DNA from: Escherichia phage Gostya9
DNA length: 64,000 bases
Strand: one strand, 5' to 3'
Sequence record: NC_047979.1
Shown: piece after piece, positions 1-64,000 of the stretch
Position numbering within the stretch: the first letter of the stretch is position 1
Layout of the letters: every line of letters begins with the position of its first letter
Position numbers and translations under genes: made by a program
The notes under the pieces: generated by a model
What the model saw: the letters and a program-made list of their open reading frames with translations, nothing else
Database searches by the model: none
Told to the model about the DNA's origin: nothing

Positions 1-30
1 CCCCCGTTACTATTACTCTGCTAACTATTT

Positions 31-59
31 CACCTTGCAACCATTTTAATTGCAAGGTG
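31..59 (-). other. 10-bp-stem inverted repeat downstream of dmp stop
   Basis: caccttgcaa...ttgcaaggtg seen in sequence; no clear U-run on either strand, so not called a terminator. Confidence 0.35.
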
Positions 60-80
60 AAACAATTTCAACTTTAATTA

Positions 81-812
81 TTACGCGACTTTTAATTTCT
101 CAATATATTGTTGTGGGCTGCAACTATATTCTGCGCGTTCTTCTTCGGTCATACCTTCCCAACATAATTGCAAGCGGTCGGCTAGGAACTGATAATCATT
201 ATCATCTTCAAGAGATTCATCAATAAAGGTTTCGCCGATCAATGTGACGCCTATTGATAGAATATCGTTAACGGCTTGCGCGTCCAGCGTTTTAAATCCA
301 TATGCCGCCGCCGCTGATAATACGCCTTTATGATCATCAATCATCGTGAAATCAGCGTTCGGATATAGCTGTTTGAATAGCTCAAAGTAATGGCTTTTAT
401 AAACAGCGTCTTTACTGTGGTATATCTCGCTAACCTTATCAGCCGAAAAATATTTGTGCAGTGTATCGCGGGAAAATACGCGGATATTGCTATTCCCTCG
501 CCCGCGCAGACCTTGCTTGCGTAGAAAATAATAATCTGATTTGCCCATCAGTCGAGCGGTGCAGATAATGTTTTGCGTGTTGCCGTCATTCATACACTGG
601 CGCATATAGGTAACTAGCGGCAAAAGCGTATCCTGCATTATTAACTCATGTTTGCACGCTTCATTTTTATACTTATTTAAATCTAAATCGCCTTCAATAT
701 CAAAGCAAGGCGCTACACGGTGAGCGGAGTTAATGATCGTGCCGTCCAGGTCCCAAATCATTACGCGGGAAATATGCGGGTAATTGCGGGTAATATTCGT
801 TACTTGATTCAT
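81..812 (-). CDS. dmp: 5'-deoxyribonucleotidase, HAD superfamily (Dmp-like)
   Basis: 243-aa ORF; HAD motif I DLDGT near N-terminus; size and terminal position match the T5 pre-early dmp gene (recalled, not searched). Confidence 0.75.
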   Translation of the reverse strand: MNQVTNITRNYPHISRVMIWDLDGTIINSAHRVAPCFDIEGDLDLNKYKNEACKHELIMQDTLLPLVTYMRQCMNDGNTQNIICTARLMGKSDYYFLRKQGLRGRGNSNIRVFSRDTLHKYFSADKVSEIYHSKDAVYKSHYFELFKQLYPNADFTMIDDHKGVLSAAAAYGFKTLDAQAVNDILSIGVTLIGETFIDESLEDDNDYQFLADRLQLCWEGMTEEERAEYSCSPQQYIEKLKVA

Positions 813-886
813 TTTGTTACGTTCTCCATTAAAGGGATAAAATTAATTTAATCCAGCCCACTGGACGGGCTGGAGTATTTCAGTCA

Positions 887-1303
887 TTAAAATGCCAGAC
901 CATAAGCCAAAGCATCAGCAACAAAACTAATATCCTCGCCTGATACGCTGGAACGAATACCGGCGCATGTAAATACTTTTGCAGTCATTAACTGATCATC
1001 AAGACAAGCGGGACAAGGCGCGACAACTGCGAAAGCTAGGCCAGCTTTTACGGCGTCAATGATAGTCGTCTCTTGTTTCATCATATCAATGTAAACGCCT
1101 TTCGCCTTGATACGGCTTGATAGCTTGCCCGTGGTATATGCGAAAGTAGTGACCTGTAGCGCCTCATTAAACTCCAGCAAATCATCAACAACGTGCCCCG
1201 CCTCGACGTGATACCGCTCACCATTAGAATAAACTAGGACGATTGCAGACTGCGCGCGATCGAATGGGATACGGTTGTAAGTAGTCATTTTTATAAACTC
1301 CAA
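887..1303 (-). CDS. hypothetical pre-early protein
   Basis: 138-aa ORF between A1-like gene and dmp; shares the TTAATTGGAG ribosome-binding context with neighbouring pre-early genes. Confidence 0.5.
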   Translation of the reverse strand: MEFIKMTTYNRIPFDRAQSAIVLVYSNGERYHVEAGHVVDDLLEFNEALQVTTFAYTTGKLSSRIKAKGVYIDMMKQETTIIDAVKAGLAFAVVAPCPACLDDQLMTAKVFTCAGIRSSVSGEDISFVADALAYGLAF

Positions 1304-1358
1304 TTAATTTAATAAACTTTTATAGCGGCGGTATATTTCAACCGCTCGCCTGATTTAT

Positions 1359-3023
1359 TTACGCGAAAAATTTGCCGTTTTTAAAGTCGATTAACGTGCG
1401 CTGCCCGTTCGCATATGTAATTACATGCGTTTGCGTCCAGCTTGATGCGCCCACGTTATAGCCCATGTCGAGGCTGCCCGATACGCCAGCAGTATATACG
1501 CCGCCGTAAATGCTGGCGGTATGGGTATGCCCCGTGTTTAATTTGCCCAACTTTTTAAACTGTTTCGGATTGCCACGACTCCCGTTAATGCCGTTGTGAC
1601 CGTGTACACCACACTCAATGCCTGCAATTTTAAATGATTGATCAGTGGTCAGGAAAATGGCGTTAAATTCACAACCTGCAACCTTACGTAGCGCATAATC
1701 AAGCACGTTGAAAGTATCGTCATTTTCTGCAATAGCTCCATAGATCGCGGCATTCAGGCGGTGATATAGTTCCGCGTTTGCTGGATCGTCTTTAATGTTA
1801 GCATTACGATCATCCAGCCAGCGAGATAGCGCCAGATCGTGGTTTGATTCAACGATGATTGTTTGCGAGAAATCGCGCTCCATTGATTCCAATACGCGGC
1901 CAGTATCAATGAGATCGTCCAGAACTTTATCACGTCCGGCGGCGTATTGTTTCGCTAGGAATACGCCCGATGCGCGGTTATGGTGGTTGCGTGATGTAAA
2001 GTCATGCACATCATGCACAAACTGATATTTTGGCTTGAGAATATCAAGCAAACTATTTTCGCCCGCCCATGACGCTGCGGCGCACGCCTTATCTAATTTT
2101 TCAGCGTGCACGTCGCCATACTGTAAACCTAAAACATGCCCCGATGTTTCATAGCATCCGGCGGGAGTGGCGCAAATATTCAAATCATAAAAAACGCCGG
2201 TTTCATCCATCGTCTCAAGCTGGCGAACAAAAAATGCCCCGTCCTCGTCGAACTCGACAATCAGCGCGCCAAAGTTATGTAACGCTTCGGCTTTTTGTCC
2301 TGCTTTCTGCTGAATGTAGTTTTTTAGCGTTGCCGCTCCCGTTGAGTACATACGGCGCACTACTTCACCTTTGAGCGCTGGGACACTTTCGGCGGTGATT
2401 TTTGCCGCTCCAATTGCCAGACCTTCAAGATCAAGCGCTGTTGCAGTCTCAGCGAATCCAGAAAGCGGATAGTCTGCCGTTGGCAAAACATTAATTTCAG
2501 CCATGAAAGCAAAGCGGCGATTATTTAAAAACACGTTTTTGCTGCAAATATATTTATCAAATACGGAGTCATATTTGATCCCGTCCGCGCCTTCTCCATT
2601 CTGGAATCCTTTTTTGTTATAAATGAACTTGCTAACCAGCAAATCAGCGCCGATAAATTGGGCGTAATGTTCAAGTGAGGCTAAAAAGTTTTTATGCGGG
2701 AACGTGTTGTTCTGGATTGATGTTATAATAAAGCGTTTACCCTGCTTTACTTCCCACTGTTCAACCGTGCTAGAAACAATACCCGCCGCCTCTGGGCGCT
2801 CGTCGTTTTTAATGGCTTTTTCTACTTTCGCCGCCTTTGGTTTCGCTGGTTTATTTGCTTCTAACCAATCACAGATCGCGGTGGAATGTTTTGTTGTATC
2901 GTACACCGCTTTTGATATATCGTCGCAGACTTCCAATCTAGTAGCGCGCAGACGTTTACCGTAAAAATTAAAATCAGCGGCCAGCTTCAGGATAACGGTT
3001 TGTTTTTCTGCGGAAATAACCAT
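1359..3023 (-). CDS. A1: A1-like pre-early protein with C-terminal metallophosphoesterase motifs
   Basis: 554-aa ORF; GVHGHNG and GHTHT phosphoesterase-type motifs near C-terminus; size close to T5 A1 as recalled (~556 aa). Confidence 0.75.
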   Translation of the reverse strand: MVISAEKQTVILKLAADFNFYGKRLRATRLEVCDDISKAVYDTTKHSTAICDWLEANKPAKPKAAKVEKAIKNDERPEAAGIVSSTVEQWEVKQGKRFIITSIQNNTFPHKNFLASLEHYAQFIGADLLVSKFIYNKKGFQNGEGADGIKYDSVFDKYICSKNVFLNNRRFAFMAEINVLPTADYPLSGFAETATALDLEGLAIGAAKITAESVPALKGEVVRRMYSTGAATLKNYIQQKAGQKAEALHNFGALIVEFDEDGAFFVRQLETMDETGVFYDLNICATPAGCYETSGHVLGLQYGDVHAEKLDKACAAASWAGENSLLDILKPKYQFVHDVHDFTSRNHHNRASGVFLAKQYAAGRDKVLDDLIDTGRVLESMERDFSQTIIVESNHDLALSRWLDDRNANIKDDPANAELYHRLNAAIYGAIAENDDTFNVLDYALRKVAGCEFNAIFLTTDQSFKIAGIECGVHGHNGINGSRGNPKQFKKLGKLNTGHTHTASIYGGVYTAGVSGSLDMGYNVGASSWTQTHVITYANGQRTLIDFKNGKFFA

Positions 3024-3120
3024 AATATTAAAACTCCATTAAAGGGATTAAGAACGTTTGTTATTGGCAAATATTGCCAAATATAACGCTGCTTATTAAC
3101 AGCGTTATAATTTGCAATAC

Positions 3121-3366
3121 TTAATTAAGCGGCATCAGGCTAGAACTAACACCACAAACAACGGCGGCAATAAAACAAAATAAGCCTAAACGCTTTGCCA
3201 GCTTTGACTTGCGTTTAAAATAATACGAATCCAGATCATTTTGGAAATATGCAAACAATAATGAGGCCGCCACAATAAATAAGCCTAGAATTAACGATTC
3301 AGTGGGATAAAAGATCATTTTAATAATTCCAGTTAAAGGGAAATTATAGTGGGGAGTATTCCCCAC
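3121..3366 (-). CDS. small membrane protein
   Basis: 81-aa ORF with two hydrophobic segments. Confidence 0.45.
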   Translation of the reverse strand: MGNTPHYNFPLTGIIKMIFYPTESLILGLFIVAASLLFAYFQNDLDSYYFKRKSKLAKRLGLFCFIAAVVCGVSSSLMPLN

Positions 3367-3375
3367 TAATTAAGT

Positions 3376-3792
3376 TTATTCACCTGCTGACTGTTTTACT
3401 TCATCTGCTACGCCTAGTAATTGCGCTACGGCGTCCAGCGTTTCTAATTTTGCGCTTTCCAGGCTTGCCAGATCGTCAGCGTCTTTGATAATGCCGGAAT
3501 CAATGGCGTGTTTTGCAATTACACGCACATAATGCGCCTTGCGGATTGAACTACCGCCGCCAACTTTGCGCGGTTTATCGCTTTTCTGATACGCTTTTGC
3601 GCTGGTCAATTTTGAGCGAACAGACACAGGGGAAGTAGCGCCCACTGTTTTGGCGATCTCTTTCAGGCCGTCGCTGTTGGCGAACTCAAGGCCGTTTTCA
3701 TTGATTAACTGCTGATACATAGAAACGGCTTTTTGGGTATTTTCTTCATTCCATGCAAATTTTGCGGATTTTTCGGTTTTAACGTTAGTCAT
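3376..3792 (-). CDS. putative HTH DNA-binding pre-early protein (possible A2-like)
   Basis: 138-aa ORF; helix-turn-helix-like segment LKEIAKTVGATSPVSVRSKL; conserved RBS context; A2 assignment is a guess. Confidence 0.45.
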   Translation of the reverse strand: MTNVKTEKSAKFAWNEENTQKAVSMYQQLINENGLEFANSDGLKEIAKTVGATSPVSVRSKLTSAKAYQKSDKPRKVGGGSSIRKAHYVRVIAKHAIDSGIIKDADDLASLESAKLETLDAVAQLLGVADEVKQSAGE

Positions 3793-3893
3793 GGTATAAA
3801 CTCCAATTAATTTAATTTAAGGGATAAGATTAACATAATGTTAATCGTTATATTTCCCCGAACTATTGGGGAAATATAAAGTTAACACTAAAC

Positions 3894-4145
3894 TTATGCT
3901 ACAGCTTCCCATTTTTCGTTACGCTGGGCAACCTTTACAACGTCGCCAGATTTAACGCGAACGCTAAAAACGGTTTTTCCGTTGTTGCTACGTTCCGTTT
4001 CTGCATATACTGCATCAATTACATCAAAAGGCATAAGCGCCGCGCCTTTGATGCGTTCGGCTTTTCCGGTTGCCTCGTCCGTTTTAGTAACGAAAGGGAT
4101 GAAAACGGATTGACCAATTTTTGGCGCGGTGATAGCGTTTTTCAT
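3894..4145 (-). CDS. hypothetical protein
   Basis: 83-aa ORF with GGAG RBS context upstream. Confidence 0.45.
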   Translation of the reverse strand: MKNAITAPKIGQSVFIPFVTKTDEATGKAERIKGAALMPFDVIDAVYAETERSNNGKTVFSVRVKSGDVVKVAQRNEKWEAVA

Positions 4146-5200
4146 GGTATAAACTCCAGTTATTTGATGGATTGTTCCGCATTACCTGCTAGAAAAGGGA
4201 TAACAGGTAATGGGTAACGATCCGTTCGCCGTTAAAATCAATTTAAGGAACTCCACACAGGCCGCTATATCCCGTTAGGGGGCGGGACACCTTATGGCAA
4301 GTGCCGGCCGTCAAATTGTACCAAGTTATTGCTCTTGTTGAATCGGGTACATCTTAAAGCCCATCGGCTAGGGTGTCAAATTATTTTTCGTTTTCTTTTA
4401 AATTAGAATTCTCCCAACTGAATTGCATCTCGCAAAATATTTTCCCATCTTTATGATGGTAAGATATTTCGCTCCCGTGGTTAGCACAAAAAGCGATCAC
4501 TGCCTCAGCTTGTTCCACCGTGATATTGTTAGCCGTTTCTTTGATTTTCATATCGTCGATTCCTTATAAGGTTAATAAGTTTGCCGCCGATAGGCTTTAA
4601 GGTGTACCTGATTTTTAAAGAGCGCGCGGCGGTAAACTCCCCGCCGTGTAGTCCGTTGCCGTCCTACGAGATAAATAATAGGGAATACCCAAAAATGGTG
4701 CAACCTTAATTTTGTAAAGAAATGTAAAGAAAGCAAATACTCGCACCGCGTCCGGTGATCGCCCAAGTTTAAAGGAAACGAGCGCGTGGATACCATAAAA
4801 CCGAGCTGATTGGCAAGTAATTTTTTCATTTTTATTTGCCTTGCCCTACTTGACAAATTCTAAAAAGCTCGTGGTGACGATAAACGGGCTGCCCCTTTAT
4901 GATGGGATACCTGAAAAAATTATCGCGTTAGAAAGCGTTTTTGGCCGCTTATTTTCGATTTAACAAATATTTAACAAAAGCAAAAATGAAAAATAGTTTG
5001 AAAAGGCATTGACTTTTAAAAATCAAGACTAAATGAGTTATTTTATAAAATTAATTAATTGACTTTTATTTGTTGTTGTGTAGTAGAAAGATAGCAGACT
5101 AATAATTACTAGAATGATAATCATGCTGGTGGGTTGTAACAGCCTGAACTATTAGCAGACTACTGATCCCGGAAAATATCATTAGCCAACTAACTATTCC

Positions 5201-5340
5201 ATAAGTTATAATAATTATAGAAATAATAACTATAGAAATAATAACTATAGAAATAATAACTATAGAAATAATAACTATAGAAATAATAACTATAGAAATA
5301 ATAACTATAGAAATAATAACTATAGAAATAATCACCGTTA
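5201..5340. repeat. 15-bp tandem repeat (TATAGAAATAATAAC), about 8-9 copies
   Basis: period-15 repetition read directly; produces the artefactual pentapeptide-repeat ORFs 5099..5350 and 5190..5414. Confidence 0.9.
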
Positions 5341-5394
5341 TAATAATCACTATAAGAAACTAATCGGCCTAAGTGAGAACCACTATCATTTAAG

Positions 5395-5486
5395 TTATCC
5401 ACAATGTTATCCACAGCACAAAATGATTTGACACGATAGGCGGCGATATAAGGACTTATCCACAGACTTATCCACAGGTTATCCTA
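5395..5486 (+). promoter_or_regulatory. cluster of four perfect DnaA boxes (TTATCCACA) plus one imperfect
   Basis: TTATCCACA at about 5395, 5407, 5456 and 5468, all same orientation; matches E. coli DnaA box consensus. Confidence 0.7.
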
Positions 5487-5504
5487 CTGTATATTTATAC
5501 AGGG
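5485..5504. promoter_or_regulatory. LexA (SOS) box-like palindrome
   Basis: TACTGTATATTTATACAGGG versus consensus TACTGTATATATATACAGTA; CTGT-N8-ACAG core intact. Confidence 0.6.
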
Positions 5505-5871
5505 TAAAAAGATAGTGTTTACAACTGCAATCAATTTTACGCGGCCTAAATCGCTTTCTAACGGGCTGATCGCTGTAGGGTAATATTAAAGTAAAGCCTC
5601 CAGCCGTTGCCCTGGAGGCTTCGCCGTGGTTTGCTCTTTACTGCACCGCTGCGCGGTTAGCATAAAACTAGGTGTTAGGCAAGAAAATAAAAAGTAAAGT
5701 AAACGTTGCCCCTAGAAAGAAAATAATTTTACCGGTAACATCGAAAGCGGGTAATAATTAACCTAGTGTAAAGTTTTGTAAGGCCAGCCATAATCGGCGG
5801 CCTTTATTGTTATAATGCCCTTACACCGTTTAAGGACGGTTAAAAATTTCCCACTAACTAGGAGAAGAAAA

Positions 5872-6051
5872 ATGGTTATTTTTCGATCTGTTCTGGCCGG
5901 TATCTTGGGCGCTATTCTGACTCTTTTTGCTACCGCTTACGGTATCCAGGATTCTTATTGTGGTTTAGTAAATACTAAACCGATGGTTATTATTGGCGCG
6001 GGTATCGCTGTTTTTTCTTATCTGCTGGGCTGCATGAATAAAGGGGAATAA
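5872..6051 (+). CDS. small membrane protein
   Basis: ATG preceded by AGGAGAAG RBS; 59 aa, two hydrophobic segments; first gene of a 4-gene plus-strand mini-operon. Confidence 0.45.
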   Translation: MVIFRSVLAGILGAILTLFATAYGIQDSYCGLVNTKPMVIIGAGIAVFSYLLGCMNKGE

Positions 6052-6052
6052 A

Positions 6053-6265
6053 ATGATCCGTAACGTTTCCCTTGCTCGTTCCAAAGGTTTTAAGCTGGTG
6101 GATGTAAACACGTTCGAGCGTCCTGATTGTAAAATCGAATATGTAGCGCGGAATAAAAACGCCTTTCGCGTTACAGAAAAGAGATTCGATAAGCGCGGCA
6201 ACATGATAATTGAAACGGTTAAATATTTTGCCACCTTTTACGCGGCCTTTCGTGGGGTACTATGA
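6053..6265 (+). CDS. hypothetical protein
   Basis: 70-aa ORF; start overlaps upstream stop (TAAAATG). Confidence 0.4.
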   Translation: MIRNVSLARSKGFKLVDVNTFERPDCKIEYVARNKNAFRVTEKRFDKRGNMIIETVKYFATFYAAFRGVL

Positions 6266-6369
6266 AGAGCGTTGTTATTGTTATCCTTGCAATGGTTGGC
6301 GGTTTTACTGCCACCTTATTAAAAAATGATCCTCTTTTATTGGGGGTTTTTATGCTTTTATCTGGTTAT
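6262..6369 (+). CDS. small hydrophobic protein (35 aa)
   Basis: ATG overlapping upstream stop; hydrophobic sequence; below the ORF-track size cutoff. Confidence 0.3.
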
Positions 6370-6388
6370 CTGATCGGGAGGTTATAAA

Positions 6389-6733
6389 ATGGTGATTTAT
6401 GAAGGTGATCGCTTTATTGCTGATTGCCGTCCGGCATTGTTAGCAAACTATTTAAATCAGCTTTCGCCAGTATATAAAGGCGTCCTAAATATTTATGAAG
6501 GTGAGGCGCATTATAAGGTCAATGCGGTCGTCGCCCGTGAACTAGCGTTTCAATTTTTGACCTTTGCATCTTGCGGTATTCAGGTCATGGGTGAAGCGTT
6601 AATAGCAGAAAATGAAGATGATTTTATTAATATCTTCCGCAAAATATGCACCGAGCGCCTGATAATGAAAGGGGCGTATATTCAATCAACTGCGGATAGT
6701 ATTGAAACGGCTTTTAGAAAGGGGGCACAATGA
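6389..6733 (+). CDS. hypothetical protein
   Basis: 114-aa ORF preceded by GGGAGG RBS. Confidence 0.45.
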   Translation: MVIYEGDRFIADCRPALLANYLNQLSPVYKGVLNIYEGEAHYKVNAVVARELAFQFLTFASCGIQVMGEALIAENEDDFINIFRKICTERLIMKGAYIQSTADSIETAFRKGAQ

Positions 6734-6859
6734 AGCTATATATTTTCGCGGGTAATGTTGAGGCTGCAAATGATTCCGCTGGTGGCGATAACGTTCGCCA
6801 TTATTGGCAAAATTATATTTACTAGGCGTAATAATCACGGGGCACAACTATCAGGGAGT

Positions 6860-6892
6860 GCCCCTGATTCTCAAATGAGAATGATTCTCATT
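6860..6892. repeat. palindrome AAATGAGAATGATTCTCATTT
   Basis: perfect inverted repeat; related palindromes recur at 7355-7380, 7553-7575 and 7588-7615. Confidence 0.7.
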
Positions 6893-7095
6893 TGACCGCG
6901 CCCGCTATGGTTAGCCTGCTAATGATTAGGGTGTTACGTGTCACCTTGCGTGATCGTTAGCCTGCAAATGATTAGCCTGCAAATGATTTGACCGCGCCCG
7001 CGATGGTTAGCCTGCAAATGATTAGCCTGCAAATGATTAGCCTGCAAATGATTAGGGTGTTATTTGTCGCCTTGTGTGATGGTTAGCGGGCTAAC
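6889..7095. repeat. two copies of a ~75-100-bp direct repeat containing 15-bp subrepeats (GATTAGCCTGCAAAT)
   Basis: TTTGACCGCGCCCGC..GGTTAGCCTGC..AGGGTGTTA unit seen twice with 2-3 tandem 15-mers inside. Confidence 0.8.
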
Positions 7096-7213
7096 TAATT
7101 TTCAAGCCTTCTTCAATTTTGCCCTTGTTTTAGTATCCCCACCAAAATAAAACGCGTTAGAAAGCGATTCAGGGCGTTTTAGGCCTATATTAGAATTATT
7201 CACTGCGTAGGAA

Positions 7214-7233
7214 TACTGTATAAATATACAGTA
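7214..7233. promoter_or_regulatory. LexA (SOS) box-like palindrome
   Basis: TACTGTATAAATATACAGTA, one mismatch to the LexA consensus; exact reverse complement of the 19-bp segment at 5484-5502. Confidence 0.65.
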
Positions 7234-7242
7234 GAATAACCT

Positions 7243-7323
7243 GGGGATAAGTCGGTGGATAACGCTTCAAAATGGCTAGAATTTTGTCAAGGCAAATCGT
7301 GCTGTTGATAAGTCTGTGGATAA
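7243..7323 (-). promoter_or_regulatory. DnaA-box cluster, opposite orientation to the 5395 cluster
   Basis: TGTGGATAA perfect at about 7315; GGTGGATAA and weaker GGGGATAAG / TTGATAAG nearby. Confidence 0.55.
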
Positions 7324-7340
7324 CTTAAATAACAGTGTTT

Positions 7341-7620
7341 CTCACTTCCGTTTTTAAATGCGAATCATTATCATTTGCACTCCACTTCTTGAATAGTTCT
7401 CATTCCACTTCTTGAATAGTTCTCATTCCACTTCTTGAATAGTTCTCATTCCACTTCTTGAATAGTTCTCATTCCACTTCTTGAATAGTTATCATTCCAC
7501 TTTTTAAATGATAATCATTCCACTTCTTAAATGATAATCATTTCACTTTTTAAATGAGAATGATTATCATTCGCATTCCACTTCTTAAATGCGAATCATT
7601 CTCATTCGCATTTAGGCGAG
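7341..7620. repeat. 23-bp tandem repeat array (CCACTTCTTGAATAGTTCTCATT, about 9 units with variants) containing palindromic sub-sites
   Basis: five near-identical units followed by diverged units; embedded palindromes AAATGCGAAT..ATTCGCATTT. Confidence 0.85.
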
Positions 7621-7636
7621 CAGGGCAATTGCCCTG
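7621..7636. repeat. perfect 16-bp palindrome CAGGGCAATTGCCCTG
   Basis: read directly. Confidence 0.7.
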
Positions 7637-7643
7637 CGCTTAT

Positions 7644-8443
7644 GTGCAAATCCGACAATTGCTCCAAGGGTTACGCGTGGGCATGTATGTGCAAATCCGA
7701 CCCATTTTTTGGTAGTGTGCAAATCCGACCCTAAAAATTTATAAATTCGTGAGAGTGACGAATCTGTCTCCCAAAAACTCCAGCAATCACGAACTGCGTT
7801 CGAATCCTGTGGGGTATGTGCAAATCCGACACGGTTTTTCTAGGATTAAGATGTGCGAATCCGATGAAATTTTTGTGACTTCGATGAGAGGGTGTGTGAT
7901 TGTATAGGTTTGAGGAGAAGGTGAGAGAGCGGGAGAAATTTTGGGACTAGAAGGATGTGGGCGCAGGATTGGTGCGGAGCACCTGATTTGCGGGGGTTTT
8001 GGGGGATAGTTGAGGTAATTTGGGGAAATTTGAGATAGGTGCAGAAAAAGTAAAATTTTATTAGCTAAATGGGGCAAAATAGCTTGACGAGTGAAAATTC
8101 TTGTGGCTCTAAAAACTCAGGCAATCACGGGCCTTCGGCCCGAAATAATGCTGCCATTTTCAGGAGATTATATGTTCCTAAAAACTTAGGCGTTTGTGCA
8201 AATCCGACCATAAGTTTCTAGAAACACAATGTACAAAACCGACAGTAATTTCTGGGAATGTGTTTTCAAAAAATGTCTTCTAGAAATAACCGCCCTCCCT
8301 ATAACCGCCCTATATTAACCGCCTATGCTAGAGTTTCTAGGAACAATGAAAACTGCCCTAGAATTTGTGCAAATCCGATGAATATTTCTGTGTGATCTCT
8401 AGAATTTATACTTATCAATTTCCTAGAATATGTGCAAATCCGA
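7644..8443 (+). repeat. dispersed direct repeat family TGTGCAAATCCGA(C/T), at least 8 copies, same orientation
   Basis: copies near 7644, 7688, 7716, 7817, 7853 (variant), 8194, 8365 and 8430; frequently followed by a T-run; one extra copy inside CDS at about 10107. Confidence 0.8.
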
Positions 8444-8495
8444 TGAATATTTTTGTGTGATCTCTAGAATTTATGCTTATCAATTTCCTAGAAAC
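8358..8495. repeat. ~70-bp tandem duplication
   Basis: TGTGCAAATCCGATGAATATTT..TCTCTAGAATTTAT..CAATTTCCTAGAA present twice in tandem with 3 substitutions. Confidence 0.8.
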
Positions 8496-8891
8496 TTAGG
8501 AGTCTGCTAGAAAGTGTTGAGCCATCCTAGCAGATGAGCGGCAACCGGTGTATCATCTTGAACACAGATATTGCCTTTAAATTTTTTATCAGTTATTTTT
8601 AAATATAAGATCCCCCAAGGTTCTCATATAGAGCTTTGCCCCCGCCAGAAGGTCTCGTGATGTTTCTAGTAATCTTTATTAAATTACCTATTGACTTGTC
8701 CTGTCGCTCCGTAACCTACGCTACAAGTCAGTAATTTAAGATTCCTGAACCACCACACCTTCTGTGTGGCAACTCTAAATGGTTAATTCTATTAACTCAT
8801 AGAGTTATGATAACATACATTTAGCTATCTGTCAACGAGAGTTTGTATTATTGTCTCGGTACAGGTATTGTGCACCGAGACTTGCAGAGTA

Positions 8892-9776
8892 TTATAATAA
8901 TTCTTGGTATGCTTTTTGATACGCCTCAGTATCTGTAGGTGTACCTTTTGCTAACGCAATTAGTTCATCCGTTATCTGAATATTCGTATTATAACGTGTG
9001 TGGAACTCGTCAGGGATTTCTAGATATCTATTTATGAACGCTGCAGCAAGCGGTGAAGCTACACCCATTTCTAGAACCCATCCAACATGGTTTTCAAACT
9101 TCAGATAAGGGGAATCAGATGGGGTTGGTGGGGTTACATCAATTTTCTCTGGTTCTTTTTCTGGAAGCAATGGATTACTATATAATGCTTCATCTGGAAG
9201 CACAGATTTACGCTCTTTAAATATATAAGTTTCTAGATCAGATGCCTTAGATCCTGAGTACACAGCAAAAACGCTAGCTTTACCTTGTGATGCCCTAACT
9301 GGTAGATAACTAGTAGGATAGCTTCTTAATGCATCATGGAATGGACTTCCTGAATATTTGTACGTATCTCCATAGAGATCATCAATATTCATTCGTTCAT
9401 CTTCAAAAATGTGAAATGACTTAAATGGTGGAATGGTGAAGTACTCCATCTGTAATCCATAAACTAAGAAACGATGTGCATATGCACTGATTTTTAAGAC
9501 TGTGAATGCTTTTTCACCTTCTTTATGGGCATTGCCCTTTGAAGTAACTGGGTAACGTTTACAAAACATCTCTACTAGACGTTTCTCATTAATATTGAGT
9601 GAGGAATATAAACGTCCATTTAGCCCTATAAGTGCATCGAACATAAATGCTAGTTTATCTTTTTCTTCTTGGGTTAGTCCAGGAAACGGAAGTACTTTAG
9701 CATTAGGAACACTATTATTCTCTTTAGGTTTTGTTTTACCAGCATTTTGTCTTAGTTTATCTTTAAAGTTATACAT
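8892..9776 (-). CDS. hypothetical protein
   Basis: 294-aa ORF; GGGAG RBS upstream; no motif recognised. Confidence 0.55.
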   Translation of the reverse strand: MYNFKDKLRQNAGKTKPKENNSVPNAKVLPFPGLTQEEKDKLAFMFDALIGLNGRLYSSLNINEKRLVEMFCKRYPVTSKGNAHKEGEKAFTVLKISAYAHRFLVYGLQMEYFTIPPFKSFHIFEDERMNIDDLYGDTYKYSGSPFHDALRSYPTSYLPVRASQGKASVFAVYSGSKASDLETYIFKERKSVLPDEALYSNPLLPEKEPEKIDVTPPTPSDSPYLKFENHVGWVLEMGVASPLAAAFINRYLEIPDEFHTRYNTNIQITDELIALAKGTPTDTEAYQKAYQELL

Positions 9777-9793
9777 TATTATCTCCCATTTTT

Positions 9794-9828
9794 AAGGTCT
9801 GGATGACCTTCTTTTTATTTTAGAGCCT
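9794..9828 (+). terminator. rho-independent terminator-like hairpin oriented on plus strand
   Basis: AAGGTC-TGGAT-GACCTT followed by CTTTTTATTTT; a second hairpin GAGCCTC-CGTA-GAGGCTC lies at 9831-9849. Confidence 0.45.
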
Positions 9829-9853
9829 CCGTAGAGGCTCATGTATTAGAGGG

Positions 9854-10450
9854 TTAACTACCTCTCTTATCTTCATTAATAACAGCTCCTAGTGCCCCCA
9901 TAATTGCATCTTCTATACTTCCATGCTTACTAGGATTGCTTAAGTGAATAGTATATGAGTTCCTAGAAACTCCAGAGTCCACAGGCGCTACGCTTTTCAT
10001 ATCAGACTCAAAAGCTTCTTGAGTATGTTTCAATTGTGCAGAAGGTCCATAATCTTCCCCAAACTTATATGACTGTGTACTACTTACCGCACCCCCACAT
10101 GGAACATTGTGCAAATCCGATGGATTATTTAACAGTGCAATGCCACTTCTCGGCCACAGGTCACTAACATGGGTACTAGGACGGTTAACCTCAGTCTTCA
10201 CAAGTTTATAACCAGCATCGATCAGTGCATTAATAAGGTTATCAGCTGGAATGCGAGCCTTGCCGAAAATCTCACGAGCGTTGTTGAGCCTACCTTCAAA
10301 ACCTTTACATGCTCTAATATTAGTGTGTGCAAAGGTTAGCTTCATAGATTTGAATTGTACAGTAGCAGTTAAATCTTTAAAGCTATAATCCCACGTATTC
10401 AGTTCATGATCTGGTACTACTTGAATAGATTGTTGTGCATATAAAGTCAT
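9854..10450 (-). CDS. hypothetical protein
   Basis: 198-aa ORF; contains an internal copy of the TGTGCAAATCCGA motif. Confidence 0.55.
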   Translation of the reverse strand: MTLYAQQSIQVVPDHELNTWDYSFKDLTATVQFKSMKLTFAHTNIRACKGFEGRLNNAREIFGKARIPADNLINALIDAGYKLVKTEVNRPSTHVSDLWPRSGIALLNNPSDLHNVPCGGAVSSTQSYKFGEDYGPSAQLKHTQEAFESDMKSVAPVDSGVSRNSYTIHLSNPSKHGSIEDAIMGALGAVINEDKRGS

Positions 10451-10635
10451 TATTTATTCTCCAGTTTGTCTAACAGCTTATGAGCTGCTAGATTATATTG
10501 TTTAAGCTCACGGTTAAGGCTTTGGTTCTCACATTTTAACTCTAGATTCTCTTTATTAAGAAGATTGCAAATAAATAGAAGTGCTAGTATAACTAGCAGG
10601 GAACCTACAAGCATTAAAAGAAAAAGACTTTCCAT
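10450..10635 (-). CDS. small membrane-anchored coiled-coil protein
   Basis: 61-aa ORF; N-terminal hydrophobic segment then charged helix. Confidence 0.4.
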   Translation of the reverse strand: MESLFLLMLVGSLLVILALLFICNLLNKENLELKCENQSLNRELKQYNLAAHKLLDKLENK

Positions 10636-11075
10636 TATTTTATCCCCAGTCTTAGCTTTGAAAACTTATTATACCAAACTATATGATTATCGTCAATTAC
10701 AAATTTATGATAACATGCTGGTACGGTATAGGTTCCATAATCCGTGACACGCTGCACAACCTTGTGTGCGCACAGTCGACATCCATGCCCTTCTAAATGA
10801 GATCTAGCAGTTTGCCAGTAATAGCCCTCATGGTCTGGACAATAGATCTCGACTTGCTGTTGCATTGTTTTATAATTTACACGCTCATACCCAAAGAAAG
10901 CCCCATGAGCTGCAATGGCTTTCTTGATAAATATAAGGTTTAGTGCTTCTTGCTGGAAGTCGGGATGTAGCTGCTTAATCTTAGTTCTATTAATAGATCC
11001 ATCCGATTTGATGAACCTATTTATTGGAAAGTTGTTAGCTTCCTCGATTAATAATTCATTTACTTTCTCTCTCAT
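10635..11075 (-). CDS. Cys/His-rich hypothetical protein
   Basis: start reassigned to internal Met (MREKVNELL) 2 nt after upstream stop; CPDH..H..CRLCAHK cluster. Confidence 0.45.
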   Translation of the reverse strand: MREKVNELLIEEANNFPINRFIKSDGSINRTKIKQLHPDFQQEALNLIFIKKAIAAHGAFFGYERVNYKTMQQQVEIYCPDHEGYYWQTARSHLEGHGCRLCAHKVVQRVTDYGTYTVPACYHKFVIDDNHIVWYNKFSKLRLGIK

Positions 11076-11076
11076 A

Positions 11077-11280
11077 TTATATACTCTCACAACTAAGGTG
11101 GAAACATTCGTAAGCATCCCCAGTAAACTCTTTACCCTGTAATAAACACTTAGCCTGGTCTTCTGGTACTCCAACATCTAATAATTGTTGTTTACTTGGC
11201 TTTTCAGCAAATACCTTTACAAAATACTCGCCATCCTGATTATACTCATTTATATCTCTAGTAAGGACATATACTTGCAT
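11077..11280 (-). CDS. hypothetical acidic protein
   Basis: 67-aa ORF. Confidence 0.4.
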   Translation of the reverse strand: MQVYVLTRDINEYNQDGEYFVKVFAEKPSKQQLLDVGVPEDQAKCLLQGKEFTGDAYECFHLSCESI

Positions 11281-11300
11281 TTGAAGTTCCTTGAAAACAT

Positions 11301-11330
11301 AAAAGGCCAGAACAATTAAGTCCTGGCCTC
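11301..11330 (-). terminator. rho-independent terminator
   Basis: GGCCAG..CTGGCC stem followed on minus strand by TTTTATGTTTTC. Confidence 0.5.
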
Positions 11331-11336
11331 CTAAAA

Positions 11337-11708
11337 TTAATGAAGTTGTTTACCACTTCTTAACATAGTGGCCGTTTCCATAAGACCTAGCGTAGTATCA
11401 CGCTTATTGATCTGTTTACCAAGTTCATCAGTACGTTTACTGATGTAAGCATTAATAGCCATATTCATAGCTGTAGCGAGATCTTCTTTGGTTATCTCTT
11501 CATCGTCTAAAGCTAGGTTAGCCAAAGAATCAAATGTGCTAGAGAGTCCTATAAGATCTGAGGTTTCTCCAGCCAAAATAGGATTAATATTATCTACTGT
11601 TACTTCTAGCATGGAGTTAACAATATCTTCACCGTCTATTAGACCAAATTCAATATTACTCTCCCACTCCTTCATCTGTTCCAGCAATGGATTTTTCTTT
11701 TCTGTCAT
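11337..11708 (-). CDS. hypothetical acidic protein
   Basis: start moved to Met preceded by AGGAAA RBS (MTEKKNPLL). Confidence 0.45.
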   Translation of the reverse strand: MTEKKNPLLEQMKEWESNIEFGLIDGEDIVNSMLEVTVDNINPILAGETSDLIGLSSTFDSLANLALDDEEITKEDLATAMNMAINAYISKRTDELGKQINKRDTTLGLMETATMLRSGKQLH

Positions 11709-12117
11709 GATAGAGGTTTCCTGTGTCAGTCGGTAAGAAGGATGATTGTGTCTTAGGTGGATGTTGCTTAGCAATCCAGTTAAGAATCAGCACGCGACTA
11801 GGAACAATATCGGTGTTATACCAAAAATCGTGAACCCATTGACGAGCATCTTCAAACTTACCAAATTTATACGCTTTCTTAAACAATTCAAATCCAAAAC
11901 AATCTGGTGTAAAGTCTACTTCGCGATATTGAACTACTTTAGAACCAGTTAGGTCTTGGATCGCTGCATTAATTTCTGTATGTGAGAATTTTGTTTCATG
12001 AAACTTATTAAAGAATCGGTAGTTGAAGCGTCCGTTCGTTTCGACAAACAACTGGATGAAAAGATCGTTAAATTGGTTATCAAACCAGTAATTCTGTAGT
12101 TGTTGTAGTGCTGTCAT
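11656..12117 (-). CDS. hypothetical protein
   Basis: 153-aa ORF; 3' end overlaps next gene by about 50 nt. Confidence 0.45.
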   Translation of the reverse strand: MTALQQLQNYWFDNQFNDLFIQLFVETNGRFNYRFFNKFHETKFSHTEINAAIQDLTGSKVVQYREVDFTPDCFGFELFKKAYKFGKFEDARQWVHDFWYNTDIVPSRVLILNWIAKQHPPKTQSSFLPTDTGNLYHDRKEKSIAGTDEGVGE

Positions 12118-12314
12118 TTACGAACTCCGTTAATTGCCGTGATAATGCCTTCGTACATAAAAGGAAGTAACCCAGAAGTGTAGAATATATTTTCCGTTAT
12201 TCCTAGATGTCGAAAAAGTATATTAAATAATGCTGTTAGAAATACAATCTGAGGAAGTAATACAAAATACTCAGTTACAATCTTTGGTGCTTGGTAAACA
12301 AGACGTTTTATCAT
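12114..12314 (-). CDS. small membrane protein
   Basis: 66-aa hydrophobic ORF. Confidence 0.4.
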   Translation of the reverse strand: MIKRLVYQAPKIVTEYFVLLPQIVFLTALFNILFRHLGITENIFYTSGLLPFMYEGIITAINGVRK

Positions 12315-12413
12315 TGTTTTTAAGTCTCCTTATTACTTTGGCCTGCTCCACAATAATGAAAACTGCAAGCACTAATAGTGCTATTAGCCCCGCAGTAATT
12401 GGTACTAAATCAA

Positions 12414-12758
12414 TCATGGGAGACGCCATACGTAATTAGCTGTCTGTAGAACTTCGGAAACATCATCATGTTGCATCACTACAGACGTTGGAGAGTAACT
12501 ATCCGCCAGTTCTGTACGAACCATCTCACGTTCTTCTCCAGTATCAATATTTTTAACAATCACTTTCATACTAAGAGGTGTTAATGCAGAAAGTGGTTTC
12601 CAAGAATCCTCAAGTTCAATCCCTACCTTTTTCTCGATTAACATGAGAACTTCTAGTGTATCATCTGGAATACTAATATTATTATTTACAAACTGCAACA
12701 GCTCATGCAAAGTATTTAATTCGTTAAAATTAAGTTTCATCTTTAATAATATCCTCAA
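12414..12758 (-). CDS. hypothetical protein
   Basis: 114-aa ORF. Confidence 0.45.
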   Translation of the reverse strand: MRILLKMKLNFNELNTLHELLQFVNNNISIPDDTLEVLMLIEKKVGIELEDSWKPLSALTPLSMKVIVKNIDTGEEREMVRTELADSYSPTSVVMQHDDVSEVLQTANYVWRLP

Positions 12759-12975
12759 TCATATCACAGGACTGTTGCAATTCGTCAGCAATGCGCTTAA
12801 CATCGGTCTTCGTCACTTTACCAATTAACATCACCAGTAACATAGAAAGTATAATAAGTGGTACTGGAATAACAAATAATGCTACCTTAGCTATATTCTT
12901 TGGTGTCCATGTGCGGTACTTGGTAACTAGAACTCCCACCACGACTAGATAAAATGCTAGAATAAACATTATCAT
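12730..12975 (-). CDS. small membrane protein
   Basis: 81-aa ORF with two hydrophobic segments. Confidence 0.4.
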   Translation of the reverse strand: MIMFILAFYLVVVGVLVTKYRTWTPKNIAKVALFVIPVPLIILSMLLVMLIGKVTKTDVKRIADELQQSCDMIEDIIKDET

Positions 12976-13253
12976 TTTTTAATCTCCGTGATTATCTGTG
13001 TACGCATTACTTTAGCAGGTAATTTATTATTCCCAACTATTGCTTCTATACTATTTAATTTTTCTTTAAGAATATCCGAGCGTCTTTGGGCTATTTCAAT
13101 ATCTTGTTCTTGCTCTATTAACCGGTGGTGTAGTCCATCATTAGTAATAAGCATACTTTCCATGTTTTTTCGTGCGTTTACAATCCCAATAACTCCGCCA
13201 ATCGCTACTAGCGTAGTAAGGACCAGTAACCCAATAAGGATTTCTATAATCAT
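12972..13253 (-). CDS. membrane-anchored coiled-coil protein
   Basis: 93-aa ORF; N-terminal TM segment. Confidence 0.4.
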   Translation of the reverse strand: MIIEILIGLLVLTTLVAIGGVIGIVNARKNMESMLITNDGLHHRLIEQEQDIEIAQRRSDILKEKLNSIEAIVGNNKLPAKVMRTQIITEIKK

Positions 13254-13786
13254 TTATTTAATTCCTCTAGAGTAGGTAAGGGTTTTGTAGGATCAAAAGT
13301 TTCTATAATAGCATTAGCTCCATGTAACTCTAACCGAAGCTCATTAGCTCTTTTAATCGCTAATCCTAAATCTAAGTAGTCAAAGAGTCCACCATACACA
13401 GGTTTTTTATTAATATCTTTATTTTGTACTTGCCATTTTTGGGCAGCTTTATGCCAAGAGATCCCTAAATACCCTGAATTACTGTAGCTAGTTCTATTCT
13501 TGTTATTTTCACTAGAAGTGACGTCTCTCAGGTTATCCCATCTATTATCCCATGTAACCCTATTTTTATGGTCAACTTCTTCGGGAATTTTACCCTCCAT
13601 GTACAAAAAGGCCAGTCGGTGAGCTTTATACCTTTCCCTATCGATACCTATGATAATATACCCATCTTTATCTGATGTTCCAGCTACAGAGCCTGCTTTA
13701 GCTCGGCCCCTGCTCACTTTTCTAATAAATTCGCCCGTTTCCGGGCGGTATTCAAATAGCTCTTTTAATCTTTCTTGTGTTAGCAT
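13250..13786 (-). CDS. HNH homing endonuclease (paralog 1 of 3)
   Basis: 178 aa; MLTQERLKEL..GYIIIGIDRERYKAHRLAF..VDHKNR..NRWDNLRDVT..ENN.NRT motif set; paralogous to 22939..23448 and 60885..61418. Confidence 0.75.
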   Translation of the reverse strand: MLTQERLKELFEYRPETGEFIRKVSRGRAKAGSVAGTSDKDGYIIIGIDRERYKAHRLAFLYMEGKIPEEVDHKNRVTWDNRWDNLRDVTSSENNKNRTSYSNSGYLGISWHKAAQKWQVQNKDINKKPVYGGLFDYLDLGLAIKRANELRLELHGANAIIETFDPTKPLPTLEELNK

Positions 13787-14076
13787 CTTTTCTTTAATTG
13801 CTTAACTTCACGCTCAAAGCTAGCTGCTCGGCGTTCTGCCACTGCCTGATGCTCTTTAGCAAAACGTGCTTCTTGTTTTGCGAGGTTGAATGCCATAGCG
13901 TTCTTGTTAAGAGAATCGTACATCTTTTTCATTGCTGGGATGGACATTTTCATCAGTTGCCCCTCAAATCCTTGCATGTCGAGGAGAATTGCTAATACGT
14001 TGGCCATCTCAGTCTTAGTAAGGTTAGAGGCGTCGAAGTCTTTAGTCATGTTTTCCATTAGAATTTCCTCTCTCAT
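13780..14076 (-). CDS. hypothetical protein
   Basis: 98-aa ORF directly downstream of promoter 14091-14119. Confidence 0.5.
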   Translation of the reverse strand: MREEILMENMTKDFDASNLTKTEMANVLAILLDMQGFEGQLMKMSIPAMKKMYDSLNKNAMAFNLAKQEARFAKEHQAVAERRAASFEREVKQLKKRC

Positions 14077-14090
14077 TAATTTATGAACTT

Positions 14091-14119
14091 ATTATACAGA
14101 ATTTTAAGGCTTAAAGCAA
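14091..14119 (-). promoter_or_regulatory. sigma70-type early promoter
   Basis: minus-strand TTGCTT-17-TATAAT (plus-strand attata-17-aagcaa) with conserved AATTTATGAA leader. Confidence 0.65.
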
Positions 14120-14136
14120 CTGAATTTTTTAATTAC

Positions 14137-14565
14137 TTACCAATCGTTAACGAAACCTGAGAACTCAGAAGTTAATACTTGTTCAAATTTCTCTGCAATT
14201 TCAGGATGATCTTTGCAGATCAGCTCAATACAGGCTTCTGGAGTCATTCCTTCATCTTCAGGATCACCATAATACTTGTCCCAAAGATCATCAGGGATGA
14301 TGTGCTCTGCCAAATCTTGGAAATAAACTGCCTGGTAACGTGGGGCTTCTTCAGCAAAGAGTTCTTCGATCTCTTCATCTGCCTCACCTTTGTAATCTGC
14401 CATTAATAAGGCATCAGTTGCGTAACACTCCCAGACCATCAAGCGTTCAGAAATAGGATTAGACTTATCCTGAACGTAAGACTGAAACAGGGTTCGGAAA
14501 GTTGCCTTAACTTGTTCAAACTTATCTGCTGCTGCGAAAACTAGAGCTTTATCAACTTTGTTCAT
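14137..14565 (-). CDS. hypothetical acidic protein
   Basis: 142-aa ORF. Confidence 0.5.
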   Translation of the reverse strand: MNKVDKALVFAAADKFEQVKATFRTLFQSYVQDKSNPISERLMVWECYATDALLMADYKGEADEEIEELFAEEAPRYQAVYFQDLAEHIIPDDLWDKYYGDPEDEGMTPEACIELICKDHPEIAEKFEQVLTSEFSGFVNDW

Positions 14566-14595
14566 TTTTATTCCTTCTCATCAATTTATAAAGTA

Positions 14596-14625
14596 ATTAT
14601 ACAGAAACTTAGGCATTTTAGCAAA
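14596..14625 (-). promoter_or_regulatory. sigma70-type early promoter
   Basis: TTTGCT-18-TATAAT on minus strand. Confidence 0.55.
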
Positions 14626-14732
14626 TAAAACTTTTAATTAAAATGCCTAGTCCTGTACCAACAGCAATACAAATGATTATAAGTATTGCTACTGCTTGTA
14701 TGATTCGTTTAATAATGGCCCCAGCTATACAC

Positions 14733-15254
14733 TTAGACATTTAACATCCAGCTAGTTTTATCATGAGAAGTATACTTACCACTCATGATGTCTTCCAGTC
14801 GTACCGGTGATTTTGCATACTCTACACAAACGTTAATATAGCGAGGGTCTCCCATTAACTCAAAGTGAGTATGCCCATGTAAGTTCTTCTTGCCCCTTAG
14901 CTCTCCCGGATGCACTGGAGCATGGGAAAGCCAGAAGTTTTTATATTTAACTAGTGATTGTATGTTATCTACAATTCCCACTAAGTCTTTGAAAGATAAC
15001 CCTTCTCGTTCTAAGTCGTGGTTCCCCAAAACTAATGTAGTTCTAACATTGCTAAAGAGTTTTTCGAACTTCTCCAAACCATTTCTAGATACAAATGCAT
15101 CTCCTAAAGTATAAAATACTGTACGCTTATCCTTCATGGATGTAATAGTATCCATGATAAATTCATCATGCTCTTCCATAGTAGAGAAGATTGGTCTGAA
15201 TTTAGTAATATTTGCATGTCCTAAATGGAGATCGCTCCAAAAGCAGACTTTCAT
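14733..15254 (-). CDS. calcineurin-like metallophosphoesterase
   Basis: 173 aa; DLHLGH, GDAF, LGNHD and GHTH motifs. Confidence 0.7.
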   Translation of the reverse strand: MKVCFWSDLHLGHANITKFRPIFSTMEEHDEFIMDTITSMKDKRTVFYTLGDAFVSRNGLEKFEKLFSNVRTTLVLGNHDLEREGLSFKDLVGIVDNIQSLVKYKNFWLSHAPVHPGELRGKKNLHGHTHFELMGDPRYINVCVEYAKSPVRLEDIMSGKYTSHDKTSWMLNV

Positions 15255-16129
15255 TAAAGAATCCTCTGTATGCCACAGCTATTATTTTTGTCAGTGGTAA
15301 ATGTTGTGATTTTGCCAGTTTCATCATTAACTTGCGCAACCGTCAACTGCCCGTTGAAGACACCGCCAGTATCTAGGTAAACACGATTCTGGTATAAAAT
15401 AGGGTAAGGTACTCCAGTATGCCCATGAAACACAAAGTCTACCTCATTAACTGGAGGTACTTCTACCATGTATTTTTCTTTAAATCCTGCATAACGCTGG
15501 AAATACGGGTGTTCCTCACTATTTTTGGACAAATGGAAGCCTATTTCTTGTATTACATCTCGATCCCATAAGTATGGTTCAACATGGTATTCAGGATGGT
15601 CATGTGGGTCTTCCTTAGCTGCTTCTACTTGTGCAATAAGGCTATCCCATACTGGGGTTTCTACTTCGTTACCGCATTCTTTGTACGTAAAAGGTACACC
15701 ACCATGAACAACACCATATTTCTTGCCACGATGCAGCACAGTCAGAAATACTGGAAGTTTTTCAGCCATGTCTTCGGCAATATTTTTAATGGTATCTGTA
15801 TCTAGTTCATTCATAGCCCACATACCACCGTTATACATCCAGTTAGTCCAATCTCCTCCAATCATAAACTGGTCGTGGTTTCCACGAACGCTACAGAAAC
15901 GTGGATTATACAAGAATTTGGCTAAAACTTGTAGGTTCTGCGTGCCTCGGTCAATTAAGTCCCCTACACATACAACGCAATCTTTCTTGCCGTTATACCC
16001 AGCTAATTGTAGTGCATCTTCTAGTAAATCGTTGCAACCATGAATATCACCAACAAAGAATAAGTTAACATCATCAGGTACTACTAGTGTTTTATGTACA
16101 TTAAATTCTTTTTTCATAATTATTCCCAA
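15254..16129 (-). CDS. Ser/Thr protein phosphatase (PPP family)
   Basis: 291 aa; GDIHGC, GDLIDRG and GNHD signature motifs. Confidence 0.8.
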   Translation of the reverse strand: MGIIMKKEFNVHKTLVVPDDVNLFFVGDIHGCNDLLEDALQLAGYNGKKDCVVCVGDLIDRGTQNLQVLAKFLYNPRFCSVRGNHDQFMIGGDWTNWMYNGGMWAMNELDTDTIKNIAEDMAEKLPVFLTVLHRGKKYGVVHGGVPFTYKECGNEVETPVWDSLIAQVEAAKEDPHDHPEYHVEPYLWDRDVIQEIGFHLSKNSEEHPYFQRYAGFKEKYMVEVPPVNEVDFVFHGHTGVPYPILYQNRVYLDTGGVFNGQLTVAQVNDETGKITTFTTDKNNSCGIQRIL

Positions 16130-16365
16130 ATAACATTTAAAATAGTTGTACCATAGTTATTAGATAGTTTGAGAGTATAACCCTCTTTATAAATGGCTTT
16201 TATGGCCTCATAACTAATTTCATCACGGTTAAACTGCACATAAGAACCACCAATCTCCACAGAAGAAACTATTCTCTTTTTAACATACTTATATGGTTTC
16301 TTTCTGTTCTTGAGAAGAGCAGCTCTATTAACCCTAGCTAAATGTTTTGCTTGCTCTGCTAACAT
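16120..16365 (-). CDS. hypothetical protein
   Basis: 81-aa ORF. Confidence 0.45.
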   Translation of the reverse strand: MLAEQAKHLARVNRAALLKNRKKPYKYVKKRIVSSVEIGGSYVQFNRDEISYEAIKAIYKEGYTLKLSNNYGTTILNVIWE

Positions 16366-16392
16366 TTAATCCTCCTATCAATCTATACAAAT

Positions 16393-16421
16393 ATTATACC
16401 AAAATTTTTAGCTGAAAGCAA
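16393..16421 (-). promoter_or_regulatory. sigma70-type early promoter
   Basis: TTGCTT-17-TATAAT on minus strand. Confidence 0.65.
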
Positions 16422-16424
16422 GTA

Positions 16425-16456
16425 AAATAAAAGCCTGATCCGCTAAGATCAGGCTT
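16425..16456 (-). terminator. rho-independent terminator
   Basis: AAGCCTGATC..GATCAGGCTT hairpin followed on minus strand by TTTTATTTT. Confidence 0.6.
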
Positions 16457-16462
16457 GCTTTA

Positions 16463-16753
16463 TTAATCTTCTGGATTATCATCCAGGAAATTTTTAATGG
16501 CTTCGTGCATGGTTTCTTTACGAAGCTGACGTCCAATCAAAATATGATTAGCTTCTATTCGACCATTAGGTAAGCGATCCGCCAGAACTACTACAGGTAC
16601 TTGGCGCACACCAAATTTCTGCATTAATTCTGCATTATCAGTCTCTTTATGGACTTCCAAATTATAGTCATTGACTACTTTATCAAATACTGGTTCGAAA
16701 AGTTTACATGGGTTACAGGTGGAACCTTTCAATAGATATACTAATTTACTCAT
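16463..16753 (-). CDS. thioredoxin/glutaredoxin-like redox protein
   Basis: 96 aa; CNPC (CxxC) motif near N-terminus in thioredoxin-fold context. Confidence 0.55.
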   Translation of the reverse strand: MSKLVYLLKGSTCNPCKLFEPVFDKVVNDYNLEVHKETDNAELMQKFGVRQVPVVVLADRLPNGRIEANHILIGRQLRKETMHEAIKNFLDDNPED

Positions 16754-17177
16754 AGTTATTAATGGCCTCTAAGAAGTTTTTCATAGTTTTTACTGTTGCG
16801 GTGCTCAGATCAAGATTTACACCCAAACATTCTGTTAATGCTGCCTGGTAAGGCGCTTTTAATCTGCCTTCTGGGACTTCTACCTTTTTATATTCTTTAT
16901 TTTTGACCTTTTTAATCATAGTCTCTAGTACAAGAAGTGGTAATTTAGCACCTTCAATATCAGTACCCAAAAGTTCAGTTAAAATTTTATTAAGATCAAG
17001 ACGAGTTAACTTTTTGCCCTTAGACATAGATGCACCTACCTTTGTACCAATAGATTTTTCCGCTTTCTTTTCGAGCTTTTTGTACTCAGGAGAGTCATGA
17101 TCACGGAGTGCAATGTTTAGCTCGTAATGTGGTATACGAAAATGTTCCGCCATTTGAGTGTAGAAACGATCAGACAT
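16746..17177 (-). CDS. hypothetical protein
   Basis: 143-aa ORF. Confidence 0.5.
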   Translation of the reverse strand: MSDRFYTQMAEHFRIPHYELNIALRDHDSPEYKKLEKKAEKSIGTKVGASMSKGKKLTRLDLNKILTELLGTDIEGAKLPLLVLETMIKKVKNKEYKKVEVPEGRLKAPYQAALTECLGVNLDLSTATVKTMKNFLEAINNYE

Positions 17178-17210
17178 AATATATACCTCTCTTAACTAAT
17201 TTATGTATAT

Positions 17211-17239
17211 ATTATATAATAACTAGGGCTAAAAGTCAA
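17211..17239 (-). promoter_or_regulatory. sigma70-type early promoter
   Basis: TTGACT-17-TATAAT on minus strand. Confidence 0.6.
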
Positions 17240-17252
17240 CTACTTTTTTATC

Positions 17253-17669
17253 TTAATCTACTGTATGTATACATCTTTTCCTAACTAGATACATAGTTAT
17301 TGGGTAAATTGAGTACATAAGTATCGGGGAGAAAAGAGTGAAATATGCTGTAACTCCCCCAGCTAACATCAAAGGTATTAATGCTAGAGTAAGGGCCATA
17401 AGAATCATACCGAATGAAACAGCCAAAGCTATGGATATAGGATTCTCTAGTTCCACCCATAACCAACAATATTTCGAATCTCTATGGCAATTGCATTTAC
17501 AAACGCCGAATGAACCCATAATTATATACTCTAGTCCGTGAATAACCTTTATTAATAAGCTATTTCGGGTAGTTAATGCAATGATAGTAAAGACTATCAT
17601 TAAAACGAATACTACTAGACTTATTTTCCAGATACCTAGCAGTATCATAATGAATAGTTCTGCAAACAT
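17253..17669 (-). CDS. multi-pass membrane protein
   Basis: 138 aa, several hydrophobic segments. Confidence 0.45.
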   Translation of the reverse strand: MFAELFIMILLGIWKISLVVFVLMIVFTIIALTTRNSLLIKVIHGLEYIIMGSFGVCKCNCHRDSKYCWLWVELENPISIALAVSFGMILMALTLALIPLMLAGGVTAYFTLFSPILMYSIYPITMYLVRKRCIHTVD

Positions 17670-17746
17670 GTCTTTCTCCTATCTTTAAGAAAAATTATTA
17701 AAGCCCCCTTGACTAAAAGCGGGAATATTCCCGCCTAAGTTATTAC

Positions 17747-18160
17747 TTAAACTAGTTCGACATGACCGCCATCATAGGTACCACGTTTTATTTCATCGTG
17801 ATAGTCTCCCGAAGCATTCCAATCAGCACCAAAACGAAGTTTAATGCCTAGTTCTTTACCAGCTTGTTCAAAAGCCTTTTTAATTGCCCAAAATGCTTCT
17901 AAATCATTCCAATCAATTTTGCCATTAATATATGGAGCAAAATCGATAGCATCCCCAGTAATATGTTTGCTTTTACTAGGATCTTTTAGAAATGAAGTAC
18001 CATTAGCAATGTTCTGGGCACTTTGTGCTACTGTACGAATACCTTGCACGATTGTGAAATCGTACGGAGATAATTCTAAAGCCCTACGAGCTACTTTTTG
18101 TAGTTCAGGCTTAACGGTTGCTAATTGTTTTTCGCTATTTTTACCAAATTTAAAACTCAT
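17747..18160 (-). CDS. endolysin, L-alanyl-D-glutamate peptidase type
   Basis: 137 aa; H..D..H zinc-peptidase pattern (KHITGDAIDF ... GGHVEL); same length as T5 endolysin as recalled. Confidence 0.7.
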   Translation of the reverse strand: MSFKFGKNSEKQLATVKPELQKVARRALELSPYDFTIVQGIRTVAQSAQNIANGTSFLKDPSKSKHITGDAIDFAPYINGKIDWNDLEAFWAIKKAFEQAGKELGIKLRFGADWNASGDYHDEIKRGTYDGGHVELV

Positions 18161-18813
18161 ATTGACCTACCTAAAGATCTCTGTTGTGGGGAACAGAGCT
18201 TTGCTAAATATTCCTTGAACTGTTCAGAATCGGCTGTATCTACCGGATTATCTTTCCAAGCAATACCAATGTACCCAGCATAGATATTTTTTAGATTGAA
18301 GTATGGGCAAGTGTATATGTACTTAAAAGTAACGTTTTTAAACGCAGGTATATTTAACCCCATATATTTATTTACTCTTACCCTTAAATCCGATACGTAG
18401 TTAAAGCCCTCTAAATGACGTCTGTATAATTCAGACGTTTTATTTACCGCTTTATCGGCCAAGTCAGCCCTATCTAATTGCGCATTACTTTCCCATGCAA
18501 TAATATTGGAATAATCATTGATAGCATCTGGTTTATACTTGACTACAAAAACAGCATCTGCACCCGTCTGAGAGAAGAGAACCATGCTCTTTTCCCTCGC
18601 CACATTAGGGAAGTTATCTATCCTCTGGGTTTGTAAATCTTGTAAAACTGCAGACGTGGAAAAAGTCTTTAAGAATGACATCACCTCACTAGTATGACTA
18701 ACAAATAAGAAAATAATGACAGCAACTAAGATAGTTAGCAGACGTTTAAGAAGCGATGCTGGGTCTTTCGCTTCTTGGAGCAGTACTGTTAATAATTGTA
18801 AGAACTTTTCCAA
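18157..18813 (-). CDS. putative holin
   Basis: immediately upstream of endolysin; TM segment LTILVAVIIFLFV; TTG start 7 nt after AGAGGAGG RBS gives 218 aa. Confidence 0.55.
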   Translation of the reverse strand: MEKFLQLLTVLLQEAKDPASLLKRLLTILVAVIIFLFVSHTSEVMSFLKTFSTSAVLQDLQTQRIDNFPNVAREKSMVLFSQTGADAVFVVKYKPDAINDYSNIIAWESNAQLDRADLADKAVNKTSELYRRHLEGFNYVSDLRVRVNKYMGLNIPAFKNVTFKYIYTCPYFNLKNIYAGYIGIAWKDNPVDTADSEQFKEYLAKLCSPQQRSLGRSI

Positions 18814-18838
18814 TTTGTAACCTCCTCTAACCAATACC

Positions 18839-18867
18839 ATTATACTAATTTTGGAGGAAAATTACAA
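18839..18867 (-). promoter_or_regulatory. sigma70-type promoter (weaker -35)
   Basis: TTGTAA-17-TATAAT on minus strand. Confidence 0.45.
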
Positions 18868-18927
18868 TGTGTTTTTAAAGATTTTCTTTGGAGCACAAAA
18901 TTATGTCGTTGTCAAGAAGAATTTTAG

Positions 18928-18958
18928 ATAAAAGAAAAGCCAGAGTCGTTAAACCCTG
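18928..18958 (-). terminator. rho-independent terminator
   Basis: AAGCCAG..CTGGCTT stem followed on minus strand by TTCTTTTATC. Confidence 0.5.
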
Positions 18959-18970
18959 GCTTAAAATTAC

Positions 18971-19570
18971 TTACTCTTCGTTGTGTTCCTCGGATTGAGG
19001 TAACTGAGCTTTATTACATTGCTCAGATCGATATTTTGCCAAGATTTCAATACGCTTATGGATTTCCTCGCTATCTAGATAGATGTTTTTGTTGTCTTTT
19101 ACCATCTCGTCGATTTCATCTATTGAGAAGAACGGATAGTAGACATCTAGCATCATATCTTCTACGAACTTGTTATAAGATTCATAGGCTTTCTTGATTT
19201 CTTGACCTTTCTCACAGAACCCGCCAGAGAACGTGTGTCCCATTAGTGTAGCATGTGGATGTACTACCCATCCATGACAAGATAAGAAAATTGTGCAGTA
19301 AGCAGAAGCACTAGGACCAATTAGGTGTCCTATAACTGTTCCACGGCAATTAGCAATTAAGTTAGATAACTGTGCAGCGGTATCAACATAGCCACCAGGG
19401 CCGTTAATCATCAGATTAATTTCGTCGTCCTCATTTGCCTGCATAAGTACCATTGATAAATCACGGTATTCATCCGGCGGACCTAGTTCTTCATCAAAGA
19501 AAAAGGTATACTCGTTAGATTGGCGAATGGAGTGAAACAGGTTAGTCTTTTCTTCTTTTTTATTAGTCAT
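18971..19570 (-). CDS. ClpP-like serine protease
   Basis: 199 aa; INGPGG, GPSAS and VVHPH segments parallel ClpP INSPGG / catalytic Ser / His regions. Confidence 0.55.
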   Translation of the reverse strand: MTNKKEEKTNLFHSIRQSNEYTFFFDEELGPPDEYRDLSMVLMQANEDDEINLMINGPGGYVDTAAQLSNLIANCRGTVIGHLIGPSASAYCTIFLSCHGWVVHPHATLMGHTFSGGFCEKGQEIKKAYESYNKFVEDMMLDVYYPFFSIDEIDEMVKDNKNIYLDSEEIHKRIEILAKYRSEQCNKAQLPQSEEHNEE

Positions 19571-19582
19571 AGCGATCCTTGA

Positions 19583-20335
19583 TTATCCAACTAGTGGTTC
19601 TAGCTCTAAGTCACAGAAGTTATATACTTCTAGTTTAAGGTTATTGATGCCATTGAATTTATTAACTAATTCGTGAGTAATATATTTTGCAGGAATACCA
19701 CTTTCAGATGGATGATCTGATTTAATAGTGAACTTCTGCTCAGCGGGCACTATATTTACTAGTAAAGAATCCATATCTAAATGGTTCGTTTCTCTGAGTA
19801 ACTCTCCCTCATTGGGGAATCTCACATCTGTTATTACGGCGACATCTGGGTCGTCTTTAGCGATGGATTGCTCCAGAATTATGAGCCAAATGCGTTCATG
19901 TACCAGCTGTCTTCCTAGCTCTGTTCCTACGAGCTGTAACATTTTTCTCGGAGAAATAAATAAACTATAAAGTCCGTCTTCTTTATTCTCTGAGATAAGT
20001 TGTTGAGGATTAAGATATTTTTTCTCAAAAATCGGCCAAACGTACGAGAAGTCTTCAAACTTATTGATACCGTACTTAGACCATACGTCTCTAGCTCGCT
20101 CCAATTGAGATTGTGTGATCGTAAACCATTGGTCAATCTCTTTTCCCCTGCGCTCTCCTAGAATCTCTGGAGTTACACCGAGGATTACGGATGCAAGTTC
20201 ATAAACGGGCTTAGCAAAACTATAACGACGGGGTAAACGCGTTGGATACATATCATTACACCAATCGATAATTAATTTTGCAACAGTGTCTTTTCCAGAA
20301 CCAGCCCCGCCATGTAAACCTACTAATACTGACAT
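19583..20335 (-). CDS. dnk: deoxynucleoside monophosphate kinase
   Basis: 250 aa; P-loop GGAGSGKDT at N-terminus; size matches T5 dNMP kinase as recalled. Confidence 0.7.
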   Translation of the reverse strand: MSVLVGLHGGAGSGKDTVAKLIIDWCNDMYPTRLPRRYSFAKPVYELASVILGVTPEILGERRGKEIDQWFTITQSQLERARDVWSKYGINKFEDFSYVWPIFEKKYLNPQQLISENKEDGLYSLFISPRKMLQLVGTELGRQLVHERIWLIILEQSIAKDDPDVAVITDVRFPNEGELLRETNHLDMDSLLVNIVPAEQKFTIKSDHPSESGIPAKYITHELVNKFNGINNLKLEVYNFCDLELEPLVG

Positions 20336-20688
20336 TAATCTTTCCTATTGTTAATTGGTGGATAGTAAACTAAGCAACGTTTTTCTTGTAAATCTTGGCG
20401 GTAGAAGCAAACCATACTAGTCAATCGTGAGATATATGAATATTCTGCCTCCCGGCATTTTGCTAACATATTCCAATCTTTATAAGGTACAACAACTACT
20501 ACGCCATCTTCGCCATTTGTAGCTAATTTCTTTTCAAATTTGAAATCAAAGCTACAAGGTTGAAGCCCTTTAGGCCAGTCCACATGAGCTGTTGGTAGCT
20601 CATGTGATAGCTCTGGTACTACCGTTTCTGCACAGCCTGTGATTGTGATTGCGGCTGCGAGCAGTATTCCACGCTTCCAGAAAGACAT
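20335..20688 (-). CDS. lipoprotein (possible outer-membrane spanin)
   Basis: 117 aa; signal peptide with lipobox ITGC. Confidence 0.5.
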   Translation of the reverse strand: MSFWKRGILLAAAITITGCAETVVPELSHELPTAHVDWPKGLQPCSFDFKFEKKLATNGEDGVVVVVPYKDWNMLAKCREAEYSYISRLTSMVCFYRQDLQEKRCLVYYPPINNRKD

Positions 20689-21062
20689 GCTAATCTCTCC
20701 TCAAATTCTTTACTCTGCTTTTTAGCAATTAATGTAACCAATCCAGGCTTTGCAGCTATAATATCTTGACGACTAAGTGCTTTATCAAGCTGACTAATTT
20801 TCTTGTCTAGATCTGCTTGCGAAACATTATTCATTGTGAAATACTGATTCATTCTAGTCTCACGAAGTTCACTCTCAGCCCTCACATTATTAAGGGAGGT
20901 TTCTAGAGAAGAGATCTTTTTAGTAGCTACTGCAAGATCACCTGATAGAGTCTCAACCTTATTAAGTAAGTGATAAGCACCGAATCCGATGCCTATCGCT
21001 AGACCTGCTCCCAGGATAAACCATTTACCTTGCCATAGAGAACTAATAAAGTTTTTTATCAT
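20619..21062 (-). CDS. membrane-anchored coiled-coil protein (possible inner-membrane spanin)
   Basis: 147 aa; N-terminal TM then long helical region; overlaps downstream lipoprotein gene. Confidence 0.45.
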   Translation of the reverse strand: MIKNFISSLWQGKWFILGAGLAIGIGFGAYHLLNKVETLSGDLAVATKKISSLETSLNNVRAESELRETRMNQYFTMNNVSQADLDKKISQLDKALSRQDIIAAKPGLVTLIAKKQSKEFEERLACLSGSVEYCSQPQSQSQAVQKR

Positions 21063-21739
21063 CTTTTCATATTCCTAAAAGAAGTAACAGTATCAAATCC
21101 ATGTGCTGCTAGGCGGTCTTTATCAGATGTGGTGATAATATCAGGCTCACCAGTACCTAGTACTCCCCAAATATACTGTTCTATAACCTGATGTAAACGG
21201 TATAGGTTAGGTTCCACACTCTGCCACGGTATTCCTGATAGGTGTAGGCGTGGATTAGTTATAACCTTGAAGTATTTATTGTTATCTTTATCATTTGGAA
21301 CTAATGAATCTAGAATCGCTAACGGTACTCTTATCTCAGATAATGCCTCTTTAGCTTTCGGGGTAACTTCCTCTTGCCATGCTAGGATAGACTCTTTTGG
21401 CTTCTCCCTATTTATGTCTAGTAAAGAAAATCCTGCTGACCATCCATTCTCTTCCAGAATTTCTAATGCTTCATCCAGACTGAAGGTTTTTACTTGGGTA
21501 TCCAGTACATCAATGTGGTATAACCAGTAAATCTCTCCAGCTAGGAAGAAAGGCAAAATTTTAAAGTAGCCAATCTTTCCCTCAATACGAGCAATCATAC
21601 GTTCTTGCATGATCATATAGTTGCCATCATCTGGGGCTTTTATTGTTAGCTCTTCAGTTTTACGCTCCCAAACACGATCTGAGTCAAATAAACTGTTCTG
21701 CAAATCATACACATCTGCAAATTTAGAAATGATTCTCAT
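21059..21739 (-). CDS. hypothetical protein
   Basis: 226-aa ORF downstream of promoter 21771-21799. Confidence 0.5.
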   Translation of the reverse strand: MRIISKFADVYDLQNSLFDSDRVWERKTEELTIKAPDDGNYMIMQERMIARIEGKIGYFKILPFFLAGEIYWLYHIDVLDTQVKTFSLDEALEILEENGWSAGFSLLDINREKPKESILAWQEEVTPKAKEALSEIRVPLAILDSLVPNDKDNNKYFKVITNPRLHLSGIPWQSVEPNLYRLHQVIEQYIWGVLGTGEPDIITTSDKDRLAAHGFDTVTSFRNMKR

Positions 21740-21770
21740 ATTTAATCCTCTTGCCTCAATCTATGAATAT

Positions 21771-21799
21771 ATTATACAAAAGTTTAGGCATCTATGCAA
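21771..21799 (-). promoter_or_regulatory. sigma70-type early promoter
   Basis: TTGCAT-17-TATAAT on minus strand. Confidence 0.65.
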
Positions 21800-21817
21800 C
21801 TAAAATTTATCACAAAA

Positions 21818-21850
21818 ATAGCCCAGTCGCAAAAGTGCAAGCTGGGCTTT
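21818..21850 (-). terminator. rho-independent terminator
   Basis: AGCCCAG..CTGGGCT hairpin followed on minus strand by ATTTTTGTG. Confidence 0.55.
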
Positions 21851-21892
21851 GTCATTATTTGCTTTTGCTAGTAAGTTGACTTAGAGTCAATC

Positions 21893-22273
21893 TTATGTAA
21901 TATTAGTTTCTCTAGCTTTGCGTAGTACCCCTGCATTTCTCCATAATTTGATGTTAGTAACTGTTTCTTTATACGGAGCAATAGTAGAACCAATTGGGCC
22001 AGCAATTAATAACCCCAAGAACCCTATAATACGTAGGTAGAATAAACATTCTTTGGCTGTCAGTTTCTCTATTGCCTTTTTCTGTTTTTCATCCTTAAAT
22101 TCACGTTCCTGATCGTCAATACGAAGGTGTTTAATGAACCATTCAGCAGAATATTCATCTAAGTGTCTAAGTATGGCTACTGCATACCCAGCACCAATTA
22201 AAAACCAGGTGGTAATAAGAATTAATACTATAGTCATATCATCTCCAGTTAGGGCTAGCAGCCACCTCACCAC
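21893..22273 (-). CDS. membrane protein
   Basis: 126 aa with hydrophobic segments. Confidence 0.4.
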   Translation of the reverse strand: MVRWLLALTGDDMTIVLILITTWFLIGAGYAVAILRHLDEYSAEWFIKHLRIDDQEREFKDEKQKKAIEKLTAKECLFYLRIIGFLGLLIAGPIGSTIAPYKETVTNIKLWRNAGVLRKARETNIT

Positions 22274-22347
22274 TCACCGCACTAAGGGGCACGACTCCCT
22301 TATCCGTAACAGTTGCAGGTGACGCAACTCGGTCCTACGCGAGTTCT

Positions 22348-22632
22348 TTACTTCCCAAAGTATTTAGCTTTGAGTTGTTTCATCTTGCGGGTTTTACGAT
22401 AGAATCCGTAGAGAGCTACTGGACCTAATAATGTGTCAACTATAATAAACATCACTAGGGCGATCTTGTATCCCTTTTCCGCACCAAAGAAGATTAAGGT
22501 ATCTGGGGAAGTTCGCCACAGATGCTCTAATAATACAGCCTTGTTTTTCGAGAAGAACACATCGTCAACACAGCTGTAAATCGCAACGACTGCACCAATG
22601 ACGAACCAAAGAGCAAATGGAGAGATAATCAT
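22348..22632 (-). CDS. membrane protein
   Basis: 94 aa hydrophobic. Confidence 0.4.
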   Translation of the reverse strand: MIISPFALWFVIGAVVAIYSCVDDVFFSKNKAVLLEHLWRTSPDTLIFFGAEKGYKIALVMFIIVDTLLGPVALYGFYRKTRKMKQLKAKYFGK

Positions 22633-22958
22633 TTCAGATCCTTTTCGTTAATTAGAATATCAGTAAACAGTGGAGTAAATCCTAGAATCATAGGAGGTCC
22701 AAAGGTTTGCATAGCTACCCACAGTTGCATAGTGATCATCCCATCTTTAATCTCTGGATCTTTATACTCTTCGATACGTTTTTTGGCAAAGGCAACTACA
22801 TCTGGAGTGCTACCATTCTTTATAACATGATCATGCCAAAATTGTGTATTCTCACTACGCAGGAATGTTAAGACGTCCTTAGTTGCTGGAATCTGCACTG
22901 TGCTATTGATGTTTAACTTTTTCACGTTCTTCTCTCTGTTATTCTTTAGGAAACCCAT
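22629..22958 (-). CDS. hypothetical protein
   Basis: 109-aa ORF. Confidence 0.45.
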   Translation of the reverse strand: MGFLKNNREKNVKKLNINSTVQIPATKDVLTFLRSENTQFWHDHVIKNGSTPDVVAFAKKRIEEYKDPEIKDGMITMQLWVAMQTFGPPMILGFTPLFTDILINEKDLK

Positions 22959-23448
22959 TAAACTCTTCGATGACTGCTAGAGTTCCGTGCAACTCTAATC
23001 GTAATCCATTAGCTTTGTATACTGCAGATTCTAAGTCTTCATAATCGAATAGACCACCGTAAACTCTAATACCTTCGTTATTATTAGTATAAACTCTCCA
23101 TTTCTGGAGATGAGTATCCCAAGATACTCCTAAGTATCCCGAATTGCTAGTAGCAGTCCTATTTCTATTATTTTCCTGCCTAGAACTATCTCTGAGATTA
23201 CTCCACCTATTATCATCCCTAATTCTATTGATATGATCAACAAATTCAGGAATATACCCTTCCATAAACAAGAAGGCTAATCTATGCGCTAGTTCCCTGT
23301 GTCCATCTCCAACTCTAATCTGAATATATCCATAGTTATTAGGCTTATTATTTATAGGTTTTATTCTACCACTTTTTAGACGTCTAGAAAATAATCCTGT
23401 TTCTGGATCATATATCAGCAGTTCTTTTAACCTTTCTTGTGTAATCAT
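22939..23448 (-). CDS. HNH homing endonuclease (paralog 2 of 3)
   Basis: 169 aa; MITQERLKEL..HRLAF..VDH.NR..NRW.NLRD..ENN.NRT, same architecture as 13250..13786. Confidence 0.75.
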   Translation of the reverse strand: MITQERLKELLIYDPETGLFSRRLKSGRIKPINNKPNNYGYIQIRVGDGHRELAHRLAFLFMEGYIPEFVDHINRIRDDNRWSNLRDSSRQENNRNRTATSNSGYLGVSWDTHLQKWRVYTNNNEGIRVYGGLFDYEDLESAVYKANGLRLELHGTLAVIEEFNGFPKE

Positions 23449-23741
23449 TCTTCCATCTCAATATCACAGTCGTAACGGCAAGTGAAGGAATCTGAATTGT
23501 TCGAACGCTGGGTAGTAATATTACCATTACGGTGAATAGTTACTGCTGGTGTAGAGAAATTTTTGTTAGTGTATACCTCTACTTTACCATTACGTTCTCT
23601 AACATCACGAACTTTACCATATTCGGTAATAATGCCGTTCTGTTGTATCCTAACACTACCATTTTTCATAAAAACTTTGGTAGATGCTAGAGAACCGAAA
23701 CTAACTGCCGAAACCATCAGTGCAATAATAAACTTATTCAT
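23445..23741 (-). CDS. small secreted protein
   Basis: start at Met after GAGGAAG RBS; N-terminal signal-peptide-like segment. Confidence 0.4.
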   Translation of the reverse strand: MNKFIIALMVSAVSFGSLASTKVFMKNGSVRIQQNGIITEYGKVRDVRERNGKVEVYTNKNFSTPAVTIHRNGNITTQRSNNSDSFTCRYDCDIEMEE

Positions 23742-24015
23742 CAGTATCTTCCTCATTACAGTCACGGCATACATCATAATCGTTGAAGGAATGTTCGTGA
23801 GCTTCACACCACCAAGAACAAGAATCACAGAGGAATATTTCGGTTTTCTCAAGTGCTTGGCCTAAAAGATCGTCAGCTTCATCAGCAGTAATCTTCAATC
23901 CACATACATCTGCCACACGTTCTTTAATTAAGCGACCTGCTTCATGGTAAGACATACAGGTTCCAACAACACTATGCTCGACAACGTGAATAGCACAGTC
24001 TAGGCGATTTTTCAT
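23734..24015 (-). CDS. Cys-rich small protein
   Basis: 93 aa with CDSCSWWC..C..CRDC cluster. Confidence 0.45.
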   Translation of the reverse strand: MKNRLDCAIHVVEHSVVGTCMSYHEAGRLIKERVADVCGLKITADEADDLLGQALEKTEIFLCDSCSWWCEAHEHSFNDYDVCRDCNEEDTDE

Positions 24016-24045
24016 TTCAAACCTCTCTCATCAATTTATAAATAT

Positions 24046-24074
24046 ATTATAACAAGAAAAGAGAGGTTTAGCAA
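24046..24074 (-). promoter_or_regulatory. sigma70-type early promoter
   Basis: TTGCTA-17-TATAAT on minus strand. Confidence 0.65.
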
Positions 24075-24091
24075 ATGAATTATTTCAGAAG

Positions 24092-24439
24092 TTAATCATA
24101 TGCCCACCATAACCCACGCTTACGCATGTCATGATCACGATTATAGTCGTAATTTTCTGGATCTTTCATTACGCGGTGGAGTTCTTGACGATTCCCTTGA
24201 CGAACCATTTTATTAGAGTGCCACTTAACATTCTTACTAACAGAATTCCAGCTAAAACCATCCTTTTTCTCATTACGAATGGTTGCTTCTTCCATTTCCT
24301 GTTCTACCTCATCCCAGGATTTAGCATAAGTAACACGAATCCAATAGCCACTTGCTCTGAGGAAAGTATATCCCTGGGTGTAATTAGCTTTAGACTTCCA
24401 CCACTGATCACCAGATTGTTTACGATAAGTACGGCTCAT
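24092..24439 (-). CDS. hypothetical protein
   Basis: 115-aa ORF. Confidence 0.45.
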   Translation of the reverse strand: MSRTYRKQSGDQWWKSKANYTQGYTFLRASGYWIRVTYAKSWDEVEQEMEEATIRNEKKDGFSWNSVSKNVKWHSNKMVRQGNRQELHRVMKDPENYDYNRDHDMRKRGLWWAYD

Positions 24440-24516
24440 ATTACCTCCATTAAGTCTTTTGAATTAACCTAATGTGGATGAATTTTATTATACATAAATT
24501 ATCTACCTGTATACAG

Positions 24517-24552
24517 AAAAACCCCAGACTACTTATTCAATAGCTGGGGTTT
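24517..24552 (-). terminator. rho-independent terminator
   Basis: ACCCCAG..CTGGGGT hairpin followed on minus strand by TTTTTCTG. Confidence 0.55.
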
Positions 24553-24560
24553 GTTATTAA

Positions 24561-24875
24561 TCACAGATCGGGGTACTTATCTTCTAAACAGTCCGAGCTA
24601 ACATATTCTTCGAATCCTACAAAGCCATCAAATTCATCATTTGAAATATCCGTAATCAGTGCTTCCATTTTCCTAATTTCCGAGGTTTTCATGCCTGCTT
24701 TACTATTCTTAAAGTATTTGCGAGGATTCCCACACATCCAACAAGAACAGATACAAGGAGTAGTAGTGATAAGACCTAACCGTTTAGGGCTTTCTTCATG
24801 AGGGAAGACTGTCCAATACTTTTTGCGGTTGTTCTTTACACGTTGCCGGTGATGACGTCTTAATGCTCGATCCAC
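24561..24875 (-). CDS. hypothetical protein
   Basis: 104-aa ORF. Confidence 0.45.
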   Translation of the reverse strand: MDRALRRHHRQRVKNNRKKYWTVFPHEESPKRLGLITTTPCICSCWMCGNPRKYFKNSKAGMKTSEIRKMEALITDISNDEFDGFVGFEEYVSSDCLEDKYPDL

Positions 24876-24956
24876 ACATTTCTCCTAAAACTTGGGAGAT
24901 AAATGGAGTTTGCTCGACTACCTTACGTAGTTCGTAGAAACCGTATCCAAACCCCA

Positions 24957-25325
24957 TTACATCGCCTGAGTAAATGTACGACTAATAACGTCGTTCTGCT
25001 GTTCACGCGTCAGTGCGTTAAAACGTACAGCGTACCCTGAAACACGGATAGTTAATTGAGGGTATTTTTCAGGATGTTTCTGTGCATCCAAAAGCTGATC
25101 ACGACTTAACACATTGACATTTAGGTGCTGACCACCTTCAATTTGAGGGGCGACCTCCACCTTGACTTCACGAAAGGATTCAGAGTCAAAGTGAGGTGTG
25201 ATACCTTCAAGATCTTCAACTAGAACTTTTTGTTTAAGTTCACCATCTTTAGAGTACAGTTGAATAATCTGATTATCATGAACAATATTAATTACTCCAG
25301 ACTTAAGATTTTGATATGCTTTCAT
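24957..25325 (-). CDS. autonomous glycyl-radical cofactor (GrcA/YfiD-like)
   Basis: C-terminal [44 protein letters not shown] closely parallels E. coli GrcA from memory; start set at Met after AGGAGA RBS (about 122 aa). Confidence 0.7.
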
Positions 25326-25510
25326 TAGCTCTCCTGTTTGGTAGTTAGTAGGGGGTTTTGAACCACTGTAGTCGCTCCGTATGAAGGAGGTGCATAACCA
25401 CTCTGCCAACTAACTAGTATGTTTTACTAGACTAAGTAAGTATTCTTTATACTCTTTAGACCAGCTAGCTTTTTAAACTTTCCTGGACGCATAGTCTTAA
25501 TTCCTAGATT

Positions 25511-25587
25511 TGGTACTCCGGGAGGGATTTAAGCCCCCGATCTCTCGGTTATCAGCCGAGTGCTTTAGATCGCTAAGCTACCGAAGT
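25511..25587 (-). tRNA. tRNA, tentative Ile (anticodon GAU); atypical T-loop
   Basis: 7-bp acceptor complementarity, anticodon stem CTCGG/CCGAG with loop CTGATAA, encoded CCA; hand-folded. Confidence 0.4.
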
Positions 25588-25602
25588 ATTAAAATATTTA
25601 CA

Positions 25603-25893
25603 TCACACACTGTCTAAGTAAGAAGTATAATGGAATTTAGTTTCTCCAGTCTTATCTACTTCTACCTCAGTTCGTGGTACTTGATGAACCACACCATGAA
25701 TCATCTTATAGCGAATGCCTTTAGCTGGTTCATGATCTTTTGGAAATACTTGTTTAACCGTTACTACTTTATATCCTTCACGCGGTGTTAACACTACTAC
25801 TTGATCCCCCTCTTTGATTTTCCAAGAGGGTGGGAATTCATAGGTGTATCTTTGGCCACCGGTTTGGAACATAACAGAAAGATAACGTTTCAT
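25603..25893 (-). CDS. hypothetical protein
   Basis: 96-aa ORF downstream of promoter 25924-25952. Confidence 0.45.
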   Translation of the reverse strand: MKRYLSVMFQTGGQRYTYEFPPSWKIKEGDQVVVLTPREGYKVVTVKQVFPKDHEPAKGIRYKMIHGVVHQVPRTEVEVDKTGETKFHYTSYLDSV

Positions 25894-25923
25894 TTGGTTT
25901 CCCTCTCATTAATTTATATAAAT

Positions 25924-25952
25924 ATTATAGCAATAAATAAGAGAGAAAGCAA
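25924..25952 (-). promoter_or_regulatory. sigma70-type early promoter
   Basis: TTGCTT-17-TATAAT on minus strand. Confidence 0.65.
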
Positions 25953-25967
25953 ATGAATTTTTAAACT

Positions 25968-26043
25968 TGGTGCGGGATACGAGAGTCGAACTCGTGTCTA
26001 CTGGTTGGAAGCCGGTTATTCTAGCCGCTGAACTAATCACGCA
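25968..26043 (-). tRNA. tRNA, tentative Gly (UCC)
   Basis: CCA + acceptor + T-arm GTTCGACTC; anticodon loop CTTCCAA; hand-folded. Confidence 0.5.
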
Positions 26044-26053
26044 TTAATTTGGC

Positions 26054-26131
26054 TGGCAGGGGATATTGGATTTGAACCAATGATCTCGACTTCAAATGCC
26101 GTAGCTTTAGGCCAAGCTAAGCTAATCCCCA
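26054..26131 (-). tRNA. tRNA, tentative Gln (UUG)
   Basis: T-arm ATTGG-TTCAAAT-CCAAT; anticodon loop ATTTGAA; unpaired 1-72 as in tRNA-Gln. Confidence 0.5.
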
Positions 26132-26137
26132 ATTGTT

Positions 26138-26231
26138 TGGCAGAAGGTAGTGGATTTGAACCACTGATCAGGATTTCAGAGACCTCGGCCTTAACCGACT
26201 TGGCTCAGGTTCTTCAAGGCGCTTACCTTCA
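26138..26231 (-). tRNA. tRNA-like element with canonical 3' half; 5' boundary and anticodon unresolved
   Basis: CCA, acceptor 3' strand and T-arm GGTTCAAATCC are clear; D-arm GCC-AAGTCGGTTAA-GGC present but acceptor closure is ambiguous; overlaps 3' end of ORF 26168..26377. Confidence 0.3.
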
Positions 26232-26377
26232 TGATCTACTCGAATGACTCCGCATCCTTCGCAAACCACAACTGCACCATAACCTTCTTTGACTTCGGCT
26301 TCTGTAATCAGACCAGATAAGTCACCAGTATCTCTGCCCCACATATCAATGGAGCATTGTTTGCAGAAATCAGCCAT
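26168..26377 (-). CDS. small zinc-ribbon protein (uncertain)
   Basis: 69 aa with CKQC..CEGCG; C-terminal tail overlaps a tRNA-like element. Confidence 0.35.
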   Translation of the reverse strand: MADFCKQCSIDMWGRDTGDLSGLITEAEVKEGYGAVVVCEGCGVIRVDHEGKRLEEPEPSRLRPRSLKS

Positions 26378-26379
26378 AA

Positions 26380-26607
26380 TTAATCCTTATTACAAGTGGT
26401 AGAGAGGATGGTACGATCGGAGATCCAACCGCCAGTGTAAGCACCATTGACTTTATATTCAGTCAAAGTACCGTGACCACGAATAGCGAAAACTGTTAGG
26501 GTTTTCGTGCCCCCATAACCATCTTTAACAGTTACGGTACAATCTAATGATGTGCCGATAGTGCAGCCAGCTAAAGTCAGAGCAGCAATCAATACTAAGT
26601 ATTTCAT
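26380..26607 (-). CDS. small lipoprotein
   Basis: 75 aa; signal peptide with lipobox LAGC. Confidence 0.5.
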   Translation of the reverse strand: MKYLVLIAALTLAGCTIGTSLDCTVTVKDGYGGTKTLTVFAIRGHGTLTEYKVNGAYTGGWISDRTILSTTCNKD

Positions 26608-26630
26608 GTTGTTATCCTTGTTAAGTTAAT

Positions 26631-26703
26631 TGGTGCATCCTCAGGGAATCGAACCCCAATCGTAAAGTTCGTGGCTTTACATTCTTTCCATTGAAATAAG
26701 GAC
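26631..26703 (-). tRNA. tRNA, tentative Arg (ACG)
   Basis: CCA + acceptor GCGTCCT/AGGATGC; anticodon loop CCACGAA; hand-folded. Confidence 0.4.
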
Positions 26704-26711
26704 GCAATATT

Positions 26712-26788
26712 TGGGGTGGCTAGTGGAATTCGAATCCACATAGGCCTGATTCACAATCAGGATCATTAACCAATTATGATATAGCCAC
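26712..26788 (-). tRNA. tRNA-His (GUG)
   Basis: perfect 7-bp acceptor, T-arm GTGGA-TTCGAAT-TCCAC, anticodon stem CCTGA/TCAGG with loop TTGTGAA. Confidence 0.6.
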
Positions 26789-27011
26789 AATTGAAAACTC
26801 GCAGGGTTAGCGAAACCATCCTCAATTAGCATGTCTAGAATACTAATCAAGTTATCTCCTATTGCATGCAGCTCAAGACGAGTACGAATTTTCAATTGTG
26901 GCGGCTCTCCGAAACTCTTCTATTCTAGTCCCAGAAGCTTACTCCCGAACGCATGTCGGGGAAGTCTTTCCAAGCGCACCAAATAGCACCGTTACACTTT
27001 GAGCCATTATT

Positions 27012-27106
27012 TGGAGGTAGGTAAGGGGATCGAACCCTTACACCGTATCACTACGATCAACCGATTTCAAGTCGGAGTCCAGCGCCAGCCGTTGGATTGA
27101 CCTACC
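27012..27106 (-). tRNA. tRNA-Ser (UGA), type II
   Basis: 95 nt; perfect acceptor GGTAGGT; anticodon loop CTTGAAA; long variable arm. Confidence 0.5.
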
Positions 27107-27118
27107 ATATAAATTGTT

Positions 27119-27209
27119 TGGCGGAAGAGGAGAGATTTGAACTCTCAAGCCGTTTTACCAGTCAGCCACTTTCCAAGCGGTTTTCGTCGCCAATTCGATT
27201 TGCTCTTCC
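27119..27209 (-). tRNA. tRNA-Ser (GGA), type II
   Basis: 91 nt; perfect acceptor GGAAGAG; anticodon loop TTGGAAA; long variable arm. Confidence 0.5.
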
Positions 27210-27321
27210 AATCATAAGATGATGCCTCTATCACGCCAGGCAGTTACGCCTCGCTGGGATTCGAACCCATTAAAACAGCTCAACCGAGATAGTAGGTTTA
27301 ATTTACTCTGACCATCAAATT

Positions 27322-27398
27322 TGGTGCGTGACAAGGGATTCGAACCCTCAAAACCCGACTTCTAGGGACGGTATGTATGCCAATTCCATCAATCACGC
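27322..27398 (-). tRNA. tRNA, anticodon unresolved (loop CCUAGAA)
   Basis: CCA + acceptor GCGTGAT/GTCACGC + T-arm AAGGG-TTCGAAT; anticodon stem has one mismatch. Confidence 0.45.
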
Positions 27399-27406
27399 GT
27401 ATTTTG

Positions 27407-27477
27407 TGGAGAAAGAGGGAGTTGAACCCTCGTCTTCTGCGTGCAAAGCAGATGTTCTACCATTAAACTATATCCCC
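27407..27477 (-). tRNA. tRNA-Ala (UGC)
   Basis: anticodon stem TCTGC/GCAGA with loop TTTGCAC; G3-U70 wobble pair present; CCA not encoded. Confidence 0.55.
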
Positions 27478-27714
27478 AAATTCTTTAGTTTACTAAGGCT
27501 ATTAGCTCGGCGTAACTACAGCACCTTCGCTTCGAGCGGAAGGAACCGCGTCATCTCGCAAACCCGATACACTATTCAGTTGCCGCTGAATCTAGTGGAC
27601 TAATCTAGAACTTCTCCCGAGTCGTAGGATCGTGCTTTTTGGCAGCCAGTCCTAGGTCGAGCTAATACCTTAGTGAACTATGATGAGGATTTCTCCCCAT
27701 CAATTTATATAAAT

Positions 27715-27743
27715 ATTATAACAAGAAATTAAGCATCAAGCAA
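27715..27743 (-). promoter_or_regulatory. sigma70-type promoter heading the tRNA / small-RNA unit
   Basis: TTGCTT-17-TATAAT on minus strand; no protein gene downstream before tRNAs. Confidence 0.6.
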
Positions 27744-27761
27744 ATGAGTTTTTCTTGAAAT

Positions 27762-27837
27762 TGGTAGCGGGTTCCAGTACTGCCCTGGACTTACTTAGCT
27801 TATGAGACTAAGAAGAACTCTATGCCTTCCACCCGCA
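27762..27837 (-). tRNA. tRNA, tentative Met/Ile2 (CAU); atypical T-loop
   Basis: CCA + acceptor; anticodon stem CTTAGT/GCTAAG with loop CTCATAA; T-loop GGCAGTA non-canonical. Confidence 0.4.
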
Positions 27838-27843
27838 ATTATT

Positions 27844-27907
27844 TGGTCAGTGCGGCAGGACTCGAACCTGCGACCCGAATCATCCAGGGATCCCACGCTA
27901 CGCACTG
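27844..27907 (-). tRNA. truncated tRNA-like element (64 nt)
   Basis: perfect 7-bp acceptor CAGTGCG/CGCACTG, CCA and canonical T-arm GCAGG-TTCGAGT-CCTGC, but only 29 nt between them. Confidence 0.3.
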
Positions 27908-27915
27908 AAATTTTA

Positions 27916-28263
27916 TTAGTTTAACCGTAAAGTATTATCTACTTCACCATTAATTGTTCGGCATTCCTCTGGGATTGTCGGAGTGGCCTTGTATTCCCAC
28001 CACTCAGCACCATCATATTCCCCACGTTCTAGCCAAGTTCCATCGGCAAACCATACATTACCATAAAGTAATTGTCCACCGTATCCAGAATCATATTCAA
28101 AGTCTAGGTTATTAAGAAAATCCCCAATATCTTCTTCTGTATAACCTAAAGGTAATACCCAAACTTTTTTGTCCCCATAATACCCGAATTCTATTTTAAT
28201 ACACTTAACTTTAGAATTGGTATTTTTTAAGGCGAGTAGCAGCTCTTCTTTAGCATTACGCAT
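27916..28263 (-). CDS. hypothetical protein
   Basis: 115-aa ORF. Confidence 0.45.
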   Translation of the reverse strand: MRNAKEELLLALKNTNSKVKCIKIEFGYYGDKKVWVLPLGYTEEDIGDFLNNLDFEYDSGYGGQLLYGNVWFADGTWLERGEYDGAEWWEYKATPTIPEECRTINGEVDNTLRLN

Positions 28264-28288
28264 AGTATATTCTCATACTGAGTTAATT

Positions 28289-28362
28289 TGGCGCGACCGA
28301 TGGGATTTGAACCCACATTCCCCGTGACAGGGGAGTACCATTACCAAGCCAGCCCCTGTCGC
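28289..28362 (-). tRNA. tRNA-Asp (GUC)
   Basis: anticodon loop CTGTCAC flanked by CTCCC/GGGGA stem; T-arm GGGTTCAAATCCC; CCA encoded. Confidence 0.55.
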
Positions 28363-28371
28363 ATAATTCAT

Positions 28372-28557
28372 TTACTCATATTTGAGTTTTTCAATAGCTG
28401 CATTAAGTTCTTTTAGAGCTTCACGACGTTCTACCTGACCTTGAAGTTCTTCAAGAAGTTCCGCTTTCAGAGTCTCAATAATTTTACCACGAACCTTGAT
28501 ATTATTAATCAGATTATCACGATCAGCTTCTAGTCGAGCAATTGCATGAGTTGTCAT
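28372..28557 (-). CDS. small coiled-coil protein
   Basis: 61-aa ORF. Confidence 0.4.
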   Translation of the reverse strand: MTTHAIARLEADRDNLINNIKVRGKIIETLKAELLEELQGQVERREALKELNAAIEKLKYE

Positions 28558-28584
28558 ATCTATTTCCTCAGTTATTAATGAAAA

Positions 28585-28658
28585 TGGTATCTGTGGCTGA
28601 ATTTGATGTCAGCAATGATAGCTGGTTGGCTACCGGTTTACTTAACTCTACACAGAAT
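28585..28658 (-). tRNA. tRNA, anticodon unresolved
   Basis: CCA + acceptor + T-arm GCTGA..TCAGC; candidate anticodon loop TATCATT. Confidence 0.4.
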
Positions 28659-28659
28659 T

Positions 28660-28740
28660 TGGCGGGCCGTGTAGGATTCGAACCACCAACCCCGAAGGGC
28701 ACGGATTTACAGACCGCTGCAATAGCCATTCTGCCAACGA
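28660..28740 (-). tRNA. tRNA-Tyr (GUA)-like, type II; acceptor closure not confirmed
   Basis: anticodon loop CTGTAAA, variable arm CCC-TTCG-GGG, T-loop TTCGAAT and CCA; no complementary 5' acceptor strand found. Confidence 0.4.
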
Positions 28741-28939
28741 TGTACATTTAAAAGTATTCAAATACTTGTTTAAACACTTTTAAATATGTTTCCAACTTAG
28801 ATAACTATTATATCTAGTTTTAAGGCACTGAGCAAGTCAGATTTTGAAGAATTTGCTCAGTGCTATATTAGTTAGTCGAACTTAGGAGTAACAATTAAAG
28901 AGAATGGGAGTTCGAAAACTTCATCAATTTATACAACTA

Positions 28940-28969
28940 TTATACCAGAAATTTAAAGCAAAAGGCAAG
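28940..28969 (-). promoter_or_regulatory. sigma70-type promoter (weaker -35 TTGCCT)
   Basis: TTGCCT-18-TATAAT on minus strand, upstream of a tRNA pair. Confidence 0.5.
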
Positions 28970-28998
28970 TACATTTTTAAAAATTCTGTTCGGAGGAG

Positions 28999-29205
28999 CT
29001 AAACTCCAGATTCTTCAGCCAAGTCTAGACTAATAAGAGTTATAGCCATAATTGCTGCACCGTGTTCTTTTTCTCCGGTGTTTTTAGCAGAGTCTATAAT
29101 ACCCTTAATCTGTTCGTAATAACTTTTTACTTCTTGTTCAATGCCCGCCTCGGCTATCATGCCTTTAGTCATGAGTCGTTGCATGGTAATTTCACGGTTA
29201 GCCAT
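28999..29205 (-). CDS. hypothetical protein
   Basis: 68-aa ORF; start overlaps stop of an upstream unlisted small ORF. Confidence 0.4.
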   Translation of the reverse strand: MANREITMQRLMTKGMIAEAGIEQEVKSYYEQIKGIIDSAKNTGEKEHGAAIMAITLISLDLAEESGV

Positions 29206-29365
29206 GATGTTTCTCCAGCTTCATTTTTAATAGTTTACAGATGAAATCAACGTCTTCATCCGTGCCTAAGTCTCTATCCCCAAGGGTCGCCTTGAAGTTT
29301 TTCGTTAGTTCCATAAGAATAACTTCCCTAGAACGACGTGTTGGCGGAGGTGGATGTCTATACAT
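29199..29365 (-). CDS. small Pro-rich protein (about 55 aa)
   Basis: ATG after AAGGA RBS; stop overlaps next start (ATGGCTAA); below ORF-track cutoff. Confidence 0.3.
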
Positions 29366-29380
29366 CTTATTTCCTTAATT

Positions 29381-29455
29381 TGGTGGGTCGGAGGAGAATC
29401 TAACTCCTACTCGTTAGCTTATGAGGCCACCGCTTTAACTTTAAGCTACCGACCC
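29381..29455 (-). tRNA. tRNA-Met (CAU) family
   Basis: perfect acceptor GGGTCGG/CCGACCC, T-arm AGGAG-TTAGATT-CTCCT, anticodon loop CTCATAA. Confidence 0.5.
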
Positions 29456-29461
29456 TATGTT

Positions 29462-29550
29462 TGGTGGAAGAAGTGGGAATCGAACCCACAAGGCTATATT
29501 TCAAACCGACAGATTAGCAATCTGCTGCAATACCGTTATGCTATTCTTCC
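29462..29550 (-). tRNA. tRNA-Ser (GCU), type II
   Basis: 89 nt; perfect acceptor GGAAGAA/TTCTTCC; anticodon stem GCAGA/TCTGT with loop TTGCTAA; T-arm GTGGG-TTCGATT-CCCAC. Confidence 0.55.
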
Positions 29551-29565
29551 GAATTTATAAGATAT

Positions 29566-29594
29566 ATTATATTAGAAATTTAGCTTCATAGCAA
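29566..29594 (-). promoter_or_regulatory. sigma70-type promoter driving tRNA-Ser/tRNA-Met
   Basis: TTGCTA-17-TATAAT on minus strand. Confidence 0.6.
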
Positions 29595-30090
29595 GAAAAT
29601 TTTTCAAGTTTTCGGTAGACATCTCATCCACATCTACAGGAGAAACAAACCCATTTAATTGTCTAGCAAATTTTTCACCGGCAGGATCATTATCCCCAAC
29701 AGCTACCAATTTAAAAGGTAGTAATTTCAATTGCTTTAACAACGCTTTTCCGGGGGAAGAACCCAACATTGCTAGGGCAGGATAACCAGCATTATGTAAT
29801 GCTACAGCCTTAAATACAGATTCAGCAATCAATACTACTTTTTCATCCCCACTGAGAGTTTCTAGCCCCCATACACACTGTGCGGTAGAATAAGTAAAAT
29901 ATCTAGCTTCAGAGGGGCACTTACCATGACCTTTTGGAGCAGAAGGATTATAAGTCTGATAGCCTCTCAACATTCCAGAGAAGTCATACAACGGGACTGT
30001 TAGCCATCCTTCCGGACTTAACCAGCAATGATATTTATCTGTATCAAACCCTCTGGATAAGAGATGTTCTGTTAGTTCATCAACAGTCAT
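29572..30090 (-). CDS. hypothetical protein
   Basis: 172-aa ORF. Confidence 0.5.
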   Translation of the reverse strand: MTVDELTEHLLSRGFDTDKYHCWLSPEGWLTVPLYDFSGMLRGYQTYNPSAPKGHGKCPSEARYFTYSTAQCVWGLETLSGDEKVVLIAESVFKAVALHNAGYPALAMLGSSPGKALLKQLKLLPFKLVAVGDNDPAGEKFARQLNGFVSPVDVDEMSTENLKNFLAMKLNF

Positions 30091-30124
30091 ATTAGATTCC
30101 TCTCTCTCTCAAATTTATAAATAT

Positions 30125-30153
30125 ATTATACAGAGAATTTAGCATTCAAGCAA
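30125..30153 (-). promoter_or_regulatory. sigma70-type early promoter
   Basis: TTGCTT-17-TATAAT on minus strand. Confidence 0.65.
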
Positions 30154-30249
30154 TTGAATTTTTAAACTTTTTAGTGGAAAAATCTCAAGGCATTTAATGG
30201 CAGCACGTTGTTGCTGTAATAAGAGTATATGGTTCTAAAGAACCAAATA

Positions 30250-30284
30250 ATAAAGCCCTGCGCTCTCCAGGGAACGCAGGGCTT
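30250..30284 (-). terminator. rho-independent terminator
   Basis: AGCCCTGCG..CGCAGGGCT stem followed on minus strand by TTATTATTTGG; second small hairpin TGGTTC-TAAA-GAACCA adjacent. Confidence 0.55.
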
Positions 30285-30307
30285 ACTTCGAATATTACGT
30301 GTAGGTA

Positions 30308-31258
30308 TTACTTGTTACGCATATCCATAATCATCTGGCCATCGTAACCAGTGCCAACCACAGTCTGAGGTACACCACCTTGATACTTCTGAGCACGAAT
30401 CATTTCAACTTCTAGTTGCTTCCAGCGAATCATCTCAGGAGTAATGGTACGTTGCAGAGCGGCGTTAGCTTCAGCCTCTTTCTTAGCTGCGTACAGTTTA
30501 GCATCTGCATCACGTTCGTTTGCAATAGCTTGGTTGTTACGAGCTTCACGATCTGCTTCTGCTTGTTTAACCTTCTGCTGTGCTTCTTGTTCAACACGAG
30601 CCAACTCAGCTTTCGCAGCATTAACTTGTTCTTCACGAACTTTGGTATTCTGTACCTGTTCCATGATTACAGGCGGCAAAGTAATATCCTGAAGGAACAC
30701 TTGCTTAACTGTGTAACCATAAGGGCGTGCATACTCTTCAACTTCCTGTTGAATTGCAGTTTGTAATTGAGCCTGAATTTTAGCATCAAACAAATCTTGT
30801 GCTTTAGGAACAGACTTGCCGAACTCACGAATAGTGGATAACAGCTTCTCTGTTACGTACTTATCTAGAGCCTGATCCTGAGTACCTGCGTTAATACGGT
30901 TAATCGGTGCCTTAGAACCATCAAACTGCAACATAACAGTCAGATCAACAGTGGATTTAAACTTATCCTGACTAGGAACCTGAAGTTTATCTAATTTTAC
31001 CGCAATGTCTTTTGTACTAAAAGTATCAAAAGATGCAAATGGGTTTACAATATGGAAACCCGGTAATACTGGATTAGGGTCTACTTTACCCAGGAATGTT
31101 TGAGTTTTAACCGTACCATCAGAAACAATAGTATATGAATTAAAAGCTAAAATCAAGCCTGCTAAACCAACTACAGCACCAACTACGATGCGCTTAACAG
31201 CGCGAATGTTCTTTTGTTCGGTGGTCAACGGCTTGTCAGATTTGTTTTTGCTAAACAT
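30308..31258 (-). CDS. SPFH/band-7 (prohibitin-like) membrane protein
   Basis: 316 aa; N-terminal TM, SPFH-like core, Ala/Gln/Glu-rich coiled-coil C-terminus. Confidence 0.6.
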   Translation of the reverse strand: MFSKNKSDKPLTTEQKNIRAVKRIVVGAVVGLAGLILAFNSYTIVSDGTVKTQTFLGKVDPNPVLPGFHIVNPFASFDTFSTKDIAVKLDKLQVPSQDKFKSTVDLTVMLQFDGSKAPINRINAGTQDQALDKYVTEKLLSTIREFGKSVPKAQDLFDAKIQAQLQTAIQQEVEEYARPYGYTVKQVFLQDITLPPVIMEQVQNTKVREEQVNAAKAELARVEQEAQQKVKQAEADREARNNQAIANERDADAKLYAAKKEAEANAALQRTITPEMIRWKQLEVEMIRAQKYQGGVPQTVVGTGYDGQMIMDMRNK

Positions 31259-31294
31259 ATAGTTCCTTTACTTTTGGTTATGATGAATGAAAAT

Positions 31295-31371
31295 TGGTAC
31301 TCCGTAAGGGATTCGAACCCCTAATCAAGAACTTAGAACGATCTTGCCTTATCCAATTTGGCCAACGGAGC
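31295..31371 (-). tRNA. tRNA, anticodon unresolved (possibly Arg UCU)
   Basis: CCA + acceptor GCTCCGT/ACGGAGT + T-arm GGGGTTCGAATCCC + D-arm GCC..GGC; anticodon stem has one mismatch. Confidence 0.5.
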
Positions 31372-31899
31372 ATGAATCTGGGCTTTAATTAGTTCTTCTA
31401 CAAGTGAAGGGTTTAGTTTAAACCATTCTCCTGTGGTGTTGTAGTCTTTAAATGTTCTATGCACTAGGTTCTCTACTGAATAAGCATCTTCACAGAAGAA
31501 CCATCTGAGTATACTGAAGGATTTTTCCGGTGAGAAACAATTTGCTTCTTCTAACCTGCGAGCAGGTTCTATGGACTTACCTACTTTTATAAACTCAGGG
31601 CATTTGGAATCTTGCATTATGTAGACAAAACCTTCCCTAGACCTTAACTTGCTAACCACCGTACAATCACGATATTTTAATAGGTTGATAGCTGCTAGTC
31701 TGAAATATTGTCGCAGTAAACTTTTTTGTTTACTTGGTCTTAGTTTTGAGAATGCTAGTTTATCTTCTATTTTTAGTAAAGCCACTTGATTTACTAAACT
31801 GTAAGTAATTTTGAACCATTCATTACATTTAGGGATCAGCCCTAAATTAATGGCTTTGGTTATTTGTCCTATGTCATAGGAGTTATCTCTCATATACAT
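31333..31899 (-). CDS. T5orf172-domain / GIY-YIG-like protein
   Basis: 188 aa; GFVYIM..FIKVGKS..P..R..E pattern typical of the T5orf172 family as recalled; 3' end overlaps the tRNA, so the exact stop needs checking. Confidence 0.5.
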   Translation of the reverse strand: MYMRDNSYDIGQITKAINLGLIPKCNEWFKITYSLVNQVALLKIEDKLAFSKLRPSKQKSLLRQYFRLAAINLLKYRDCTVVSKLRSREGFVYIMQDSKCPEFIKVGKSIEPARRLEEANCFSPEKSFSILRWFFCEDAYSVENLVHRTFKDYNTTGEWFKLNPSLVEELIKAQIHAPLAKLDKARSF

Positions 31900-32408
31900 A
31901 TTCCTGTGTCGATATTTTTAAGAACTCTCGTAAAAACTCTTAAAAATACAGACGATACCGGGAGAGTCATAAGTCTCACTCATTAAGTATTTCAAGACAA
32001 AATACAGTAACGTCTATTATTTTCCAGTTTAAGTCAAGGTGACTTAGTGGTTATGCCCTGCGGTATACTGGGGACTCGGTTAGGTTAGGGTCATGACTTC
32101 CTACCTTTTTGCTGCTACTCAACAGGAGTTATCGCGAATTACCTGTGCTATTGTGCACCATTAGTGGCATCTCTCATGCCAGCATTTCCCACTTTGTGGA
32201 TAGTTTGAAAAACTACTCCGATATGGAGGGAGAACTTCACTATCCTAGAATACCTTCTAAAGTTCTTCTTTAGCCTGGACATAGTTAAATCGTAATAAAA
32301 CTATTCAGCAGACTGGTTGGTTAGCCTGGAACCAACTACCGCGTGGTTTAGGCAGTGCGCAACTAACCTCGGAAGCTTTTACGTTAAAAGCACCAGTTAT
32401 CCAGTTCT

Positions 32409-32480
32409 TACCGATCGTAGGATTCGAACCTACATCTTCCACCAGTTACGGCTTGATAATACCGTTTATACTAGATCGGC
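32409..32480 (-). tRNA. tRNA, anticodon unresolved
   Basis: acceptor GCCGATC/GATCGGT, T-arm GTAGG-TTCGAAT-CCTAC; CCA not encoded. Confidence 0.45.
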
Positions 32481-32556
32481 AGTGTTACTACATAAGTGAT
32501 TTCCACACCCCACTATTTATAACTTAGAGAAGAATTACTCTCTAATTTATGAATAT

Positions 32557-32585
32557 ATTATACAGAATTTATAAGCATTTAGCAA
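32557..32585 (-). promoter_or_regulatory. sigma70-type promoter upstream of isolated tRNA
   Basis: TTGCTA-17-TATAAT on minus strand. Confidence 0.6.
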
Positions 32586-33036
32586 ATGAATTTTTAGAAA
32601 ACTCGCTAGCAATCAAGGCGGCTGTTTTACCATCATAACGCCCTGGAAATTCTGCCTTAATAGTTTTCATTAAGAGAGCTTTGGTAATGCCTGGGTTTAG
32701 TTTAACTAATTCTGCAAAGTATTTACGAATTTCAGTATCAGATAACTGAGGAGGCAGATACTCCTGCAACCACTTATTTAGAATGTATTCATACTGAGCG
32801 GACTGCAAGCTATAACTATCAAGATCTTGACCATGAAGTTTAGCTTTCATTTGGTTAATGCTTTTTAGTTGAGCTTTGAGATAAGACACAAATTGTTCAG
32901 AAGTGATGAAATCTTTATCAATACGCTGAAGATCCCCGATTATGGTCTGGTAGCTTTTAGCGACTTCTTTATCAGAACCATTAAACTTAGAATCCTGCAA
33001 AGCTCTACGCAAAACAGCTAAAATATTCTCTTCCAT
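32569..33036 (-). CDS. hypothetical protein
   Basis: 155-aa ORF. Confidence 0.45.
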   Translation of the reverse strand: MEENILAVLRRALQDSKFNGSDKEVAKSYQTIIGDLQRIDKDFITSEQFVSYLKAQLKSINQMKAKLHGQDLDSYSLQSAQYEYILNKWLQEYLPPQLSDTEIRKYFAELVKLNPGITKALLMKTIKAEFPGRYDGKTAALIASEFSKNSFAKCL

Positions 33037-33206
33037 TATTTCATCCCCAATGCTTGGTTGAAAGATTGTTCTGTCATAACTGCTGAGACTTTGGCGAAAT
33101 CAAACTTTTTAGGGTTCGTAGTGATCTCAGCAACGTTGGAAGTTTTAACAGTTTTCGTAGTACGAATACCGCGAGTGTTAACACCAATGACGACCAAGTT
33201 TTTCAT
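33036..33206 (-). CDS. small protein (56 aa)
   Basis: ATG after GAGG RBS; stop overlaps next start (TAATG); below ORF-track cutoff. Confidence 0.35.
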   Translation of the reverse strand: MKNLVVIGVNTRGIRTTKTVKTSNVAEITTNPKKFDFAKVSAVMTEQSFNQALGMK

Positions 33207-33237
33207 ATTTCGCTTCCTCTCATTAATTTATGAAAGT

Positions 33238-33266
33238 ATTATACAGAAGTTTAAGTATTTAAGCAA
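33238..33266 (-). promoter_or_regulatory. sigma70-type early promoter
   Basis: TTGCTT-17-TATAAT on minus strand. Confidence 0.65.
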
Positions 33267-33281
33267 ATAAATTTTTAAGTT

Positions 33282-33749
33282 TTAAGTTTTAGTGACAGCA
33301 GGCTTATAAAATGTATGCCCCTTAATCTTAGTTGTTTTCTTAAACTTCTTTGTCCAGTACGGTTTATCTTTACCACTATGGAAGTATAAGGCTCCATGTG
33401 TAGGATCTTGTGGTAAATCAACGTAGTATATCACTCTAGCTAAATTCTTGGCGGTTTGCCAAGCCTCATCGGTTTTATCAACTTTTGGTCTCTTAGATAC
33501 CCAAGAGAACTGGTTAGACTGATATACTACTTTACAGTAGGAATCTGGGAATTTACCGGAGTTTACACGGTTTTTAGTAACATGTGCAATCGCCGTCATT
33601 CCCTTTATGCCCTCACCACGACTTTCGAAATAGATATTTTTAGCAATGCAATCTATTTCTTTTGCATCGTGCGATGCCTGACTACTAAAGCTGAAGGTAA
33701 GGGCAGCTACTAAAAGCAAAGCTGCCTTCATTCTTTTTACTCCTGCCAA
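33282..33749 (-). CDS. secreted cell-wall hydrolase (SleB-like Hydrolase_2 family)
   Basis: 155 aa; signal peptide; AKNIYFESRGE..AIAHVTKNRV..YCKVVYQSNQFSW pattern. Confidence 0.6.
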   Translation of the reverse strand: MAGVKRMKAALLLVAALTFSFSSQASHDAKEIDCIAKNIYFESRGEGIKGMTAIAHVTKNRVNSGKFPDSYCKVVYQSNQFSWVSKRPKVDKTDEAWQTAKNLARVIYYVDLPQDPTHGALYFHSGKDKPYWTKKFKKTTKIKGHTFYKPAVTKT

Positions 33750-34054
33750 TCGTATTCAATACGATTGGGGTTTTCTTTGTATCCCAAGTCAAGCAAATCA
33801 TTACGCATAGTTTGCTTAGCTACGGGATTCGAGGTTACTAGTACCACTTTCTTTGGTCTCTGCCCAAATTCTAAGAGTAAACGAAGAATTTGATAACCTT
33901 CCATACCATCTACAGCCAAATCGTTGTCGAAATAAACAAAATGGCCAGTGGTATCAGTCTTATTCAGAAACTCAACAGCGGCTTCTGGGGTTCGAATGAT
34001 AATGTCCATTCCGTGAAGATTACGCACATCATCAATCAAAATATGAAAAGTCAT
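33737..34054 (-). CDS. hypothetical protein
   Basis: 105-aa ORF. Confidence 0.45.
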   Translation of the reverse strand: MTFHILIDDVRNLHGMDIIIRTPEAAVEFLNKTDTTGHFVYFDNDLAVDGMEGYQILRLLLEFGQRPKKVVLVTSNPVAKQTMRNDLLDLGYKENPNRIEYDWQE

Positions 34055-34083
34055 AATAGCCTCGTTTCACCAATTTAAAATAT

Positions 34084-34112
34084 ATTATACAGAAAACTTA
34101 ATAAATTAGCAA
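34084..34112 (-). promoter_or_regulatory. sigma70-type early promoter
   Basis: TTGCTA-17-TATAAT on minus strand. Confidence 0.65.
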
Positions 34113-34495
34113 ATACATTTTTAAATTGTGAAACTAGTAAACCGATAAACAGCCTAGGGGCGCCACAGGCCATATCTTATGAGCCATGTACCTTTGATCT
34201 AGGGTTTGAATCATCAACGAATACTTTGCATCTTTTAGCTTTAGAAGTTTAGAAGTTTGAGTTCTTTAAACTTTTCAGCTTTCATACTTAAATGTTGATC
34301 TTTGAAGTTGTGTCGGTAATATCAACGACGCTTTGTTTTTACGTGTCAGATTAAATGTCTGATGTAATAAACATAATCTCCAATAGATTATACTTTATAG
34401 TATGGTCAGCGGTCTTATTTAACCTCGTATTTCAACCGCTGCTGCGAGGTAAGATGCTTGGGCTTTCGTCTACCGATTTACTAGCTTTTAAATTA

Positions 34496-35134
34496 TTACT
34501 CTACTTCAATGAAAGTAGAGGCATTGGACTCAGACAGAACAAAGTCAACATTAGTTGCAAAGTCCTGGTATTCTTCGTCGTGCTGCTTGATCAGCTTTTC
34601 CAGCTCCAGCGGATCAATCAAGAATGGGGTATTCTTGAGTTCCAACAGGTTGAGCTGCATTTTAACTTCATCTTCGGAAGTTTTCTTATCGCGGGTAGCC
34701 ATGCTATCCTGCAAACGCTCATATTTAGCATCAAACTGTGCTTTCTGCGTATTAAACTTAACCGTAGCGGCATGGAACTGCTTACGCATATTAGCCAGCA
34801 ACTGAGCTTTAAGTTCCATAGAACGTTTAGCTTCAATTGCTTCTGCAACAGTCATTTTACGAGAACCAATCTCAACGATTGTTTCCGCATTGCTCTTAAT
34901 CAATGCTGCTTTGATACGATCACGTTGGGACAGCATATCTAGTAGGGATTGGAAATCTGTCTTAATACGATTAGACAGATCTTCTACTTCGATTGCGGCA
35001 CCAACTACAACCTGGTTTTTATCCTTACCTTCACCAACAGCGATCAGAAGCTGTTGTTCAGTAGCTTTACGGATTTTAGCTTCCAGAGATTTGATGGTTG
35101 CCAGAGCACGAGTTTTAGAGATACGAGTGGTCAC
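34496..35134 (-). CDS. coiled-coil protein
   Basis: 212-aa ORF; preferred over overlapping plus-strand ORF 34355..34942 because of strand context. Confidence 0.45.
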   Translation of the reverse strand: MTTRISKTRALATIKSLEAKIRKATEQQLLIAVGEGKDKNQVVVGAAIEVEDLSNRIKTDFQSLLDMLSQRDRIKAALIKSNAETIVEIGSRKMTVAEAIEAKRSMELKAQLLANMRKQFHAATVKFNTQKAQFDAKYERLQDSMATRDKKTSEDEVKMQLNLLELKNTPFLIDPLELEKLIKQHDEEYQDFATNVDFVLSESNASTFIEVE

Positions 35135-35186
35135 TGTTTCTTCCTTACATGAAGTTTAAGGTTTGAATTTGTTTAAAGTTGGTCTA

Positions 35187-35369
35187 TTACAGACCCATTG
35201 CCAGTAAGGTACGCAGAACAGTATCTTTACTATTATCAATTTTAGGATTAGCACGATTTAGCAGATCAAAGATTTTCTGGACACCTGATTGACGTTCAGC
35301 CATACGACGGATACCCAGATTACGAGTAGCTTTCTTACCATTTTTACGAACATTTTTAGATACTGGCAT
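35187..35369 (-). CDS. small basic protein
   Basis: 60-aa ORF downstream of promoter 35411-35439. Confidence 0.4.
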   Translation of the reverse strand: MPVSKNVRKNGKKATRNLGIRRMAERQSGVQKIFDLLNRANPKIDNSKDTVLRTLLAMGL

Positions 35370-35410
35370 ATTTGTTTTCCTTTTATTGTTTTCTCAAATT
35401 TATGAAATAT

Positions 35411-35439
35411 ATTATACAGAATTTTGGAGCCGGAAGCAA
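35411..35439 (-). promoter_or_regulatory. sigma70-type early promoter
   Basis: TTGCTT-17-TATAAT on minus strand. Confidence 0.65.
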
Positions 35440-35440
35440 A

Positions 35441-36142
35441 TCAAATTTTCATTTTTTCGATCATAGCTGCAACACAATAGCTCTCAACTAAGGCATCGAA
35501 TGCTGGGTCGTGCTTAACCGGATATATCCCGTAACGAATGGTGTCCATCTTCTCCATTTTAGCTATTGCCCAGCTAATACCTTCGGTCTCTAGAGCCTTA
35601 TAACTGTATCCAGCTTGCATCCAGAGATTACGAAGGGATCGAACATTACCCAAATTCCAGAATTTCCACGGAACTATTTCTTCATTGGTTCCAGCATGGA
35701 AAGTGTTTGCAGAGTAGATAGTCATATCAAACTCTGGGCCATTGCCATAATACAAAGCATTTTCGCCTAGAGCCAATTCCATAATGTTTTTAGCCATAGA
35801 ATAAGCTGCATAGTTAGAGCCGAGCTTATTAGTACAGTGATGTTTACCATCTTGAAAAGCAATCAGCTTTGGATTACGCTCGTTCATAGCTTCCATAATG
35901 TGGAAAGCAGACGGACTATTTTTAGCTTGATCCATCCAGAATGCTAGAGTAGATGCTGTAACTTTGGCACCAGAATTAAGCTGATCCTGCACATCCAAAG
36001 TAACAAACACTAGATCAGGGTCTTTATCAATTCCGTGCATAGCCACAAAAGCGAAAGAAGGCATTACGATATGAGTAGTACCACAATCTCCCGGAGTTCC
36101 TAGAGATTCAATATCTAACATACCAAATGGTTTTACTTTCAT
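35441..36142 (-). CDS. DEDDh-type 3'-5' exonuclease-like protein
   Basis: 233 aa; MLDIESLG (Exo I-like D-x-E) and HDPAFDA (Exo III-like) motifs. Confidence 0.5.
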   Translation of the reverse strand: MKVKPFGMLDIESLGTPGDCGTTHIVMPSFAFVAMHGIDKDPDLVFVTLDVQDQLNSGAKVTASTLAFWMDQAKNSPSAFHIMEAMNERNPKLIAFQDGKHHCTNKLGSNYAAYSMAKNIMELALGENALYYGNGPEFDMTIYSANTFHAGTNEEIVPWKFWNLGNVRSLRNLWMQAGYSYKALETEGISWAIAKMEKMDTIRYGIYPVKHDPAFDALVESYCVAAMIEKMKI

Positions 36143-36170
36143 AACTTATCCTTTATTGTGTAGAAAACTA

Positions 36171-36407
36171 TTAAAGAGCTGTCTCTTTAATAGACTCCCA
36201 CTTCTTGGGGTCTTTAAAACCAGGAAGCATATCTTCACTAACATCCCAGTTTTCTTCCGTAGAAAAGTCTGGCCATTCATTCCAACTATCTTCCAGCTCT
36301 TCATACCAGGTATCCATTACCTCATGACTAGAAAGTCGTGTATAATCTCTAGCGGATTTATGAGTGCTAGCACGGTTAAAATCATTCTTTGCTACAAAAT
36401 TACGCAT
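36171..36407 (-). CDS. small acidic protein
   Basis: 78-aa ORF. Confidence 0.4.
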   Translation of the reverse strand: MRNFVAKNDFNRASTHKSARDYTRLSSHEVMDTWYEELEDSWNEWPDFSTEENWDVSEDMLPGFKDPKKWESIKETAL

Positions 36408-36420
36408 AGTTTCTCCAAAA

Positions 36421-36442
36421 ATATGAGGGGCTTTCGCCCCTC
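36421..36442 (-). terminator. rho-independent terminator
   Basis: GAGGGGC-TTTC-GCCCCTC hairpin followed on minus strand by ATATTTTTGG. Confidence 0.55.
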
Positions 36443-36449
36443 TTATCTA

Positions 36450-36965
36450 TTACTTCGCTTTACGTTTACGAGCTGGTTTAGCGGATTTACGAGCAGAATC
36501 ACCCGTAAATTTAATACCCACACCATAGCATAGAGCACGAACGTTATCTTTGCTATATTCTACGCCGAAGATATTTGGCTTAACAGAACCAAACTGGCCA
36601 CGAGTATCACGCAGTACATCTGCCGTTGGTTTACGCTTCTGGTTAACTGCTTTCTCATAGTCTTTCATGGCCATGCCATTACGAGGGAACAACTCAGCTC
36701 CAGCATTGAAACTCAGTGTTACTGGAACAGATTTGTGACCGTAACCCTGTACATAGGTTACGAGGCGGACTACAGAACGAGTAGCATTCTTAGCCTTCGG
36801 CTTTTGACGAATCGGAGCCGGACGATTCAGTGCCTGTGCAGCTTGAGCATCAGTAGGATGCTTGCGCAGGTGGCGTTCCAGACGAGCTTTGCGGTTAGCC
36901 TCAGTCTGTGGGAAAGTTTTAACTGCCGGAGCTGCTTGAGTTTTTGCGTTTTTCTGCTTAGCCAT
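36450..36965 (-). CDS. basic hypothetical protein
   Basis: 171-aa ORF, Lys/Arg-rich. Confidence 0.5.
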   Translation of the reverse strand: MAKQKNAKTQAAPAVKTFPQTEANRKARLERHLRKHPTDAQAAQALNRPAPIRQKPKAKNATRSVVRLVTYVQGYGHKSVPVTLSFNAGAELFPRNGMAMKDYEKAVNQKRKPTADVLRDTRGQFGSVKPNIFGVEYSKDNVRALCYGVGIKFTGDSARKSAKPARKRKAK

Positions 36966-37003
36966 TATTTGTTTTCCTTTTTGTTTATCAATTTATGAAG
37001 TAT

Positions 37004-37032
37004 ATTATACGAGAATTTGAAGCGTTTAGCAA
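37004..37032 (-). promoter_or_regulatory. sigma70-type early promoter
   Basis: TTGCTA-17-TATAAT on minus strand. Confidence 0.65.
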
Positions 37033-37048
37033 ATGAATTTTTTAAAAA

Positions 37049-37327
37049 TTATCTGCCAACCATCTTAGCTTGTTCGGCATCTGAGACATATTGATACGCT
37101 CCTTTATTATACGCTGGAGCAGTACACATTTTCTTACGCTCAATCTCTTCTTGAGCTTTTCTTTCGCGTTCAGCTAATTCTTCATCCAGATAAACTAAAC
37201 GTTGTTCTGGAGGAGGTGGAAGACGTGTTTCTGGCTCCCCAATATTAGCCTTTCTTATTTGACGAGGTGATTGTACACGTTTTCTCAACGGTTTAAATCC
37301 TAATGAATTTGAGTTATAAATTCGCAT
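37049..37327 (-). CDS. hypothetical protein
   Basis: 92-aa ORF. Confidence 0.45.
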   Translation of the reverse strand: MRIYNSNSLGFKPLRKRVQSPRQIRKANIGEPETRLPPPPEQRLVYLDEELAERERKAQEEIERKKMCTAPAYNKGAYQYVSDAEQAKMVGR

Positions 37328-37354
37328 AAAGCCCTCCTCACTTTCAATACGAAT

Positions 37355-37383
37355 ATTATACTAAATTAGAGGGCTTTAAGCAA
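37355..37383 (-). promoter_or_regulatory. sigma70-type early promoter flanked by 9-bp inverted repeat
   Basis: TTGCTT-17-TATAAT; AAAGCCCTC / GAGGGCTTT flank the element. Confidence 0.6.
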
Positions 37384-37403
37384 CTGAATTTTTAAATTAT
37401 TTA

Positions 37404-37880
37404 TTACATCTCCGCAAGTTCTTGCTCAGTAATAACTGTGTTACACAGTGCATCTACAGCTTCATTACCACTAATACCAGAATGTCCTTTAACCTTAATA
37501 AAGGTAGGATTAGTATTATGAAAGTTGATATACTGCTGTGTTAATTTAAATGCTTCCTGCCACAGCTCTAGGTTAAGAGGAACTTCACCATCTGCTTTCT
37601 TCCAGCCTTTCCTTTGCCAAGAGAACATCCAGCTTTCCATGCCATTTTTGCAATAAGCAGAGTCAGTATAGATAACACTTGGTCTATTATCCTTTTTAAC
37701 GGACCAACGTAGAGCTTCTACAATAGCCGTGAGTTCCATCTCATTATTTGTAGTTTTAGGATTATAACCAGATTTAGAGCCTAAACGATCGTCATTATCA
37801 TCATAGACAATAAAACCCCAAGCACCCGGGCCAGGGTTGGACTTACAAGCACCATCTGTGTAAATGTGGAAAACCGACAT
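37404..37880 (-). CDS. rnhA: ribonuclease HI
   Basis: 158 aa; YTDGAC..NPGPG..NNEMEL..YTDS..GHSG..NE.VD motifs of RNase H. Confidence 0.8.
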   Translation of the reverse strand: MSVFHIYTDGACKSNPGPGAWGFIVYDDNDDRLGSKSGYNPKTTNNEMELTAIVEALRWSVKKDNRPSVIYTDSAYCKNGMESWMFSWQRKGWKKADGEVPLNLELWQEAFKLTQQYINFHNTNPTFIKVKGHSGISGNEAVDALCNTVITEQELAEM

Positions 37881-37882
37881 TA

Positions 37883-38392
37883 TTATTCCCCTTCGTAGGT
37901 ATCTTCAGGCCAATGTGATGGTTCACTATCTGCTGGTTTATACATTCTAGGTAGTGCTAATAGTGAGAGAAAAGCTGGCTCACTAAAGTAGTGAGTATAT
38001 TCTTTAAACTCTGAGAACCACTCAGTTACCTCTTGAATATCCTCTTCACAAGGTGAGAGAGTTTCTATGGAACAGGTTGCACCCCTCTTAGGTTTGGTTT
38101 TATAATAGTCATCTAGTACTCTTTGAACCTTCTGTGCTGTTTCCTCAGCAGTTAAAGATTCATCACACTCTATACTATCTATCTCCTCTGCTAGATAGTC
38201 CGGCCATTCCTCTCCCTGACCTACTCCATCATAACGAATGACTGGCTGGCAGTCCTCATCACTATTTAGTGCATGTAGTTCCATATAATGGAACGTTTGG
38301 GCTATTACATCTAGCAGCAACTTTAGTTGCTCTTTTGAGGCTGTCCCTTCTTTGTACTTAATATAGGCATTAGCTACTTTTGGATTAATCAT
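37883..38392 (-). CDS. hypothetical acidic protein
   Basis: 169-aa ORF. Confidence 0.45.
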   Translation of the reverse strand: MINPKVANAYIKYKEGTASKEQLKLLLDVIAQTFHYMELHALNSDEDCQPVIRYDGVGQGEEWPDYLAEEIDSIECDESLTAEETAQKVQRVLDDYYKTKPKRGATCSIETLSPCEEDIQEVTEWFSEFKEYTHYFSEPAFLSLLALPRMYKPADSEPSHWPEDTYEGE

Positions 38393-38426
38393 ATTCGTAT
38401 TTATCCTTTGTTTATTAATTGAGTAT

Positions 38427-38455
38427 ATTATATTTAAATTTCACTAAATAAGCAA
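38427..38455 (-). promoter_or_regulatory. sigma70-type early promoter
   Basis: TTGCTT-17-TATAAT on minus strand. Confidence 0.65.
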
Positions 38456-38493
38456 ATGAAATTTAAGTATAATAGCCCCGAAGGCTATTTAAA

Positions 38494-39267
38494 TTATACA
38501 AACTCATACGCCGGGAACTTAGGTGAACGAACTCTATTACCTATAGTCGCTGTGGAACACCCCAATGCTCTAGCTGCTGCACTCATACTAACGTATTCCA
38601 CACCATCCACACGTACTGCCTTAAAGTGAGTAGGAATGGGTGTCTTTCCCTCTCTAATACTTTCTTGGTACTGCTTAGAAGCCTGAGACATCTTGCTCAG
38701 AGCCTCTTCAGTGTGCTTCTTCCCATAAAAGGAGTTATTCTCACCTGTTCGATCCCTACAACTATTACAGTACTCCCCATTAGTGTTATTAAGGGCTAGT
38801 AGGGAACCACAATCAATACATGTTTTTGAGCGAGTAGATACTCCTCCCTTCCAGTTATAGTTTAGCTCGCCTGGTCTACTCCACCGGGCTTTTCTTTCTT
38901 CTTTAGATAAGGACGCTATATGCTTTCTAACACTCTCACTAATTCTCTTAATAATCTCCTCTCTTCGAGGATTATTTGTGAGATTATCCCCGCCACCGTA
39001 GCTACCTATGTTGAACTCTGCTCCCAGCTCCTTAGCCCACTCTTCTTCTAGTAAGAACTGCTGATCTACTTCTTCAGTAGTATCTAAGATGTCAAATACA
39101 AAGTCTTGCTTTCCGGTTTTATCATAAGCTCTCTGTAGAAAAGCGTTATGGTGGTTCCCCTTACTTAGTGAGTAAAAATGTTTACGCTTTCTAGCCTCAA
39201 TATCCTTAGTCGATCCAACGTACTGTCTTCCCGTAGATAGCTGAGTTATACTATAGATGTAAATCAT
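38494..39267 (-). CDS. GIY-YIG homing endonuclease with NUMOD-like repeats and C-terminal HTH
   Basis: 257 aa; N-terminal IYIYSITQLSTGRQYVGST..R..H (GIY-YIG), repeated N..GG..NSFYGKKHTEE modules, C-terminal HTH; start overlaps thyA stop. Confidence 0.7.
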   Translation of the reverse strand: MIYIYSITQLSTGRQYVGSTKDIEARKRKHFYSLSKGNHHNAFLQRAYDKTGKQDFVFDILDTTEEVDQQFLLEEEWAKELGAEFNIGSYGGGDNLTNNPRREEIIKRISESVRKHIASLSKEERKARWSRPGELNYNWKGGVSTRSKTCIDCGSLLALNNTNGEYCNSCRDRTGENNSFYGKKHTEEALSKMSQASKQYQESIREGKTPIPTHFKAVRVDGVEYVSMSAAARALGCSTATIGNRVRSPKFPAYEFV

Positions 39268-40097
39268 GCTGCCATTTTACCAGTTAATTTAGGGTGATGT
39301 TTATATTCTTCCAGGATAAAGTCTTTGGGTGTTAGGGCCAGAAGATCTTCTAAGGAAGAGAAGTTTGGCAGTACTAGTCTAGGTAGCTCCAGGGGTTCTC
39401 TAGTTACTTGCTCCTTTACTTGGTCTAGGTGATTTAAGTAAATATGAGTGTCCACAAGATGTCCTGTTACTGACCCAGGTTTCTTTCCTGTGAGTGCAGC
39501 TAAAATATGACAGAGTAAGGCATAGCTAGCTATATTAAATGGTAATCCTAGAAATACATCACAACTAACCTGGTACCATGTTAAGTGTAGGTGTCCATCT
39601 CTTTGGTTTACAGAGAACATTACGTGGCAGGGAGAAAGCACAACGTCGTCAAGTTTTGCAGGATTCCATGCTGAGACTACCATTTTTCTATTATGAAAAA
39701 TATCGGATTTGATATCCTCGATTAGTTTCATAATCTGGTCTGTACCGAAGAAGTCTCTCCAGTTTTTCCCATAAATATATCCCAGATAACCTTCAGTGTA
39801 GCCTTTTTCGACCCCTTGTTTTTCATAATTAGGATGCCAGATAGTACGCTTCTCTCCTCTAGTCCCATGAGTATACTCTTCTAGATCATACAAGTTAGTA
39901 GATCCTGAGAGGAACCACAACAACTCCCCTACCACGGATTTCCACGCTAGTGCTTTTGTTGTTACTGCTGGAAACCCTTTAGTAAGGTCAAAAGAGACAA
40001 TATTATTTAGGGAAGAGATAGTACCTACACCTGTCCGGTCAGACACGTGGGTTCCCTCAGATAAAACTTTATTAATTAAATCAATATACTGTTTCAT
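39264..40097 (-). CDS. thyA: thymidylate synthase
   Basis: 277 aa; catalytic region SPCHVMFSV..LTWYQVSCD..LGLPFNIASYALL conserved. Confidence 0.9.
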   Translation of the reverse strand: MKQYIDLINKVLSEGTHVSDRTGVGTISSLNNIVSFDLTKGFPAVTTKALAWKSVVGELLWFLSGSTNLYDLEEYTHGTRGEKRTIWHPNYEKQGVEKGYTEGYLGYIYGKNWRDFFGTDQIMKLIEDIKSDIFHNRKMVVSAWNPAKLDDVVLSPCHVMFSVNQRDGHLHLTWYQVSCDVFLGLPFNIASYALLCHILAALTGKKPGSVTGHLVDTHIYLNHLDQVKEQVTREPLELPRLVLPNFSSLEDLLALTPKDFILEEYKHHPKLTGKMAA

Positions 40098-40630
40098 TAA
40101 TAAGTAACCAATTCCTGTACAAATCGCAGGCTGTTATCACTGTTTGCGCCAACTGCATAGACTAATCTAGTGGATTCATAGTTATAATCCAGTATCATAC
40201 TATCTAGGTATGTATCTGCCTCTAGCTTCTGTTCGCTAAAGATTGTAGATACAAAAGCACTTTCTATATGCCCATGTTGGTACATTTCTAGAAGAAGATT
40301 AGCTCCGCCTAGAACTACTGTTTGCTGATCTTTTAGAAAAGTAGGTAATGTATCACCTATCATTGATATGGGAGTGTAAATATCATGTGTAATATCGTCT
40401 GGCAGTGGACGATCAGCACGAATAAATAGGTCAGAAGTTCCAATCATACGTTCCCTAACGGCGTATGGAAGAGCTAAATAAGTACCTGCCCCAATAATAA
40501 TATTATCAGGATTTAGTACATCTAATTGTGAATAAAAAGCATCTAGTTCTTCTTTAAAAGAACCCCAGGGAAGCTTACCTCGGAGGCCGAACTCCCCATT
40601 CGGCCCAACTGCATACATTGCACTAATCAT
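40097..40630 (-). CDS. dihydrofolate reductase
   Basis: 177 aa; N-terminal MISAMYAVGPNGEFG..LPW DHFR signature; start overlaps nrdB stop. Confidence 0.8.
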   Translation of the reverse strand: MISAMYAVGPNGEFGLRGKLPWGSFKEELDAFYSQLDVLNPDNIIIGAGTYLALPYAVRERMIGTSDLFIRADRPLPDDITHDIYTPISMIGDTLPTFLKDQQTVVLGGANLLLEMYQHGHIESAFVSTIFSEQKLEADTYLDSMILDYNYESTRLVYAVGANSDNSLRFVQELVTY

Positions 40631-41772
40631 AGGAAATCTCCAAATTCATTGCCCAGATCTTTTAGAGTATCAGTAGAAGTCTCAGTTACCTGACCTACAC
40701 GATAGGCTGCACCAATCTGGATTTCTTGTGGAGCAGGCTGTAGAGAAGTAGTATCCAACCAGTTCATGATCCACGGAATAGGGTTTTTAGTGATTACTGG
40801 TAAGTGACTAGGCCATTCTACGCCAATGTGCATAAACGCGTTACGTCCCACAAAGTACAGGTACTCTTCTAGCAGTTCTGCATTCAGACCAATCAGACTG
40901 CGACCTTTGAAAATGAAATGACCCCATTCAATTTCAGTTTTCAGAGTTTTCAGGAGCTGTGCTGGTGCTTTAGCCACTGCCTCATCTACCAGATCTTTGT
41001 CAAACTGCTGGAACATAATCTGGATGATTGTTTTAGACATCTGGGTGTGCAGAGCTTCATCTTTAGCGATCAATTGCAGATTTTTAGCGATACCTTGCAG
41101 AATATCGTTCTCTGCTAACGCAAAGGTGCACGCAAAGGATGCGTAGAATTGCATTGCTTCCAGACCGTAGATTGCAAAATAAGCATCTAACAGTTTAGCC
41201 TGAGTTTCACGCTTAACTTCAGGGAACTCAGTTTCTGGGTACGTATTGTCACCACGATGATCACGTACTGCGATGAAATACTGACCTAACTGGTACAGTT
41301 CATCGAACAGCTCAACAGAATCTGCGATACGTGCAAATGCTTCTTGGTTTTTAGTTACAGAATCAATAAATTCTGCCGGATCAGTCAGCACATTACGAAT
41401 AATGTTACTATAAGCACGGCTATGCAGGTCTTCAAAGTAGCTCCACTGCTTGAGCATACCTTCTAGTTCTGGACGGCTTACCAGCGGCATAATAGCTGCT
41501 TCAGGCGCTCGACTGATAAAGGAATCAGTTTGAGTCTGCCATGCTAAGTTCAGGAGTGTGATTTCCTGAATTTCACGTGGGAGATTGGGCCATTGTTTCT
41601 TATCGGCTTCTAAACTGATTTCTGTCTCAGTCCAAAATTGCGAGCGTTGCAGAAGTGCCAGACGCTCTAATTCTGGGTGTGCTACGCGTACATAATCTGC
41701 GATACCTAGAGAATCGCCCAGGAAAAGATCAGCGTTAGTATGATCCCAATTCAGGTTTAGTAAAGTAGTCAT
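40627..41772 (-). CDS. nrdB: ribonucleotide reductase class Ia beta subunit
   Basis: 381 aa; di-iron/tyrosyl-radical family architecture with conserved E..H and FY regions. Confidence 0.85.
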   Translation of the reverse strand: MTTLLNLNWDHTNADLFLGDSLGIADYVRVAHPELERLALLQRSQFWTETEISLEADKKQWPNLPREIQEITLLNLAWQTQTDSFISRAPEAAIMPLVSRPELEGMLKQWSYFEDLHSRAYSNIIRNVLTDPAEFIDSVTKNQEAFARIADSVELFDELYQLGQYFIAVRDHRGDNTYPETEFPEVKRETQAKLLDAYFAIYGLEAMQFYASFACTFALAENDILQGIAKNLQLIAKDEALHTQMSKTIIQIMFQQFDKDLVDEAVAKAPAQLLKTLKTEIEWGHFIFKGRSLIGLNAELLEEYLYFVGRNAFMHIGVEWPSHLPVITKNPIPWIMNWLDTTSLQPAPQEIQIGAAYRVGQVTETSTDTLKDLGNEFGDFL

Positions 41773-41803
41773 TGATTTTCCTCTTTCTCACTATTTCAGG
41801 AAT

Positions 41804-41832
41804 ATTATAGCAAATCAGATAGCGATTAGCAA
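41804..41832 (-). promoter_or_regulatory. sigma70-type promoter for nrdB
   Basis: TTGCTA-17-TATAAT on minus strand. Confidence 0.65.
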
Positions 41833-41848
41833 GTAAAATTTCAAAGAA

Positions 41849-41877
41849 AAAGGAGACCCGAAGATCTCCTTATTTTT
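41849..41877 (-). terminator. rho-independent terminator after nrdA
   Basis: GGAGA..TTCG..TCTCC hairpin followed on minus strand by TTTTT. Confidence 0.5.
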
Positions 41878-41878
41878 A

Positions 41879-44209
41879 TTAGATAGTACAACCACCAGAA
41901 GCACAGCCCGCTGCTTCTTCACCAGCCCCACCACCATTTGCAGTGTTGAAGTTAGCATAATACCAAGTCTTCCAACCATATTTAACAGCAGTCATGAAAT
42001 CACGAACTACTACTGGGCCAGGAATAATTTCATTCTCAAACTTGGTGTAGTCATAGTACATATTCGTACTGATAGACTGACTGAAGAATTTCTGCATAGT
42101 TGCTACCCATTTGATCCATTCAATACGATCCACATCATAAGCCAGTTTATAGCTCATGAGAGTATCCCAATCAGTTGCACCTGGAGCGATTGCAATTACT
42201 TTATTCACTGCACTACCCTTGATAGATACAATCTTACGAGGTGGTTCAATAGAGTTAGTAACCCCCAACAGAACGGAAGAACTTTCTCCAGGCATCTGCG
42301 CAGTCAGAACAGAGTTACGCATACCGTATTTCAGAATATCTGCACGCAGAGATTCCCAATCCATTTCTAGACCTACGGATACCAGCTCATCAACAGTTTT
42401 CTTATACGTGTCGATTACCAGTGTTCCTTTAGATGGTTTAGTACGATTAAACCATTCACACGCACCTTGCTCTTTGGCTAGACGTACAGAGGCTTTATGC
42501 AGGAAGTAAGACAGTTTTTCAGCTTCACGATGAATCCAGTTACGTGCTTCAACGCCTTCATAAGCCAAACCTTCCGCCGCCATTGCACCTGCTGCGTTCA
42601 TCAGACCAATACCAACGTTACGACGTTTCTTAGCTGTATATTCCATAGTTGGGAACGGGTAATCCTGAATTTCAATGATGGTATCAACGAATTTCAGAAG
42701 AATATAGCAAGTTTTTTCCCACTCAGCCAGAGATTCCATGCGTCCAAGTACAACACCACCTAAGTTACACAGAGATACTTCCCCAATATCCTCCGGCTTC
42801 ATTTGATCAAGTTGTTCTTTTGTTTTATACAGCTCTGTAATGTGGTGGAATGGGCGTGTAGGCTGAGTAATTTCAAGGCATAAGTTACTCATACGGATCG
42901 GATCAAGGAAGTTACCGTGACGATTAGATTCCCCGATGTGGTGCGCATACATACGTCCTGTTTCCATTCGGATACGTAGCCAAGTATCTAGGATTTCTTT
43001 TGCAGAGACTTTAGGAGCTGCTGGAACTGTTTTTCCTTCGTGGTCGATCTTTGTAAGAGATGCCACACGTTTCTCCGCTGCCGCATAGATTTCTTCAAAT
43101 TTAGCCTCGTCATCACTATAAAACGCTTCATGAACTTCTGGAGCATAGAAGTATGACATTAGCGTAATATCTTCATTTTTCAGATAACGTTTTAACAAAA
43201 GATTATTAAAGTTCAGAGAATAATCCATCTTATCGATTTTATTCTCGTCTGTAGCACGTTGTTGCTTAACCTGCATCAACTGAATGATTTCAGGGTCAAA
43301 GTAAGGATAGGATACAGTAGCAGAACCACCACGAGTTTGCTGAGTATTAGCCTTTACTGATCGGTCAATGTGTCGATAATATGGCAGTTTTCCGGAATGC
43401 GGGAATGCCCCGTTTCGCACCGGATCAGCAATTGATCGGCTTTCAAGATGATACCCGATTCCCGCTCTGGCTGCAACCATTTTGAAGACGATGTGTTCGG
43501 CTGTGTCGATTGAATCCAATGTGTCAGTGGAATCAACGAGGCAACAACTAGCAAATCCACGGTCACTAGAGCGCAAGCCAACCAATGGCGGCGTAGGAAC
43601 GTTGATCTTGTGGAGTGACATTGCATTGTAGAGATCGATTGCATCTAGAATTGTCCAGTTAGGTTGAGATAGCATCGCCATTGCCATGCCCATATAGGCA
43701 AACTGCGGGGTTTCGTAAATTTCGCCAGTTGCGATATTACGACGGGAATACTTATCAAAGAATTGTTTCAGTCCTCCACTAGTGAAAAGACGGTCGCGAT
43801 CATGGTCGATAACCTGATTCAGAGCCTCAAACTGCTCATCGGTAATCCATGCACTCATGTCTTCCCATGCACCTACACTAACCATATGATCGTGGAAGAA
43901 GCGTAGAGAAGGCGGTTCGAAGGAATCATAAAGGCGTTTACGCATCTGCGCAAGACGTAATTCCTTTGCTGGCACGTCGTATGCTGGGTTATCTTTGATA
44001 AGACTTTCAGCAGCTTTAATTAACGCATCCATCAGAGTATCGGAATCTACAACCCCTTTAGGTAGAGTTTTTTGAGCAGCCATAGTAATGGCTGACCAAC
44101 TTACATCAACTGTTTTGCAACCATACTCTGCCCAACCATTGAGTTTTTCAGGAGCAAAGTCTTCTACAGTACCGTCACGTTTAATTACTTTTTCAATGCG
44201 ATGGCTCAT
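41879..44209 (-). CDS. nrdA: ribonucleotide reductase class Ia alpha subunit
   Basis: start set at Met preceded by AAAGGA RBS (777 aa); N-terminal ATP-cone (MSHRIEKVIKRDG), C-terminal Cys pair. Confidence 0.85.
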   Translation of the reverse strand: MSHRIEKVIKRDGTVEDFAPEKLNGWAEYGCKTVDVSWSAITMAAQKTLPKGVVDSDTLMDALIKAAESLIKDNPAYDVPAKELRLAQMRKRLYDSFEPPSLRFFHDHMVSVGAWEDMSAWITDEQFEALNQVIDHDRDRLFTSGGLKQFFDKYSRRNIATGEIYETPQFAYMGMAMAMLSQPNWTILDAIDLYNAMSLHKINVPTPPLVGLRSSDRGFASCCLVDSTDTLDSIDTAEHIVFKMVAARAGIGYHLESRSIADPVRNGAFPHSGKLPYYRHIDRSVKANTQQTRGGSATVSYPYFDPEIIQLMQVKQQRATDENKIDKMDYSLNFNNLLLKRYLKNEDITLMSYFYAPEVHEAFYSDDEAKFEEIYAAAEKRVASLTKIDHEGKTVPAAPKVSAKEILDTWLRIRMETGRMYAHHIGESNRHGNFLDPIRMSNLCLEITQPTRPFHHITELYKTKEQLDQMKPEDIGEVSLCNLGGVVLGRMESLAEWEKTCYILLKFVDTIIEIQDYPFPTMEYTAKKRRNVGIGLMNAAGAMAAEGLAYEGVEARNWIHREAEKLSYFLHKASVRLAKEQGACEWFNRTKPSKGTLVIDTYKKTVDELVSVGLEMDWESLRADILKYGMRNSVLTAQMPGESSSVLLGVTNSIEPPRKIVSIKGSAVNKVIAIAPGATDWDTLMSYKLAYDVDRIEWIKWVATMQKFFSQSISTNMYYDYTKFENEIIPGPVVVRDFMTAVKYGWKTWYYANFNTANGGGAGEEAAGCASGGCTI

Positions 44210-44289
44210 TTGGTTTTCCTTTTTATGGTTATCAGAATTTAGGAAATAGTTTACTTTATTCTCAGTCATTTGGCAAATAAAATTTTCTG

Positions 44290-44324
44290 ATAGAAAAGGC
44301 CCGGGTATTTTCATACCCAGGCCT
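44290..44324 (-). terminator. rho-independent terminator
   Basis: AGGCCCGGGTAT..ATACCCAGGCCT hairpin followed on minus strand by TTTTCT. Confidence 0.55.
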
Positions 44325-44353
44325 TCTGTGTTGTCAGTCTAGTTTTTGGCCAC

Positions 44354-44551
44354 TTAAGTTCTCAGCAGAATATCTATTGAGGTACTTAGTTCATTATAAT
44401 TGAAGGGCCGATTTGGATTTGAGGTTACAATTTTCCACGCTAGGGTAGTCTTAGGACTATCTTCCCCTTCCTTACGTGTAATCATATTAGCAGCGCTCAA
44501 TGAGGTATGATGAATTTTAGTTTTTCGGCGTAGATGTACAACGTTTCCCAT
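44354..44551 (-). CDS. small hypothetical protein
   Basis: start moved to Met just downstream of phoH stop (65 aa). Confidence 0.4.
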   Translation of the reverse strand: MGNVVHLRRKTKIHHTSLSAANMITRKEGEDSPKTTLAWKIVTSNPNRPFNYNELSTSIDILLRT

Positions 44552-44552
44552 A

Positions 44553-45314
44553 CTACACCTTCCCCATGTCTTTAAAAATATCGTAGAATGCTTTAGACTC
44601 AGCAGAACGAACGTTATCAATCAATTCGATCATTGAGAATGGGGCATTTTCATACTTCTCATAAACTTCCATAAGAAGTGCTAGACCTGAGTCACCTTTA
44701 ATGTCTTTTTGGGCTATATCTCCACAGATAATTAAACGGCAGTCTTGTCCTACACGAGTTAGGAGACAAACCATTGCCTCAACGGAAATATTCTGAGCTT
44801 CATCGACAATTACATAGGAGTTGTTGAAAGTTCTGCCACGAGCATGTTCTATAGCCAAAAATTTAATTTTCTGACGTTCGACATATCCCTTATAGGCGTG
44901 ATCACCGATGGCCCATTTCATACCATCAGCTATTGGCTCCAACCAAGGCTCTAGCTTTTCTGCTAGATCACCAGGAAGCATACCAAGAGACTTACCTAGA
45001 GGTTCATTAGGACGGACGAGAATCACTTGCTCAATATCTGAGTGAGTGTCTACGAGTTCCTGAGCTGCAAGAACGGACGGGATAAAGGTTTTACCAGTAC
45101 CTGGCTCACCGATACCCACAGTCACTGTGTTGTTCTTGATCATATTGATATATGATTTTTGCTCGCGGTTTTTACCTACTAGGGATTTAGCAACTGGGTT
45201 GACGTAATCATTAGAAAAATCAGCCTGAATTACGTTACTCTCATATTTGTTGCCACGCTTTCTTGAACCATTGCGGTTCTCTCTTTTTTGACGTGCTTTT
45301 CCCATAAATAACAC
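44553..45314 (-). CDS. phoH: PhoH-like ATPase
   Basis: 253 aa; Walker A GEPGTGKTF; PhoH-family architecture. Confidence 0.8.
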   Translation of the reverse strand: MLFMGKARQKRENRNGSRKRGNKYESNVIQADFSNDYVNPVAKSLVGKNREQKSYINMIKNNTVTVGIGEPGTGKTFIPSVLAAQELVDTHSDIEQVILVRPNEPLGKSLGMLPGDLAEKLEPWLEPIADGMKWAIGDHAYKGYVERQKIKFLAIEHARGRTFNNSYVIVDEAQNISVEAMVCLLTRVGQDCRLIICGDIAQKDIKGDSGLALLMEVYEKYENAPFSMIELIDNVRSAESKAFYDIFKDMGKV

Positions 45315-45381
45315 TCCTATAGTGTACTTCGCTTCTAACAGAGGATCAACAAAAAGATCTTGTTTATCAACTTACAAATAT

Positions 45382-45410
45382 ATTATACCAGTATATATAG
45401 TAAAAAGCAA
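45382..45410 (-). promoter_or_regulatory. sigma70-type promoter for phoH
   Basis: TTGCTT-17-TATAAT on minus strand. Confidence 0.65.
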
Positions 45411-45547
45411 CTACAATTTTAAATAAGCCTATGATATTGCATTTAAATAAAAAATTTGCTTGCTTATAAAGGTAGAAATATGATACTAGATAATCATTTA
45501 TTTATACGCGAAATATTACAGTATTAGATGGCGAAAGAAAAATTTAA

Positions 45548-45576
45548 TTGACATAGTGGGTAATATTTAGTATAAT
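45548..45576 (+). promoter_or_regulatory. sigma70 promoter for nrdD (divergent from phoH promoter)
   Basis: TTGACA-17-TATAAT on plus strand; a second candidate TTGCTT-17-TATGAT near 45455. Confidence 0.6.
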
Positions 45577-45709
45577 AAGTGTAAAAATTCTGAGGAGAAA
45601 ACTAACCCACAGTAACTACTGTAAAGAGTAGAACTGTCAGTACAGAAGTTTTAACGGGGTATAGAGGTCCTCGGTACTGTAGCTACAAAATTTATAGAGG
45701 AAATAATTA

Positions 45710-47536
45710 ATGACAGAGAATGAATTAATTGAGAATTGCAAAGGTCTGCTCACTCTAACTGCGGATAAAGACTTACAACATAATAATGCTAATAAGCCTA
45801 GTGAGATGTTCCATACTCAAAGAGACTTATTGGCCGGAGAAATCAACAAGTATTTAGTATCGCAGGAATTACCCAAACATCTATTAGACGCCCATAATCT
45901 AGGTAAGATACACATTCATGATATGGATTACAGAGCGCAGGGGTACACTAACTGTTGCTTAGTAGACCTTGGTGGCATGCTGAAGAATGGTACTAAAATT
46001 GGTAATGCAAATATTGAAACTCCTAAATCCATAACTACTGCATGTGCAATCACTGCCCAGATTATTGCACAAGTATCTGGTGCTCAGTATGGTGGCACCT
46101 CTATTGATCGTATCGACGAGGTTCTAGCCCCGTATGTCAGAAAGTCTTACAATAAACATCTGGGTCGTGGTCTACGTTGGCTCAAGGATGAAAGAAAAGC
46201 TGCCGTGTACGCTACTGAGCTTACTGAAAAAGAGTGTTATGATGCATTCCAAGCTCTAGAGTATGAAACTAATTCATTATTTAACTCTAACGGGCAGACT
46301 CCTTTTGTTACGCTTGGCTTTGGGCTAGGACAGGGGTGGGAGGAAAGGATGATTCAGAAAGCCATCCTCCAAAATCGTATTAAAGGTTTAGGTGCTGCTG
46401 AGTCAACCCCTATCTTCCCTAAACTAGTATTCTCAGTTAAAGAAGGATTAAATAAAAATCCAGGGGATCCTAACTACGATATAAAACAGCTAGCACTTGA
46501 GTGTTCTGCTACTCGTATGTATCCAGACTATTTAAGTTACGAGAAAGTTGTAGCTGTTACTGGTGATTTTAAAGCCCCTATGGGTTGTCGTAGTTTTTTA
46601 TCTGCTATCCCCTCTGGAGAAATTGCAGGGCGTAATAATTTAGGTGTAGTGTCTATCAATCTACCTATGGTTGCTGCTGAGGCAGATGGAGTTTTTGAAG
46701 ATTTCTGGGATATTCTAGACAAATATGTGGATGAGGCTTTTGAAGCGCATGACTTCTTCTTAAACAGACTGAAGAAAGTTAAGGCTAAACAAGCCCCTAT
46801 TCTTTATATGCACGGCGGTTTTGGTGTACGTTTAGATGGGGAAGAATATGTATGGCCTATTTTTGAAGGTAGATCTTCTGTATCTCTTGGGTACATTGGG
46901 GTCTATGAGATGTGTCAAATAATGTTTAGTTTACCACAGACTCATAGGGACTGTATTGAGTTTACAGAGGAAGTTCTCACTCACCTAAAAAATCGTTGCG
47001 AAGTTAAAGCTAACGAGACTAATCTTGGGTTTAGCTTGTATGCAACTCCTAGTGAGTCTCTATGTAATCGCTTTAATAAACTACTGGAACGTAGATTCCC
47101 AGAGTATTCTTGGCTAACAGATAAAGGCTATCTCACTAATAGTCACCATTTGGACGTAAGAGAGAAGGTAGCTCCGGATACTAAATTTGAGTATGAAGCT
47201 CATTTCACCAAAATAGCTAATGGTGGTAATATATCGTTTGTGGAACTACCACAAATGAAAAAGTTCCATAAAGCTCTTGAATACGTAGTAGATAAGGGAT
47301 TAGAATGTAGCCATTATATTGGTGTTAATATACCAATTGATGAGTGCTTCAACTGTGGGTATATGGGTGAATCTGTTGCCTCTGAACGTGGGTTTGTATG
47401 TCCGAGTTGTGGATCTGAAGAAATAGAGGTTACACGTAGGGTTTGTGGGTACCTGGGATCCCCGGGCAGTAGGCCTTTCAATTCTGGGAAACAAAAAGAA
47501 GTGCTTGGTAGAGTAAAACACTTAAATCTTAAGTAA
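45710..47536 (+). CDS. nrdD: anaerobic ribonucleoside-triphosphate reductase (class III)
   Basis: 608 aa; C-terminal zinc ribbon CxxC..CxxC and glycyl-radical motif RVCGY. Confidence 0.85.
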   Translation: MTENELIENCKGLLTLTADKDLQHNNANKPSEMFHTQRDLLAGEINKYLVSQELPKHLLDAHNLGKIHIHDMDYRAQGYTNCCLVDLGGMLKNGTKIGNANIETPKSITTACAITAQIIAQVSGAQYGGTSIDRIDEVLAPYVRKSYNKHLGRGLRWLKDERKAAVYATELTEKECYDAFQALEYETNSLFNSNGQTPFVTLGFGLGQGWEERMIQKAILQNRIKGLGAAESTPIFPKLVFSVKEGLNKNPGDPNYDIKQLALECSATRMYPDYLSYEKVVAVTGDFKAPMGCRSFLSAIPSGEIAGRNNLGVVSINLPMVAAEADGVFEDFWDILDKYVDEAFEAHDFFLNRLKKVKAKQAPILYMHGGFGVRLDGEEYVWPIFEGRSSVSLGYIGVYEMCQIMFSLPQTHRDCIEFTEEVLTHLKNRCEVKANETNLGFSLYATPSESLCNRFNKLLERRFPEYSWLTDKGYLTNSHHLDVREKVAPDTKFEYEAHFTKIANGGNISFVELPQMKKFHKALEYVVDKGLECSHYIGVNIPIDECFNCGYMGESVASERGFVCPSCGSEEIEVTRRVCGYLGSPGSRPFNSGKQKEVLGRVKHLNLK

Positions 47537-47543
47537 GCTAATC

Positions 47544-47576
47544 AGCCAGGTTGCTAGTCGACCTGGCTTTTATTTT
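47544..47576 (+). terminator. rho-independent terminator after nrdD
   Basis: GCCAGGT..ACCTGGC hairpin followed by TTTTATTTT. Confidence 0.6.
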
Positions 47577-47578
47577 AT

Positions 47579-47607
47579 TTGCTTTCAGCTAAAAATATAT
47601 GTATAAT
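47579..47607 (+). promoter_or_regulatory. sigma70 promoter
   Basis: TTGCTT-17-TATAAT followed by conserved leader and GAGGAGG RBS. Confidence 0.65.
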
Positions 47608-47636
47608 AGATTTATAAATTTGAGGAGGTAGGAATT

Positions 47637-48017
47637 ATGGCTTTAAAACCGTATATAGTGGAGTCTACGTGTGGTGGTTTCCACCTGGGTGTGGATGATA
47701 TTGCTGAGGCTGTCTTTGCTGCCACAGGTGATTACTCTCATATAGAGGGTGCTGGATACCCCACCGTTATTGGTGATTGGGTGGAAACAAATCTAGATGT
47801 ATCGCCTTATAACCCGTATTGCTTGTTTGATGAAGACAGAGATGAAGTAAAATGTAATCTTGAATTTGTGTATAATAGAGTGTTAAAAGTATACCAACGT
47901 AGTCCCGAGGGATACGAAGATATTACTTGGAGTATTAAACAGTATCTTAAAGATGTATACTCTAGTTTTTCTGACGAAGGCCTAGAAACAGTTGCAGTGG
48001 AGTTTAATAATGACTAA
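47637..48017 (+). CDS. hypothetical protein
   Basis: 126-aa ORF with strong RBS. Confidence 0.5.
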   Translation: MALKPYIVESTCGGFHLGVDDIAEAVFAATGDYSHIEGAGYPTVIGDWVETNLDVSPYNPYCLFDEDRDEVKCNLEFVYNRVLKVYQRSPEGYEDITWSIKQYLKDVYSSFSDEGLETVAVEFNND

Positions 48018-48243
48018 GAATGTGAAACACCTTAAATATCGTTTAATCTATAACGGACGTATGGAAACTGAAGAGCTAGCTCAATTAGCTATTAACTCTA
48101 ATGAGGTTATGGTGCGTGCGCTAGCAATTGAAAAGTTGCGGGCTTCTTATGAAAGTCGTATTATGGAACTAGAGGAGAAACTTTATGGACTTCTCGAAGC
48201 CGAAGCTAGAAGCAATTCAGAGGACAGGCCTACTAAGCAATAG
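48010..48243 (+). CDS. hypothetical protein
   Basis: internal ATG after GTGGAG RBS; overlaps upstream stop. Confidence 0.4.
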   Translation: MTKNVKHLKYRLIYNGRMETEELAQLAINSNEVMVRALAIEKLRASYESRIMELEEKLYGLLEAEARSNSEDRPTKQ

Positions 48244-48311
48244 AAGGTATGTATATAGGGAGTAATTTTACCTCAAAACATTATTGAAGGATTTAAGAGA
48301 GGGATTGTACA

Positions 48312-49139
48312 GTGCGTAGATTAATTATTATTAGCGGTGCAGGTTTGAGTGTTGAAAGTGGTGTACGAGCCTTCCGTACTGATACTGCTAGTGGTAAAGC
48401 ATTGTGGGATGATTATGATCTAGAAGAAGTATGTAATATTCATGCCTTTCGTGGTAATTTTTATCATAAAACTCATATGTTTTACAACAAGCGTCGTGAA
48501 GAGTTAGAAACTGTTGAACCCAATCTTGCACACTTGCGTATTGGTGAATGGCATAAGAAATACCAGGGTCAAGTAGTAAACTTGACTACCAACGTTGATG
48601 ACCTTATTGAGCGTGCTGGCGTTCCACATAGTGACATTCTGCACATTCATGGGTATTTAAAAGAGGTTGTTGTAGCTGATAGCTACAATAGTAGCAATAA
48701 ACGAGTTATTGATGTTGGGTATAGCTCTATTGACCCAGAGGATTATAAATGGGTTAAACCTAATGTAGTCTTCTTTGGTGAGCATGCTCCAGCGTACGCA
48801 GAAATGTACAATATTTTTGATGGTATTACCAGTCAAGATATGATTATTGTGGTTGGTTGCTCTAACCAAGTAATTAACTTCTACTGGGAATTATTCCCTG
48901 TTCTTAACCGTACTGCTGCGAAACTTATGGTGGTTAACTACTACGATATTACCCTCGCGGCAGAACCAGGCTATCAAGGTATGACTCGTAGTGAGATGTA
49001 CCAACTGGAAGAACGGGGTATTCCTTACTGGGGTAAAGGTGCGGTAGATGCTTTCAGTGACCCTGATTTTATTGCTCGTGTGGAAGCCCATTTAGAGGGT
49101 AGACCTTATATGCCGGGGAACAAATATGTCCATAGTTAA
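48312..49139 (+). CDS. Sir2-family NAD-dependent deacetylase / ADP-ribosyltransferase-like protein
   Basis: 275 aa; N-terminal GAGLSVESGVRAFR matches the sirtuin GAGIS.ESGIP.FR NAD-binding motif. Confidence 0.65.
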   Translation: MRRLIIISGAGLSVESGVRAFRTDTASGKALWDDYDLEEVCNIHAFRGNFYHKTHMFYNKRREELETVEPNLAHLRIGEWHKKYQGQVVNLTTNVDDLIERAGVPHSDILHIHGYLKEVVVADSYNSSNKRVIDVGYSSIDPEDYKWVKPNVVFFGEHAPAYAEMYNIFDGITSQDMIIVVGCSNQVINFYWELFPVLNRTAAKLMVVNYYDITLAAEPGYQGMTRSEMYQLEERGIPYWGKGAVDAFSDPDFIARVEAHLEGRPYMPGNKYVHS

Positions 49140-49308
49140 ATCTGTATGTACACATCCCGATGATATATTTGTATGGGCGGATGGTAGTTGGTGTTATCGA
49201 TGTGAGCTATGGGAAATGGACTATAAATCCGATGACTATGGTGTCATATATGTTGATACGGTTGAGTATGATACGTTCTTAGAAAGGAACAAAAATGGAA
49301 ATAAGTAA
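49126..49308 (+). CDS. small Cys-rich protein
   Basis: 60 aa with C..C..CYRC pattern. Confidence 0.4.
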   Translation: MSIVKSVCTHPDDIFVWADGSWCYRCELWEMDYKSDDYGVIYVDTVEYDTFLERNKNGNK

Positions 49309-49681
49309 TACTCCAATTATTTTTCTAGACATTGATGGGGTGCTTAATTCGAGCATCTCCCATCACCATGCACCTGATGATGAAAAGGTTTTCTTTGGAA
49401 GTGACTGGGTTTTTAAACCGCTTCTCAAGGTTTTTCAGGACTTTATTCGTCCTTCTCCAATAATGATTGTTGGGGTATCCTCATGGTTCTCTGTCAGGAA
49501 TGAGATGGAGAACGTTCAGATTATGACCGGATTAGGTCTTATCGATCGTTTTCTTGGTATAACGGGTTTTACTGGTGGTGGGCTATCTAGAGGTAATTCT
49601 GTTCTTCACTTCGTTGAAAAGCATAAGCTCAAACATTGGTGCTATGATGTATCAGTATCCAACGGTTATAGTCAACGGTAG
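49295..49681 (+). CDS. HAD-like phosphatase
   Basis: 128 aa; HAD motif I FLDIDGVLN at N-terminus. Confidence 0.5.
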   Translation: MEISNTPIIFLDIDGVLNSSISHHHAPDDEKVFFGSDWVFKPLLKVFQDFIRPSPIMIVGVSSWFSVRNEMENVQIMTGLGLIDRFLGITGFTGGGLSRGNSVLHFVEKHKLKHWCYDVSVSNGYSQR

Positions 49682-49783
49682 AACTGGAATAAATCTTCAA
49701 GATTTAAGAGCTGTTAGCTATATGCTAGAATTTAGTCCAGATCTTGAAATGTGTAAAGCTCTACAACAATTTAAGGTGTAAAT

Positions 49784-50212
49784 ATGTTCAATAATGTATT
49801 CTCTAAAGAAGCTAACCCAATATTGGTTAATTTTTGGCGTACTCTTCCAGCCAACCTGTACAATGAGGCTATTAATGCTCTGAAAATATGGTGTGAGAAT
49901 AATGAAATCTCCTTTGCTTTTAAGGATGAGATTGAAGAAGCTCCCTGTATTGGTTTAATTGTGCAGGTAGAGGATGGCTTTGAAGAGATTGTCGGCTGGA
50001 AAGAGTTGGATGAAATGGGATTGGTTTTTGCATTAAACTATAAGCTGTTTATGCCTAATAAACACCGTATTGTTGTTAATTATAAAACCAGTGAATCTCC
50101 TGGTTTTCAAGTTAATGAACATTACGGTTGGTCTTACTCACCGGAAGAAGTAAATGATGGTATCCAAAGACTTCGTCGTTTTGGTTATCAAATTCCGGGT
50201 TTAACTGCCTAA
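49784..50212 (+). CDS. hypothetical protein, tandem paralog A
   Basis: 142 aa; shares EE.PC.G..L..MGL..AL...LF.P and C-terminal GY.IPGL with 50222..50614. Confidence 0.5.
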   Translation: MFNNVFSKEANPILVNFWRTLPANLYNEAINALKIWCENNEISFAFKDEIEEAPCIGLIVQVEDGFEEIVGWKELDEMGLVFALNYKLFMPNKHRIVVNYKTSESPGFQVNEHYGWSYSPEEVNDGIQRLRRFGYQIPGLTA

Positions 50213-50221
50213 GGGGGCACA

Positions 50222-50614
50222 ATGGAACAAGTATATTGGCGTCAGATTGATCCTAGTTTGGTGAAGAGTGCGGAGAAGCTGCTACAACGTTGGTTGGGGG
50301 TAAGACAAGCCTCCTTCACTTTTCCGGAGCAGCAAATAGACGATCCCTGTGTTGGTGTTTTCCTATCAGGCTACGCTAGGGAAGTGGAATTGGATTGGAA
50401 TGAATTGTCTGCTATGGGTTTAATTGTTGCACTAGATTTCTCTTTGTTCCATCCAAGTGGTTTGGCAATATGTCGTGTGCCTGATGACGGTTGTTCGCCC
50501 CATCTTTTACAGGTGGAAGATAATATTTGGGAGTACCCTCCAGATATTCTCAAAGAAGCTAAAGAACAATTAAATCGTGTTGGGATTTATGTTCCAGGCC
50601 TGAATGATGAATGA
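50222..50614 (+). CDS. hypothetical protein, tandem paralog B
   Basis: 130 aa; paralog of 49784..50212. Confidence 0.5.
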   Translation: MEQVYWRQIDPSLVKSAEKLLQRWLGVRQASFTFPEQQIDDPCVGVFLSGYAREVELDWNELSAMGLIVALDFSLFHPSGLAICRVPDDGCSPHLLQVEDNIWEYPPDILKEAKEQLNRVGIYVPGLNDE

Positions 50615-50635
50615 TTTTTATTAGCTGAACTCTGA

Positions 50636-50663
50636 TTACCGAGTCATTTTGGCTCGGTTTTCT
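50636..50663 (+). terminator. rho-independent terminator
   Basis: ACCGAG..CTCGGT hairpin followed by TTTTCTC. Confidence 0.55.
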
Positions 50664-50705
50664 CTATGCTCAAAGACACTGGTAGCAGCATCCGGAAAAT
50701 TTTAC

Positions 50706-50734
50706 TTGCATGATGCCCAAAATCTTGATATAAT
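50706..50734 (+). promoter_or_regulatory. sigma70 promoter
   Basis: TTGCAT-17-TATAAT; followed by about 600 nt without a convincing ORF. Confidence 0.65.
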
Positions 50735-51331
50735 ATTTATATTGAATTGAGAGACATTAGTAAAAATTGATTTTGCTAATTTTTCTTAGTGAAGCTGACA
50801 AGGGATTTACGGCGAGAGGAATCGATGACCCGTAAATAGCTGCATAAGGTACGTTGCTAGAGCTTTACGAAAAAGTTTTTTCTTGTTTACAATCCGCGAT
50901 ACGGAACAGTTAGGCTGCCCCATTAAGGGTTGTTTTAACTGTTACGTGTTAGTTTTTAAACAACTAATTAATAGAATACTTAGCGATCTGCGTCCCATAG
51001 GAACCCTGGTAAGGCCTCGAAGCAACCTAGTATGAGGTGGTTGTGAAGTGAGATGGGAGGAGTGAAAAACTACCGAGACGTGATTCTGTAAGTTATATTG
51101 CATCTAGTATGAGCTAGTATATGAAGCATTAGGTGAGCAAATCTGGCTTAGCGGCCATCCTCAAGGATTTGTGCGGTATAATGAGGCAGCAGCGCAGCGT
51201 GAAAGTGGAAGTTGCCACCCCACTTCAGTATTTGCAATTAATTTGTTGAGAAATTGACAGTAACAGTTGTTCTATTCTTTCTGAATAGTCCTAAAGAAAA
51301 CTTATTTCATTTCCAACACAGGAGTATTGTT
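50735..51331 (+). ncRNA. candidate structured non-coding RNA / long leader (function unknown)
   Basis: promoter-proximal; only tiny ORFs; multiple hairpins (ATTTACGG..CCGTAAAT, ACAGTTA..TAACTGT, CCC-ATTAA-GGG); higher GC than flanks. Confidence 0.35.
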
Positions 51332-54121
51332 GTGTTTTCAATCCTACAAGGTCATGCAGGATTTCATCGCGATTTAGCCACGGGCAATTGGCGAGAAGTT
51401 AAAGCAGAAGATTATCTTTTTGCTAAAAGATTTTCCTCAAAGCATCCTGAAGGTAAACCAGCTTCAATGCCCTTCAAGTTTGATGTAATTGACGAAGTTG
51501 ATCCTCAAACCCTAGTAGAAATGCTCCCTCTTATGAGACGTTTAACGTCTGACCCTCATATCGTTGCGGTACGAGGTCGATGTCTTGCACCTAAAAATAA
51601 TGTGCGGCGTAAGAAGGGCAACTTTAATGTATCTAATCCTAGTAATATTATTGCTATGGACGTGGATGGTATTGTAGATACAGGTGGTTGTAACAAGTTT
51701 GATCTTGTTGGCATGGCTCGACATATTATTAGGATGTTAAATAGTATTAGTGAGGATATGTTTCCTCTTGATGCAGGGTTTATTGCTCATGCATCGTCTT
51801 CGGCTGGGCTAAAACCAGGTATCCGAATGCACTTAATACTAGAATCTAATGTTAAAGTAACTCAGGGTCAAATCAAGTTCTTATTTACATCTATCAACGA
51901 AAGTAGTAGACAAAAGTATGGCTTTGATATTGCCGACTTAGCTTATTACTCTTCCGTACAGCTCCATTATTTTGCAGATCCTCTATTTATTGATGGTATA
52001 GTTGATCCGTTTAAAGCGGAGGGTGCTTCACGTCTGGTATTTGTTAAGGGTTCTAAAGTAAATTTACCTAATAATCTAGTTGACTATGAAACAACTAGAG
52101 GAGAGTTTAAAGAGGAATTCTACTCTTTACTCGATCAAATTAAAGGTAAAAAAGCTGCCTCTGATAAAGTAGAGGAAACTATCAGTGAGCTAGAAGAGGC
52201 TGATGATGGGGTATACTTACGTATTATTCCAAAGCTATATCACCGAGCGTTAGAGGATGGGGTAGATTTTGGTTGGCTAGAAAAAGAAATCCGCCCAGCT
52301 TTATCAGAATATATTGCAACTAAAGATAATAGCCGTAATATTCAAGACTACTTTAACAACGGTCGAAAACAGGCTCTGAAAGCATTTGTTAATAATTCTA
52401 AACGTGATATACCCGATGTTTTAAAAGGTATTCCGCTTAAAAAGCTAGAAACTAATTCACTAGAGACCGACAACTTCTTGAAATTAAATACTGTACCACC
52501 AGAAGGCTATATGACTTTTGTAAAAGCAAGTCTAGGTACAGGTAAAACCACGGCGGTTGTGCGTTGGCTGGATTCAGGAGTTATTAAAGGTAATTTCTTA
52601 GCAGTTACCAACACTAGAGCACTGGTATCTTCAAATGCTAAGAAATTTAGTGCAGGACAATACGATAAGTCTGTAGATATGCTTAATTTTAAGCGTGGTG
52701 CTATTGACCGTATGTCCACAACCATTCACTCTTTGCATAAGTTTAAGAGTTTTATTGGTCAAATTGATGCAATCTTTATAGATGAATGTGATGCAGTAAT
52801 GAATGACCTATTATTCGCCCCGGTTGTTAAGCAACGTCGTGAGTGTATTCAGGTTCTTCGTGATATTCTTGCAACTGCAAAAATCATTATACTATCCGAT
52901 GGTGATATTAGTGCCGAGACGATTGAAGCATATGGTTCTTTGATTGAGTTCGATAAACCAGTTGCATTCTATAATCATCACCGTAAGATGCTGTCAAAAG
53001 CTCATGCTTATGAGTTCCCTGATGAGTCCAGTATTTGGGTTGCACTTCAGACTTCTCTAGAGATGGGTGAGAAATCTATTCTAGTATCTGATTGTGGCCC
53101 TGATGAGCTGAATGAGAAGGGTATGGCACTACGTCGTAATACTGGTGCATTAGTTAAAGAAATCCATTCAAACTCCACTTCAGATGTGGATATTCGACGT
53201 ATTCTGGATTATACAACTAATGAGCTAATTGATCAACAAATTGATTGCTTATTATGTAGTCCATCCGTAACGAGTGGTGTTGACTTTAACTATTTCGATA
53301 ATGTATTTGTTATTACTAGAACCAGTAATCAGGCGCCAAACATGCGTTTTCAAGCAATCAGGCGCGACCGTGGTGCTCAGAATATCTATTATTTTATTGA
53401 TAAATCCACTAGTGGATTCTCTGCGGGTTCTGAACAATATAATATCGATGAAGGTTGGCTGGAGTTAGCACAGCAATTATATGCACGTCGCAGGGAGCTG
53501 GAGTCTAGGAACTATACTAGTACTTTACGTTATTACTTGCTTGATCAGGGTGCAACTATTGATATTTTCAGTGAAAGCTGGGGAACTATTGAAGGTGCTG
53601 GTAAAGAATACACAGAAGAGCGAATCAAAGCTATTCTACATTCAACTCCTGATTATTGTGCTCCACGTCATGCGGATGCGTATGAGGCTAAACTACTTAT
53701 TGTTCGCTATTATCATCTTGAGTCTATTAAAGATGTAACAGTTGAGCATGTTGAACAATATATCAAAGATAAGCCGAATGATCGAGCTGCATTCTTCCAT
53801 AAGATGCACGAGATGTTCTGGGAAGATATTAAGAAGTGTTCAAATGTGACCATTAAACCATTCATAGAAGCTCTGAAAGGTAAGAAGAAAGATTTCTTCC
53901 TTAAAACAGGTCAGAGTGCTAACCCAAAATATGCTAGAATGTATCTTGGTATGATGGGTATTGGTAAAGATATGAACACGGAGAATATCGTAGACTGGTA
54001 TAGAACCTACTGCAAAATCGAATGTATGCCAATTCCTTTCAAATTCATGACAGAAGAAGAGAAAGCTATGGCAGAAGAAGCAATGTCAGAGCTAGGTGCT
54101 AGAAATGACAGTGAAGAATAA
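51332..54121 (+). CDS. superfamily helicase-like protein (putative replication-origin-binding protein)
   Basis: GTG start 8 nt after AGGAG RBS (929 aa); Walker A GTGKTT and Walker B IFIDECD. Confidence 0.6.
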   Translation: MFSILQGHAGFHRDLATGNWREVKAEDYLFAKRFSSKHPEGKPASMPFKFDVIDEVDPQTLVEMLPLMRRLTSDPHIVAVRGRCLAPKNNVRRKKGNFNVSNPSNIIAMDVDGIVDTGGCNKFDLVGMARHIIRMLNSISEDMFPLDAGFIAHASSSAGLKPGIRMHLILESNVKVTQGQIKFLFTSINESSRQKYGFDIADLAYYSSVQLHYFADPLFIDGIVDPFKAEGASRLVFVKGSKVNLPNNLVDYETTRGEFKEEFYSLLDQIKGKKAASDKVEETISELEEADDGVYLRIIPKLYHRALEDGVDFGWLEKEIRPALSEYIATKDNSRNIQDYFNNGRKQALKAFVNNSKRDIPDVLKGIPLKKLETNSLETDNFLKLNTVPPEGYMTFVKASLGTGKTTAVVRWLDSGVIKGNFLAVTNTRALVSSNAKKFSAGQYDKSVDMLNFKRGAIDRMSTTIHSLHKFKSFIGQIDAIFIDECDAVMNDLLFAPVVKQRRECIQVLRDILATAKIIILSDGDISAETIEAYGSLIEFDKPVAFYNHHRKMLSKAHAYEFPDESSIWVALQTSLEMGEKSILVSDCGPDELNEKGMALRRNTGALVKEIHSNSTSDVDIRRILDYTTNELIDQQIDCLLCSPSVTSGVDFNYFDNVFVITRTSNQAPNMRFQAIRRDRGAQNIYYFIDKSTSGFSAGSEQYNIDEGWLELAQQLYARRRELESRNYTSTLRYYLLDQGATIDIFSESWGTIEGAGKEYTEERIKAILHSTPDYCAPRHADAYEAKLLIVRYYHLESIKDVTVEHVEQYIKDKPNDRAAFFHKMHEMFWEDIKKCSNVTIKPFIEALKGKKKDFFLKTGQSANPKYARMYLGMMGIGKDMNTENIVDWYRTYCKIECMPIPFKFMTEEEKAMAEEAMSELGARNDSEE

Positions 54122-54338
54122 AAAATGGGAAACAAGGAAGTTTCCAGTAAAAGAACGTAAAGTTCCCATTTATGATACTTCGGAGAAGCTATGTAGGGTG
54201 GTACCGCACAGATTAGCTGGCATCCCTAACATATCCGAGTGGCTACTTAAACAACGGAGGACTAGCGTATCCCTTCGCATAGGGTTTGAGTTAGATAAAG
54301 TATATGCTGAACTTTCTTCTTTGCTCAAAGAATCATAA
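54096..54338 (+). CDS. small hypothetical protein
   Basis: 80-aa ORF overlapping upstream gene end. Confidence 0.35.
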   Translation: MLEMTVKNKKWETRKFPVKERKVPIYDTSEKLCRVVPHRLAGIPNISEWLLKQRRTSVSLRIGFELDKVYAELSSLLKES

Positions 54339-54348
54339 AAAATTTATT

Positions 54349-54377
54349 TGCATAGTTCAAAAAATTTCTGTATAATA
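54349..54377 (+). promoter_or_regulatory. sigma70 promoter
   Basis: TTGCAT-17-TATAAT with AT-rich upstream element and conserved leader. Confidence 0.7.
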
Positions 54378-54407
54378 GATTCATAAATTTGAGAGAGGAG
54401 TTTAAAT

Positions 54408-55112
54408 ATGGCTGGTTCTCGCAGAAAGAAACATATCCATGAAATCCCGGATGAAGTCTTTAAAAAGGTTATAGAGCATCTGGAGAACGGCGGTACTAAG
54501 AAAGCAGCATGTGAAATGCTCGGCGTATCATCCAACCCAACTATGGAAAGGATGATAGAAGAGTGGCAAGATCGCCAAATTCAAGTTGCCGAGATGAAGA
54601 AAAAGAAACGTGGTACACTCATTGAAGGCATCGAGTTAGCTAACGTTATTGAACAGTATTTATCTGGTGATTCTTTTGAAGAGATTGCCGATCGTAATTA
54701 CCGCTCTGTAGCAATGGTTAAATCTGTTCTGGAACGATATGGTGCTCTACTTCGTTTGAACGATATTGTAGATCCATTGAATCCACCAATTATTCCTGAC
54801 GATGCTGTAGCAGAAGAATTTGAGGTAGGTGAGCTTGTTTGGGTTCCTGGATACCAGTGTATCGGTGAAATCAAAAAAGCAATGGATAATCCTGTTGGTT
54901 GTTACCGTGTATGGCTTCTATCAGAAGGCAAACAACAGAACGTTCATTATATGAATTACGAGCTGGCTTCTGTTAAACATCTGGAAAAGCTAGGGGTTGA
55001 CGTAAAATCTCTGGGGTATAAATGGTCTCGGGAAGAAGTTATCACACTGATTAACGAAGCTGTTAAGGCCGCCCTGAAACTTGATAAAGAAAAAGGAAAA
55101 CGCCGTGAGTAA
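54408..55112 (+). CDS. putative DNA-binding protein
   Basis: 234-aa ORF with strong RBS; N-terminal HTH-like segment. Confidence 0.45.
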   Translation: MAGSRRKKHIHEIPDEVFKKVIEHLENGGTKKAACEMLGVSSNPTMERMIEEWQDRQIQVAEMKKKKRGTLIEGIELANVIEQYLSGDSFEEIADRNYRSVAMVKSVLERYGALLRLNDIVDPLNPPIIPDDAVAEEFEVGELVWVPGYQCIGEIKKAMDNPVGCYRVWLLSEGKQQNVHYMNYELASVKHLEKLGVDVKSLGYKWSREEVITLINEAVKAALKLDKEKGKRRE

Positions 55113-55356
55113 ACTAACTGATTTACTTAAAGATGGGGAAGTAAAAACACTATATCGTAGAAGCTGGGGTAACGATAATAACGGCTTAGTGTTACTAACT
55201 TTAGATGCTGACTCGGATGTAGCTACTCAACATACCTGGGTAGCGGGCAACTATCCATATAGCGAGGTTGTTTCATTAACAGTATGCGAAGCTGTTGCAG
55301 ACGATTGGGAGATTGCCAGCATTGATGATATGCTCGCTGTTGGCCTAGTGGAGTAA
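55081..55356 (+). CDS. hypothetical protein
   Basis: 91-aa ORF. Confidence 0.4.
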   Translation: MIKKKENAVSKLTDLLKDGEVKTLYRRSWGNDNNGLVLLTLDADSDVATQHTWVAGNYPYSEVVSLTVCEAVADDWEIASIDDMLAVGLVE

Positions 55357-55373
55357 CTACTTAAAAATTTCAG

Positions 55374-55402
55374 TTGCTTAATCCTACAATTCTTGATATA
55401 AT
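55374..55402 (+). promoter_or_regulatory. sigma70 promoter
   Basis: TTGCTT-17-TATAAT. Confidence 0.65.
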
Positions 55403-55459
55403 ATTCTCATAGTTTGAAAGAACTATTCTGTTTAATTCTTAATTAAGGAAATATAAAAT

Positions 55460-55870
55460 ATGACTACTCCAACTCAGTGGACTGATGAACTGTTTGAAAA
55501 AATGTCTTCCGAATACGTTGCTCGTATGGAGCAATTCCCAGAGGATGAACGTCCGAGTGTTAGCATGGAAATTGTTAGTGAAATTGCCCAGGAAAATGGT
55601 GTAACTCCGAACGGTTTTCGTATGAAGCTGACTAAAGCAGGTTTGTATATCAAGAAAGCTGCTGGCTCCGCTTCTAAATCTAGTGCATCTACTGGAGAAA
55701 AAGCTTCCGGTGGTTCTCGTACCTCCAAAGCCCAGGCCCATGCGGATCTTCGTTCAGCATTCTCTGATGCTGGCTTAGCACCAGATTTTCTGGATGATGC
55801 AATTATCGACAAACTGACTGGTAAAGCGGCTGCTCATCTGGCTGAAGCAATCCGAGCTATCACTAAGTAA
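55460..55870 (+). CDS. hypothetical protein
   Basis: 136-aa ORF with Ser/Ala-rich linker. Confidence 0.45.
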   Translation: MTTPTQWTDELFEKMSSEYVARMEQFPEDERPSVSMEIVSEIAQENGVTPNGFRMKLTKAGLYIKKAAGSASKSSASTGEKASGGSRTSKAQAHADLRSAFSDAGLAPDFLDDAIIDKLTGKAAAHLAEAIRAITK

Positions 55871-55884
55871 TAGGGAGATTATAC

Positions 55885-56172
55885 ATGAATAAACAAGAAA
55901 TTATCTCCGCATGTGAAGCCCATAATGAGTTCTACCTTCATTATGAGAAACTACGCCAAAAGGGTACTACATACCTTCAGGGTACTATGGATTTTTCTGA
56001 TAAGTACCTAAGTAAACGTTTTGCTCAGGAGCGTATCCGTCAACCAAAAGATGACGAAATTCTAGTGTTTAGTCGCACTAATGACAGCTTCCGTTTCATT
56101 CCTGTTGCGAAAGTTCGTCGCATTACGAGCCTTCAGTCAGAGTTAGATCGTGCTTCTCCAGTAGGCCGATAA
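55885..56172 (+). CDS. hypothetical protein
   Basis: 95-aa ORF with RBS. Confidence 0.45.
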   Translation: MNKQEIISACEAHNEFYLHYEKLRQKGTTYLQGTMDFSDKYLSKRFAQERIRQPKDDEILVFSRTNDSFRFIPVAKVRRITSLQSELDRASPVGR

Positions 56173-56223
56173 GATAGCAATTAAGCCCCTATATGGGGCT
56201 TTTTGTGTATTTGAGAAACGTAA

Positions 56224-56532
56224 ATGAGCGATCAGGTAAACCAAAACTATGAAGGACACGTTGATGATCAGTCAATCCTTCTATGGGAAAAAGAAGGGGA
56301 ACAAATAAGATTGACAGTATCTGAATTTCGTGGGAATCTATACATGGGAATTAGGTATTGGCTCCAGGATATTACTGGAGAATGGTTTCCAACGAAATCC
56401 GGCTTCTCTTTTCCGTACACTCTAGAAACTACTTCGCAGCTATTCTATGCTTTTACGCAAATCCTTAGTGAATCTGAGGTTCTTGCCGAAGTACAGAAAC
56501 GAGCTGAAGAACTCAAAGCCAAGAATGCCTAG
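56224..56532 (+). CDS. hypothetical protein
   Basis: 102-aa ORF. Confidence 0.45.
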   Translation: MSDQVNQNYEGHVDDQSILLWEKEGEQIRLTVSEFRGNLYMGIRYWLQDITGEWFPTKSGFSFPYTLETTSQLFYAFTQILSESEVLAEVQKRAEELKAKNA

Positions 56533-56548
56533 TTCTTGGCTTTTTCTT
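56519..56548 (+). terminator. rho-independent terminator
   Basis: GCCAAGAA..TTCTTGGC hairpin followed by TTTTTC. Confidence 0.6.
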
Positions 56549-56559
56549 TATAAATGTAT

Positions 56560-56588
56560 TTGCTTTCAACTCAGTTTTGTTATATAAT
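56560..56588 (+). promoter_or_regulatory. sigma70 promoter for ligase A
   Basis: TTGCTT-17-TATAAT. Confidence 0.65.
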
Positions 56589-56619
56589 ATTTATATAAAT
56601 TAATGAGAGATATAAATAA

Positions 56620-57591
56620 ATGACTAATGTAAAAGAATTTATTAAACGCTGTCAAGAAGCATATTATCAGGGCATGTCTTTAATCTCTGATGAGGAGTAT
56701 GATCGCCTGGTAAAACGCTTCCCGTTAGAGGAAGAGATCGGGCCTAAGGGTGATATTCCACACCTATATCGTATGTATTCTTTACAGAAAGTTTATTATA
56801 ATCGTGGAGATAAACCCCCATTTGACCCGTTAGGTCAAGTAGAAACTGATAAGTTAGATGGTTGTGCGATTTCCCTGCTATATATTAACGGTGAATTTGT
56901 TCAAGCACTAACTCGTGGTAATGGTATTCTGGGAAATGATGTCACAAGCAACGTAAGATTGCTGAACATCCCTAAAAAGATTTCCCAAAAAGTACCTACT
57001 CAAATCACTGGTGAAGTTCTAATTACAAAAGAAGTAGAAAATAAACGTAACTTTGCCTCTGGTGCTATTAACCTCAAAGATAGTGATGATTTCATGCAAC
57101 GTATCGGGGAAGGTGGTTTAATCTTCGTTGCATACGGTATCCAGTGTTCTGCTGAATCTGTAGGTATTACAGAAGCGTATTTAAAAGATATGCTTTGGCT
57201 AGAGAATGAGAACTTCTTAACAGTTGTTAATGTGCGTTCCTTCTTTAAATGGATTCCGACGGACGGTAAAGTTGTTCGTATTAATGACAATAACAAATTC
57301 TTCCGTGAAGGTTGGACTAATAAATTTCCTCGTGGGGCATTCGCTATTAAAGAGGATGAAGAAGGCGAGATTACAACTCTTACTAAAGTTGAATGGCAGG
57401 TAGGGGCTTCTGGTAAAGTAACTCCAGTCGGTTATTTTGAACCAGTAATTATTGATGATGCTACAATTGTTAAAGCGACTCTTAATAATGTTGATTATAT
57501 TAACTCTCTCGATCTAGAGATCGGTTGCCAGATTCGAGTGATTCGTGCTGGTGGTGTAATCCCGTGCATAGTAGAGCGAGTTTATGATTAA
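56620..57591 (+). CDS. NAD-dependent DNA ligase, N-terminal (adenylation/OB) part
   Basis: 323 aa; adenylation motif KLDG (ETDKLDGCAIS) with flanking LigA-type sequence; ends before the Zn-finger/HhH/BRCT region. Confidence 0.75.
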   Translation: MTNVKEFIKRCQEAYYQGMSLISDEEYDRLVKRFPLEEEIGPKGDIPHLYRMYSLQKVYYNRGDKPPFDPLGQVETDKLDGCAISLLYINGEFVQALTRGNGILGNDVTSNVRLLNIPKKISQKVPTQITGEVLITKEVENKRNFASGAINLKDSDDFMQRIGEGGLIFVAYGIQCSAESVGITEAYLKDMLWLENENFLTVVNVRSFFKWIPTDGKVVRINDNNKFFREGWTNKFPRGAFAIKEDEEGEITTLTKVEWQVGASGKVTPVGYFEPVIIDDATIVKATLNNVDYINSLDLEIGCQIRVIRAGGVIPCIVERVYD

Positions 57592-57639
57592 TACATAACC
57601 CTTTGCTACCCCTCTACCATATCGGAATTATAAAGTGGT

Positions 57640-57668
57640 TATTGACATTTTCGCCGCTTAGGTATATA
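57640..57668 (+). promoter_or_regulatory. sigma70 promoter in the ligA-ligB spacer
   Basis: TTGACA-17-TATACT. Confidence 0.5.
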
Positions 57669-57734
57669 CTATTATCATTCAGTTGAGGGATAGAAAGTTA
57701 TGGCGAGGGTAAGCAAAGTTAGTTAAAATTGTAG

Positions 57735-57763
57735 TTGCTAAATGCTTAAATACTTGCTATAAT
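57735..57763 (+). promoter_or_regulatory. sigma70 promoter for ligase B
   Basis: TTGCTA-17-TATAAT. Confidence 0.65.
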
Positions 57764-57790
57764 ATTTATATAAATTGATAAGGAAGAAAT

Positions 57791-58573
57791 TTGATGAAAA
57801 TCGAAATTCCAACACAATGTCCCTCTTGTGGTTCTAAGCTAGATCTTGTCAACGGACAATTATTCTGTCGTAATAAGTCCAACTGTCCAGCGCAATCAAG
57901 TAAGTTAATTGAGAACTTCTGTACAAAAATGAAGTTAAAGGGCTTTGGCCCGAAAACTATTGAGAAGCTGGAGCTGACGAAGATTTCAGAACTATTTTAC
58001 CTAACCGAAGAAGATTTGGTTAGAGCCGTGGGTAGCAAGGTTGCCGCTAAGTTAATTAGCGAATTAAATACTAAAGTTCGCGGAGACATTGACTTTGGTT
58101 CAGTTCTCGGTTCTTTAGGAATCCCTCTAATTGGAGAGGTTGCAGCAAAGAAATTATCCCAAAATTGCACTAGCTTCCACGATGTGAAGGCTGACGGCAG
58201 GGCTGGAGAAAACTATAAAGCCTGGCTAAATTCCCCACAAGGCAAGGATGTTATCGAATTACCGTGGAAATTCACAACCGGTATTAAAGGTGCTAAAGCT
58301 GAGGTCAGCATTACTGATGGTCTAGTAGCCCAACCAAATGGAATCACGGTGTGTATTACCGGATCTTTGCAAGATTTTGCAAATAGAACGGATGCAACAA
58401 ACTATCTAGAAGGTCTAGGGTATACTGTTAAAAAATCAGTTACCAAAGACGTTAAATACCTCATCTGTGAGGATGAATCTAAGCGTTCTTCCTCATCTTA
58501 TAAGAAAGCCGAAACGAATGGGATAGAAATCCTGTCGATTAAAGAACTATTGGAGAAAAATAATAATGTCTAA
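57791..58573 (+). CDS. NAD-dependent DNA ligase, C-terminal (Zn-finger/HhH/BRCT) part
   Basis: 260 aa; N-terminal CPSCGS..C..C zinc finger then helix-hairpin-helix-like and BRCT-like regions. Confidence 0.7.
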   Translation: MMKIEIPTQCPSCGSKLDLVNGQLFCRNKSNCPAQSSKLIENFCTKMKLKGFGPKTIEKLELTKISELFYLTEEDLVRAVGSKVAAKLISELNTKVRGDIDFGSVLGSLGIPLIGEVAAKKLSQNCTSFHDVKADGRAGENYKAWLNSPQGKDVIELPWKFTTGIKGAKAEVSITDGLVAQPNGITVCITGSLQDFANRTDATNYLEGLGYTVKKSVTKDVKYLICEDESKRSSSSYKKAETNGIEILSIKELLEKNNNV

Positions 58574-59333
58574 ACTGAACTGGAACGTAGAAGGTGTAAC
58601 CGAGTCTCTGAAAGCAAAAGCCACTGCTCTGGGTGTTGCTGTAATCTCTCAAGAACAAGTAGCTGCTATCGCTGCTGAACTGGCTGCTGAAACTGGCAAA
58701 GACGTTACCGCTCGCTCTGTTGGCTCTAAGCTGCGTAAAGAAGGTTTCGAAGTACAGAAAGCTAACGAAGTACAGAAATCCCCGTGGACTCCTGAGCAGG
58801 AAGCTGAACTGGTTGATTTCCTGAACTCTCATGCTGGTCAGTATACTTATGCTGAAATCGCTGCTGCTGTAGCTGGTGGTCAATTTGGTGCTAAGCAGGT
58901 ACAGGGTAAGATCCTGAGTCTGGAAATGACCGCTTCTGTTAAACCAACTGAAAAAGCTGCTGCTGTTCGTTCCTTCACTCCTGATGAAGAAACTGATTTT
59001 GTTAATCAGGTTGTTGCTGGTGCTACTATTGAAGCTATTGCTGCTCACTTCGGTCGTAATATCAAGCAGATCCGTGGTAAAGCTCTGAGTCTGCTTCGTG
59101 AAGGTCGTATCGCTGCTATGCCGGTACAGGAAACTTCAAGTGCTAAAACTCGTGAAGATCTGCTAGAAGGTCTGGATCTGGCTAACATGACTGTTGCTGA
59201 GATCGCTGAGAAAACTGGTAAGTCTGAGCGCGGTGTTAAATCTATGCTGTCTCGTCGTGGTCTGGTTGCTAAGGACTATGATGGTGCCGCTAAGCGTGCT
59301 AAACTGGATGCAAAAGCTGCGGCTGCTGAATAA
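58566..59333 (+). CDS. protein with three tandem HTH-like repeats, GC-rich codon usage
   Basis: 255 aa; repeated T..E.A...G...R.V..KL...G modules; strong CTG/GCT codon bias unlike neighbours. Confidence 0.5.
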   Translation: MSKLNWNVEGVTESLKAKATALGVAVISQEQVAAIAAELAAETGKDVTARSVGSKLRKEGFEVQKANEVQKSPWTPEQEAELVDFLNSHAGQYTYAEIAAAVAGGQFGAKQVQGKILSLEMTASVKPTEKAAAVRSFTPDEETDFVNQVVAGATIEAIAAHFGRNIKQIRGKALSLLREGRIAAMPVQETSSAKTREDLLEGLDLANMTVAEIAEKTGKSERGVKSMLSRRGLVAKDYDGAAKRAKLDAKAAAAE

Positions 59334-59351
59334 TCTGGTAAATTAAACCTA

Positions 59352-59386
59352 AGGGGTGGGGGCTATGCCTCTACCCCTTTTTGCAT
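59352..59386 (+). terminator. terminator-like hairpin
   Basis: AGGGGTG..CACCCCT-like stem followed by TTTTT; lies inside the ORF-track N-terminus of the next gene. Confidence 0.45.
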
Positions 59387-59415
59387 TTAGAAGGCACGAA
59401 AGCGTGCAAAGGAGA

Positions 59416-60888
59416 ATGACCTTGTTTAACGTGCAAGCTGTAGTGTTGAAGATGCTTCTAGCTTCCGAACAGAAGCAAATAGCATTGGAAACATTCTCAA
59501 AACTGCATAAAGATCATTTTAATGACGCTTTCTCCTCAATTTACCAAGCCGTCCAGAATTATTATAAAAAATATAACACAATGCCGTCCATTGACGCACT
59601 GATGCTTGAGGCTAATAGGAACGCCCGCCTTTCTCAAGCTCTAGTCGTTTTAGCTAACACTCAAATTCCAGAAGTTAGCATGGAACAGGCACTTGAAGTC
59701 CTAGAGGCCGAGTATACACAGGATTTATTCCTGAAGCTTCTAGAAACAGACGTGCTTCAAGATTTAACAATGCTGGATCAGGGAGAAATTCTTAACCGAG
59801 TTGCCTCCCTTCACTTAAAATTAGAAGAGAAAGTAACGAATACTGGAAAAGTATTCAACGCAGATAACATGCGTATTTTCCAGAGAGAAGAAGATACCAA
59901 ACTGAACTTAATCGCTCTTGGTATTTGTAATGAGTTCGACGCTCAAATTGGTTTAGCTCGCACAGAAACGTTACTGCTTGGTGGTTGGCGTGGTACTGGT
60001 AAATCCATTATCTGTTCAAACATACAGGTTCAGCAATATTTGAATGGAGATATTGCTCCATACTTCTCAATTGAGATGAAAGAACATGAAGTATTTAGAC
60101 GTAATCTAGCTATGTTAGCTGGTGTATCAGCACTAGCAATGCGTAATAATACTCTAGAAGGTGCAGCTCTGTTGAGATTAGCCAGAACTAGAGCTAGGAT
60201 GTTTAACGGTGGTGAAGAGCTTTTCGATAACTTCGTTAAACAGTACACAATGGCTAAGATGAGTGATTTCTACGATATGGAAAGTAAGCTAATAGAAGGA
60301 TATGAGCTACATACTCCTATGATTATTGTTTATGATCCTGAGCTGTCTATTACAACAGTTGACGTAGAATTAAATAAATTAGTTGCTAGATATGGGGATA
60401 AAGTTACAGTAGCTTTACTAGACTATATTAACCAAACCCGACTTCCAGACTCTAAAACCATTGATATGTATGACTGGAAAGAACAGATGGTTGTTAGCTC
60501 GTCTTTCAAATCTATCTGCCAGAAACATAACGTGGCTGGTGTAGCTCCTTACCAGATCGATCAAGATGGTAGAACACGTATGTCGAAGGGGATTCTTGAT
60601 TCCGCAGACATGGCTGCTAATCTTAATGCTGCAAAAGCTGATAATGGTCAAGGTGCTATTATGTTTGACTTCGTTAAGACTCGGTCTTCTGATAGCGTGA
60701 AGTTTATGCCTAAAATGAACTGGGAAACCCTGCGGATGGATAACACTACCAACCTAGCAATGGAAGATATATCTCAAATGGAAGCTGAGTTCGTTATCCC
60801 TATTGAGAAGGATAAGCCGACTCAATCTAAACGTGCTAAGAAAGACAAAGCTGAAAATTCAACAGGTGAACAGGCCAGCGATATATGA
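59416..60888 (+). CDS. DnaB-like replicative helicase
   Basis: ATG after AAGGAG RBS (490 aa); RecA-fold Walker A GWRGTGKS. Confidence 0.65.
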   Translation: MTLFNVQAVVLKMLLASEQKQIALETFSKLHKDHFNDAFSSIYQAVQNYYKKYNTMPSIDALMLEANRNARLSQALVVLANTQIPEVSMEQALEVLEAEYTQDLFLKLLETDVLQDLTMLDQGEILNRVASLHLKLEEKVTNTGKVFNADNMRIFQREEDTKLNLIALGICNEFDAQIGLARTETLLLGGWRGTGKSIICSNIQVQQYLNGDIAPYFSIEMKEHEVFRRNLAMLAGVSALAMRNNTLEGAALLRLARTRARMFNGGEELFDNFVKQYTMAKMSDFYDMESKLIEGYELHTPMIIVYDPELSITTVDVELNKLVARYGDKVTVALLDYINQTRLPDSKTIDMYDWKEQMVVSSSFKSICQKHNVAGVAPYQIDQDGRTRMSKGILDSADMAANLNAAKADNGQGAIMFDFVKTRSSDSVKFMPKMNWETLRMDNTTNLAMEDISQMEAEFVIPIEKDKPTQSKRAKKDKAENSTGEQASDI

Positions 60889-61418
60889 TAACACAGGAAA
60901 GGCTAAAAGAGTTATTTGATTACTCCCCAGTTTCTGGGGAGTTTACTAGAAAAGTATCTAGAGGTAATCAGAAAGCTGGTAGTATAATAACCAGAAAAGA
61001 CTCTAACGGTTATATAATTATTGGTATAGATGGCAAGGATTACAAAGCCCATCGGATGGCTTTTCTATTTATGGAAAATACATTGCCGGAAAAAGTAGAC
61101 CATGTAAACAGAATACCTTTTGATAATAGGTGGTGTAATCTAAGAGACGCCACAGCTCAGGAAAATAGTAGAAATAAAACCGCATGTAGTAAGTCTGGAT
61201 ATTTGGGAGTTGCTTGGGATATCGAAAAACAAAGATGGAGAGTTCAAGTAAGAGACTCTAATAGCACTCTTAAAAATGGTGGCAGATTTAAGTATGAAGA
61301 GCTAGAGCTAGCTGTAAATTCAGCAAATATATTAAGGACTAAGTTACATGGAGAACGTGCTGTTATAGAAATTTTTGATACATCTAATTATCCTTCACTG
61401 GAGGAGTTAAATTCATGA
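60885..61418 (+). CDS. HNH homing endonuclease (paralog 3 of 3)
   Basis: 177 aa; MITQERLKELFDY..GYIIIGIDGKDYKAHRMAF..VDHVNR..NRWCNLRDAT..ENSRNKT; overlaps both neighbours. Confidence 0.75.
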   Translation: MITQERLKELFDYSPVSGEFTRKVSRGNQKAGSIITRKDSNGYIIIGIDGKDYKAHRMAFLFMENTLPEKVDHVNRIPFDNRWCNLRDATAQENSRNKTACSKSGYLGVAWDIEKQRWRVQVRDSNSTLKNGGRFKYEELELAVNSANILRTKLHGERAVIEIFDTSNYPSLEELNS

Positions 61419-62305
61419 GTCGAATAACAGAATTACTTGATCTTAAGGGAATTGAGTATAAAGATACTGGTGGAGATATTTTAATCTGTTGTCTAAATCC
61501 AGATCATGATGATAAACACCCAAGTTTGCGTATTGACCCTGAAACAGGTATTATGCACTGCTTGAGTTGTGGCTTCGGTAAAGGTATACCGAGCATTTAC
61601 CATTATTTTAATGAGACTCAGTACCGACAGTCCCCAAGACTATCCCAAGTACGTAAAAAGATTTCAGAGATTAGAAATGGATCTACAAATCTTGCAATCC
61701 CAGAATCTGCTTTTCTTTTTGAAGGTGATTTCCGAGGTATCAGTTCTAAGACCTTAAAGAAATATTTTGCTTTCCAACACCAAGAGGACTGGGAGGGCAG
61801 AATTGTATTCCCAATCACAGATGCTGTTGGACGCAATATCCTATTTTTGGGTCGTTCTATAAACAGTTCTGCCCCTCCTAAATACTTAGTAAAACCAAAA
61901 CAAGTTTCACCACCAATTTTCCCTGTACGATATAATACTCCAGTTCTTATTCTAGTTGAAGGCATCTTTGATATGCTGAAGCTAGAGGATAATGGTATAG
62001 ACTATGCTTCCTGCTGTTTTGGTACACATCAGTTTACTTCCGATAACATTGCAGATAAGTTCAGTCCTTATATTATTGCCGGTGTAAAAGTTGTTGTTAT
62101 CTTACTAGATAATGATGCTTCTGGTAATAAAGCTGCCCAGTCTCTAGCGAAGTTAATTCGTACAAAAACGCGTTTAACACCTGTAGTTGCTAACTTTCTT
62201 CTGCCTGAAGGTAAAGACCCTGGTGACTTAAATAAAGAAGAAGTCGATACGTTAGCAAAACGTATTGAAATTTTAGTTGCTGAATCGCTTAAAGATTTGG
62301 TATAA
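61415..62305 (+). CDS. DNA primase (zinc-binding + TOPRIM)
   Basis: 296 aa; zinc motif CCLNPDHDDKHPS..CLSCGFGKG; TOPRIM-like acidic patch EGIFD..LLDNDASG. Confidence 0.7.
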   Translation: MSRITELLDLKGIEYKDTGGDILICCLNPDHDDKHPSLRIDPETGIMHCLSCGFGKGIPSIYHYFNETQYRQSPRLSQVRKKISEIRNGSTNLAIPESAFLFEGDFRGISSKTLKKYFAFQHQEDWEGRIVFPITDAVGRNILFLGRSINSSAPPKYLVKPKQVSPPIFPVRYNTPVLILVEGIFDMLKLEDNGIDYASCCFGTHQFTSDNIADKFSPYIIAGVKVVVILLDNDASGNKAAQSLAKLIRTKTRLTPVVANFLLPEGKDPGDLNKEEVDTLAKRIEILVAESLKDLV

Positions 62306-62367
62306 TATATTGGTAAGTTAGAGAAGAAACACTGAAGTTATACTTACTTACCAAGAGGAGATTAAAT

Positions 62368-64000
62368 TTGAAAATTGCAGTAGTTGATAAAGCTCTAAAC
62401 AACACTCGTTATGATAAACATTTCCAGCTATACGGCGAGGAAGTTGATGTATTCCATATGTGTAACGAGAAGTTATCCGGTCGTTTGCTCAAAAAGCATA
62501 TTACTATCGGGACCCCGGAAAACCCATTTGACCCGAATGATTATGATTTTGTTATACTGGTAGGTGCCGAACCTTTCCTGTACTTTGCGGGTAAGAAAGG
62601 TATTGGTGATTATACTGGTAAACGTGTAGAGTATAATGGATATGCTAACTGGATTGCTAGTATCAGCCCAGCCCAGTTACACTTTAAACCTGAAATGAAA
62701 CCAGTTTTTGATGCAACAGTAGAGAGTATCCACGATATTATCAATGGTCGTGAGAAGATTGCAAAAGCTGGTGATTACCGTCCTATTACTGACCCTGATG
62801 AGGCAGAAGAATATATCAAGATGGTGTATAATATGGTTATCGGACCTGTCGCATTCGACTCCGAAACCTCAGCACTATACTGTCGAGATGGTTATCTGCT
62901 TGGTGTTTCTATTTCTCACCAAGAGTATCAGGGTGTATATATCGATTCTGATTGTCTCACAGAGGTTGCAGTATATTATCTCCAGAAAATTCTGGATAGT
63001 GAAAACCACATTATTGTTTTTCACAACTTGAAGTTTGATATGCACTTTTATAAGTACCATCTGGGACTTACTTTTGATAAAGCACATAAAGAACGCAGGC
63101 TCCATGATACCATGTTGCAGCACTATGTTCTAGATGAACGTCGTGGTACTCATGGCTTGAAATCTCTAGCAATGAAGTATACCGATATGGGTGACTATGA
63201 CTTCGAACTAGATAAGTTCAAAGATGATTACTGCAAAGCACATAAAATCAAGAAAGAAGATTTCACCTATGATCTGATTCCGTTTGATATTATGTGGCCA
63301 TATGCATGTCTTACTCACGATTCCCAAGTTCGGATGGCTTCAGGGAATTGGAAGACTATTGGGGAACTTGTTCGCACCAAATCTACAGAAGCTGTAGTAT
63401 CATTCAACGAGTCAACTGGGCAATTTGAGAACAAACCGATTACTGGATGGTATAAAAATGAACATAAATCCAAGCAATGGAAGAAGTTAATAGTTAAATC
63501 TCAGCAAAGAAACTCTAAGGGTACTATTAATGGGCCAGTATTTACACCAGATCATAGGGTATTAACTCAGAATGGATACATAGAAGTCCAAGATATTATT
63601 CCAGGACAGGATAAAATCCTAACTGAAGAACTTGCTTTACCATCTGATAGTAAGCAAGTATTAATGGCATCCCTATTTGGGGATGGTGCTCTGGTATCTA
63701 GAAATAATTGGGGCGCGGGTCTACAACTGACACAGTCAGAAGCGCATAAAGAGTATCTAGATTTTAAGGCAGCCTCTCAAGTAGAAACACCAACTCTTAG
63801 TTCCTCTACAAAAGGAGATAAAAAAGCATATACGTATAGTTTCCCCTATACCTCGGAGTATTCTGACTTATTCTCTACCTTAGAGGTACGAGATAATACT
63901 ACAAAATATAAGTTAAAAATTACTAAGAAAAATCTAGAAGGGTTAGATGAAAAAGCACTAGCTATTTGGTATCAAGATGATGGTAACCTGCCACAAGGAA
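62368..64000 (+). CDS. DNA polymerase (family A), N-terminal part, interrupted by an intein; partial
   Basis: TTG start after AAGAGGAG RBS; Exo I FDSETSALY and Exo II HNLKFDMHFY present; reading frame continues into the intein at 63307. Confidence 0.8.
   Translation, partial: MKIAVVDKALNNTRYDKHFQLYGEEVDVFHMCNEKLSGRLLKKHITIGTPENPFDPNDYDFVILVGAEPFLYFAGKKGIGDYTGKRVEYNGYANWIASISPAQLHFKPEMKPVFDATVESIHDIINGREKIAKAGDYRPITDPDEAEEYIKMVYNMVIGPVAFDSETSALYCRDGYLLGVSISHQEYQGVYIDSDCLTEVAVYYLQKILDSENHIIVFHNLKFDMHFYKYHLGLTFDKAHKERRLHDTMLQHYVLDERRGTHGLKSLAMKYTDMGDYDFELDKFKDDYCKAHKIKKEDFTYDLIPFDIMWPYACLTHDSQVRMASGNWKTIGELVRTKSTEAVVSFNESTGQFENKPITGWYKNEHKSKQWKKLIVKSQQRNSKGTINGPVFTPDHRVLTQNGYIEVQDIIPGQDKILTEELALPSDSKQVLMASLFGDGALVSRNNWGAGLQLTQSEAHKEYLDFKAASQVETPTLSSSTKGDKKAYTYSFPYTSEYSDLFSTLEVRDNTTKYKLKITKKNLEGLDEKALAIWYQDDGNLPQG
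63307..64000 (+). mobile_element. intein with LAGLIDADG homing-endonuclease domain inside DNA polymerase (partial, N-terminal part)
   Basis: begins with Cys after extein ..IMWPYA; Block A CLTHDSQV, Block B TPDHRVLT; endonuclease motifs LMASLFGDGAL and LAIWYQDDGNL. Confidence 0.7.

Follow-up and report, generated by a model that had tools for sequence, protein, structure and literature searches.

The 64,000-nt stretch of DNA analysed here (the window) belongs to a T5-like phage and is approximately 94% identical to T5 at the DNA level. We confirmed three open reading frames on the plus strand at the coordinates proposed in the initial annotation, namely a Sir2-family gene, a small ORF and a HAD phosphatase gene, which overlap by 14 nt at each successive junction. 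The gene order is that of T5 (nrdD, T5.100, T5.101, Sir2, T5.104, T5.105, T5.106, T5.107, origin-binding helicase), and the promoter and terminator positions of the operon match those annotated in T5:

47544..47568, plus strand: terminator-like hairpin past nrdD (10-bp stem, then a T run), upstream operon boundary
47579..47607, plus strand: promoter-like site read from the sequence (TTGCTT, 17-nt spacer, TATAAT)
47637..48017, plus strand: T5.100-like ORF, 126 aa, very acidic (pI 4.1); PHROG 11748, E=1.5e-73
48010..48243, plus strand: T5.101-like ORF, 77 aa from the likely ATG; PHROG 5236, E=2e-44
48312..49139, plus strand: Sir2-family protein, T5.102 orthologue, 275 aa, GTG start; Pfam SIR2, E=6.8e-26
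49126..49308, plus strand: small acidic ORF, T5.104 orthologue, 60 aa; PHROG 5116, E=2.8e-29
49295..49681, plus strand: HAD_SAK_2 phosphatase gene, T5.105 orthologue, truncated and frameshifted, 128 aa; Pfam, E=1.2e-13
49784..50212, plus strand: acidic DUF7415 protein, T5.106 orthologue; Pfam DUF7415, E=4.6e-33; PHROG 2502
50222..50614, plus strand: DUF7415 protein, T5.107 orthologue, tandem paralogue of the preceding ORF; Pfam DUF7415, E=4.9e-29; PHROG 2502
50638..50658, plus strand: terminator-like hairpin at the operon end, matching the terminator annotated downstream of T5.107 in T5

The Sir2 gene sits in an operon bounded by the promoter-like site at about 47579 and by the terminator-like hairpins, the upstream one corresponding to the nrdD terminator annotated in T5. 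The promoter-like site corresponds to T5P31, an early promoter in the T5 annotation, and, judged from its letters, probably functions as such; a promoter scan missed it because its -35 hexamer matches at just three of six positions. The operon is an early one located between nrdD and the gene for the replication-origin-binding helicase, and its previous description as part of a replication module is roughly right. A Pfam search with the T5.100-like ORF found no family. The mechanically called T5.101-like ORF starts at 47992, but the PHROG 5236 match begins only at its residue 8, and the length of T5.101 in T5 (234 nt) fits the likely ATG start given above.

The Sir2 ORF, which carries the ribosome-binding site GAGAGGGA upstream of its GTG start, is 92% identical in amino acid sequence to T5.102 over the whole protein. 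SIR2 (PF02146) is its only significant Pfam match, scoring 91.8 bits against a cut-off of 24 and covering profile positions 1-178 of 180, and PHROG 2162 is matched with E=2e-119. The Sir2 signature claimed earlier (GAGLSVESGVRAFR) is therefore real and far beyond chance, and the profile search suggested as a check of that claim recovers nearly the full SIR2 model. The same annotation had made its assignment depend on the catalytic histidine and the NAD-binding residues, and these are all present. The sequence elements on which this rests, together with two features that set the protein apart, are as follows:

48336..48377, plus strand: NAD-binding Rossmann signature GAGLSVESGVRAFR, residues 9-22 (translation, homologue alignment)
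48480..48497, plus strand: FYNKRR, residues 57-62, with the class III Y-x-x-R pair Y58/R61 (CobB alignment)
48585..48605, plus strand: TTNVDDL, residues 92-98, counterpart of sirtuin TQNIDxL (aligned to CobB TQNIDNL)
48642..48653, plus strand: HIHG, residues 111-114, with catalytic His113 (aligned to CobB HMHG)
48660..48755, plus strand: small-domain insert replacing the zinc ribbon, residues 117-148, without cysteine (CobB alignment, AF2 model)
49107..49110, plus strand: site at which 158 bp present in T5 are deleted (alignment to T5)

Invariance was assessed in an alignment of 77 phage homologues that are 54-84% identical to the window's Sir2. The Rossmann signature conforms to the GAGxSxxSGIPxFR motif, with G9, A10, G11, S13, S16, G17, F21 and R22 invariant. 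FYNKRR aligns with CobB AFYNARR and shows invariant F57, Y58, R61 and R62; the Y-x-x-R pair recognises the acyl carboxylate and is the mark of class III enzymes in SIRT5 and CobB. In TTNVDDL, the asparagine and aspartate of the sirtuin motif are kept as N94 and D96, but glutamine is replaced by threonine throughout the clade (T93, N94, V95, D96 and L98 invariant). H113 and G114 are invariant as well, as are F154, F155 and E157, and the FGE loop KPNVVFFGE is conserved across the phage homologues; the residues lining the acyl-lysine tunnel in sirtuin structures come from this loop and from hydrophobic positions close to it. In total, 43 positions including all catalytic ones are invariant across homologues down to 54% identity, and 848 of the 993 matching phage records cover at least 80% of Sir2. 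Another common trait is acidity, the pI being 4.6-6.05 in 120/120 homologues with a median net charge of -11.6.

The best PDB sequence match is CobB (1s5p, E=2.7e-18), with Sir2Af and SIRT5 also among the best. An AF2 model of the ORF reached a pLDDT of 90.2, and Foldseek placed it next to CobB, SIRT5 and Sir2Af1, with a TM-score to CobB of 0.84 (normalised to the target); every one of the best 50 matches is a deacylase sirtuin. With CobB and SIRT5 (PDB 1s5p, 3riy), to which identity is about 25%, the protein shares the Rossmann fold with GAGxSxxSGxxxFR, the Y-x-x-R pair, the catalytic HG, the FGE loop and the N and D of TQNID. Unlike both, it has threonine for glutamine in TQNID, roughly 60 additional residues in the C-terminal region and, instead of the zinc-binding cysteines, an insert for which a beta ribbon devoid of cysteine is predicted. 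The CobB cysteine positions align with alanine or gaps, and residues 117-148 are modelled as beta strands at high pLDDT. Among 120 homologues and the query, residues 114-156 contain no cysteine in 65 sequences, one in 52 and two in four; the Cys4 zinc-binding module of the sirtuin small domain is thus absent from the entire phage clade. In characterised sirtuins these cysteines are structurally required. The phage Sir2 clade derives from class III (CobB/SIRT5-like) sirtuins and is almost confined to phage records. Because the catalytic residues are invariant, the model is confident and the fold is closest to CobB, we consider the protein catalytically competent and infer that it is a working NAD+-cleaving enzyme that passes ADP-ribose to an anionic oxygen nucleophile. 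A literature search for experimental characterisation of a phage Sir2 found none.

The 158-bp deletion removes T5.103, which is present in some relatives and absent in others, so that the Sir2 C-terminus becomes ...YMPGNKYVHS and the C-terminal 9 residues differ from T5.102. Other T5-like phages match all 275 residues, and this altered C-terminal form therefore occurs elsewhere. In the viable phage DT57C, a deletion running through Sir2 leaves merely a 90-aa Sir2-HAD fusion remnant, which indicates that the Sir2 gene is dispensable.

The HAD-like enzyme mentioned in the initial annotation is indeed co-located, and the ORF exceeds the gathering threshold of Pfam HAD_SAK_2 (PF18143), which places it in the HAD fold; its gene, however, is broken in this genome:

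49637..49641, plus strand: junction of a 20-bp deletion (TGGTGTGTGCTGGATGATGC in T5), between TGGTG direct repeats (T5 alignment)
49642..49781, plus strand: intact but out-of-frame HAD C-terminal remnant (AMMYQYPTVIVNGR...QQFKV) (ORF 49575-49781, alignment)

The ORF consists of 116 native residues followed by 12 out-of-frame residues, compared to 168 aa for T5.105. HAD motif I with the DxDG nucleophile (FLDIDGVLN, residues 10-18) is preserved and invariant in 20 sequences, but the acidic pair of motif IV (V-L/I-D-D-A/G-G), present in all 19 other sequences, is deleted, and with the frame shifted after C116 the C-terminal part of the fold is lost too. On its sequence, the ORF 49295-49681 is a pseudogene, inactivated in this genome. 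All phage records among the matches listed keep the 20 bp, since an 80-nt query across the junction spans 100 nt in them and aligns in two pieces; no shared origin of the deletion was found among these records, and the junction has no exact match in IMG/VR. As the C-terminal remnant is otherwise intact, the deletion appears to be recent. The HAD gene is full length in 447 of 471 phage records and partial in SelmaRatti and Shivani.

The small ORF had been described as cysteine-rich. It is co-located and contains three cysteines in 60 aa, but only that of a WCYR motif is conserved among homologues; C8 is unique to the window (tyrosine in T5), and C26 is phenylalanine or serine in other genera. 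With a single conserved cysteine, a zinc finger is ruled out, and a role as a zinc module supplied in trans to Sir2 was dropped for the same reason. Homologues in Erwinia Ounavirinae phages without a Sir2 annotation among the adjacent genes also speak against the latter; across the Demerecviridae, the PHROG 5116 gene does adjoin Sir2. A search of a large protein database with the small ORF gave just five close matches and was uninformative.

A further gene of possible relevance was found by tblastn with the Sir2-adjacent cREC gene of phage FFH2 and lies 14 kb from Sir2:

33737..34054, minus strand: cREC protein (cyclic-phosphate processing receiver domain), 105 aa; Pfam cREC_REC, E=9.2e-15

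It scores 55.5 bits against a Pfam cut-off of 27 and has matches in 492 phage records, chiefly T5-like ones. In the Vequintavirus FFH2, the genes for an Rnl1 RNA ligase, cREC, Sir2 and MazG share a strand, and the opposite one encodes an AAA_33 kinase together with a calcineurin-like phosphoesterase. The order in a Mydovirus is cREC, AAA_33 kinase, small ORF, Sir2, ATP-dependent ligase and then a MazG-like gene, and in a Yersinia jumbo phage a Nudix-cREC fusion directly follows Sir2. HAD_SAK_2 and Sir2 are still linked, in reversed order, on distant T5-like contigs, but the pairing is not obligatory, as the HAD gene is broken in the window and none is annotated near Sir2 in a Sugarlandvirus. 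An apparent association of Sir2 with NMNAT and PnuC in Klebsiella phage K45PH128C2 was rejected because the functions annotated in this record are not those of its ORFs; by Pfam, these encode cREC, a kinase, Sir2, a ligase and a MazG-like protein. In relatives, the companions of Sir2 include genes of RNA-end healing and sealing (Rnl1, cREC, kinase, phosphoesterase and ligase); the window has only cREC and a broken HAD gene. The window's cREC is a possible remote functional partner of Sir2, a link that we infer; it is kept, 100% identical, in DT57C, which lacks Sir2. No homologue of the FFH2 Rnl1 ligase or PNK-like kinase was detected in the window by tblastn, and a heal-and-seal pathway would therefore need host enzymes.

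These gene contexts (cREC, PNK-like kinase, RNA or DNA ligase, MazG, Nudix), together with the cREC gene of the window, favour a role in RNA-end healing and point to nucleic-acid end repair, as proposed for this Sir2 group, typified by SP15, in the part of Iyer et al. 2022 devoted to it (PMC9503650). The most likely single function of the Sir2-family ORF, though at less than even odds, might accordingly be KptA/Tpt1-like removal of RNA 2'-phosphates. In such a reaction, the 2'-phosphate that remains on RNA after cleavage, as when defence nucleases cut tRNA, would attack C1'' of NAD+ and release nicotinamide; the ribose hydroxyl activated by His113 would next attack the phosphate, yielding 2'-OH RNA and ADP-ribose-1'',2''-cyclic phosphate. 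Both proposed steps would parallel the chemistry of sirtuin deacylation. The cREC protein, whose function is itself only predicted, would open 2',3'-cyclic phosphates before Sir2 acts, and the HAD phosphatase would remove a phosphate either from the RNA terminus or from the ADP-ribose phosphate formed as a by-product. As the private 20-bp deletion removes motif IV, this last step would be lost here, and Sir2 would therefore work without its HAD partner. That the zinc-less Sir2 represents a sirtuin-fold analogue of KptA/Tpt1 within a dispersed cREC-Sir2-HAD end-healing set, with which T5-like phages would mend RNA cleaved by host defence nucleases, is a slightly more tentative proposal still. 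The likeness to KptA/Tpt1 would be confined to the proposed function, NAD+-dependent ADP-ribosylation of a 2'-phosphate and then transesterification, and to similar companions (cyclic phosphodiesterase-like, kinase, ligase). KptA belongs to the ADP-ribosyltransferase superfamily, whereas the phage Sir2 is a Rossmann-fold sirtuin without sequence similarity to it; with SIR2 as its only significant Pfam match, it is not a member of the KptA/Tpt1 family but at most an analogue. Several observations count against a KptA-like activity: by sequence and predicted fold the nearest relatives are protein deacylases, the FGE loop is conserved, the acidity of all 120 homologues is unusual for an RNA-binding enzyme, cREC is retained in the Sir2-less DT57C, tblastn found no counterpart of the FFH2 ligase and kinase in the window, and the pairing with HAD is not obligatory.

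An alternative that we regard as possible and nearly as likely as KptA-like activity is a CobB/SIRT5-like NAD+-dependent protein lysine deacylase, probably with a preference for negatively charged acyl groups (succinyl, malonyl). Early in infection, such an enzyme would remodel the acylation of proteins of the host or the phage, and the Nudix, MazG and HAD proteins of relatives would merely dispose of O-acyl-ADP-ribose or ADP-ribose. CobB, Sir2Af and SIRT5 are the best sequence matches, the 50 best Foldseek matches are deacylase sirtuins, the Y-x-x-R pair, catalytic histidine and FGE loop are invariant, and an earlier in-silico study of phage Sir2/CobB proteins, which lists T5, agrees (PMC5107563). 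The only NCBIfam matches are 'NAD-dependent protein deacylase' models as well, but scores of 93-103 bits fall far below every CobB equivalog cut-off of 221-395 (the best being 103.2 bits against 243 for NF001753 and 93.6 against 320 for NF040867). The clade-wide loss of the zinc-binding cysteines and the exchange of glutamine for threonine in TQNID also count against a deacylase, and the recurrent linkage with ligase, PNK-like kinase and cREC would be unexpected for such an enzyme.

Two other explanations seem considerably less probable. The initial annotation had suggested that the protein could manipulate NAD-dependent host processes or counter NAD-depleting defences; we found no supporting evidence for either. 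In a related but broader sense, Sir2 could take part in an NAD+/ADP-ribose arms race, either as an NADase or ADP-ribosyltransferase that shuts down host function or defence, or by processing, together with HAD, phosphorylated ADP-ribose such as ADPR-1''-phosphate from RES-type defences; taken jointly, we consider these options unlikely, and the variant in which Sir2 and HAD act on ADP-ribose-1''-phosphate is more speculative and highly improbable. The idea draws on Serratia phage ChuuTotoro, whose HAD_SAK_2 homologue (38% identical to T5.105) adjoins NAD+ genes, overlapping the start of a Prs-like gene by 4 nt, with a NAMPT-like gene following; this domain architecture is that of the NAD+ reconstitution pathway NARP1 (bioRxiv 10.1101/2024.02.11.579819). 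In addition, some NARP1 operons include an ADPR-1''-P phosphatase, though of a different fold (Macro domain; bioRxiv 10.64898/2026.01.28.702374), and the Yersinia jumbo phage has a NAMPT-like gene 2 kb upstream of its Sir2 gene. However, the ChuuTotoro pair is recognised by domain content only, the HAD-NARP1 linkage occurs in just about three phage records, and neither the Prs-like nor the NAMPT-like protein has a homologue in the window (tblastn); Pfam scans of 30 large ORFs likewise detected no NARP3-type PnuC or NadR. Sir2 moreover uses up NAD+ rather than restoring it, and an NAD-consuming enzyme is therefore no obvious remedy for NAD depletion. The protein shares membership in the Sir2 superfamily and the substrate NAD+ with the defence SIR2 NADases (ThsA, DSR1/2, SIR2-HerA, SIR2-APAZ), but unlike these it is phage-encoded and single-domain, without sensor or partner domains. 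It shows no similarity to them: its fold is nearest to deacylases, PADLOC SIR2 models gave no match at E<=1, and no defence-type SIR2 structure was among the best 50 Foldseek matches. PADLOC retrieved nothing relevant for Sir2, HAD, the small ORF or either of the DUF7415 proteins. Finally, the cluster might be decaying and Sir2 a functionless passenger, as the DT57C remnant, the partial HAD genes of SelmaRatti and Shivani, the frameshift in the window and the variable presence of T5.103 could suggest. This is very improbable given that the Sir2 ORF is intact, that its 43 invariant positions include all catalytic ones, and that Sir2 and HAD are so widely retained (in 848/993 and 447/471 records at the coverage given above).

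The Sir2 gene is already annotated in the T5 records AY543070, AY587007, AY692264 and RefSeq NC_005859; T5.102 (YP_006930.1) is named 'Sir2 (NAD-dependent deacetylase)', and cobB 'putative transferase' in AY587007. Its pairing with a Swiss-army-knife-type HAD phosphatase is already described and interpreted in section 3.7.3 of PMC9503650, where the system is classed as type 3, a 'distinct clade of sirtuins' from phage neighbourhoods predicted to repair RNA (Iyer, Burroughs, Anantharaman, Aravind 2022, Viruses 14:1977); SP15 is a T5-like phage with 93.7% DNA identity to the window. Since both gene and pairing are known, the window adds no new kind of system. KptA-like activity of the sirtuin fold is likewise predicted in the literature; section 3.7.3 is silent on cREC in the same genome and on HAD_SAK_2 beside a NARP1-type pair. 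If the RNA-repair reading is true, sirtuins would gain a nucleic-acid-directed activity, a new catalysis for this fold. T5-like phages, a frequent choice for therapy cocktails and for screens of defence systems, would then possess an overlooked means of countering RNA-cleaving immunity. Should the protein be a deacylase, it would exemplify how a phage rewrites the acylation of host proteins. Compared to T5, the window lacks T5.103 and has the altered Sir2 C-terminus, and compared to the system in section 3.7.3 its HAD partner is inactivated. The sole particular feature of the window is this natural HAD-null allele beside an intact Sir2 gene, which together with the double-null DT57C provides ready-made genetic controls.

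The initial annotation had proposed a Sir2-like gene from a sequence signature, and this was borne out: the ORF carries GAGLSVESGVRAFR, matches Pfam SIR2 over nearly the full profile (91.8 bits, E=6.8e-26) and matches PHROG 2162 with E=2e-119. The observation is real, but the gene is not new, because T5.102 of phage T5, which is 92% identical, is already labelled Sir2-like in four T5 records. Correct as an observation, the finding is unremarkable as a discovery: T5 annotations have included the gene for a long time, and a published paper already describes its pairing with the HAD phosphatase gene and offers a mechanistic hypothesis. New are a private deletion inactivating the HAD partner, the lack of conservation of the small-ORF cysteines, a cREC gene elsewhere in this genome, and the occurrence of the HAD family next to a NARP1-type gene pair as well. 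The three overlapping plus-strand ORFs lie at exactly the coordinates first proposed, in the following setting:

Minus strand: nrdA, nrdB, thyA and phoH
Plus strand: nrdD, a short operon and a replication-origin-binding helicase gene
47579-47607: promoter-like site (TTGCTT, 17 nt, TATAAT) 3' of the nrdD terminator, at the position of an annotated T5 early promoter
48312-49139, plus: Sir2-family ORF, 275 aa, signature at residues 9-22
49126-49308, plus: small ORF, T5.104 orthologue (PHROG 5116)
49295-49681, plus: HAD ORF, a pseudogene with a Pfam HAD_SAK_2 match
49784-50212 and 50222-50614, plus: tandem acidic DUF7415 paralogues downstream of the HAD ORF, each with an internal domain repeat

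A terminator-like hairpin after the DUF7415 pair closes the Sir2 operon. Gene order around the locus is identical in T5 and the window, and the surrounding 3.2 kb are 94.2% identical to T5 DNA over 99% of their length; 441 phage records, mostly T5-like Escherichia and Salmonella phages, match this region. The T5-like phage SP15 is among the best matches to the window. According to the T5 record, T5.107 and the HAD gene resemble ORFs of Aeromonas phage Aeh1.

The top phmmer match in the PDB is E. coli CobB (1s5p, E=2.7e-18), followed by Sir2Af1/2, SIRT5, Sir2Tm and SIRT3. Aligned with CobB, the phage protein matches it in the Rossmann motif, its FYNKRR, TTNVDDL, HIHG and VVFFGE face FYNARR, TQNIDNL, HMHG and VVWFGE, respectively, and the cysteines of the CobB zinc module face alanine or gaps. 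Among 5.8 billion proteins searched, 196 Sir2 homologues were found; none of the best 120 falls below 49% identity, contigs of 100-150 kb carry many of them, and the named ones are phage proteins or unnamed hypotheticals of Salmonella assemblies. The catalytic histidine and the NAD-binding residues are present: in an alignment of 77 sequences (54-84% identical to the window protein) the invariant positions include G9, A10, G11, S13, S16, G17, F21, R22, Y58, R61, R62, N94, D96, H113, G114, K149, P150, V152, F154, F155 and E157. The segment replacing the zinc ribbon contains at most two cysteines in the query and in each of the best 120 of the 196 homologues, and beta strands are predicted there in the AlphaFold2 model, which is of high confidence (pLDDT 90.2, pTM 0.89). 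All 50 Foldseek matches listed from the PDB are deacylase sirtuins, in the order CobB (TM-score 0.84, target-normalised), SIRT5, Sir2Af1/2 and Sir2Tm, with no defence-type SIR2 among them; a PADLOC scan of the ORF gave no match, and its matches to the NCBIfam CobB equivalog models were far under the cut-offs. Judged by its sequence and predicted fold, the protein is a phage-specific, zinc-less offshoot of the class III sirtuins with a full catalytic apparatus. A 2016 paper had already noted the missing zinc site in Sir2/CobB proteins of Vibrio phages and listed T5 as a carrier (PMC5107563).

The co-located HAD-like enzyme of the initial annotation stood only in part, since a HAD_SAK_2 gene does adjoin Sir2 but is a pseudogene. 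Relative to the 168-aa T5.105, 20 bp are gone between TGGTG direct repeats, which takes out V117-G122, the motif IV V-L-D-D-A-G, and shifts the frame. The other 19 sequences of the HAD alignment all keep motif IV, the 20 bp are retained in all phage records among the matches listed, 447 of 471 phage records have the gene at full length, and the deletion junction had no exact match in IMG/VR. The deletion looks recent because the remnant 3' of it is otherwise intact, although an assembly error is conceivable. The small ORF had been described as Cys-rich, and its three cysteines are indeed there, but they are not conserved as a set: T5 has tyrosine in place of C8, C26 is phenylalanine in Epseptimavirus and serine in Erwinia and Klebsiella phages, and only the cysteine in DGSWCYR is kept. 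Homologues of T5.104 adjoin Sir2 across the Demerecviridae and are also found beside the DNA polymerase gene in Erwinia Ounavirinae phages, where no neighbour is annotated as Sir2. Its diverged tandem paralogue in T5, T5.103, is missing from the window through a 158-bp deletion that also alters the final Sir2 residues; all 275 residues are matched in other T5-like phages, and the Sir2 form of the window is therefore not unique. The viable phage DT57C (NC_027356.1) has lost all of Sir2, the small ORFs and HAD: a single 273-nt 'defective' gene (2354-2626) encodes 90 aa in which the N-terminus of Sir2 is joined in frame to the C-terminus of HAD. This fusion explains why PHROG 18062 ('Sir2', 92 positions) matches both proteins and why RefSeq labels T5.105 'Sir2'.

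The neighbours of the Sir2 clade in other phages are as follows. Vequintavirus FFH2 encodes a T4-type RNA ligase 1, cREC, Sir2 and MazG together, with an AAA_33 (PNK-like) kinase and a calcineurin-like phosphoesterase divergent from this set and an ATP-dependent DNA ligase gene 1.3 kb downstream. The Klebsiella Mydovirus vB_Kpn_K45PH128C2 (OY978796.1) shows the order cREC, AAA_33 kinase, small ORF, Sir2, ATP-dependent ligase and MazG-like gene; NMNAT and PnuC labels in this record were discarded, as the deposited CDS coordinates and names (mostly flagged pseudogenes) do not match the actual ORFs. In Yersinia jumbo phage fHe-Yen9-03 a Nudix-cREC fusion directly follows Sir2, with a NAMPT-like gene 2 kb upstream of Sir2. 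On two metagenomic contigs from distant T5-like phages the order is nrdD, HAD_SAK_2, small ORFs, Sir2 and a small ORF, so that the HAD-Sir2 link is kept despite inverted order and HAD identity down to about 40%. Sugarlandvirus has Sir2, with no annotated gene around it that fits HAD by size or name.

A local tblastn search with the FFH2 cREC protein detected a homologue in the window:

33737-34054, minus: cREC protein, 105 aa, 'cyclic-phosphate processing receiver domain' (Pfam cREC_REC PF20274, E=9.2e-15, 55.5 bits against a cut-off of 27)

Matches occur in 492 phage records, which are T5-like for the most part and include 50 from Vibrio phages; Sir2 also matches 50 Vibrio phage records, which were counted separately and may be the same set or a different one. 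The cREC gene is named 'hypothetical protein' in most of the listed phage records. The window and DT57C share a 100% identical cREC protein, yet DT57C has a deletion where the window has an intact, T5-like Sir2 region, which points to a mosaic ancestry of the genome. The same type of search of the window found no homologue of the FFH2 RNA ligase, PNK-like kinase or MazG, of the Yersinia Nudix-cREC fusion, or of the Prs-like and NAMPT-like proteins of Serratia phage ChuuTotoro.

The Sir2 protein has everything needed for NAD+ binding and sirtuin-type chemistry, and we infer that its ADP-ribose acceptor is an anionic oxygen nucleophile. Iyer et al. 2022 (PMC9503650) propose KptA-like removal of RNA 2'-phosphates for the sirtuin clade, in a type of neighbourhood for which SP15 is the example; our literature search turned up no experiments on phage sirtuins. 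We tentatively favour this KptA-like role because genes for ligase, kinase, cREC, phosphoesterase and ADP-ribose processing accompany the clade elsewhere (in Vequintavirus and Mydovirus, which belong to one subfamily and differ in gene order, and in the jumbo phage) and the HAD link persists in the distant T5-like contigs despite a changed gene order, and because the two catalytic steps of sirtuins map directly onto those of Tpt1, going by the general mechanisms of both enzymes. The nucleophile would attack C1'' with loss of nicotinamide, and the adduct would then be attacked by a His-activated ribose hydroxyl. A pair of the Y58/R61 type binds carboxylate in SIRT5 and CobB, and by analogy the invariant pair could bind phosphate here. 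However, the nearest relatives are deacylases and the FGE loop, which lines the acyl-lysine tunnel, is conserved; a CobB-like desuccinylase or deacetylase is almost as likely. Also against a KptA-like role, all of the best 120 of the 196 homologues are acidic (pI 4.6-6.05), T5-like phages apparently lack an RNA ligase and 5' kinase of their own, at least within the window, and the function of cREC is itself just predicted.

A role in NAD+/ADP-ribose metabolite conflict, as first suggested, ranks below both and appears improbable. Its sole positive hint comes from ChuuTotoro (ON287369.1, 6001-9217), where a homologue of HAD_SAK_2, with 38% identity to T5.105, shares 4 nt with the start of a Prs-like gene and a NAMPT-like gene follows, but HAD_SAK_2 adjoins such a pair in only about three phage records. 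The pair has the domain architecture of NARP1, an NAD+ reconstitution pathway, and the arrangement parallels the Macro-domain ADPR-1''-P phosphatase that some NARP1 operons include; the ChuuTotoro HAD may be the HAD-type counterpart of this enzyme of NARP1-AP operons.

The window also encodes two adjacent calcineurin-like phosphoesterases (14733-16129, minus) and an Rv2179c-like 3'-5' exoribonuclease (35441-36142, minus). Enzymes of both kinds act on phosphoester bonds or the ends of RNA and could be relevant to the hypothesis of RNA-end processing. Twelve tRNA genes are clustered at 25339-32481 (minus), one of them (32408-32481) being called as tRNA-Ser with ACT, an unusual anticodon, and are interspersed with T5orf172/MUG113 (31333-31899), SPFH/Band-7 (30308-31258) and Toprim-like (29572-30090) ORFs. 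Homing-endonuclease-type ORFs include two of the HNH_3 type (13250-13786 and 22939-23448, both minus) and a GIY-YIG/NUMOD3/I-TevI-like one (38494-39267, minus) directly downstream of thyA, the end of which it overlaps by 4 nt.

Follow-up and report, generated by a model that had tools for sequence, protein, structure and literature searches.

Two short neighbouring genes at the end of an early phage operon raise the question of whether both descend from a single gene, how long ago they parted and what they might do as a pair. The window, i.e. the whole 64,000-nucleotide stretch analysed here, is that of a T5-like phage, the DNA of the region being 92-96% identical to T5-like phages, e.g. Tennessee, HildyBeyeler and S131. 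The preliminary description had placed two adjacent ORFs of about 130-140 aa in it, and they are found exactly where it put them, encoding 142 and 130 aa. An early operon ends with them, upstream of the gene for the origin-binding protein, in the following arrangement:

47544-50614, plus strand, operon: from the nrdD terminator through two small ORFs, the Sir2 gene, the T5.104 orthologue and the HAD_SAK_2 gene to ORF1 and ORF2
47544-47568, plus strand, terminator after nrdD, behind which the operon starts
48312-49139, plus strand, Sir2-family gene, operon member
49126-49308, plus strand, T5.104 orthologue, operon member
49295-49781, plus strand, disrupted HAD_SAK_2 phosphatase gene (T5.105 orthologue), directly upstream of ORF1
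49784-50212, plus strand, ORF1, 142 aa, A-type paralogue and T5.106 orthologue (ORF list and synteny)
50213-50221, plus strand, 9-nt spacer between ORF1 and ORF2 (GGGGGCACA), holding the ORF2 ribosome-binding site
50222-50614, plus strand, ORF2, 130 aa, B-type paralogue and T5.107 orthologue (ORF list)
about 50638-50668, plus strand, intrinsic terminator with a 9-bp stem (5 G-C pairs) and a T run, closing the operon

ORF1 ends in a TAA stop codon followed by the spacer, the two ORFs share one frame, and each is preceded by a plausible ribosome-binding site (AAGGTG 5' of ORF1, GGGGG 5' of ORF2). The annotations of T5, of Serratia phage Slocum and of Klebsiella phage Sugarland have a terminator at this place too.

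Pairwise alignment, which had been proposed as a check of the relationship, gives a similarity far above chance: BLASTP aligns ORF1 and ORF2 with 38 identities in 126 positions (30%), 48% positives and an E value of 2e-19. The shared core described earlier, PC.G ... W.EL..MGL..AL...LF.P, is seen in both proteins. The C-terminal motif, which had been called identical, has only the part G-x-x-[IV]-P-G-L in common, ORF1 reading FGYQIPGLTA and ORF2 VGIYVPGLNDE, and the G, P, G and L of this tail are invariant in 19 T5-like sequences. Both proteins match the Pfam family DUF7415 (PF24187), with 113.6 bits for ORF1 and 100.7 bits for ORF2 at a gathering cut-off of 27 bits, as well as nearly the full length of phrog_2502, i.e. 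residues 11-142 of ORF1 on profile positions 2-134 of 134 (E 2.8e-62) and residues 1-129 of ORF2 on positions 4-134 of 134 (E 1.6e-58). Public resources thus already imply that the two are paralogues, since they assign both to one Pfam and one PHROG family; this family is uncharacterised, and the original wording of a gene of unknown function still applies. No third DUF7415 copy was found by HMM search within the 64-kb window. Compared with an Epseptimavirus orthologue, ORF1 and ORF2 show dN/dS values of 0.08 and 0.20, respectively (overall range 0.07-0.2), and both are under purifying selection. A chance resemblance, or ORFs that do not code for protein, can be practically dismissed given the E value of 2e-19 between the proteins, family HMM scores far over the cut-offs, the dN/dS range of 0.07-0.2, the confident structure models described below and the retention of the genes in more than 500 genomes.

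In T5 itself, the counterparts are T5.106 (YP_006934) and T5.107 (YP_006935), annotated as 'conserved hypothetical proteins', which have the same lengths and the same position, i.e. after Sir2 and T5.105 and before the terminator and the origin-binding protein gene. Amino-acid identity reaches 98% between ORF1 and T5.106 and 92% between ORF2 and T5.107; these are reciprocal closest relatives in a conserved gene order and thus form orthologous groups. While the pair in the window differs from that of T5 by point changes only, the T5.105 orthologue of the window is broken and T5.103 is missing. A tblastn search with ORF1 returned 1018 places in 522 phage records, nearly all T5-like genomes carrying both copies, and the order A then B is identical across about 520 T5-like records. 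Sugarland, a member of the Demerecviridae outside the Markadamsvirinae, likewise harbours an A-then-B pair, here with a 4-nt overlap and without a HAD gene, and a single copy occupies the same site in Slocum and in Pectobacterium phage DU_PP_V.

The age of the duplication was estimated from a neighbour-joining tree of 33 two-module proteins, based on a score-based distance and 200 bootstraps. The T5.106-type proteins cluster with Sugarland gp141 and its relatives (98% bootstrap), and the core of the T5.107 type has a bootstrap value of 91%, while lineage-specific groupings of A with B, i.e. T5.106 with T5.107 or gp141 with gp142, appeared in 0 of 200 bootstraps. Since the A-types of the two lineages cluster and A never groups with B, the duplication predates the split between Sugarlandvirus and Markadamsvirinae. 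The single copy of DU_PP_V is B-type in the tree, and that of Slocum is loosely placed, grouping with the A-type in 57%. The tandem paralogues are therefore ancient and have been kept together throughout Markadamsvirinae and Sugarlandvirus; in other lineages, one copy was lost or never gained. The copy-number comparison in relatives, which had been suggested earlier, thus yields two copies in about 520 T5-like records and in Sugarlandvirus, and the proposed duplication with divergence is supported, albeit as an ancient and fixed state and not as a recent local event.

Several further observations concern the neighbouring genes. The HAD_SAK_2 gene carries a 20-bp deletion between about positions 49636 and 49637, flanked by a TGGTG repeat, which leaves a 128-aa ORF and an out-of-frame remainder of 68 aa, as against 168 aa in T5 and Tennessee. 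Among the best matches listed of 200 phage records, none has this deletion and all retain the 20 bp, and the disruption may be either a real loss or an assembly error. T5.103 and T5.104, which are adjacent in T5 at 3244-3602 of locus L002, both belong to phrog_5116 and have a DIF..G.WCYR motif in common (E 2e-5), i.e. they form a further tandem pair; T5.103 is absent from the window and from Tennessee, where the T5.104 orthologue stands alone (97% identity). Downstream, the ORF of the origin-binding protein (51254-54121) opens with a TTG start and encodes 955 aa, compared with 928 aa for T5.108, so that the true start probably lies about 27 codons downstream of the TTG. With this later start, the intergenic region behind the ORF2 terminator comes to about 0.6-0.7 kb.

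Structure prediction, which the preliminary description had also named as a check, gave confident AlphaFold2 models for both proteins (ORF2: pLDDT 92, pTM 0.85; ORF1: pLDDT 87.5, pTM 0.82, with residues 1-12 disordered) and an identical order of elements, i.e. two strand-helix-strand-strand units followed by a long helix and an ordered tail. The parts of the two proteins map to the DNA as follows:

49826-49969, plus strand, ORF1 N-terminal DUF7415 module, residues 15-62 (64.7 bits for this half alone)
49988-50119, plus strand, ORF1 C-terminal DUF7415 module, residues 69-112, degenerate (52.9 bits for this half alone)
50141-50209, plus strand, ORF1 C-terminal helix and G-Y-Q-I-P-G-L tail, residues 120-142 (from the model)
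50228-50374, plus strand, ORF2 N-terminal DUF7415 module, residues 3-51 (57.4 bits for this half alone)
50390-50515, plus strand, ORF2 C-terminal DUF7415 module, residues 57-98, with the canonical signature (47.5 bits for this half alone)
50540-50611, plus strand, ORF2 C-terminal helix and G-I-Y-V-P-G-L tail, residues 107-130 (from the model)

In the models, the N-terminal module of ORF1 comprises a helix (23-36) and strands 42-46 and 55-62, and that of ORF2 strands 2-4, 29-33 and 45-49 with a helix at 11-25. The C-terminal part consists of a helix at 120-132 followed by an ordered coil in ORF1 (pLDDT 87-97) and of a helix at 107-120 followed by a coil with a pLDDT of about 91 in ORF2. Since each half exceeds the Pfam cut-off and the unit is doubled in two independent models, we assign two modules to each protein. 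Each would thus be an internal duplication of a beta-alpha-beta-beta module of about 50 aa, which is probable rather than proven. All four halves, scanned singly, surpass the 27-bit cut-off of DUF7415, although the Pfam seed may include N halves of T5-like proteins, and an HMM built from single-module proteins missed the N halves of both ORF1 and ORF2. When 38 two-module sequences were compared with the single-module family by hhalign, the internal repeat was in register (P 9e-4, probability 23%); profile-profile comparison of the T5-like sequences alone gave no signal for it. Both proteins are markedly acidic, with a pI of 4.74 and a net charge of -8 for ORF1 and a pI of 4.45 and a net charge of -11 for ORF2, as are all members of the family (median pI of the module cores 4.5). 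Among T5-like phages, the hairpin of the B-type N-module is the most variable part, with a column identity of 0.53-0.58 over residues 31-60 vs 0.83-0.91 elsewhere.

The two paralogues have not diverged evenly. The canonical signature of the single-module proteins, DWNELS..GL..IN...HP.GLA..R....G.S......D...Y, recurs in the C-module of ORF2 as D-W-N-E-L-S..G-L...F-H-P-x-G-L-A..R.P..G.S-P, with the single exception of an Asn-to-Asp replacement (core HMM E 5e-18), and is found neither in the C-module of ORF1 nor in either N-module. The single-module family HMM recognises ORF2 over residues 56-118 (E 9e-23), and stand-alone modules of unrelated phages reach up to 58% identity with the ORF2 C-module. 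The C-module of ORF1 is weakly recognised by single-module family HMMs (E 1e-9 and 1e-5) and is without the S, H, GLA and R, M-P-N-K-H-R..V standing in place of H-P-x-G-L-A..R; Sugarland gp141 was not detected by the single-module HMM. Hence, the full signature survives in a single module of the four, the C-module of ORF2, and all that is left in the other three is the hydrophobic skeleton. In Slocum and DU_PP_V, whose protein is single-copy, the signature is retained. That the A copy degenerates where two copies exist would, judging from the sequences, fit a division of labour or a hetero-complex with one site. As to the exception itself, residue 72 of ORF2 (positions 50435-50437) is an Asp in place of the family-invariant Asn of the 'IN/LN' motif through a single A-to-G change, the window reading ALDFS vs ALNFS in T5, Tennessee and the other T5-like sequences examined.

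Taken as a description of the pair, this account is in our view secure.

What the pair does has to be approached through the family. When 1.84 billion representative proteins were searched exhaustively with a profile (E below 1e-3), 149 clusters of DUF7415 were obtained, about 20 of them with two modules and about 120 with one. In the PHROG collection, single-module relatives of phrog_2502 are phrog_3954, phrog_33705 and phrog_1812. While most members have one module, alone or fused, the T5-type proteins have two modules plus the helix and PGL tail. The one-module core reads DWNELSxxGLIxRINxEILHPLGLAxxRxPxTGxSxGALVxxDGxWEY, and the polar residues N, H, S, D, W and Y are near-invariant in the module core of 56 residues. 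Copies of the module are either stand-alone proteins of 62-100 aa or parts of fusion proteins, in which it may lie at either end; the partners are a dATP/dGTP pyrophosphohydrolase (MazG-like), thymidylate kinase, DUF3850/ASCH, Phage_Cox, a ClpX-type zinc finger, DUF551 and an Rv2179c-like 3'-5' exoribonuclease, to which Lar-like zinc ribbons and Ead/Ea22 tails may be added as fusions judged by eye. It is found in P2-like, lambdoid, T4-like and T5-like phages and in prophages of Gammaproteobacteria, and 24 loci, most of them gammaproteobacterial, came from a pattern-limited scan of bacterial genomes.

The stand-alone genes occur in varied surroundings. The T4-like Jiaodavirus phages carry a 72-aa DUF7415 gene between nrdD and nrdG that overlaps both (Klebsiella phage JD18, locus L004, 3989-4207). 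In Aeh1, the module gene lies directly behind the RNA ligase gene rnlA with a CCA-adding enzyme nearby, and in Margaery it adjoins a NUDIX gene. Many P2-like IMG/VR contigs (L012-L088, at about 4001-4150) harbour a stand-alone gene of 62-70 aa between L (head-completion) and X (tail), a moron-like insertion in the late operon just upstream of the lysis genes, and other stand-alone copies on P2-like contigs are near replication gene A. In the rV5-like Escherichia phage JohannBauhin (locus L115, 2640-5762), a Sir2 gene adjoins genes for an RNA ligase, a polynucleotide kinase and a phosphoesterase, which suggests that the Sir2 of rV5-like phages is part of an RNA-repair or NAD-related module.

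Searches for a known function or fold returned little. No enzyme family in Pfam, NCBIfam or the structure searches matched ORF1 or ORF2, and neither PADLOC nor NCBIfam gave a meaningful match for their family. The PDB sequence search with two profiles had no match at E 10, and structure searches with the models found no solved structure resembling the two-module fold. The best structural neighbour was the anti-CRISPR AcrIC4 (PDB 8dfo chain M); a known defence or anti-defence protein was nonetheless rejected, as there was neither a profile match to the PADLOC models nor significant structural similarity to AcrIC4. Public T5-like records label the orthologues 'exonuclease', 'tail tube protein' or 'RNA-binding protein', and no domain or structure supports these labels. 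We rejected 'exonuclease' ('ACLAME 70') because no nuclease family matched in Pfam or NCBIfam; the label probably spread from the Rv2179c-like exonuclease-DUF7415 fusion proteins of P2-like phages. Likewise, 'tail tube protein' was rejected for want of a Pfam or PHROG match and of tail-tube structural neighbours, as well as by the location of the pair in an early operon beside replication genes. Linkage to Sir2 was also discarded as a functional clue, and we take it as Demerecviridae synteny only, DUF7415 being absent within 5 kb of the Sir2 homologues of rV5-like, KVP40 and SE131 phages. Our literature search found DUF7415, T5.106 and T5.107 named in no main text.

The supplement of a genome-wide CRISPRi-ART knock-down screen of T5 (PMC11879866) lists T5.107 among 17 'Fit' genes with a fitness of -2.90 (p 0.0215), a call that is marginal (p 0.02), and the study describes the gene as 'of entirely unknown function'. 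With T5.107 being the last gene before the terminator, its score is unlikely to stem from a polar effect. T5.106 and T5.102-T5.105 are given there as 'Not Fit', as is the gene of the origin-binding protein; since this insensitive screen missed the latter, the 'Not Fit' of T5.106 means little.

On these grounds, we tentatively read the pair as non-catalytic binding proteins, an interpretation, with the mechanism outlined here, that falls somewhat short of probable. It is suggested by the acidity of the proteins (pI 4.45-4.74) together with the lack of an enzyme, defence or solved-structure match in the searches above, by the promiscuous fusions at either end of the module, by stand-alone copies in accessory positions of P2-like and T4-like phages, and by a variable hairpin within an otherwise conserved protein; the 'Fit' call of T5.107 in the supplement of the screen argues for a functional relevance of the pair. 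Single-module DUF7415 proteins would probably be homodimers, and the two-module proteins would then probably be covalent pseudo-dimers of the module with one canonical site left. The functional surface would be that of ORF2, with ORF1 as a diverged partner or scaffold. Both would probably be made in equal amounts, and an A-B hetero-oligomer is possible, as co-retention, fixed order, close coupling and the asymmetric loss of the signature would suggest. Early in infection, the pair would bind a protein or ligand at the interface of nucleotides and nucleic acids, as an accessory factor of host takeover or counter-defence. Against a role in binding only, the near-invariant polar residues could form a catalytic or ligand pocket instead of structural caps, and the link to nucleotide-metabolism genes may be a mere effect of gene-dense early regions gathering small accessory ORFs.

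Two other readings were weighed. Like the ACT and ferredoxin-like ligand-binding regulatory domains, the models show an alpha/beta sandwich of repeated beta-alpha-beta(-beta) units, and the family shares with these domains the fusion to metabolic enzymes and, as predicted for DUF7415, the formation of dimers or pseudo-dimers. The pair could consist of ACT-like subunits acting as regulators or ligand sensors in the nucleotide or NAD metabolism of the phage, the (pseudo)dimer binding a nucleotide-derived small molecule and tuning neighbours such as NrdD, Sir2, the HAD phosphatase or MazG, or it could be a 'sponge' for signalling nucleotides. We consider this unlikely, however, as the proteins are strongly acidic and no nucleotide-binding motif could be recognised in them, Slocum carries the gene without nrdD nearby, DUF7415 is lacking within 5 kb of Sir2 in rV5-like, KVP40 and SE131 phages, and many P2-like copies lie in late or lysis regions far from metabolic genes. 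If the conserved His, Asp, Ser and Asn were an active site instead, the proteins would be small enzymes, ORF2 active and ORF1 a pseudo-enzyme; N16, H21, S36 and D44 are indeed invariant or nearly so in the 56-residue core, and the A-type loses residues only where a B-type exists, as in enzyme/pseudo-enzyme pairs. This seems very improbable for a module of about 50 residues whose conserved positions are mostly at helix caps and beta-turns, which resembles no enzyme family or fold, and which in the ORF2 of the window has an Asp at the invariant Asn.

The surroundings of the pair invite yet another explanation, i.e. that the two proteins work alongside Sir2 and the HAD_SAK_2 phosphatase in a cassette for RNA repair, e.g. 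by recognising RNA ends or tRNA. The upstream gene is of the 'Swiss Army Knife RNA repair' type, the Aeh1 module gene directly follows rnlA and has the CCA-adding enzyme near it, the rV5-like Sir2 adjoins RNA ligase, polynucleotide kinase and phosphoesterase, and fusions exist to the Rv2179c-like exoribonuclease and to ASCH domains. An acidic surface is, however, ill-suited to RNA binding, Sugarland, Slocum and DU_PP_V carry DUF7415 without a HAD gene, both DUF7415 genes of the window are intact while its HAD gene is broken by the 20-bp deletion, and the RNA-repair cluster of rV5-like phages lacks DUF7415, which together make this explanation quite unlikely.

Duplication as such is routine, tandem paralogues being abundant in phage genomes, and the pair belongs to a catalogued though uncharacterised family. 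The value of the locus therefore lies in this DUF7415 family, i.e. in its breadth, its lack of a solved structural relative and the fitness signal of T5.107. Its fusion partners point to nucleotide and nucleic-acid biology. It is tempting to speculate further that DUF7415 is an unprecedented binding module and that T5.106 and T5.107 would form an obligate, asymmetric one-site hetero-complex needed for efficient T5 infection, neutralising a host factor or sensing or sequestering a nucleotide-derived metabolite, although we hold this extended version to be doubtful. The pair is now a defined target: its architecture is two-module, ORF2 has the one canonical site, ORF1 is the degenerate partner, and phages with one copy only provide natural controls.

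Follow-up and report, generated by a model that had tools for sequence, protein, structure and literature searches.

The window analyzed here is a 64,000-nt stretch of DNA from Escherichia phage Gostya9 (NC_047979.1), a T5-like phage (Tequintavirus). Read from 5′ to 3′, the locus comprises an intrinsic terminator (50638-50658), a promoter (50706-50734), about 590 nt without a conserved open reading frame (ORF), and the GTG start codon of the helicase gene D2 at 51332 (Table 1). It is located at approximately 49% of the T5 genome length and away from the tRNA genes, which are found at 25 to 32 kb of the window. The segment from 50735 to 51331, referred to below as the leader, is the third-longest ORF-free stretch in the window; throughout the family, it invariably lies right next to D2 and in the same orientation. 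Homing endonuclease genes are inserted beside the locus in some relatives.

The promoter and the D2 gene

A strong TTGCAT-17-TATAAT promoter following a terminator had been proposed in an earlier sequence-only reading of this DNA, and it is borne out by direct reading of the sequence, by the annotation of T5, and by conservation in the related loci. The −35 and −10 elements are separated by 17 nt, an A/T-rich stretch is directly legible 5′ of the −35 element, and a promoter is annotated at the homologous position of T5 (NC_005859). The motif fits the consensus for T5 promoters given in the AKFV33 record, TTGCTT-N17/18-TATAATA. A generic sigma-70 scan omits it because TTGCAT and TTGACA agree at only 3 of 6 positions. 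Judged from spacing alone, transcription would start near position 50741.

This promoter lies 500 to 800 nt upstream of D2 in 36 of 36 related loci (34 from the first scan plus 2 Pectobacterium loci added later), over a range of D2 identity from 61 to 99%. In the distant Vibrio and Aeromonas Demerecviridae, a gap of 640 to 1,600 nt is kept before the D2 homologue despite different upstream neighbors. In Proteus phages, another consensus promoter lies about 40 nt ahead of D2, whose translation from the long leader is not required there. No internal terminator was called between 50735 and 51331, and the leader is continuous with the D2 ORF.

As had been proposed from the sequence, the ORFs that precede the GTG at 51332 are tiny (53 aa at most), and none is conserved between lineages. 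This GTG also holds as the next convincing start, given that it is the start of the characterized T5 D2 ORF (PMC3632103), is preceded by AGGAG (51320-51324), and aligns with GTG or ATG in all relatives. The higher GC content than the surroundings that had been claimed for this segment was not observed; the GC content of 50735-51331 is 0.392 versus 0.393 for the window (51st percentile), and it is mildly higher in the central part (0.42, 78th percentile of the window).

The D2 protein has a Herpes_ori_bp helicase core and resembles plasmid Rep helicases, with a score below the cutoff against NCBIfam CyRepA1. For its N-terminal domain, the homologue search returned two fragments only, the PDB profile search gave no significant match, and single-sequence AlphaFold gave a pLDDT of 34. 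The D2 protein of T5, a phage that also encodes RNase H, was characterized as a bipolar helicase, and a role in initiation was proposed for it by Wong et al. (PMC3632103). The roles of D2 and of D10, the UvsW-like helicase of T5, have been called unclear (PMC5180179).

Table 1. Features of the D2 locus and elements of the predicted leader fold (window positions)
Feature	Position	Strand	Description
Intrinsic terminator of the upstream DUF7415 gene pair	50638-50658	+	9-bp stem, then TTTTCTCT; annotated likewise in T5 NC_005859
T5-type early promoter	50696-50734	+	A/T-rich AAAATTTTAC; −35 TTGCAT 50706-50711; TG 50726-50727 (extended −10); −10 TATAAT 50729-50734
HP1, hairpin near 5′ end	50748-50788	+	GAGAGA.CAUUAGUAAAA / UUUUGCUAAU.UUUUUCU; MFE −12.5 kcal/mol, z = −4.9
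Optional 97-nt extra stem-loop domain	50788-50884	+	bounded by 8-nt direct repeat TTTTTCTT, 50780-50787 and 50877-50884
HP2 hairpin	50889-50933	+	ACAAUCC...GGGUUGU; conserved apical block AUACGGAACAGUUAGGCUGCCCCAU, then UUUU
P-long, 5′ strand (closing helix of central domain)	50936-50980	+	pairs with 51227-51269
P-long, 3′ strand	51227-51269	+	pairs with 50936-50980
H5, 5′ strand	50983-50993	+	GCG..CUGCGU; pairs with 51192-51200
H5, 3′ strand	51192-51200	+	GCGCAGCGU; partner of 50983-50993
Three-way junction 1	50994-51057	+	H6 50994-50998/51053-51057; H7 hairpin 51005-51014; H8/H9 hairpin 51016-51052
H10, small hairpin	51059-51074	+	GGAGU-GAAAA-ACU(A)CC; G-C to A-U compensatory change
Three-way junction 2	51087-51188	+	closing helix H11/H12 51087-51103/51171-51188; H13 hairpin 51104-51117; P1/UUAGCG arm
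P1 helix	51138-51171	+	51138-51144/51165-51171; hairpin GGC-UUAGCG-GCC, loop 51148-51153; 8-nt 3′ internal loop
H16 hairpin	51203-51225	+	AAGUGG / CCACUU; 11-nt loop with GUUGCCA 51211-51217; U-A to G-C compensatory change
H17 hairpin	51272-51288	+	CUAUUC-UUUCU-GAAUAG; z = −5.6; without T-run, no terminator called
Start-codon hairpin	51315-51336	+	AACACAG / UUGUGUU; encloses Shine-Dalgarno AGGAG 51320-51324, pairs GTG 51332-51334; −5.8 kcal/mol (weak)
D2 helicase gene, T5.108 homologue	51332-54121	+	annotated "replication origin binding"; Pfam Herpes_ori_bp, PHROG 3712

Predicted fold of the leader and its conservation

The fold of the leader was assessed by comparison with related sequences. 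The sequence-only reading had noted several stable hairpins; the fold stands through compensatory changes, whereas thermodynamic stability taken alone is weak (z of −2.25 over the entire leader, −2.4 over the central domain). It is thus the comparative data, and not the folding energy, that carry the case for structure.

Compensatory changes were found among the T5-like relatives in three alignments, the structures being predicted on the same alignments of related sequences from which the changes were counted. The group A alignment is 99.4% paired and has 6 pairs with double changes, versus 0 to 1 in slid controls, and the group B/C alignment is 99.6% paired with 7 such pairs (8 counted, of which one is an alignment artifact), again versus 0 to 1. 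When Tequintavirus, Klebsiella, and Pectobacterium phages are aligned together, double changes affect 43 of 89 pairs (13 to 17 when slid) and 89.9% of the cells are paired (40 to 49% when slid). Substitutions in the leader track base pairing rather than codon structure. Moreover, folding is better for the sense than for the antisense strand, and this strand specificity, together with the many G-U pairs, points to RNA. These comparisons strongly support the view that the leader is a transcribed, non-coding, structured RNA under selection. The noncoding RNA and the regulatory leader that the sequence-only reading had offered as options share this core, which is the part of them upheld here, since covariation is clear and no conserved protein frame was found.

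At the 5′ end, the position of HP1 is taken by a hairpin of other sequence in the leaders of Klebsiella, Pectobacterium, Proteus, and Providencia phages. Among the pairs of HP2 (161-187 of alignment A5), GC is changed to AU and GU to CG, and the apical block of this hairpin hardly varies at D2 identities down to 67%. A metagenome scan with this block retrieved more T5-like and Klebsiella-type contigs along with chance matches, and no new lineage. The closing helix, P-long, has about 38 pairs in alignment A2 and 35 in A3, with small bulges, and is 99 to 100% paired. At one of its positions, the G-C pair of the window corresponds to G-U in T5 and to A-U in most of the remaining B/C-type sequences, and 6 of 10 outer pairs show double changes across lineages. 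A local pairing, AACAGUUA/UAACUGUU (50901-50912 with 50936-50947), was rejected as a conserved state because, where the 5′ strand of P-long has A in place of G, P-long shows the compensating change and the alternative would acquire a C-A mismatch. The long-range inverted repeat GCUGCCCCAUUA/UAAUGAGGCAGC was also rejected, as its variants give no support.

Within the central domain, H5 shows double compensatory changes in group A (CUGCG/CGCAG to CUACA/UGUAG) and in group B/C (U-A to C-G), and 4 of its 6 pairs covary across lineages. In junction 1, H6 has a G-C to A-U change and H9 goes from GCAACC/GGUUGU to ACAAUC/GAUUGU in Pectobacterium phage DU_PP_V; an equivalent junction was predicted independently in the T5 type. 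Junction 2 has a U-A to C-G change, in its T5-type equivalent G-C is replaced by A-U and A-U by C-G, and 6 of 8 pairs of H12 covary across lineages. The sequence of P1 is different in each lineage with its pairing kept, while no lineage, as far out as the Proteus and Providencia phages, shows any change in CUUAGCGG from the window. A permutation test on the length of the P1 helix gave a modest combined p of 4e-4 (p = 0.01 to 0.7 in single lineages). The loop motif GUUGCCA of H16 is kept in the Klebsiella and Pectobacterium lineages, and the T5 type has at this position a hairpin with another loop and its own A-U to G-C change.

Toward D2, H17 is invariant in the A, B, and C types, and at its position the leaders of Klebsiella and Pectobacterium phages have a hairpin with a different sequence. 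In the start-codon hairpin, the C to U changes seen in the Tequintavirus and Epseptimavirus types still allow G-U pairing; by eye, CAC/GUG becomes CAU/AUG in Klebsiella phages. This hairpin is not kept in Pectobacterium, Proteus, and Providencia phages.

The window and T5 carry two versions of this architecture. By BLAST, the left part of the locus is 95 to 97% identical, 50951-51258 has no similarity, and the 3′ part of the leader with D2 is 88% identical. The central segment of about 308 nt is thus unrecognizable between the two types by BLAST, yet its architecture and spacing are kept: the helices fall at almost identical alignment columns, and the distance from HP2 to the UUAGCG loop is 239 to 249 nt in all lineages. 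The 5′ and 3′ parts of the leader are better conserved than the neighboring genes. Relative to T5, the central cassette has diverged as one block with D2, which fits co-adaptation of RNA and protein. Linkage between cassette type and D2 type is expected anyway for adjacent DNA. The presence of one architecture in two dissimilar sequence versions, in genomes that are otherwise 88 to 97% identical, constitutes an unusual natural experiment on the conservation of RNA structure and on module exchange.

As far as the alignments reach, the RNA is kept from the T5-like phages of Escherichia coli and Salmonella to those of Klebsiella and Pectobacterium. A covariance model built on all types (R1) did not match the loci of Proteus, Vibrio, or Aeromonas phages; in Providencia phages, its sole match was local and 26 nt long (E = 2). 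A second model trained without T5-type sequences (R2) placed the P1/UUAGCG arm correctly in the T5 type with marginal significance (E = 0.06 to 0.23). Given these R1 failures and the marginal E values of R2, leader homology past about 67% D2 identity, where it would rest on a short motif only, is not demonstrated.

Possible roles of the leader RNA

This RNA is in none of the RNA catalogues searched, and no description of a D2-leader RNA or of a mapped T5 origin was found in the literature searched. With about 500 nt and at least 15 covarying helices, it would rank among the largest structured phage RNAs known. T5 is a classical model phage whose replication initiation is essentially unmapped, and the position of the RNA directly before a putative initiator helicase would make it a testable handle on the control of D2 and on the site and mode of T5 replication start. 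Its job is probably tied to D2.

The reading that we favor, at slightly less than an even chance, is that the segment is the 5′ leader of the D2 mRNA, a large conserved folded RNA acting in cis with D2. We infer a transcript that would start at the promoter, read through into D2, and regulate it in cis. The RNA would generally be about 500 nt long, reaching about 600 nt in Gostya9 because of the optional 97-nt stem-loop. It would consist of HP1, HP2, the central domain of about 290 nt closed by the approximately 38 pairs of P-long, H17, and the start-codon hairpin, in this order. The central domain would contain two three-way junctions and display the conserved hairpin loops UUAGCG and GUUGCCA on covarying stems, and the weak terminal hairpin would bury the ribosome-binding site and the GTG start of D2. 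The amount or the timing of D2 may be set in this way, possibly through binding of D2 itself or of a host protein to the conserved loops or, alternatively, through cleavage of P-long by RNase III, which would remodel the translation start region.

The closest parallels for such a leader are the operators of T4 genes 32 and 43 and the 5′ untranslated regions of E. coli rpoS and rne, which are likewise cis-linked and lack a terminator and which partly sequester the start, as the D2 leader may also do. The T4 operators also regulate replication proteins. The rpoS leader, with about 570 nt, is similar in length to the D2 leader. The T4 operators are, however, single hairpins or pseudoknots, whereas the D2 leader is far more elaborate and its start-codon hairpin is weak and not universal. 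Indeed, at least 15 helices are far beyond the needs of known translational operators. The low stability of the start-codon hairpin (−5.8 kcal/mol), its absence in more distant lineages, and the D2-proximal promoter of Proteus phages also speak against a leader in the service of D2 translation.

It is also conceivable, if unlikely, that the central domain of about 290 nt is released as a stable noncoding RNA, for example by RNase III, and acts in trans or as a ribonucleoprotein, either partnering or scaffolding D2 or serving as a decoy for a host defense, with the translation of D2 being incidental. The size and complexity of the RNA are like those of large structured bacterial and phage RNAs and unlike those of operators, its loops are conserved while its stems vary, and P-long may be a plausible substrate for RNase III. 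Replacement of the central part in the manner of a cassette, with its architecture kept, would fit diversifying or modular selection, and the separate promoter just before D2 in Proteus phages would also be in keeping with a stable RNA. On the other hand, 50735-51331 has no 3′ terminator or other defined end, processing at P-long is conjecture, and a trans-acting RNA would not need the strict adjacency and co-orientation with D2 that is seen across the family.

The large RNAs GOLLD, ROOL, OLE, HEARO, and raiA resemble the leader in their 400 to 600 nt, many covarying helices, multi-way junctions, and conserved loops, and GOLLD and ROOL also occur in phage genomes. These families are, together with riboswitches, ribozymes, and group I and II introns, among the 4227 models of Rfam 15, with which only tRNAs were found in the window at the gathering threshold. 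At E ≤ 10, only two chance snoRNA matches appeared (13.7 and 11.7 bits versus thresholds of 43 and 40). The covariance search that had been suggested with the sequence-only reading therefore assigns the leader to no family, and it reveals no homology to any of these five RNAs. Unlike them, the leader lies away from tRNA genes, forms the 5′ part of an mRNA instead of standing alone as a gene, and is restricted to T5-like phages.

A transcription-primed replication origin, the third option of the sequence-only reading, is another improbable reading. According to it, the promoter-driven RNA would form a persistent RNA-DNA hybrid, a pre-primer or helicase-loading site, its structure would secure the correct hybrid, and D2, encoded next to it, would be the cognate initiator helicase, by analogy with the R-loops of T4 oriF/oriG and with ColE1 RNA II, which RNase H processes and a family A polymerase extends. 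An early T5 origin was reportedly placed near the genome center by Bourguignon et al. in 1976, which counts in favor of this reading given the map position of the locus. T5 has a Pol I-like polymerase, which adds to its RNase H and the UvsW-like D10. The Herpes_ori_bp core of D2 and its likeness to plasmid Rep helicases, the initiation role proposed by Wong et al., and the common divergence of central cassette and D2, as in an initiator-origin module, point in the same direction.

A 60-nt interval that spans the −10 element and the inferred start of transcription (50720-50779) is 82% A+T (99th percentile of the window), and it is the only strongly AT-rich stretch. It may, however, be simply the promoter and HP1, with which it coincides. 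The search for iterons, also suggested with the sequence-only reading, was extended to tandem repeats and gave in 50735-51331 two-copy repeats at chance level only, with no tandem array or other repeated binding sites. A crude consensus scan, which is a weak negative, found no promoter-like or terminator-like site on the minus strand of this segment and hence no sign of an antisense RNA similar to RNA I. The helicase core of D2 is shared with UL9 of herpes simplex virus 1 (HSV-1). UL9 recognizes a hairpin form of its own origin, a precedent for a folded nucleic acid beside an initiator gene. HSV-1 oriS is nevertheless a short DNA palindrome with repeated UL9 boxes, whereas the leader has no repeated boxes.

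ColE1 RNA II is alike in being a constitutively transcribed, promoter-driven, highly structured RNA of about 500 to 550 nt, near the leader in size, whose sequence varies while its fold is kept among relatives and which lies at a control point of replication; the RNase H and the Pol I-like polymerase of T5 would serve such a system. The leader differs in having no sequence or Rfam similarity to RNA II, in running straight into an ORF, and in belonging to a phage that is lytic and would not obviously have to control its copy number. With T4 oriF/oriG and the T7 primary origin, the locus shares a strong promoter followed by an A+T-rich stretch beside replication genes, and the UvsW-like D10 belongs to this picture. 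In those origins, however, a promoter and an unwinding element suffice, and R-loop origins such as T4 oriF do without 15 covarying helices or any large conserved RNA fold. Moreover, the strand bias of recombitrons indicates that T5 replicates mainly in one direction from one end of its genome, and opposes a dominant central origin (PMC10055335). The narrower version in which the RNA is the origin determinant of T5-like phages, a structured pre-primer or helicase-loading RNA like RNA II with a cassette co-evolving with D2, seems quite improbable. If it were true, the specificity of the origin would reside in the fold of an RNA and not in DNA iterons.

There is only a very slight chance that the segment is a nonfunctional spacer or a remnant of mobile DNA, with the long inverted repeat as the ends of a decayed insertion and the hairpins incidental. 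The optional 97-nt domain with its 8-nt direct repeats, the homing endonuclease genes that insert nearby in some relatives, and the replaceable central cassette could suggest it. This 97-nt domain is missing from most relatives, and the 49 records that contain it have one copy each, without exception at the leader locus. A miniature inverted-repeat element was considered for this domain and for the central cassette, and the test found no multiple copies or other loci in these records. Against a spacer, compensatory changes and G-U-compatible single changes keep 99% of the pairs inside a group and about 90% when lineages are compared, the leader retains its length and spacing, the 5′ and 3′ parts of the leader surpass the neighboring genes in conservation, and the region persists across the whole family.

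Unannotated small protein genes are scarcely credible here: ORFs of 38 to 53 aa exist on both strands, and some GenBank records annotate "hypothetical protein" features under the leader region, but in ten lineage representatives no ORF on either strand was common to the lineages in position or sequence, the 50-aa TTG ORF of the window type is missing from the T5 and Epseptimavirus types, and substitutions follow pairing, not codons. In current annotation practice, this region is left blank or filled with spurious small ORFs.

Genetic setting and conservation of the gap

The region matched 522 records of T5-like phages at 80 to 99% identity, with Escherichia phages DT57C and HildyBeyeler as the best matches. 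On the 3' side of the gap lies D2 (51332-54121), the homologue of T5.108, whose annotation reads "replication origin binding"; Wong et al. 2013 (PMC3632103) characterised the D2 protein as a bipolar helicase. The cloned T5 D2 ORF opens with GTG TTT TC, as in the window, where the matching start is the GTG at 51332 that the sequence-only reading had chosen. The promoter had likewise been placed exactly, since TTGCAT-17-TATAAT was confirmed by reading the sequence, and the terminator expected ahead of it was found. A generic promoter scan did not list this promoter, because its -35 box agrees with TTGACA at only three of six positions; it agrees with the consensus for T5 promoters given in the AKFV33 record. 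In the T5 record, a terminator and a promoter are annotated at the homologous positions, followed by 470 nt without annotation before T5.108. The leader is physically continuous with the D2 ORF, and the terminator scan found no terminator between promoter and D2. Within the leader, the opposite strand gave no promoter-like hit in the promoter scan.

Features of the leader locus and identity to T5 (NC_005859, locus L002)
Feature	Position in window	Details
Tandem DUF7415 paralogous genes	49784-50212 and 50222-50614	Directly upstream of leader promoter; two DUF7415 repeats each; PHROG 2502
Terminator	50638-50658	Downstream of DUF7415 pair, upstream of promoter
Leader promoter	TTGCAT 50706-50711; TATAAT 50729-50734	17-nt spacer; TG at -15/-14; A/T-rich block upstream
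Optional insert	50788-50884	97 nt; extra stem-loop; bounded by 8-nt direct repeats TTTTTCTT
Long helix	50936-50980 with 51227-51269	~38 pairs; RNAalifold consensus
Segment	up to 50787	95% identity to T5
Segment	50877-50950	97% identity to T5
Segment	50951-51258	~308 nt; no detectable BLAST similarity to T5
Segment	51259 to end of D2	88% identity to T5
Segment	beyond D2	96% identity to T5

As the sequence-only reading had noted, the gap holds only tiny ORFs (at most 53 aa); its claim of a GC content above that of the surroundings was wrong, since the gap has 0.392 and the window on average 0.393. No conserved ORF of at least 30 aa, common in position or sequence, was found on either strand among ten lineage representatives. 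A protein-coding gap was rejected on this ground, and by this comparison of sequences the gap is non-coding. It ranks third in length among the ORF-free stretches of the window; the two largest (ORF threshold of at least 60 aa), 6734-7786 (1053 nt) and 8078-8891 (814 nt), probably belong to the pre-early or terminal-repeat portion of the genome.

Two protein-guided scans gave a set of 36 loci, in which the D2 N-terminus is 61 to 99% identical to that of the window. These comprise Tequintavirus of the window type (A) and the T5 type (B), Epseptimavirus (C, with a B-type centre), Klebsiella phages, Pectobacterium phages DU_PP_V and My1, Proteus phage Stubb, and Providencia phages PR1 and PSTCR5. 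A TTGNNN-N16-18-TATAAT promoter lies 500 to 800 nt 5' of the D2 start in 34/34 loci of the first scan, and the same holds for both Pectobacterium loci from the second. In more distant Demerecviridae (25 to 34% D2 identity), a long gap still precedes the D2 homologue: it measures 712 nt in Brizo and 636 nt in PG07, both Vibrio phages, and 1590 nt in Aeromonas phage TS3. In a further Vibrio phage, D153, it is filled by a series of 30- to 55-aa ORF calls. Since the gap persists although other genes, encoded on the opposite strand, lie upstream in these Vibrio and Aeromonas phages, the long gap, as judged from gene order, travels together with D2.

Several loci carry further elements. Homing endonuclease genes flank the leader-D2 locus in some relatives (AKFV33, L003/L015; L004; L017; T5, L002): in AKFV33-type genomes, the T5.107 homologue and the leader are separated by an HNH gene, which has a different promoter, and T5 hegI (8319-8837 of L002), which the window lacks, directly follows D2. 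The PG07 gap (L042, ~1920-2130) holds a direct repeat of ~60 nt, with GACTATCACTTTGTAGCCTCAATCCTCGGATTGTGTGAGTCAGTTAACTTCTGTCG twice. The Proteus phages have a second consensus promoter, TTGACA-18-TATAAT, ~40 nt ahead of D2 (L033/L034, 1935-1964), and DU_PP_V has a promoter-like site within the 3' strand of the long helix (L038, 1905-1933).

Fold, covariation, and conserved motifs

Separate RNAalifold runs on eleven A-type and sixteen B/C-type leaders gave equal architectures in nearly identical alignment columns. The order is HP1, HP2, the long helix, H17, and a hairpin with the Shine-Dalgarno sequence and start codon. The long helix encloses H5, two three-way junctions with a small hairpin between them, and then H16; arm P1 of the second junction bears a hairpin with a UUAGCG loop.

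Compensatory changes, for which a comparison of T5-like genomes had been proposed, were counted on structures predicted from the same alignments and among phylogenetically related sequences, and exceeded slid controls throughout: the A-type alignment (A2, 11 sequences, 99.4% of cells paired) has 6 pairs changed on both sides (controls, 0-1); the B/C-type alignment (A3, 16 sequences, 99.6%) has 8, of which 7 are real and one is an artefact of a misaligned insert (controls, 0-1); and a plain MAFFT alignment of A, Pectobacterium, and Klebsiella types (A5, 9 sequences, 89.9% against 40-49% in controls) has 43 of 89 (controls, 13-17), with a covariation score of 0.42 (controls, 0.09-0.14) that no shuffle reached. 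Within groups, such changes arise between sequences just 1 to 8% apart (e.g., CUGCG/CGCAG to CUACA/UGUAG), and at one long-helix pair the window has G-C, T5 has G-U, and most other B/C-type sequences have A-U. The suggestion of a structured RNA is upheld by these changes and not by the folding energy, which by itself is unremarkable (z about -2.3). On this comparative evidence, the leader is a structured RNA whose sense-strand fold is under selection.

Consensus folding energies favour the sense strand over the antisense (-123.5 versus -100.2; -126.4 versus -89.6), as does a third comparison (89 versus 45 pairs). Together with the many G-U pairs in the helices, this points to a transcript as the likely folded species rather than a DNA cruciform.

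The hairpin loop CUUAGCGG, closed by C-G, is invariant in all lineages as far as Proteus and Providencia, and the Aeromonas gap has three copies of it. The flanking P1 helix differs in sequence lineage by lineage; its length is modestly significant in a permutation test (combined p = 4e-4). The HP2 block AUACGGAACAGUUNGGCUGCCCCAU is nearly invariant, and the loop GUUGCCA (51211-51217) is common to A, Klebsiella, and Pectobacterium types. Neither covariance model, R1 (trained on all types) or R2 (without the T5 type), picked up the Proteus, Vibrio, or Aeromonas regions, of which the last two are predicted to fold extensively; below ~67% D2 identity, homology of the leader is backed by the short motif only.

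No Rfam family matched the leader, even at E <= 10. The RNA resembles ColE1 RNA II, GOLLD, ROOL, and OLE in size and complexity, and the long regulatory leaders of rpoS, rne, and the T4 operators in position; membership in these families failed in every test run. The public T5 annotation of the leader locus marks only the promoter, and the literature searched described neither this RNA nor a mapped T5 origin. The leader RNA is best placed in a family of its own, of the known kind "large structured non-coding or leader RNA."

Possible exchange of the central cassette

D2 is more diverged from T5 than both flanks and lies next to a dissimilar cassette (table), so that cassette and D2 look like one exchanged module. 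Overall, A-type and T5-type leaders share ~65% identity, and their cassettes form equivalent helices despite dissimilar sequence. The HP2 block and the UUAGCG loop are 245 to 249 nt apart in A, B/C, DU_PP_V, and the Klebsiella phages; in My1 the distance is 239 nt. Because the A-type leader can be aligned with the Pectobacterium and Klebsiella versions, it is the T5-type cassette that looks like an exchanged or strongly diverged version. R2 found the T5 type at the syntenic place only, with all P1 and hairpin pairs intact and marginal E values (0.06-0.23).

Of ~526 T5-like records, 49 carry the 97-nt insert; they include both sequence types, and none has more than one copy or a copy elsewhere. 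The presence of the insert makes the leader ~600 nt here rather than ~500 nt.

Candidate roles of the leader

Across the family, the leader stays strictly adjacent to D2 and in the same orientation despite changing neighbours, and its central cassette is inherited together with the D2 gene; from both we infer that the function of the leader is coupled to D2. A cis-acting leader controlling D2 synthesis ranks first among the readings, tentatively and at somewhat below an even chance. D2 or a host protein could bind the conserved loops to exert this control; alternatively, RNase III could cut the long helix. The GTG-start hairpin, in which changes are tolerated (A2, A3), is consistent with such a leader; it is weak and absent from some lineages, and the second promoter immediately before D2 in Proteus phages was weighed beside this reading.

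A processed stable RNA or ribonucleoprotein, which would account for the complexity of the fold but has no evident 3' end, is unlikely. Equally improbable is an R-loop or pre-primer replication origin at the leader. In its favour, D2 has a UL9/Rep-type core, T5 encodes an RNase H (PMC3632103) and a UvsW-like helicase (PMC5180179), and the transcription start region is extremely A+T-rich. Against it, the leader has no binding-site repeats, repeat searches having found neither iterons nor tandem repeats in it, and recombitron strand bias in T5 suggests dominant replication from one end (PMC10055335).

Elsewhere in the window, the minus strand at 16400-16480 carries a perfect hairpin, AAGCCTGATC-TTAGCG-GATCAGGCTT, with a T-run (terminator) and then a T5-type promoter; its loop, C-UUAGCG-G, is identical to the conserved leader hairpin loop. 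The window holds 4 copies of the motif CTTAGCGG, where 1.1 would be expected. Rfam revealed a 13th tRNA at 26141-26213 (minus strand), missing from the ARAGORN calls, which include an odd tRNA-Ser with anticodon ACT at 32408-32481 (minus strand).
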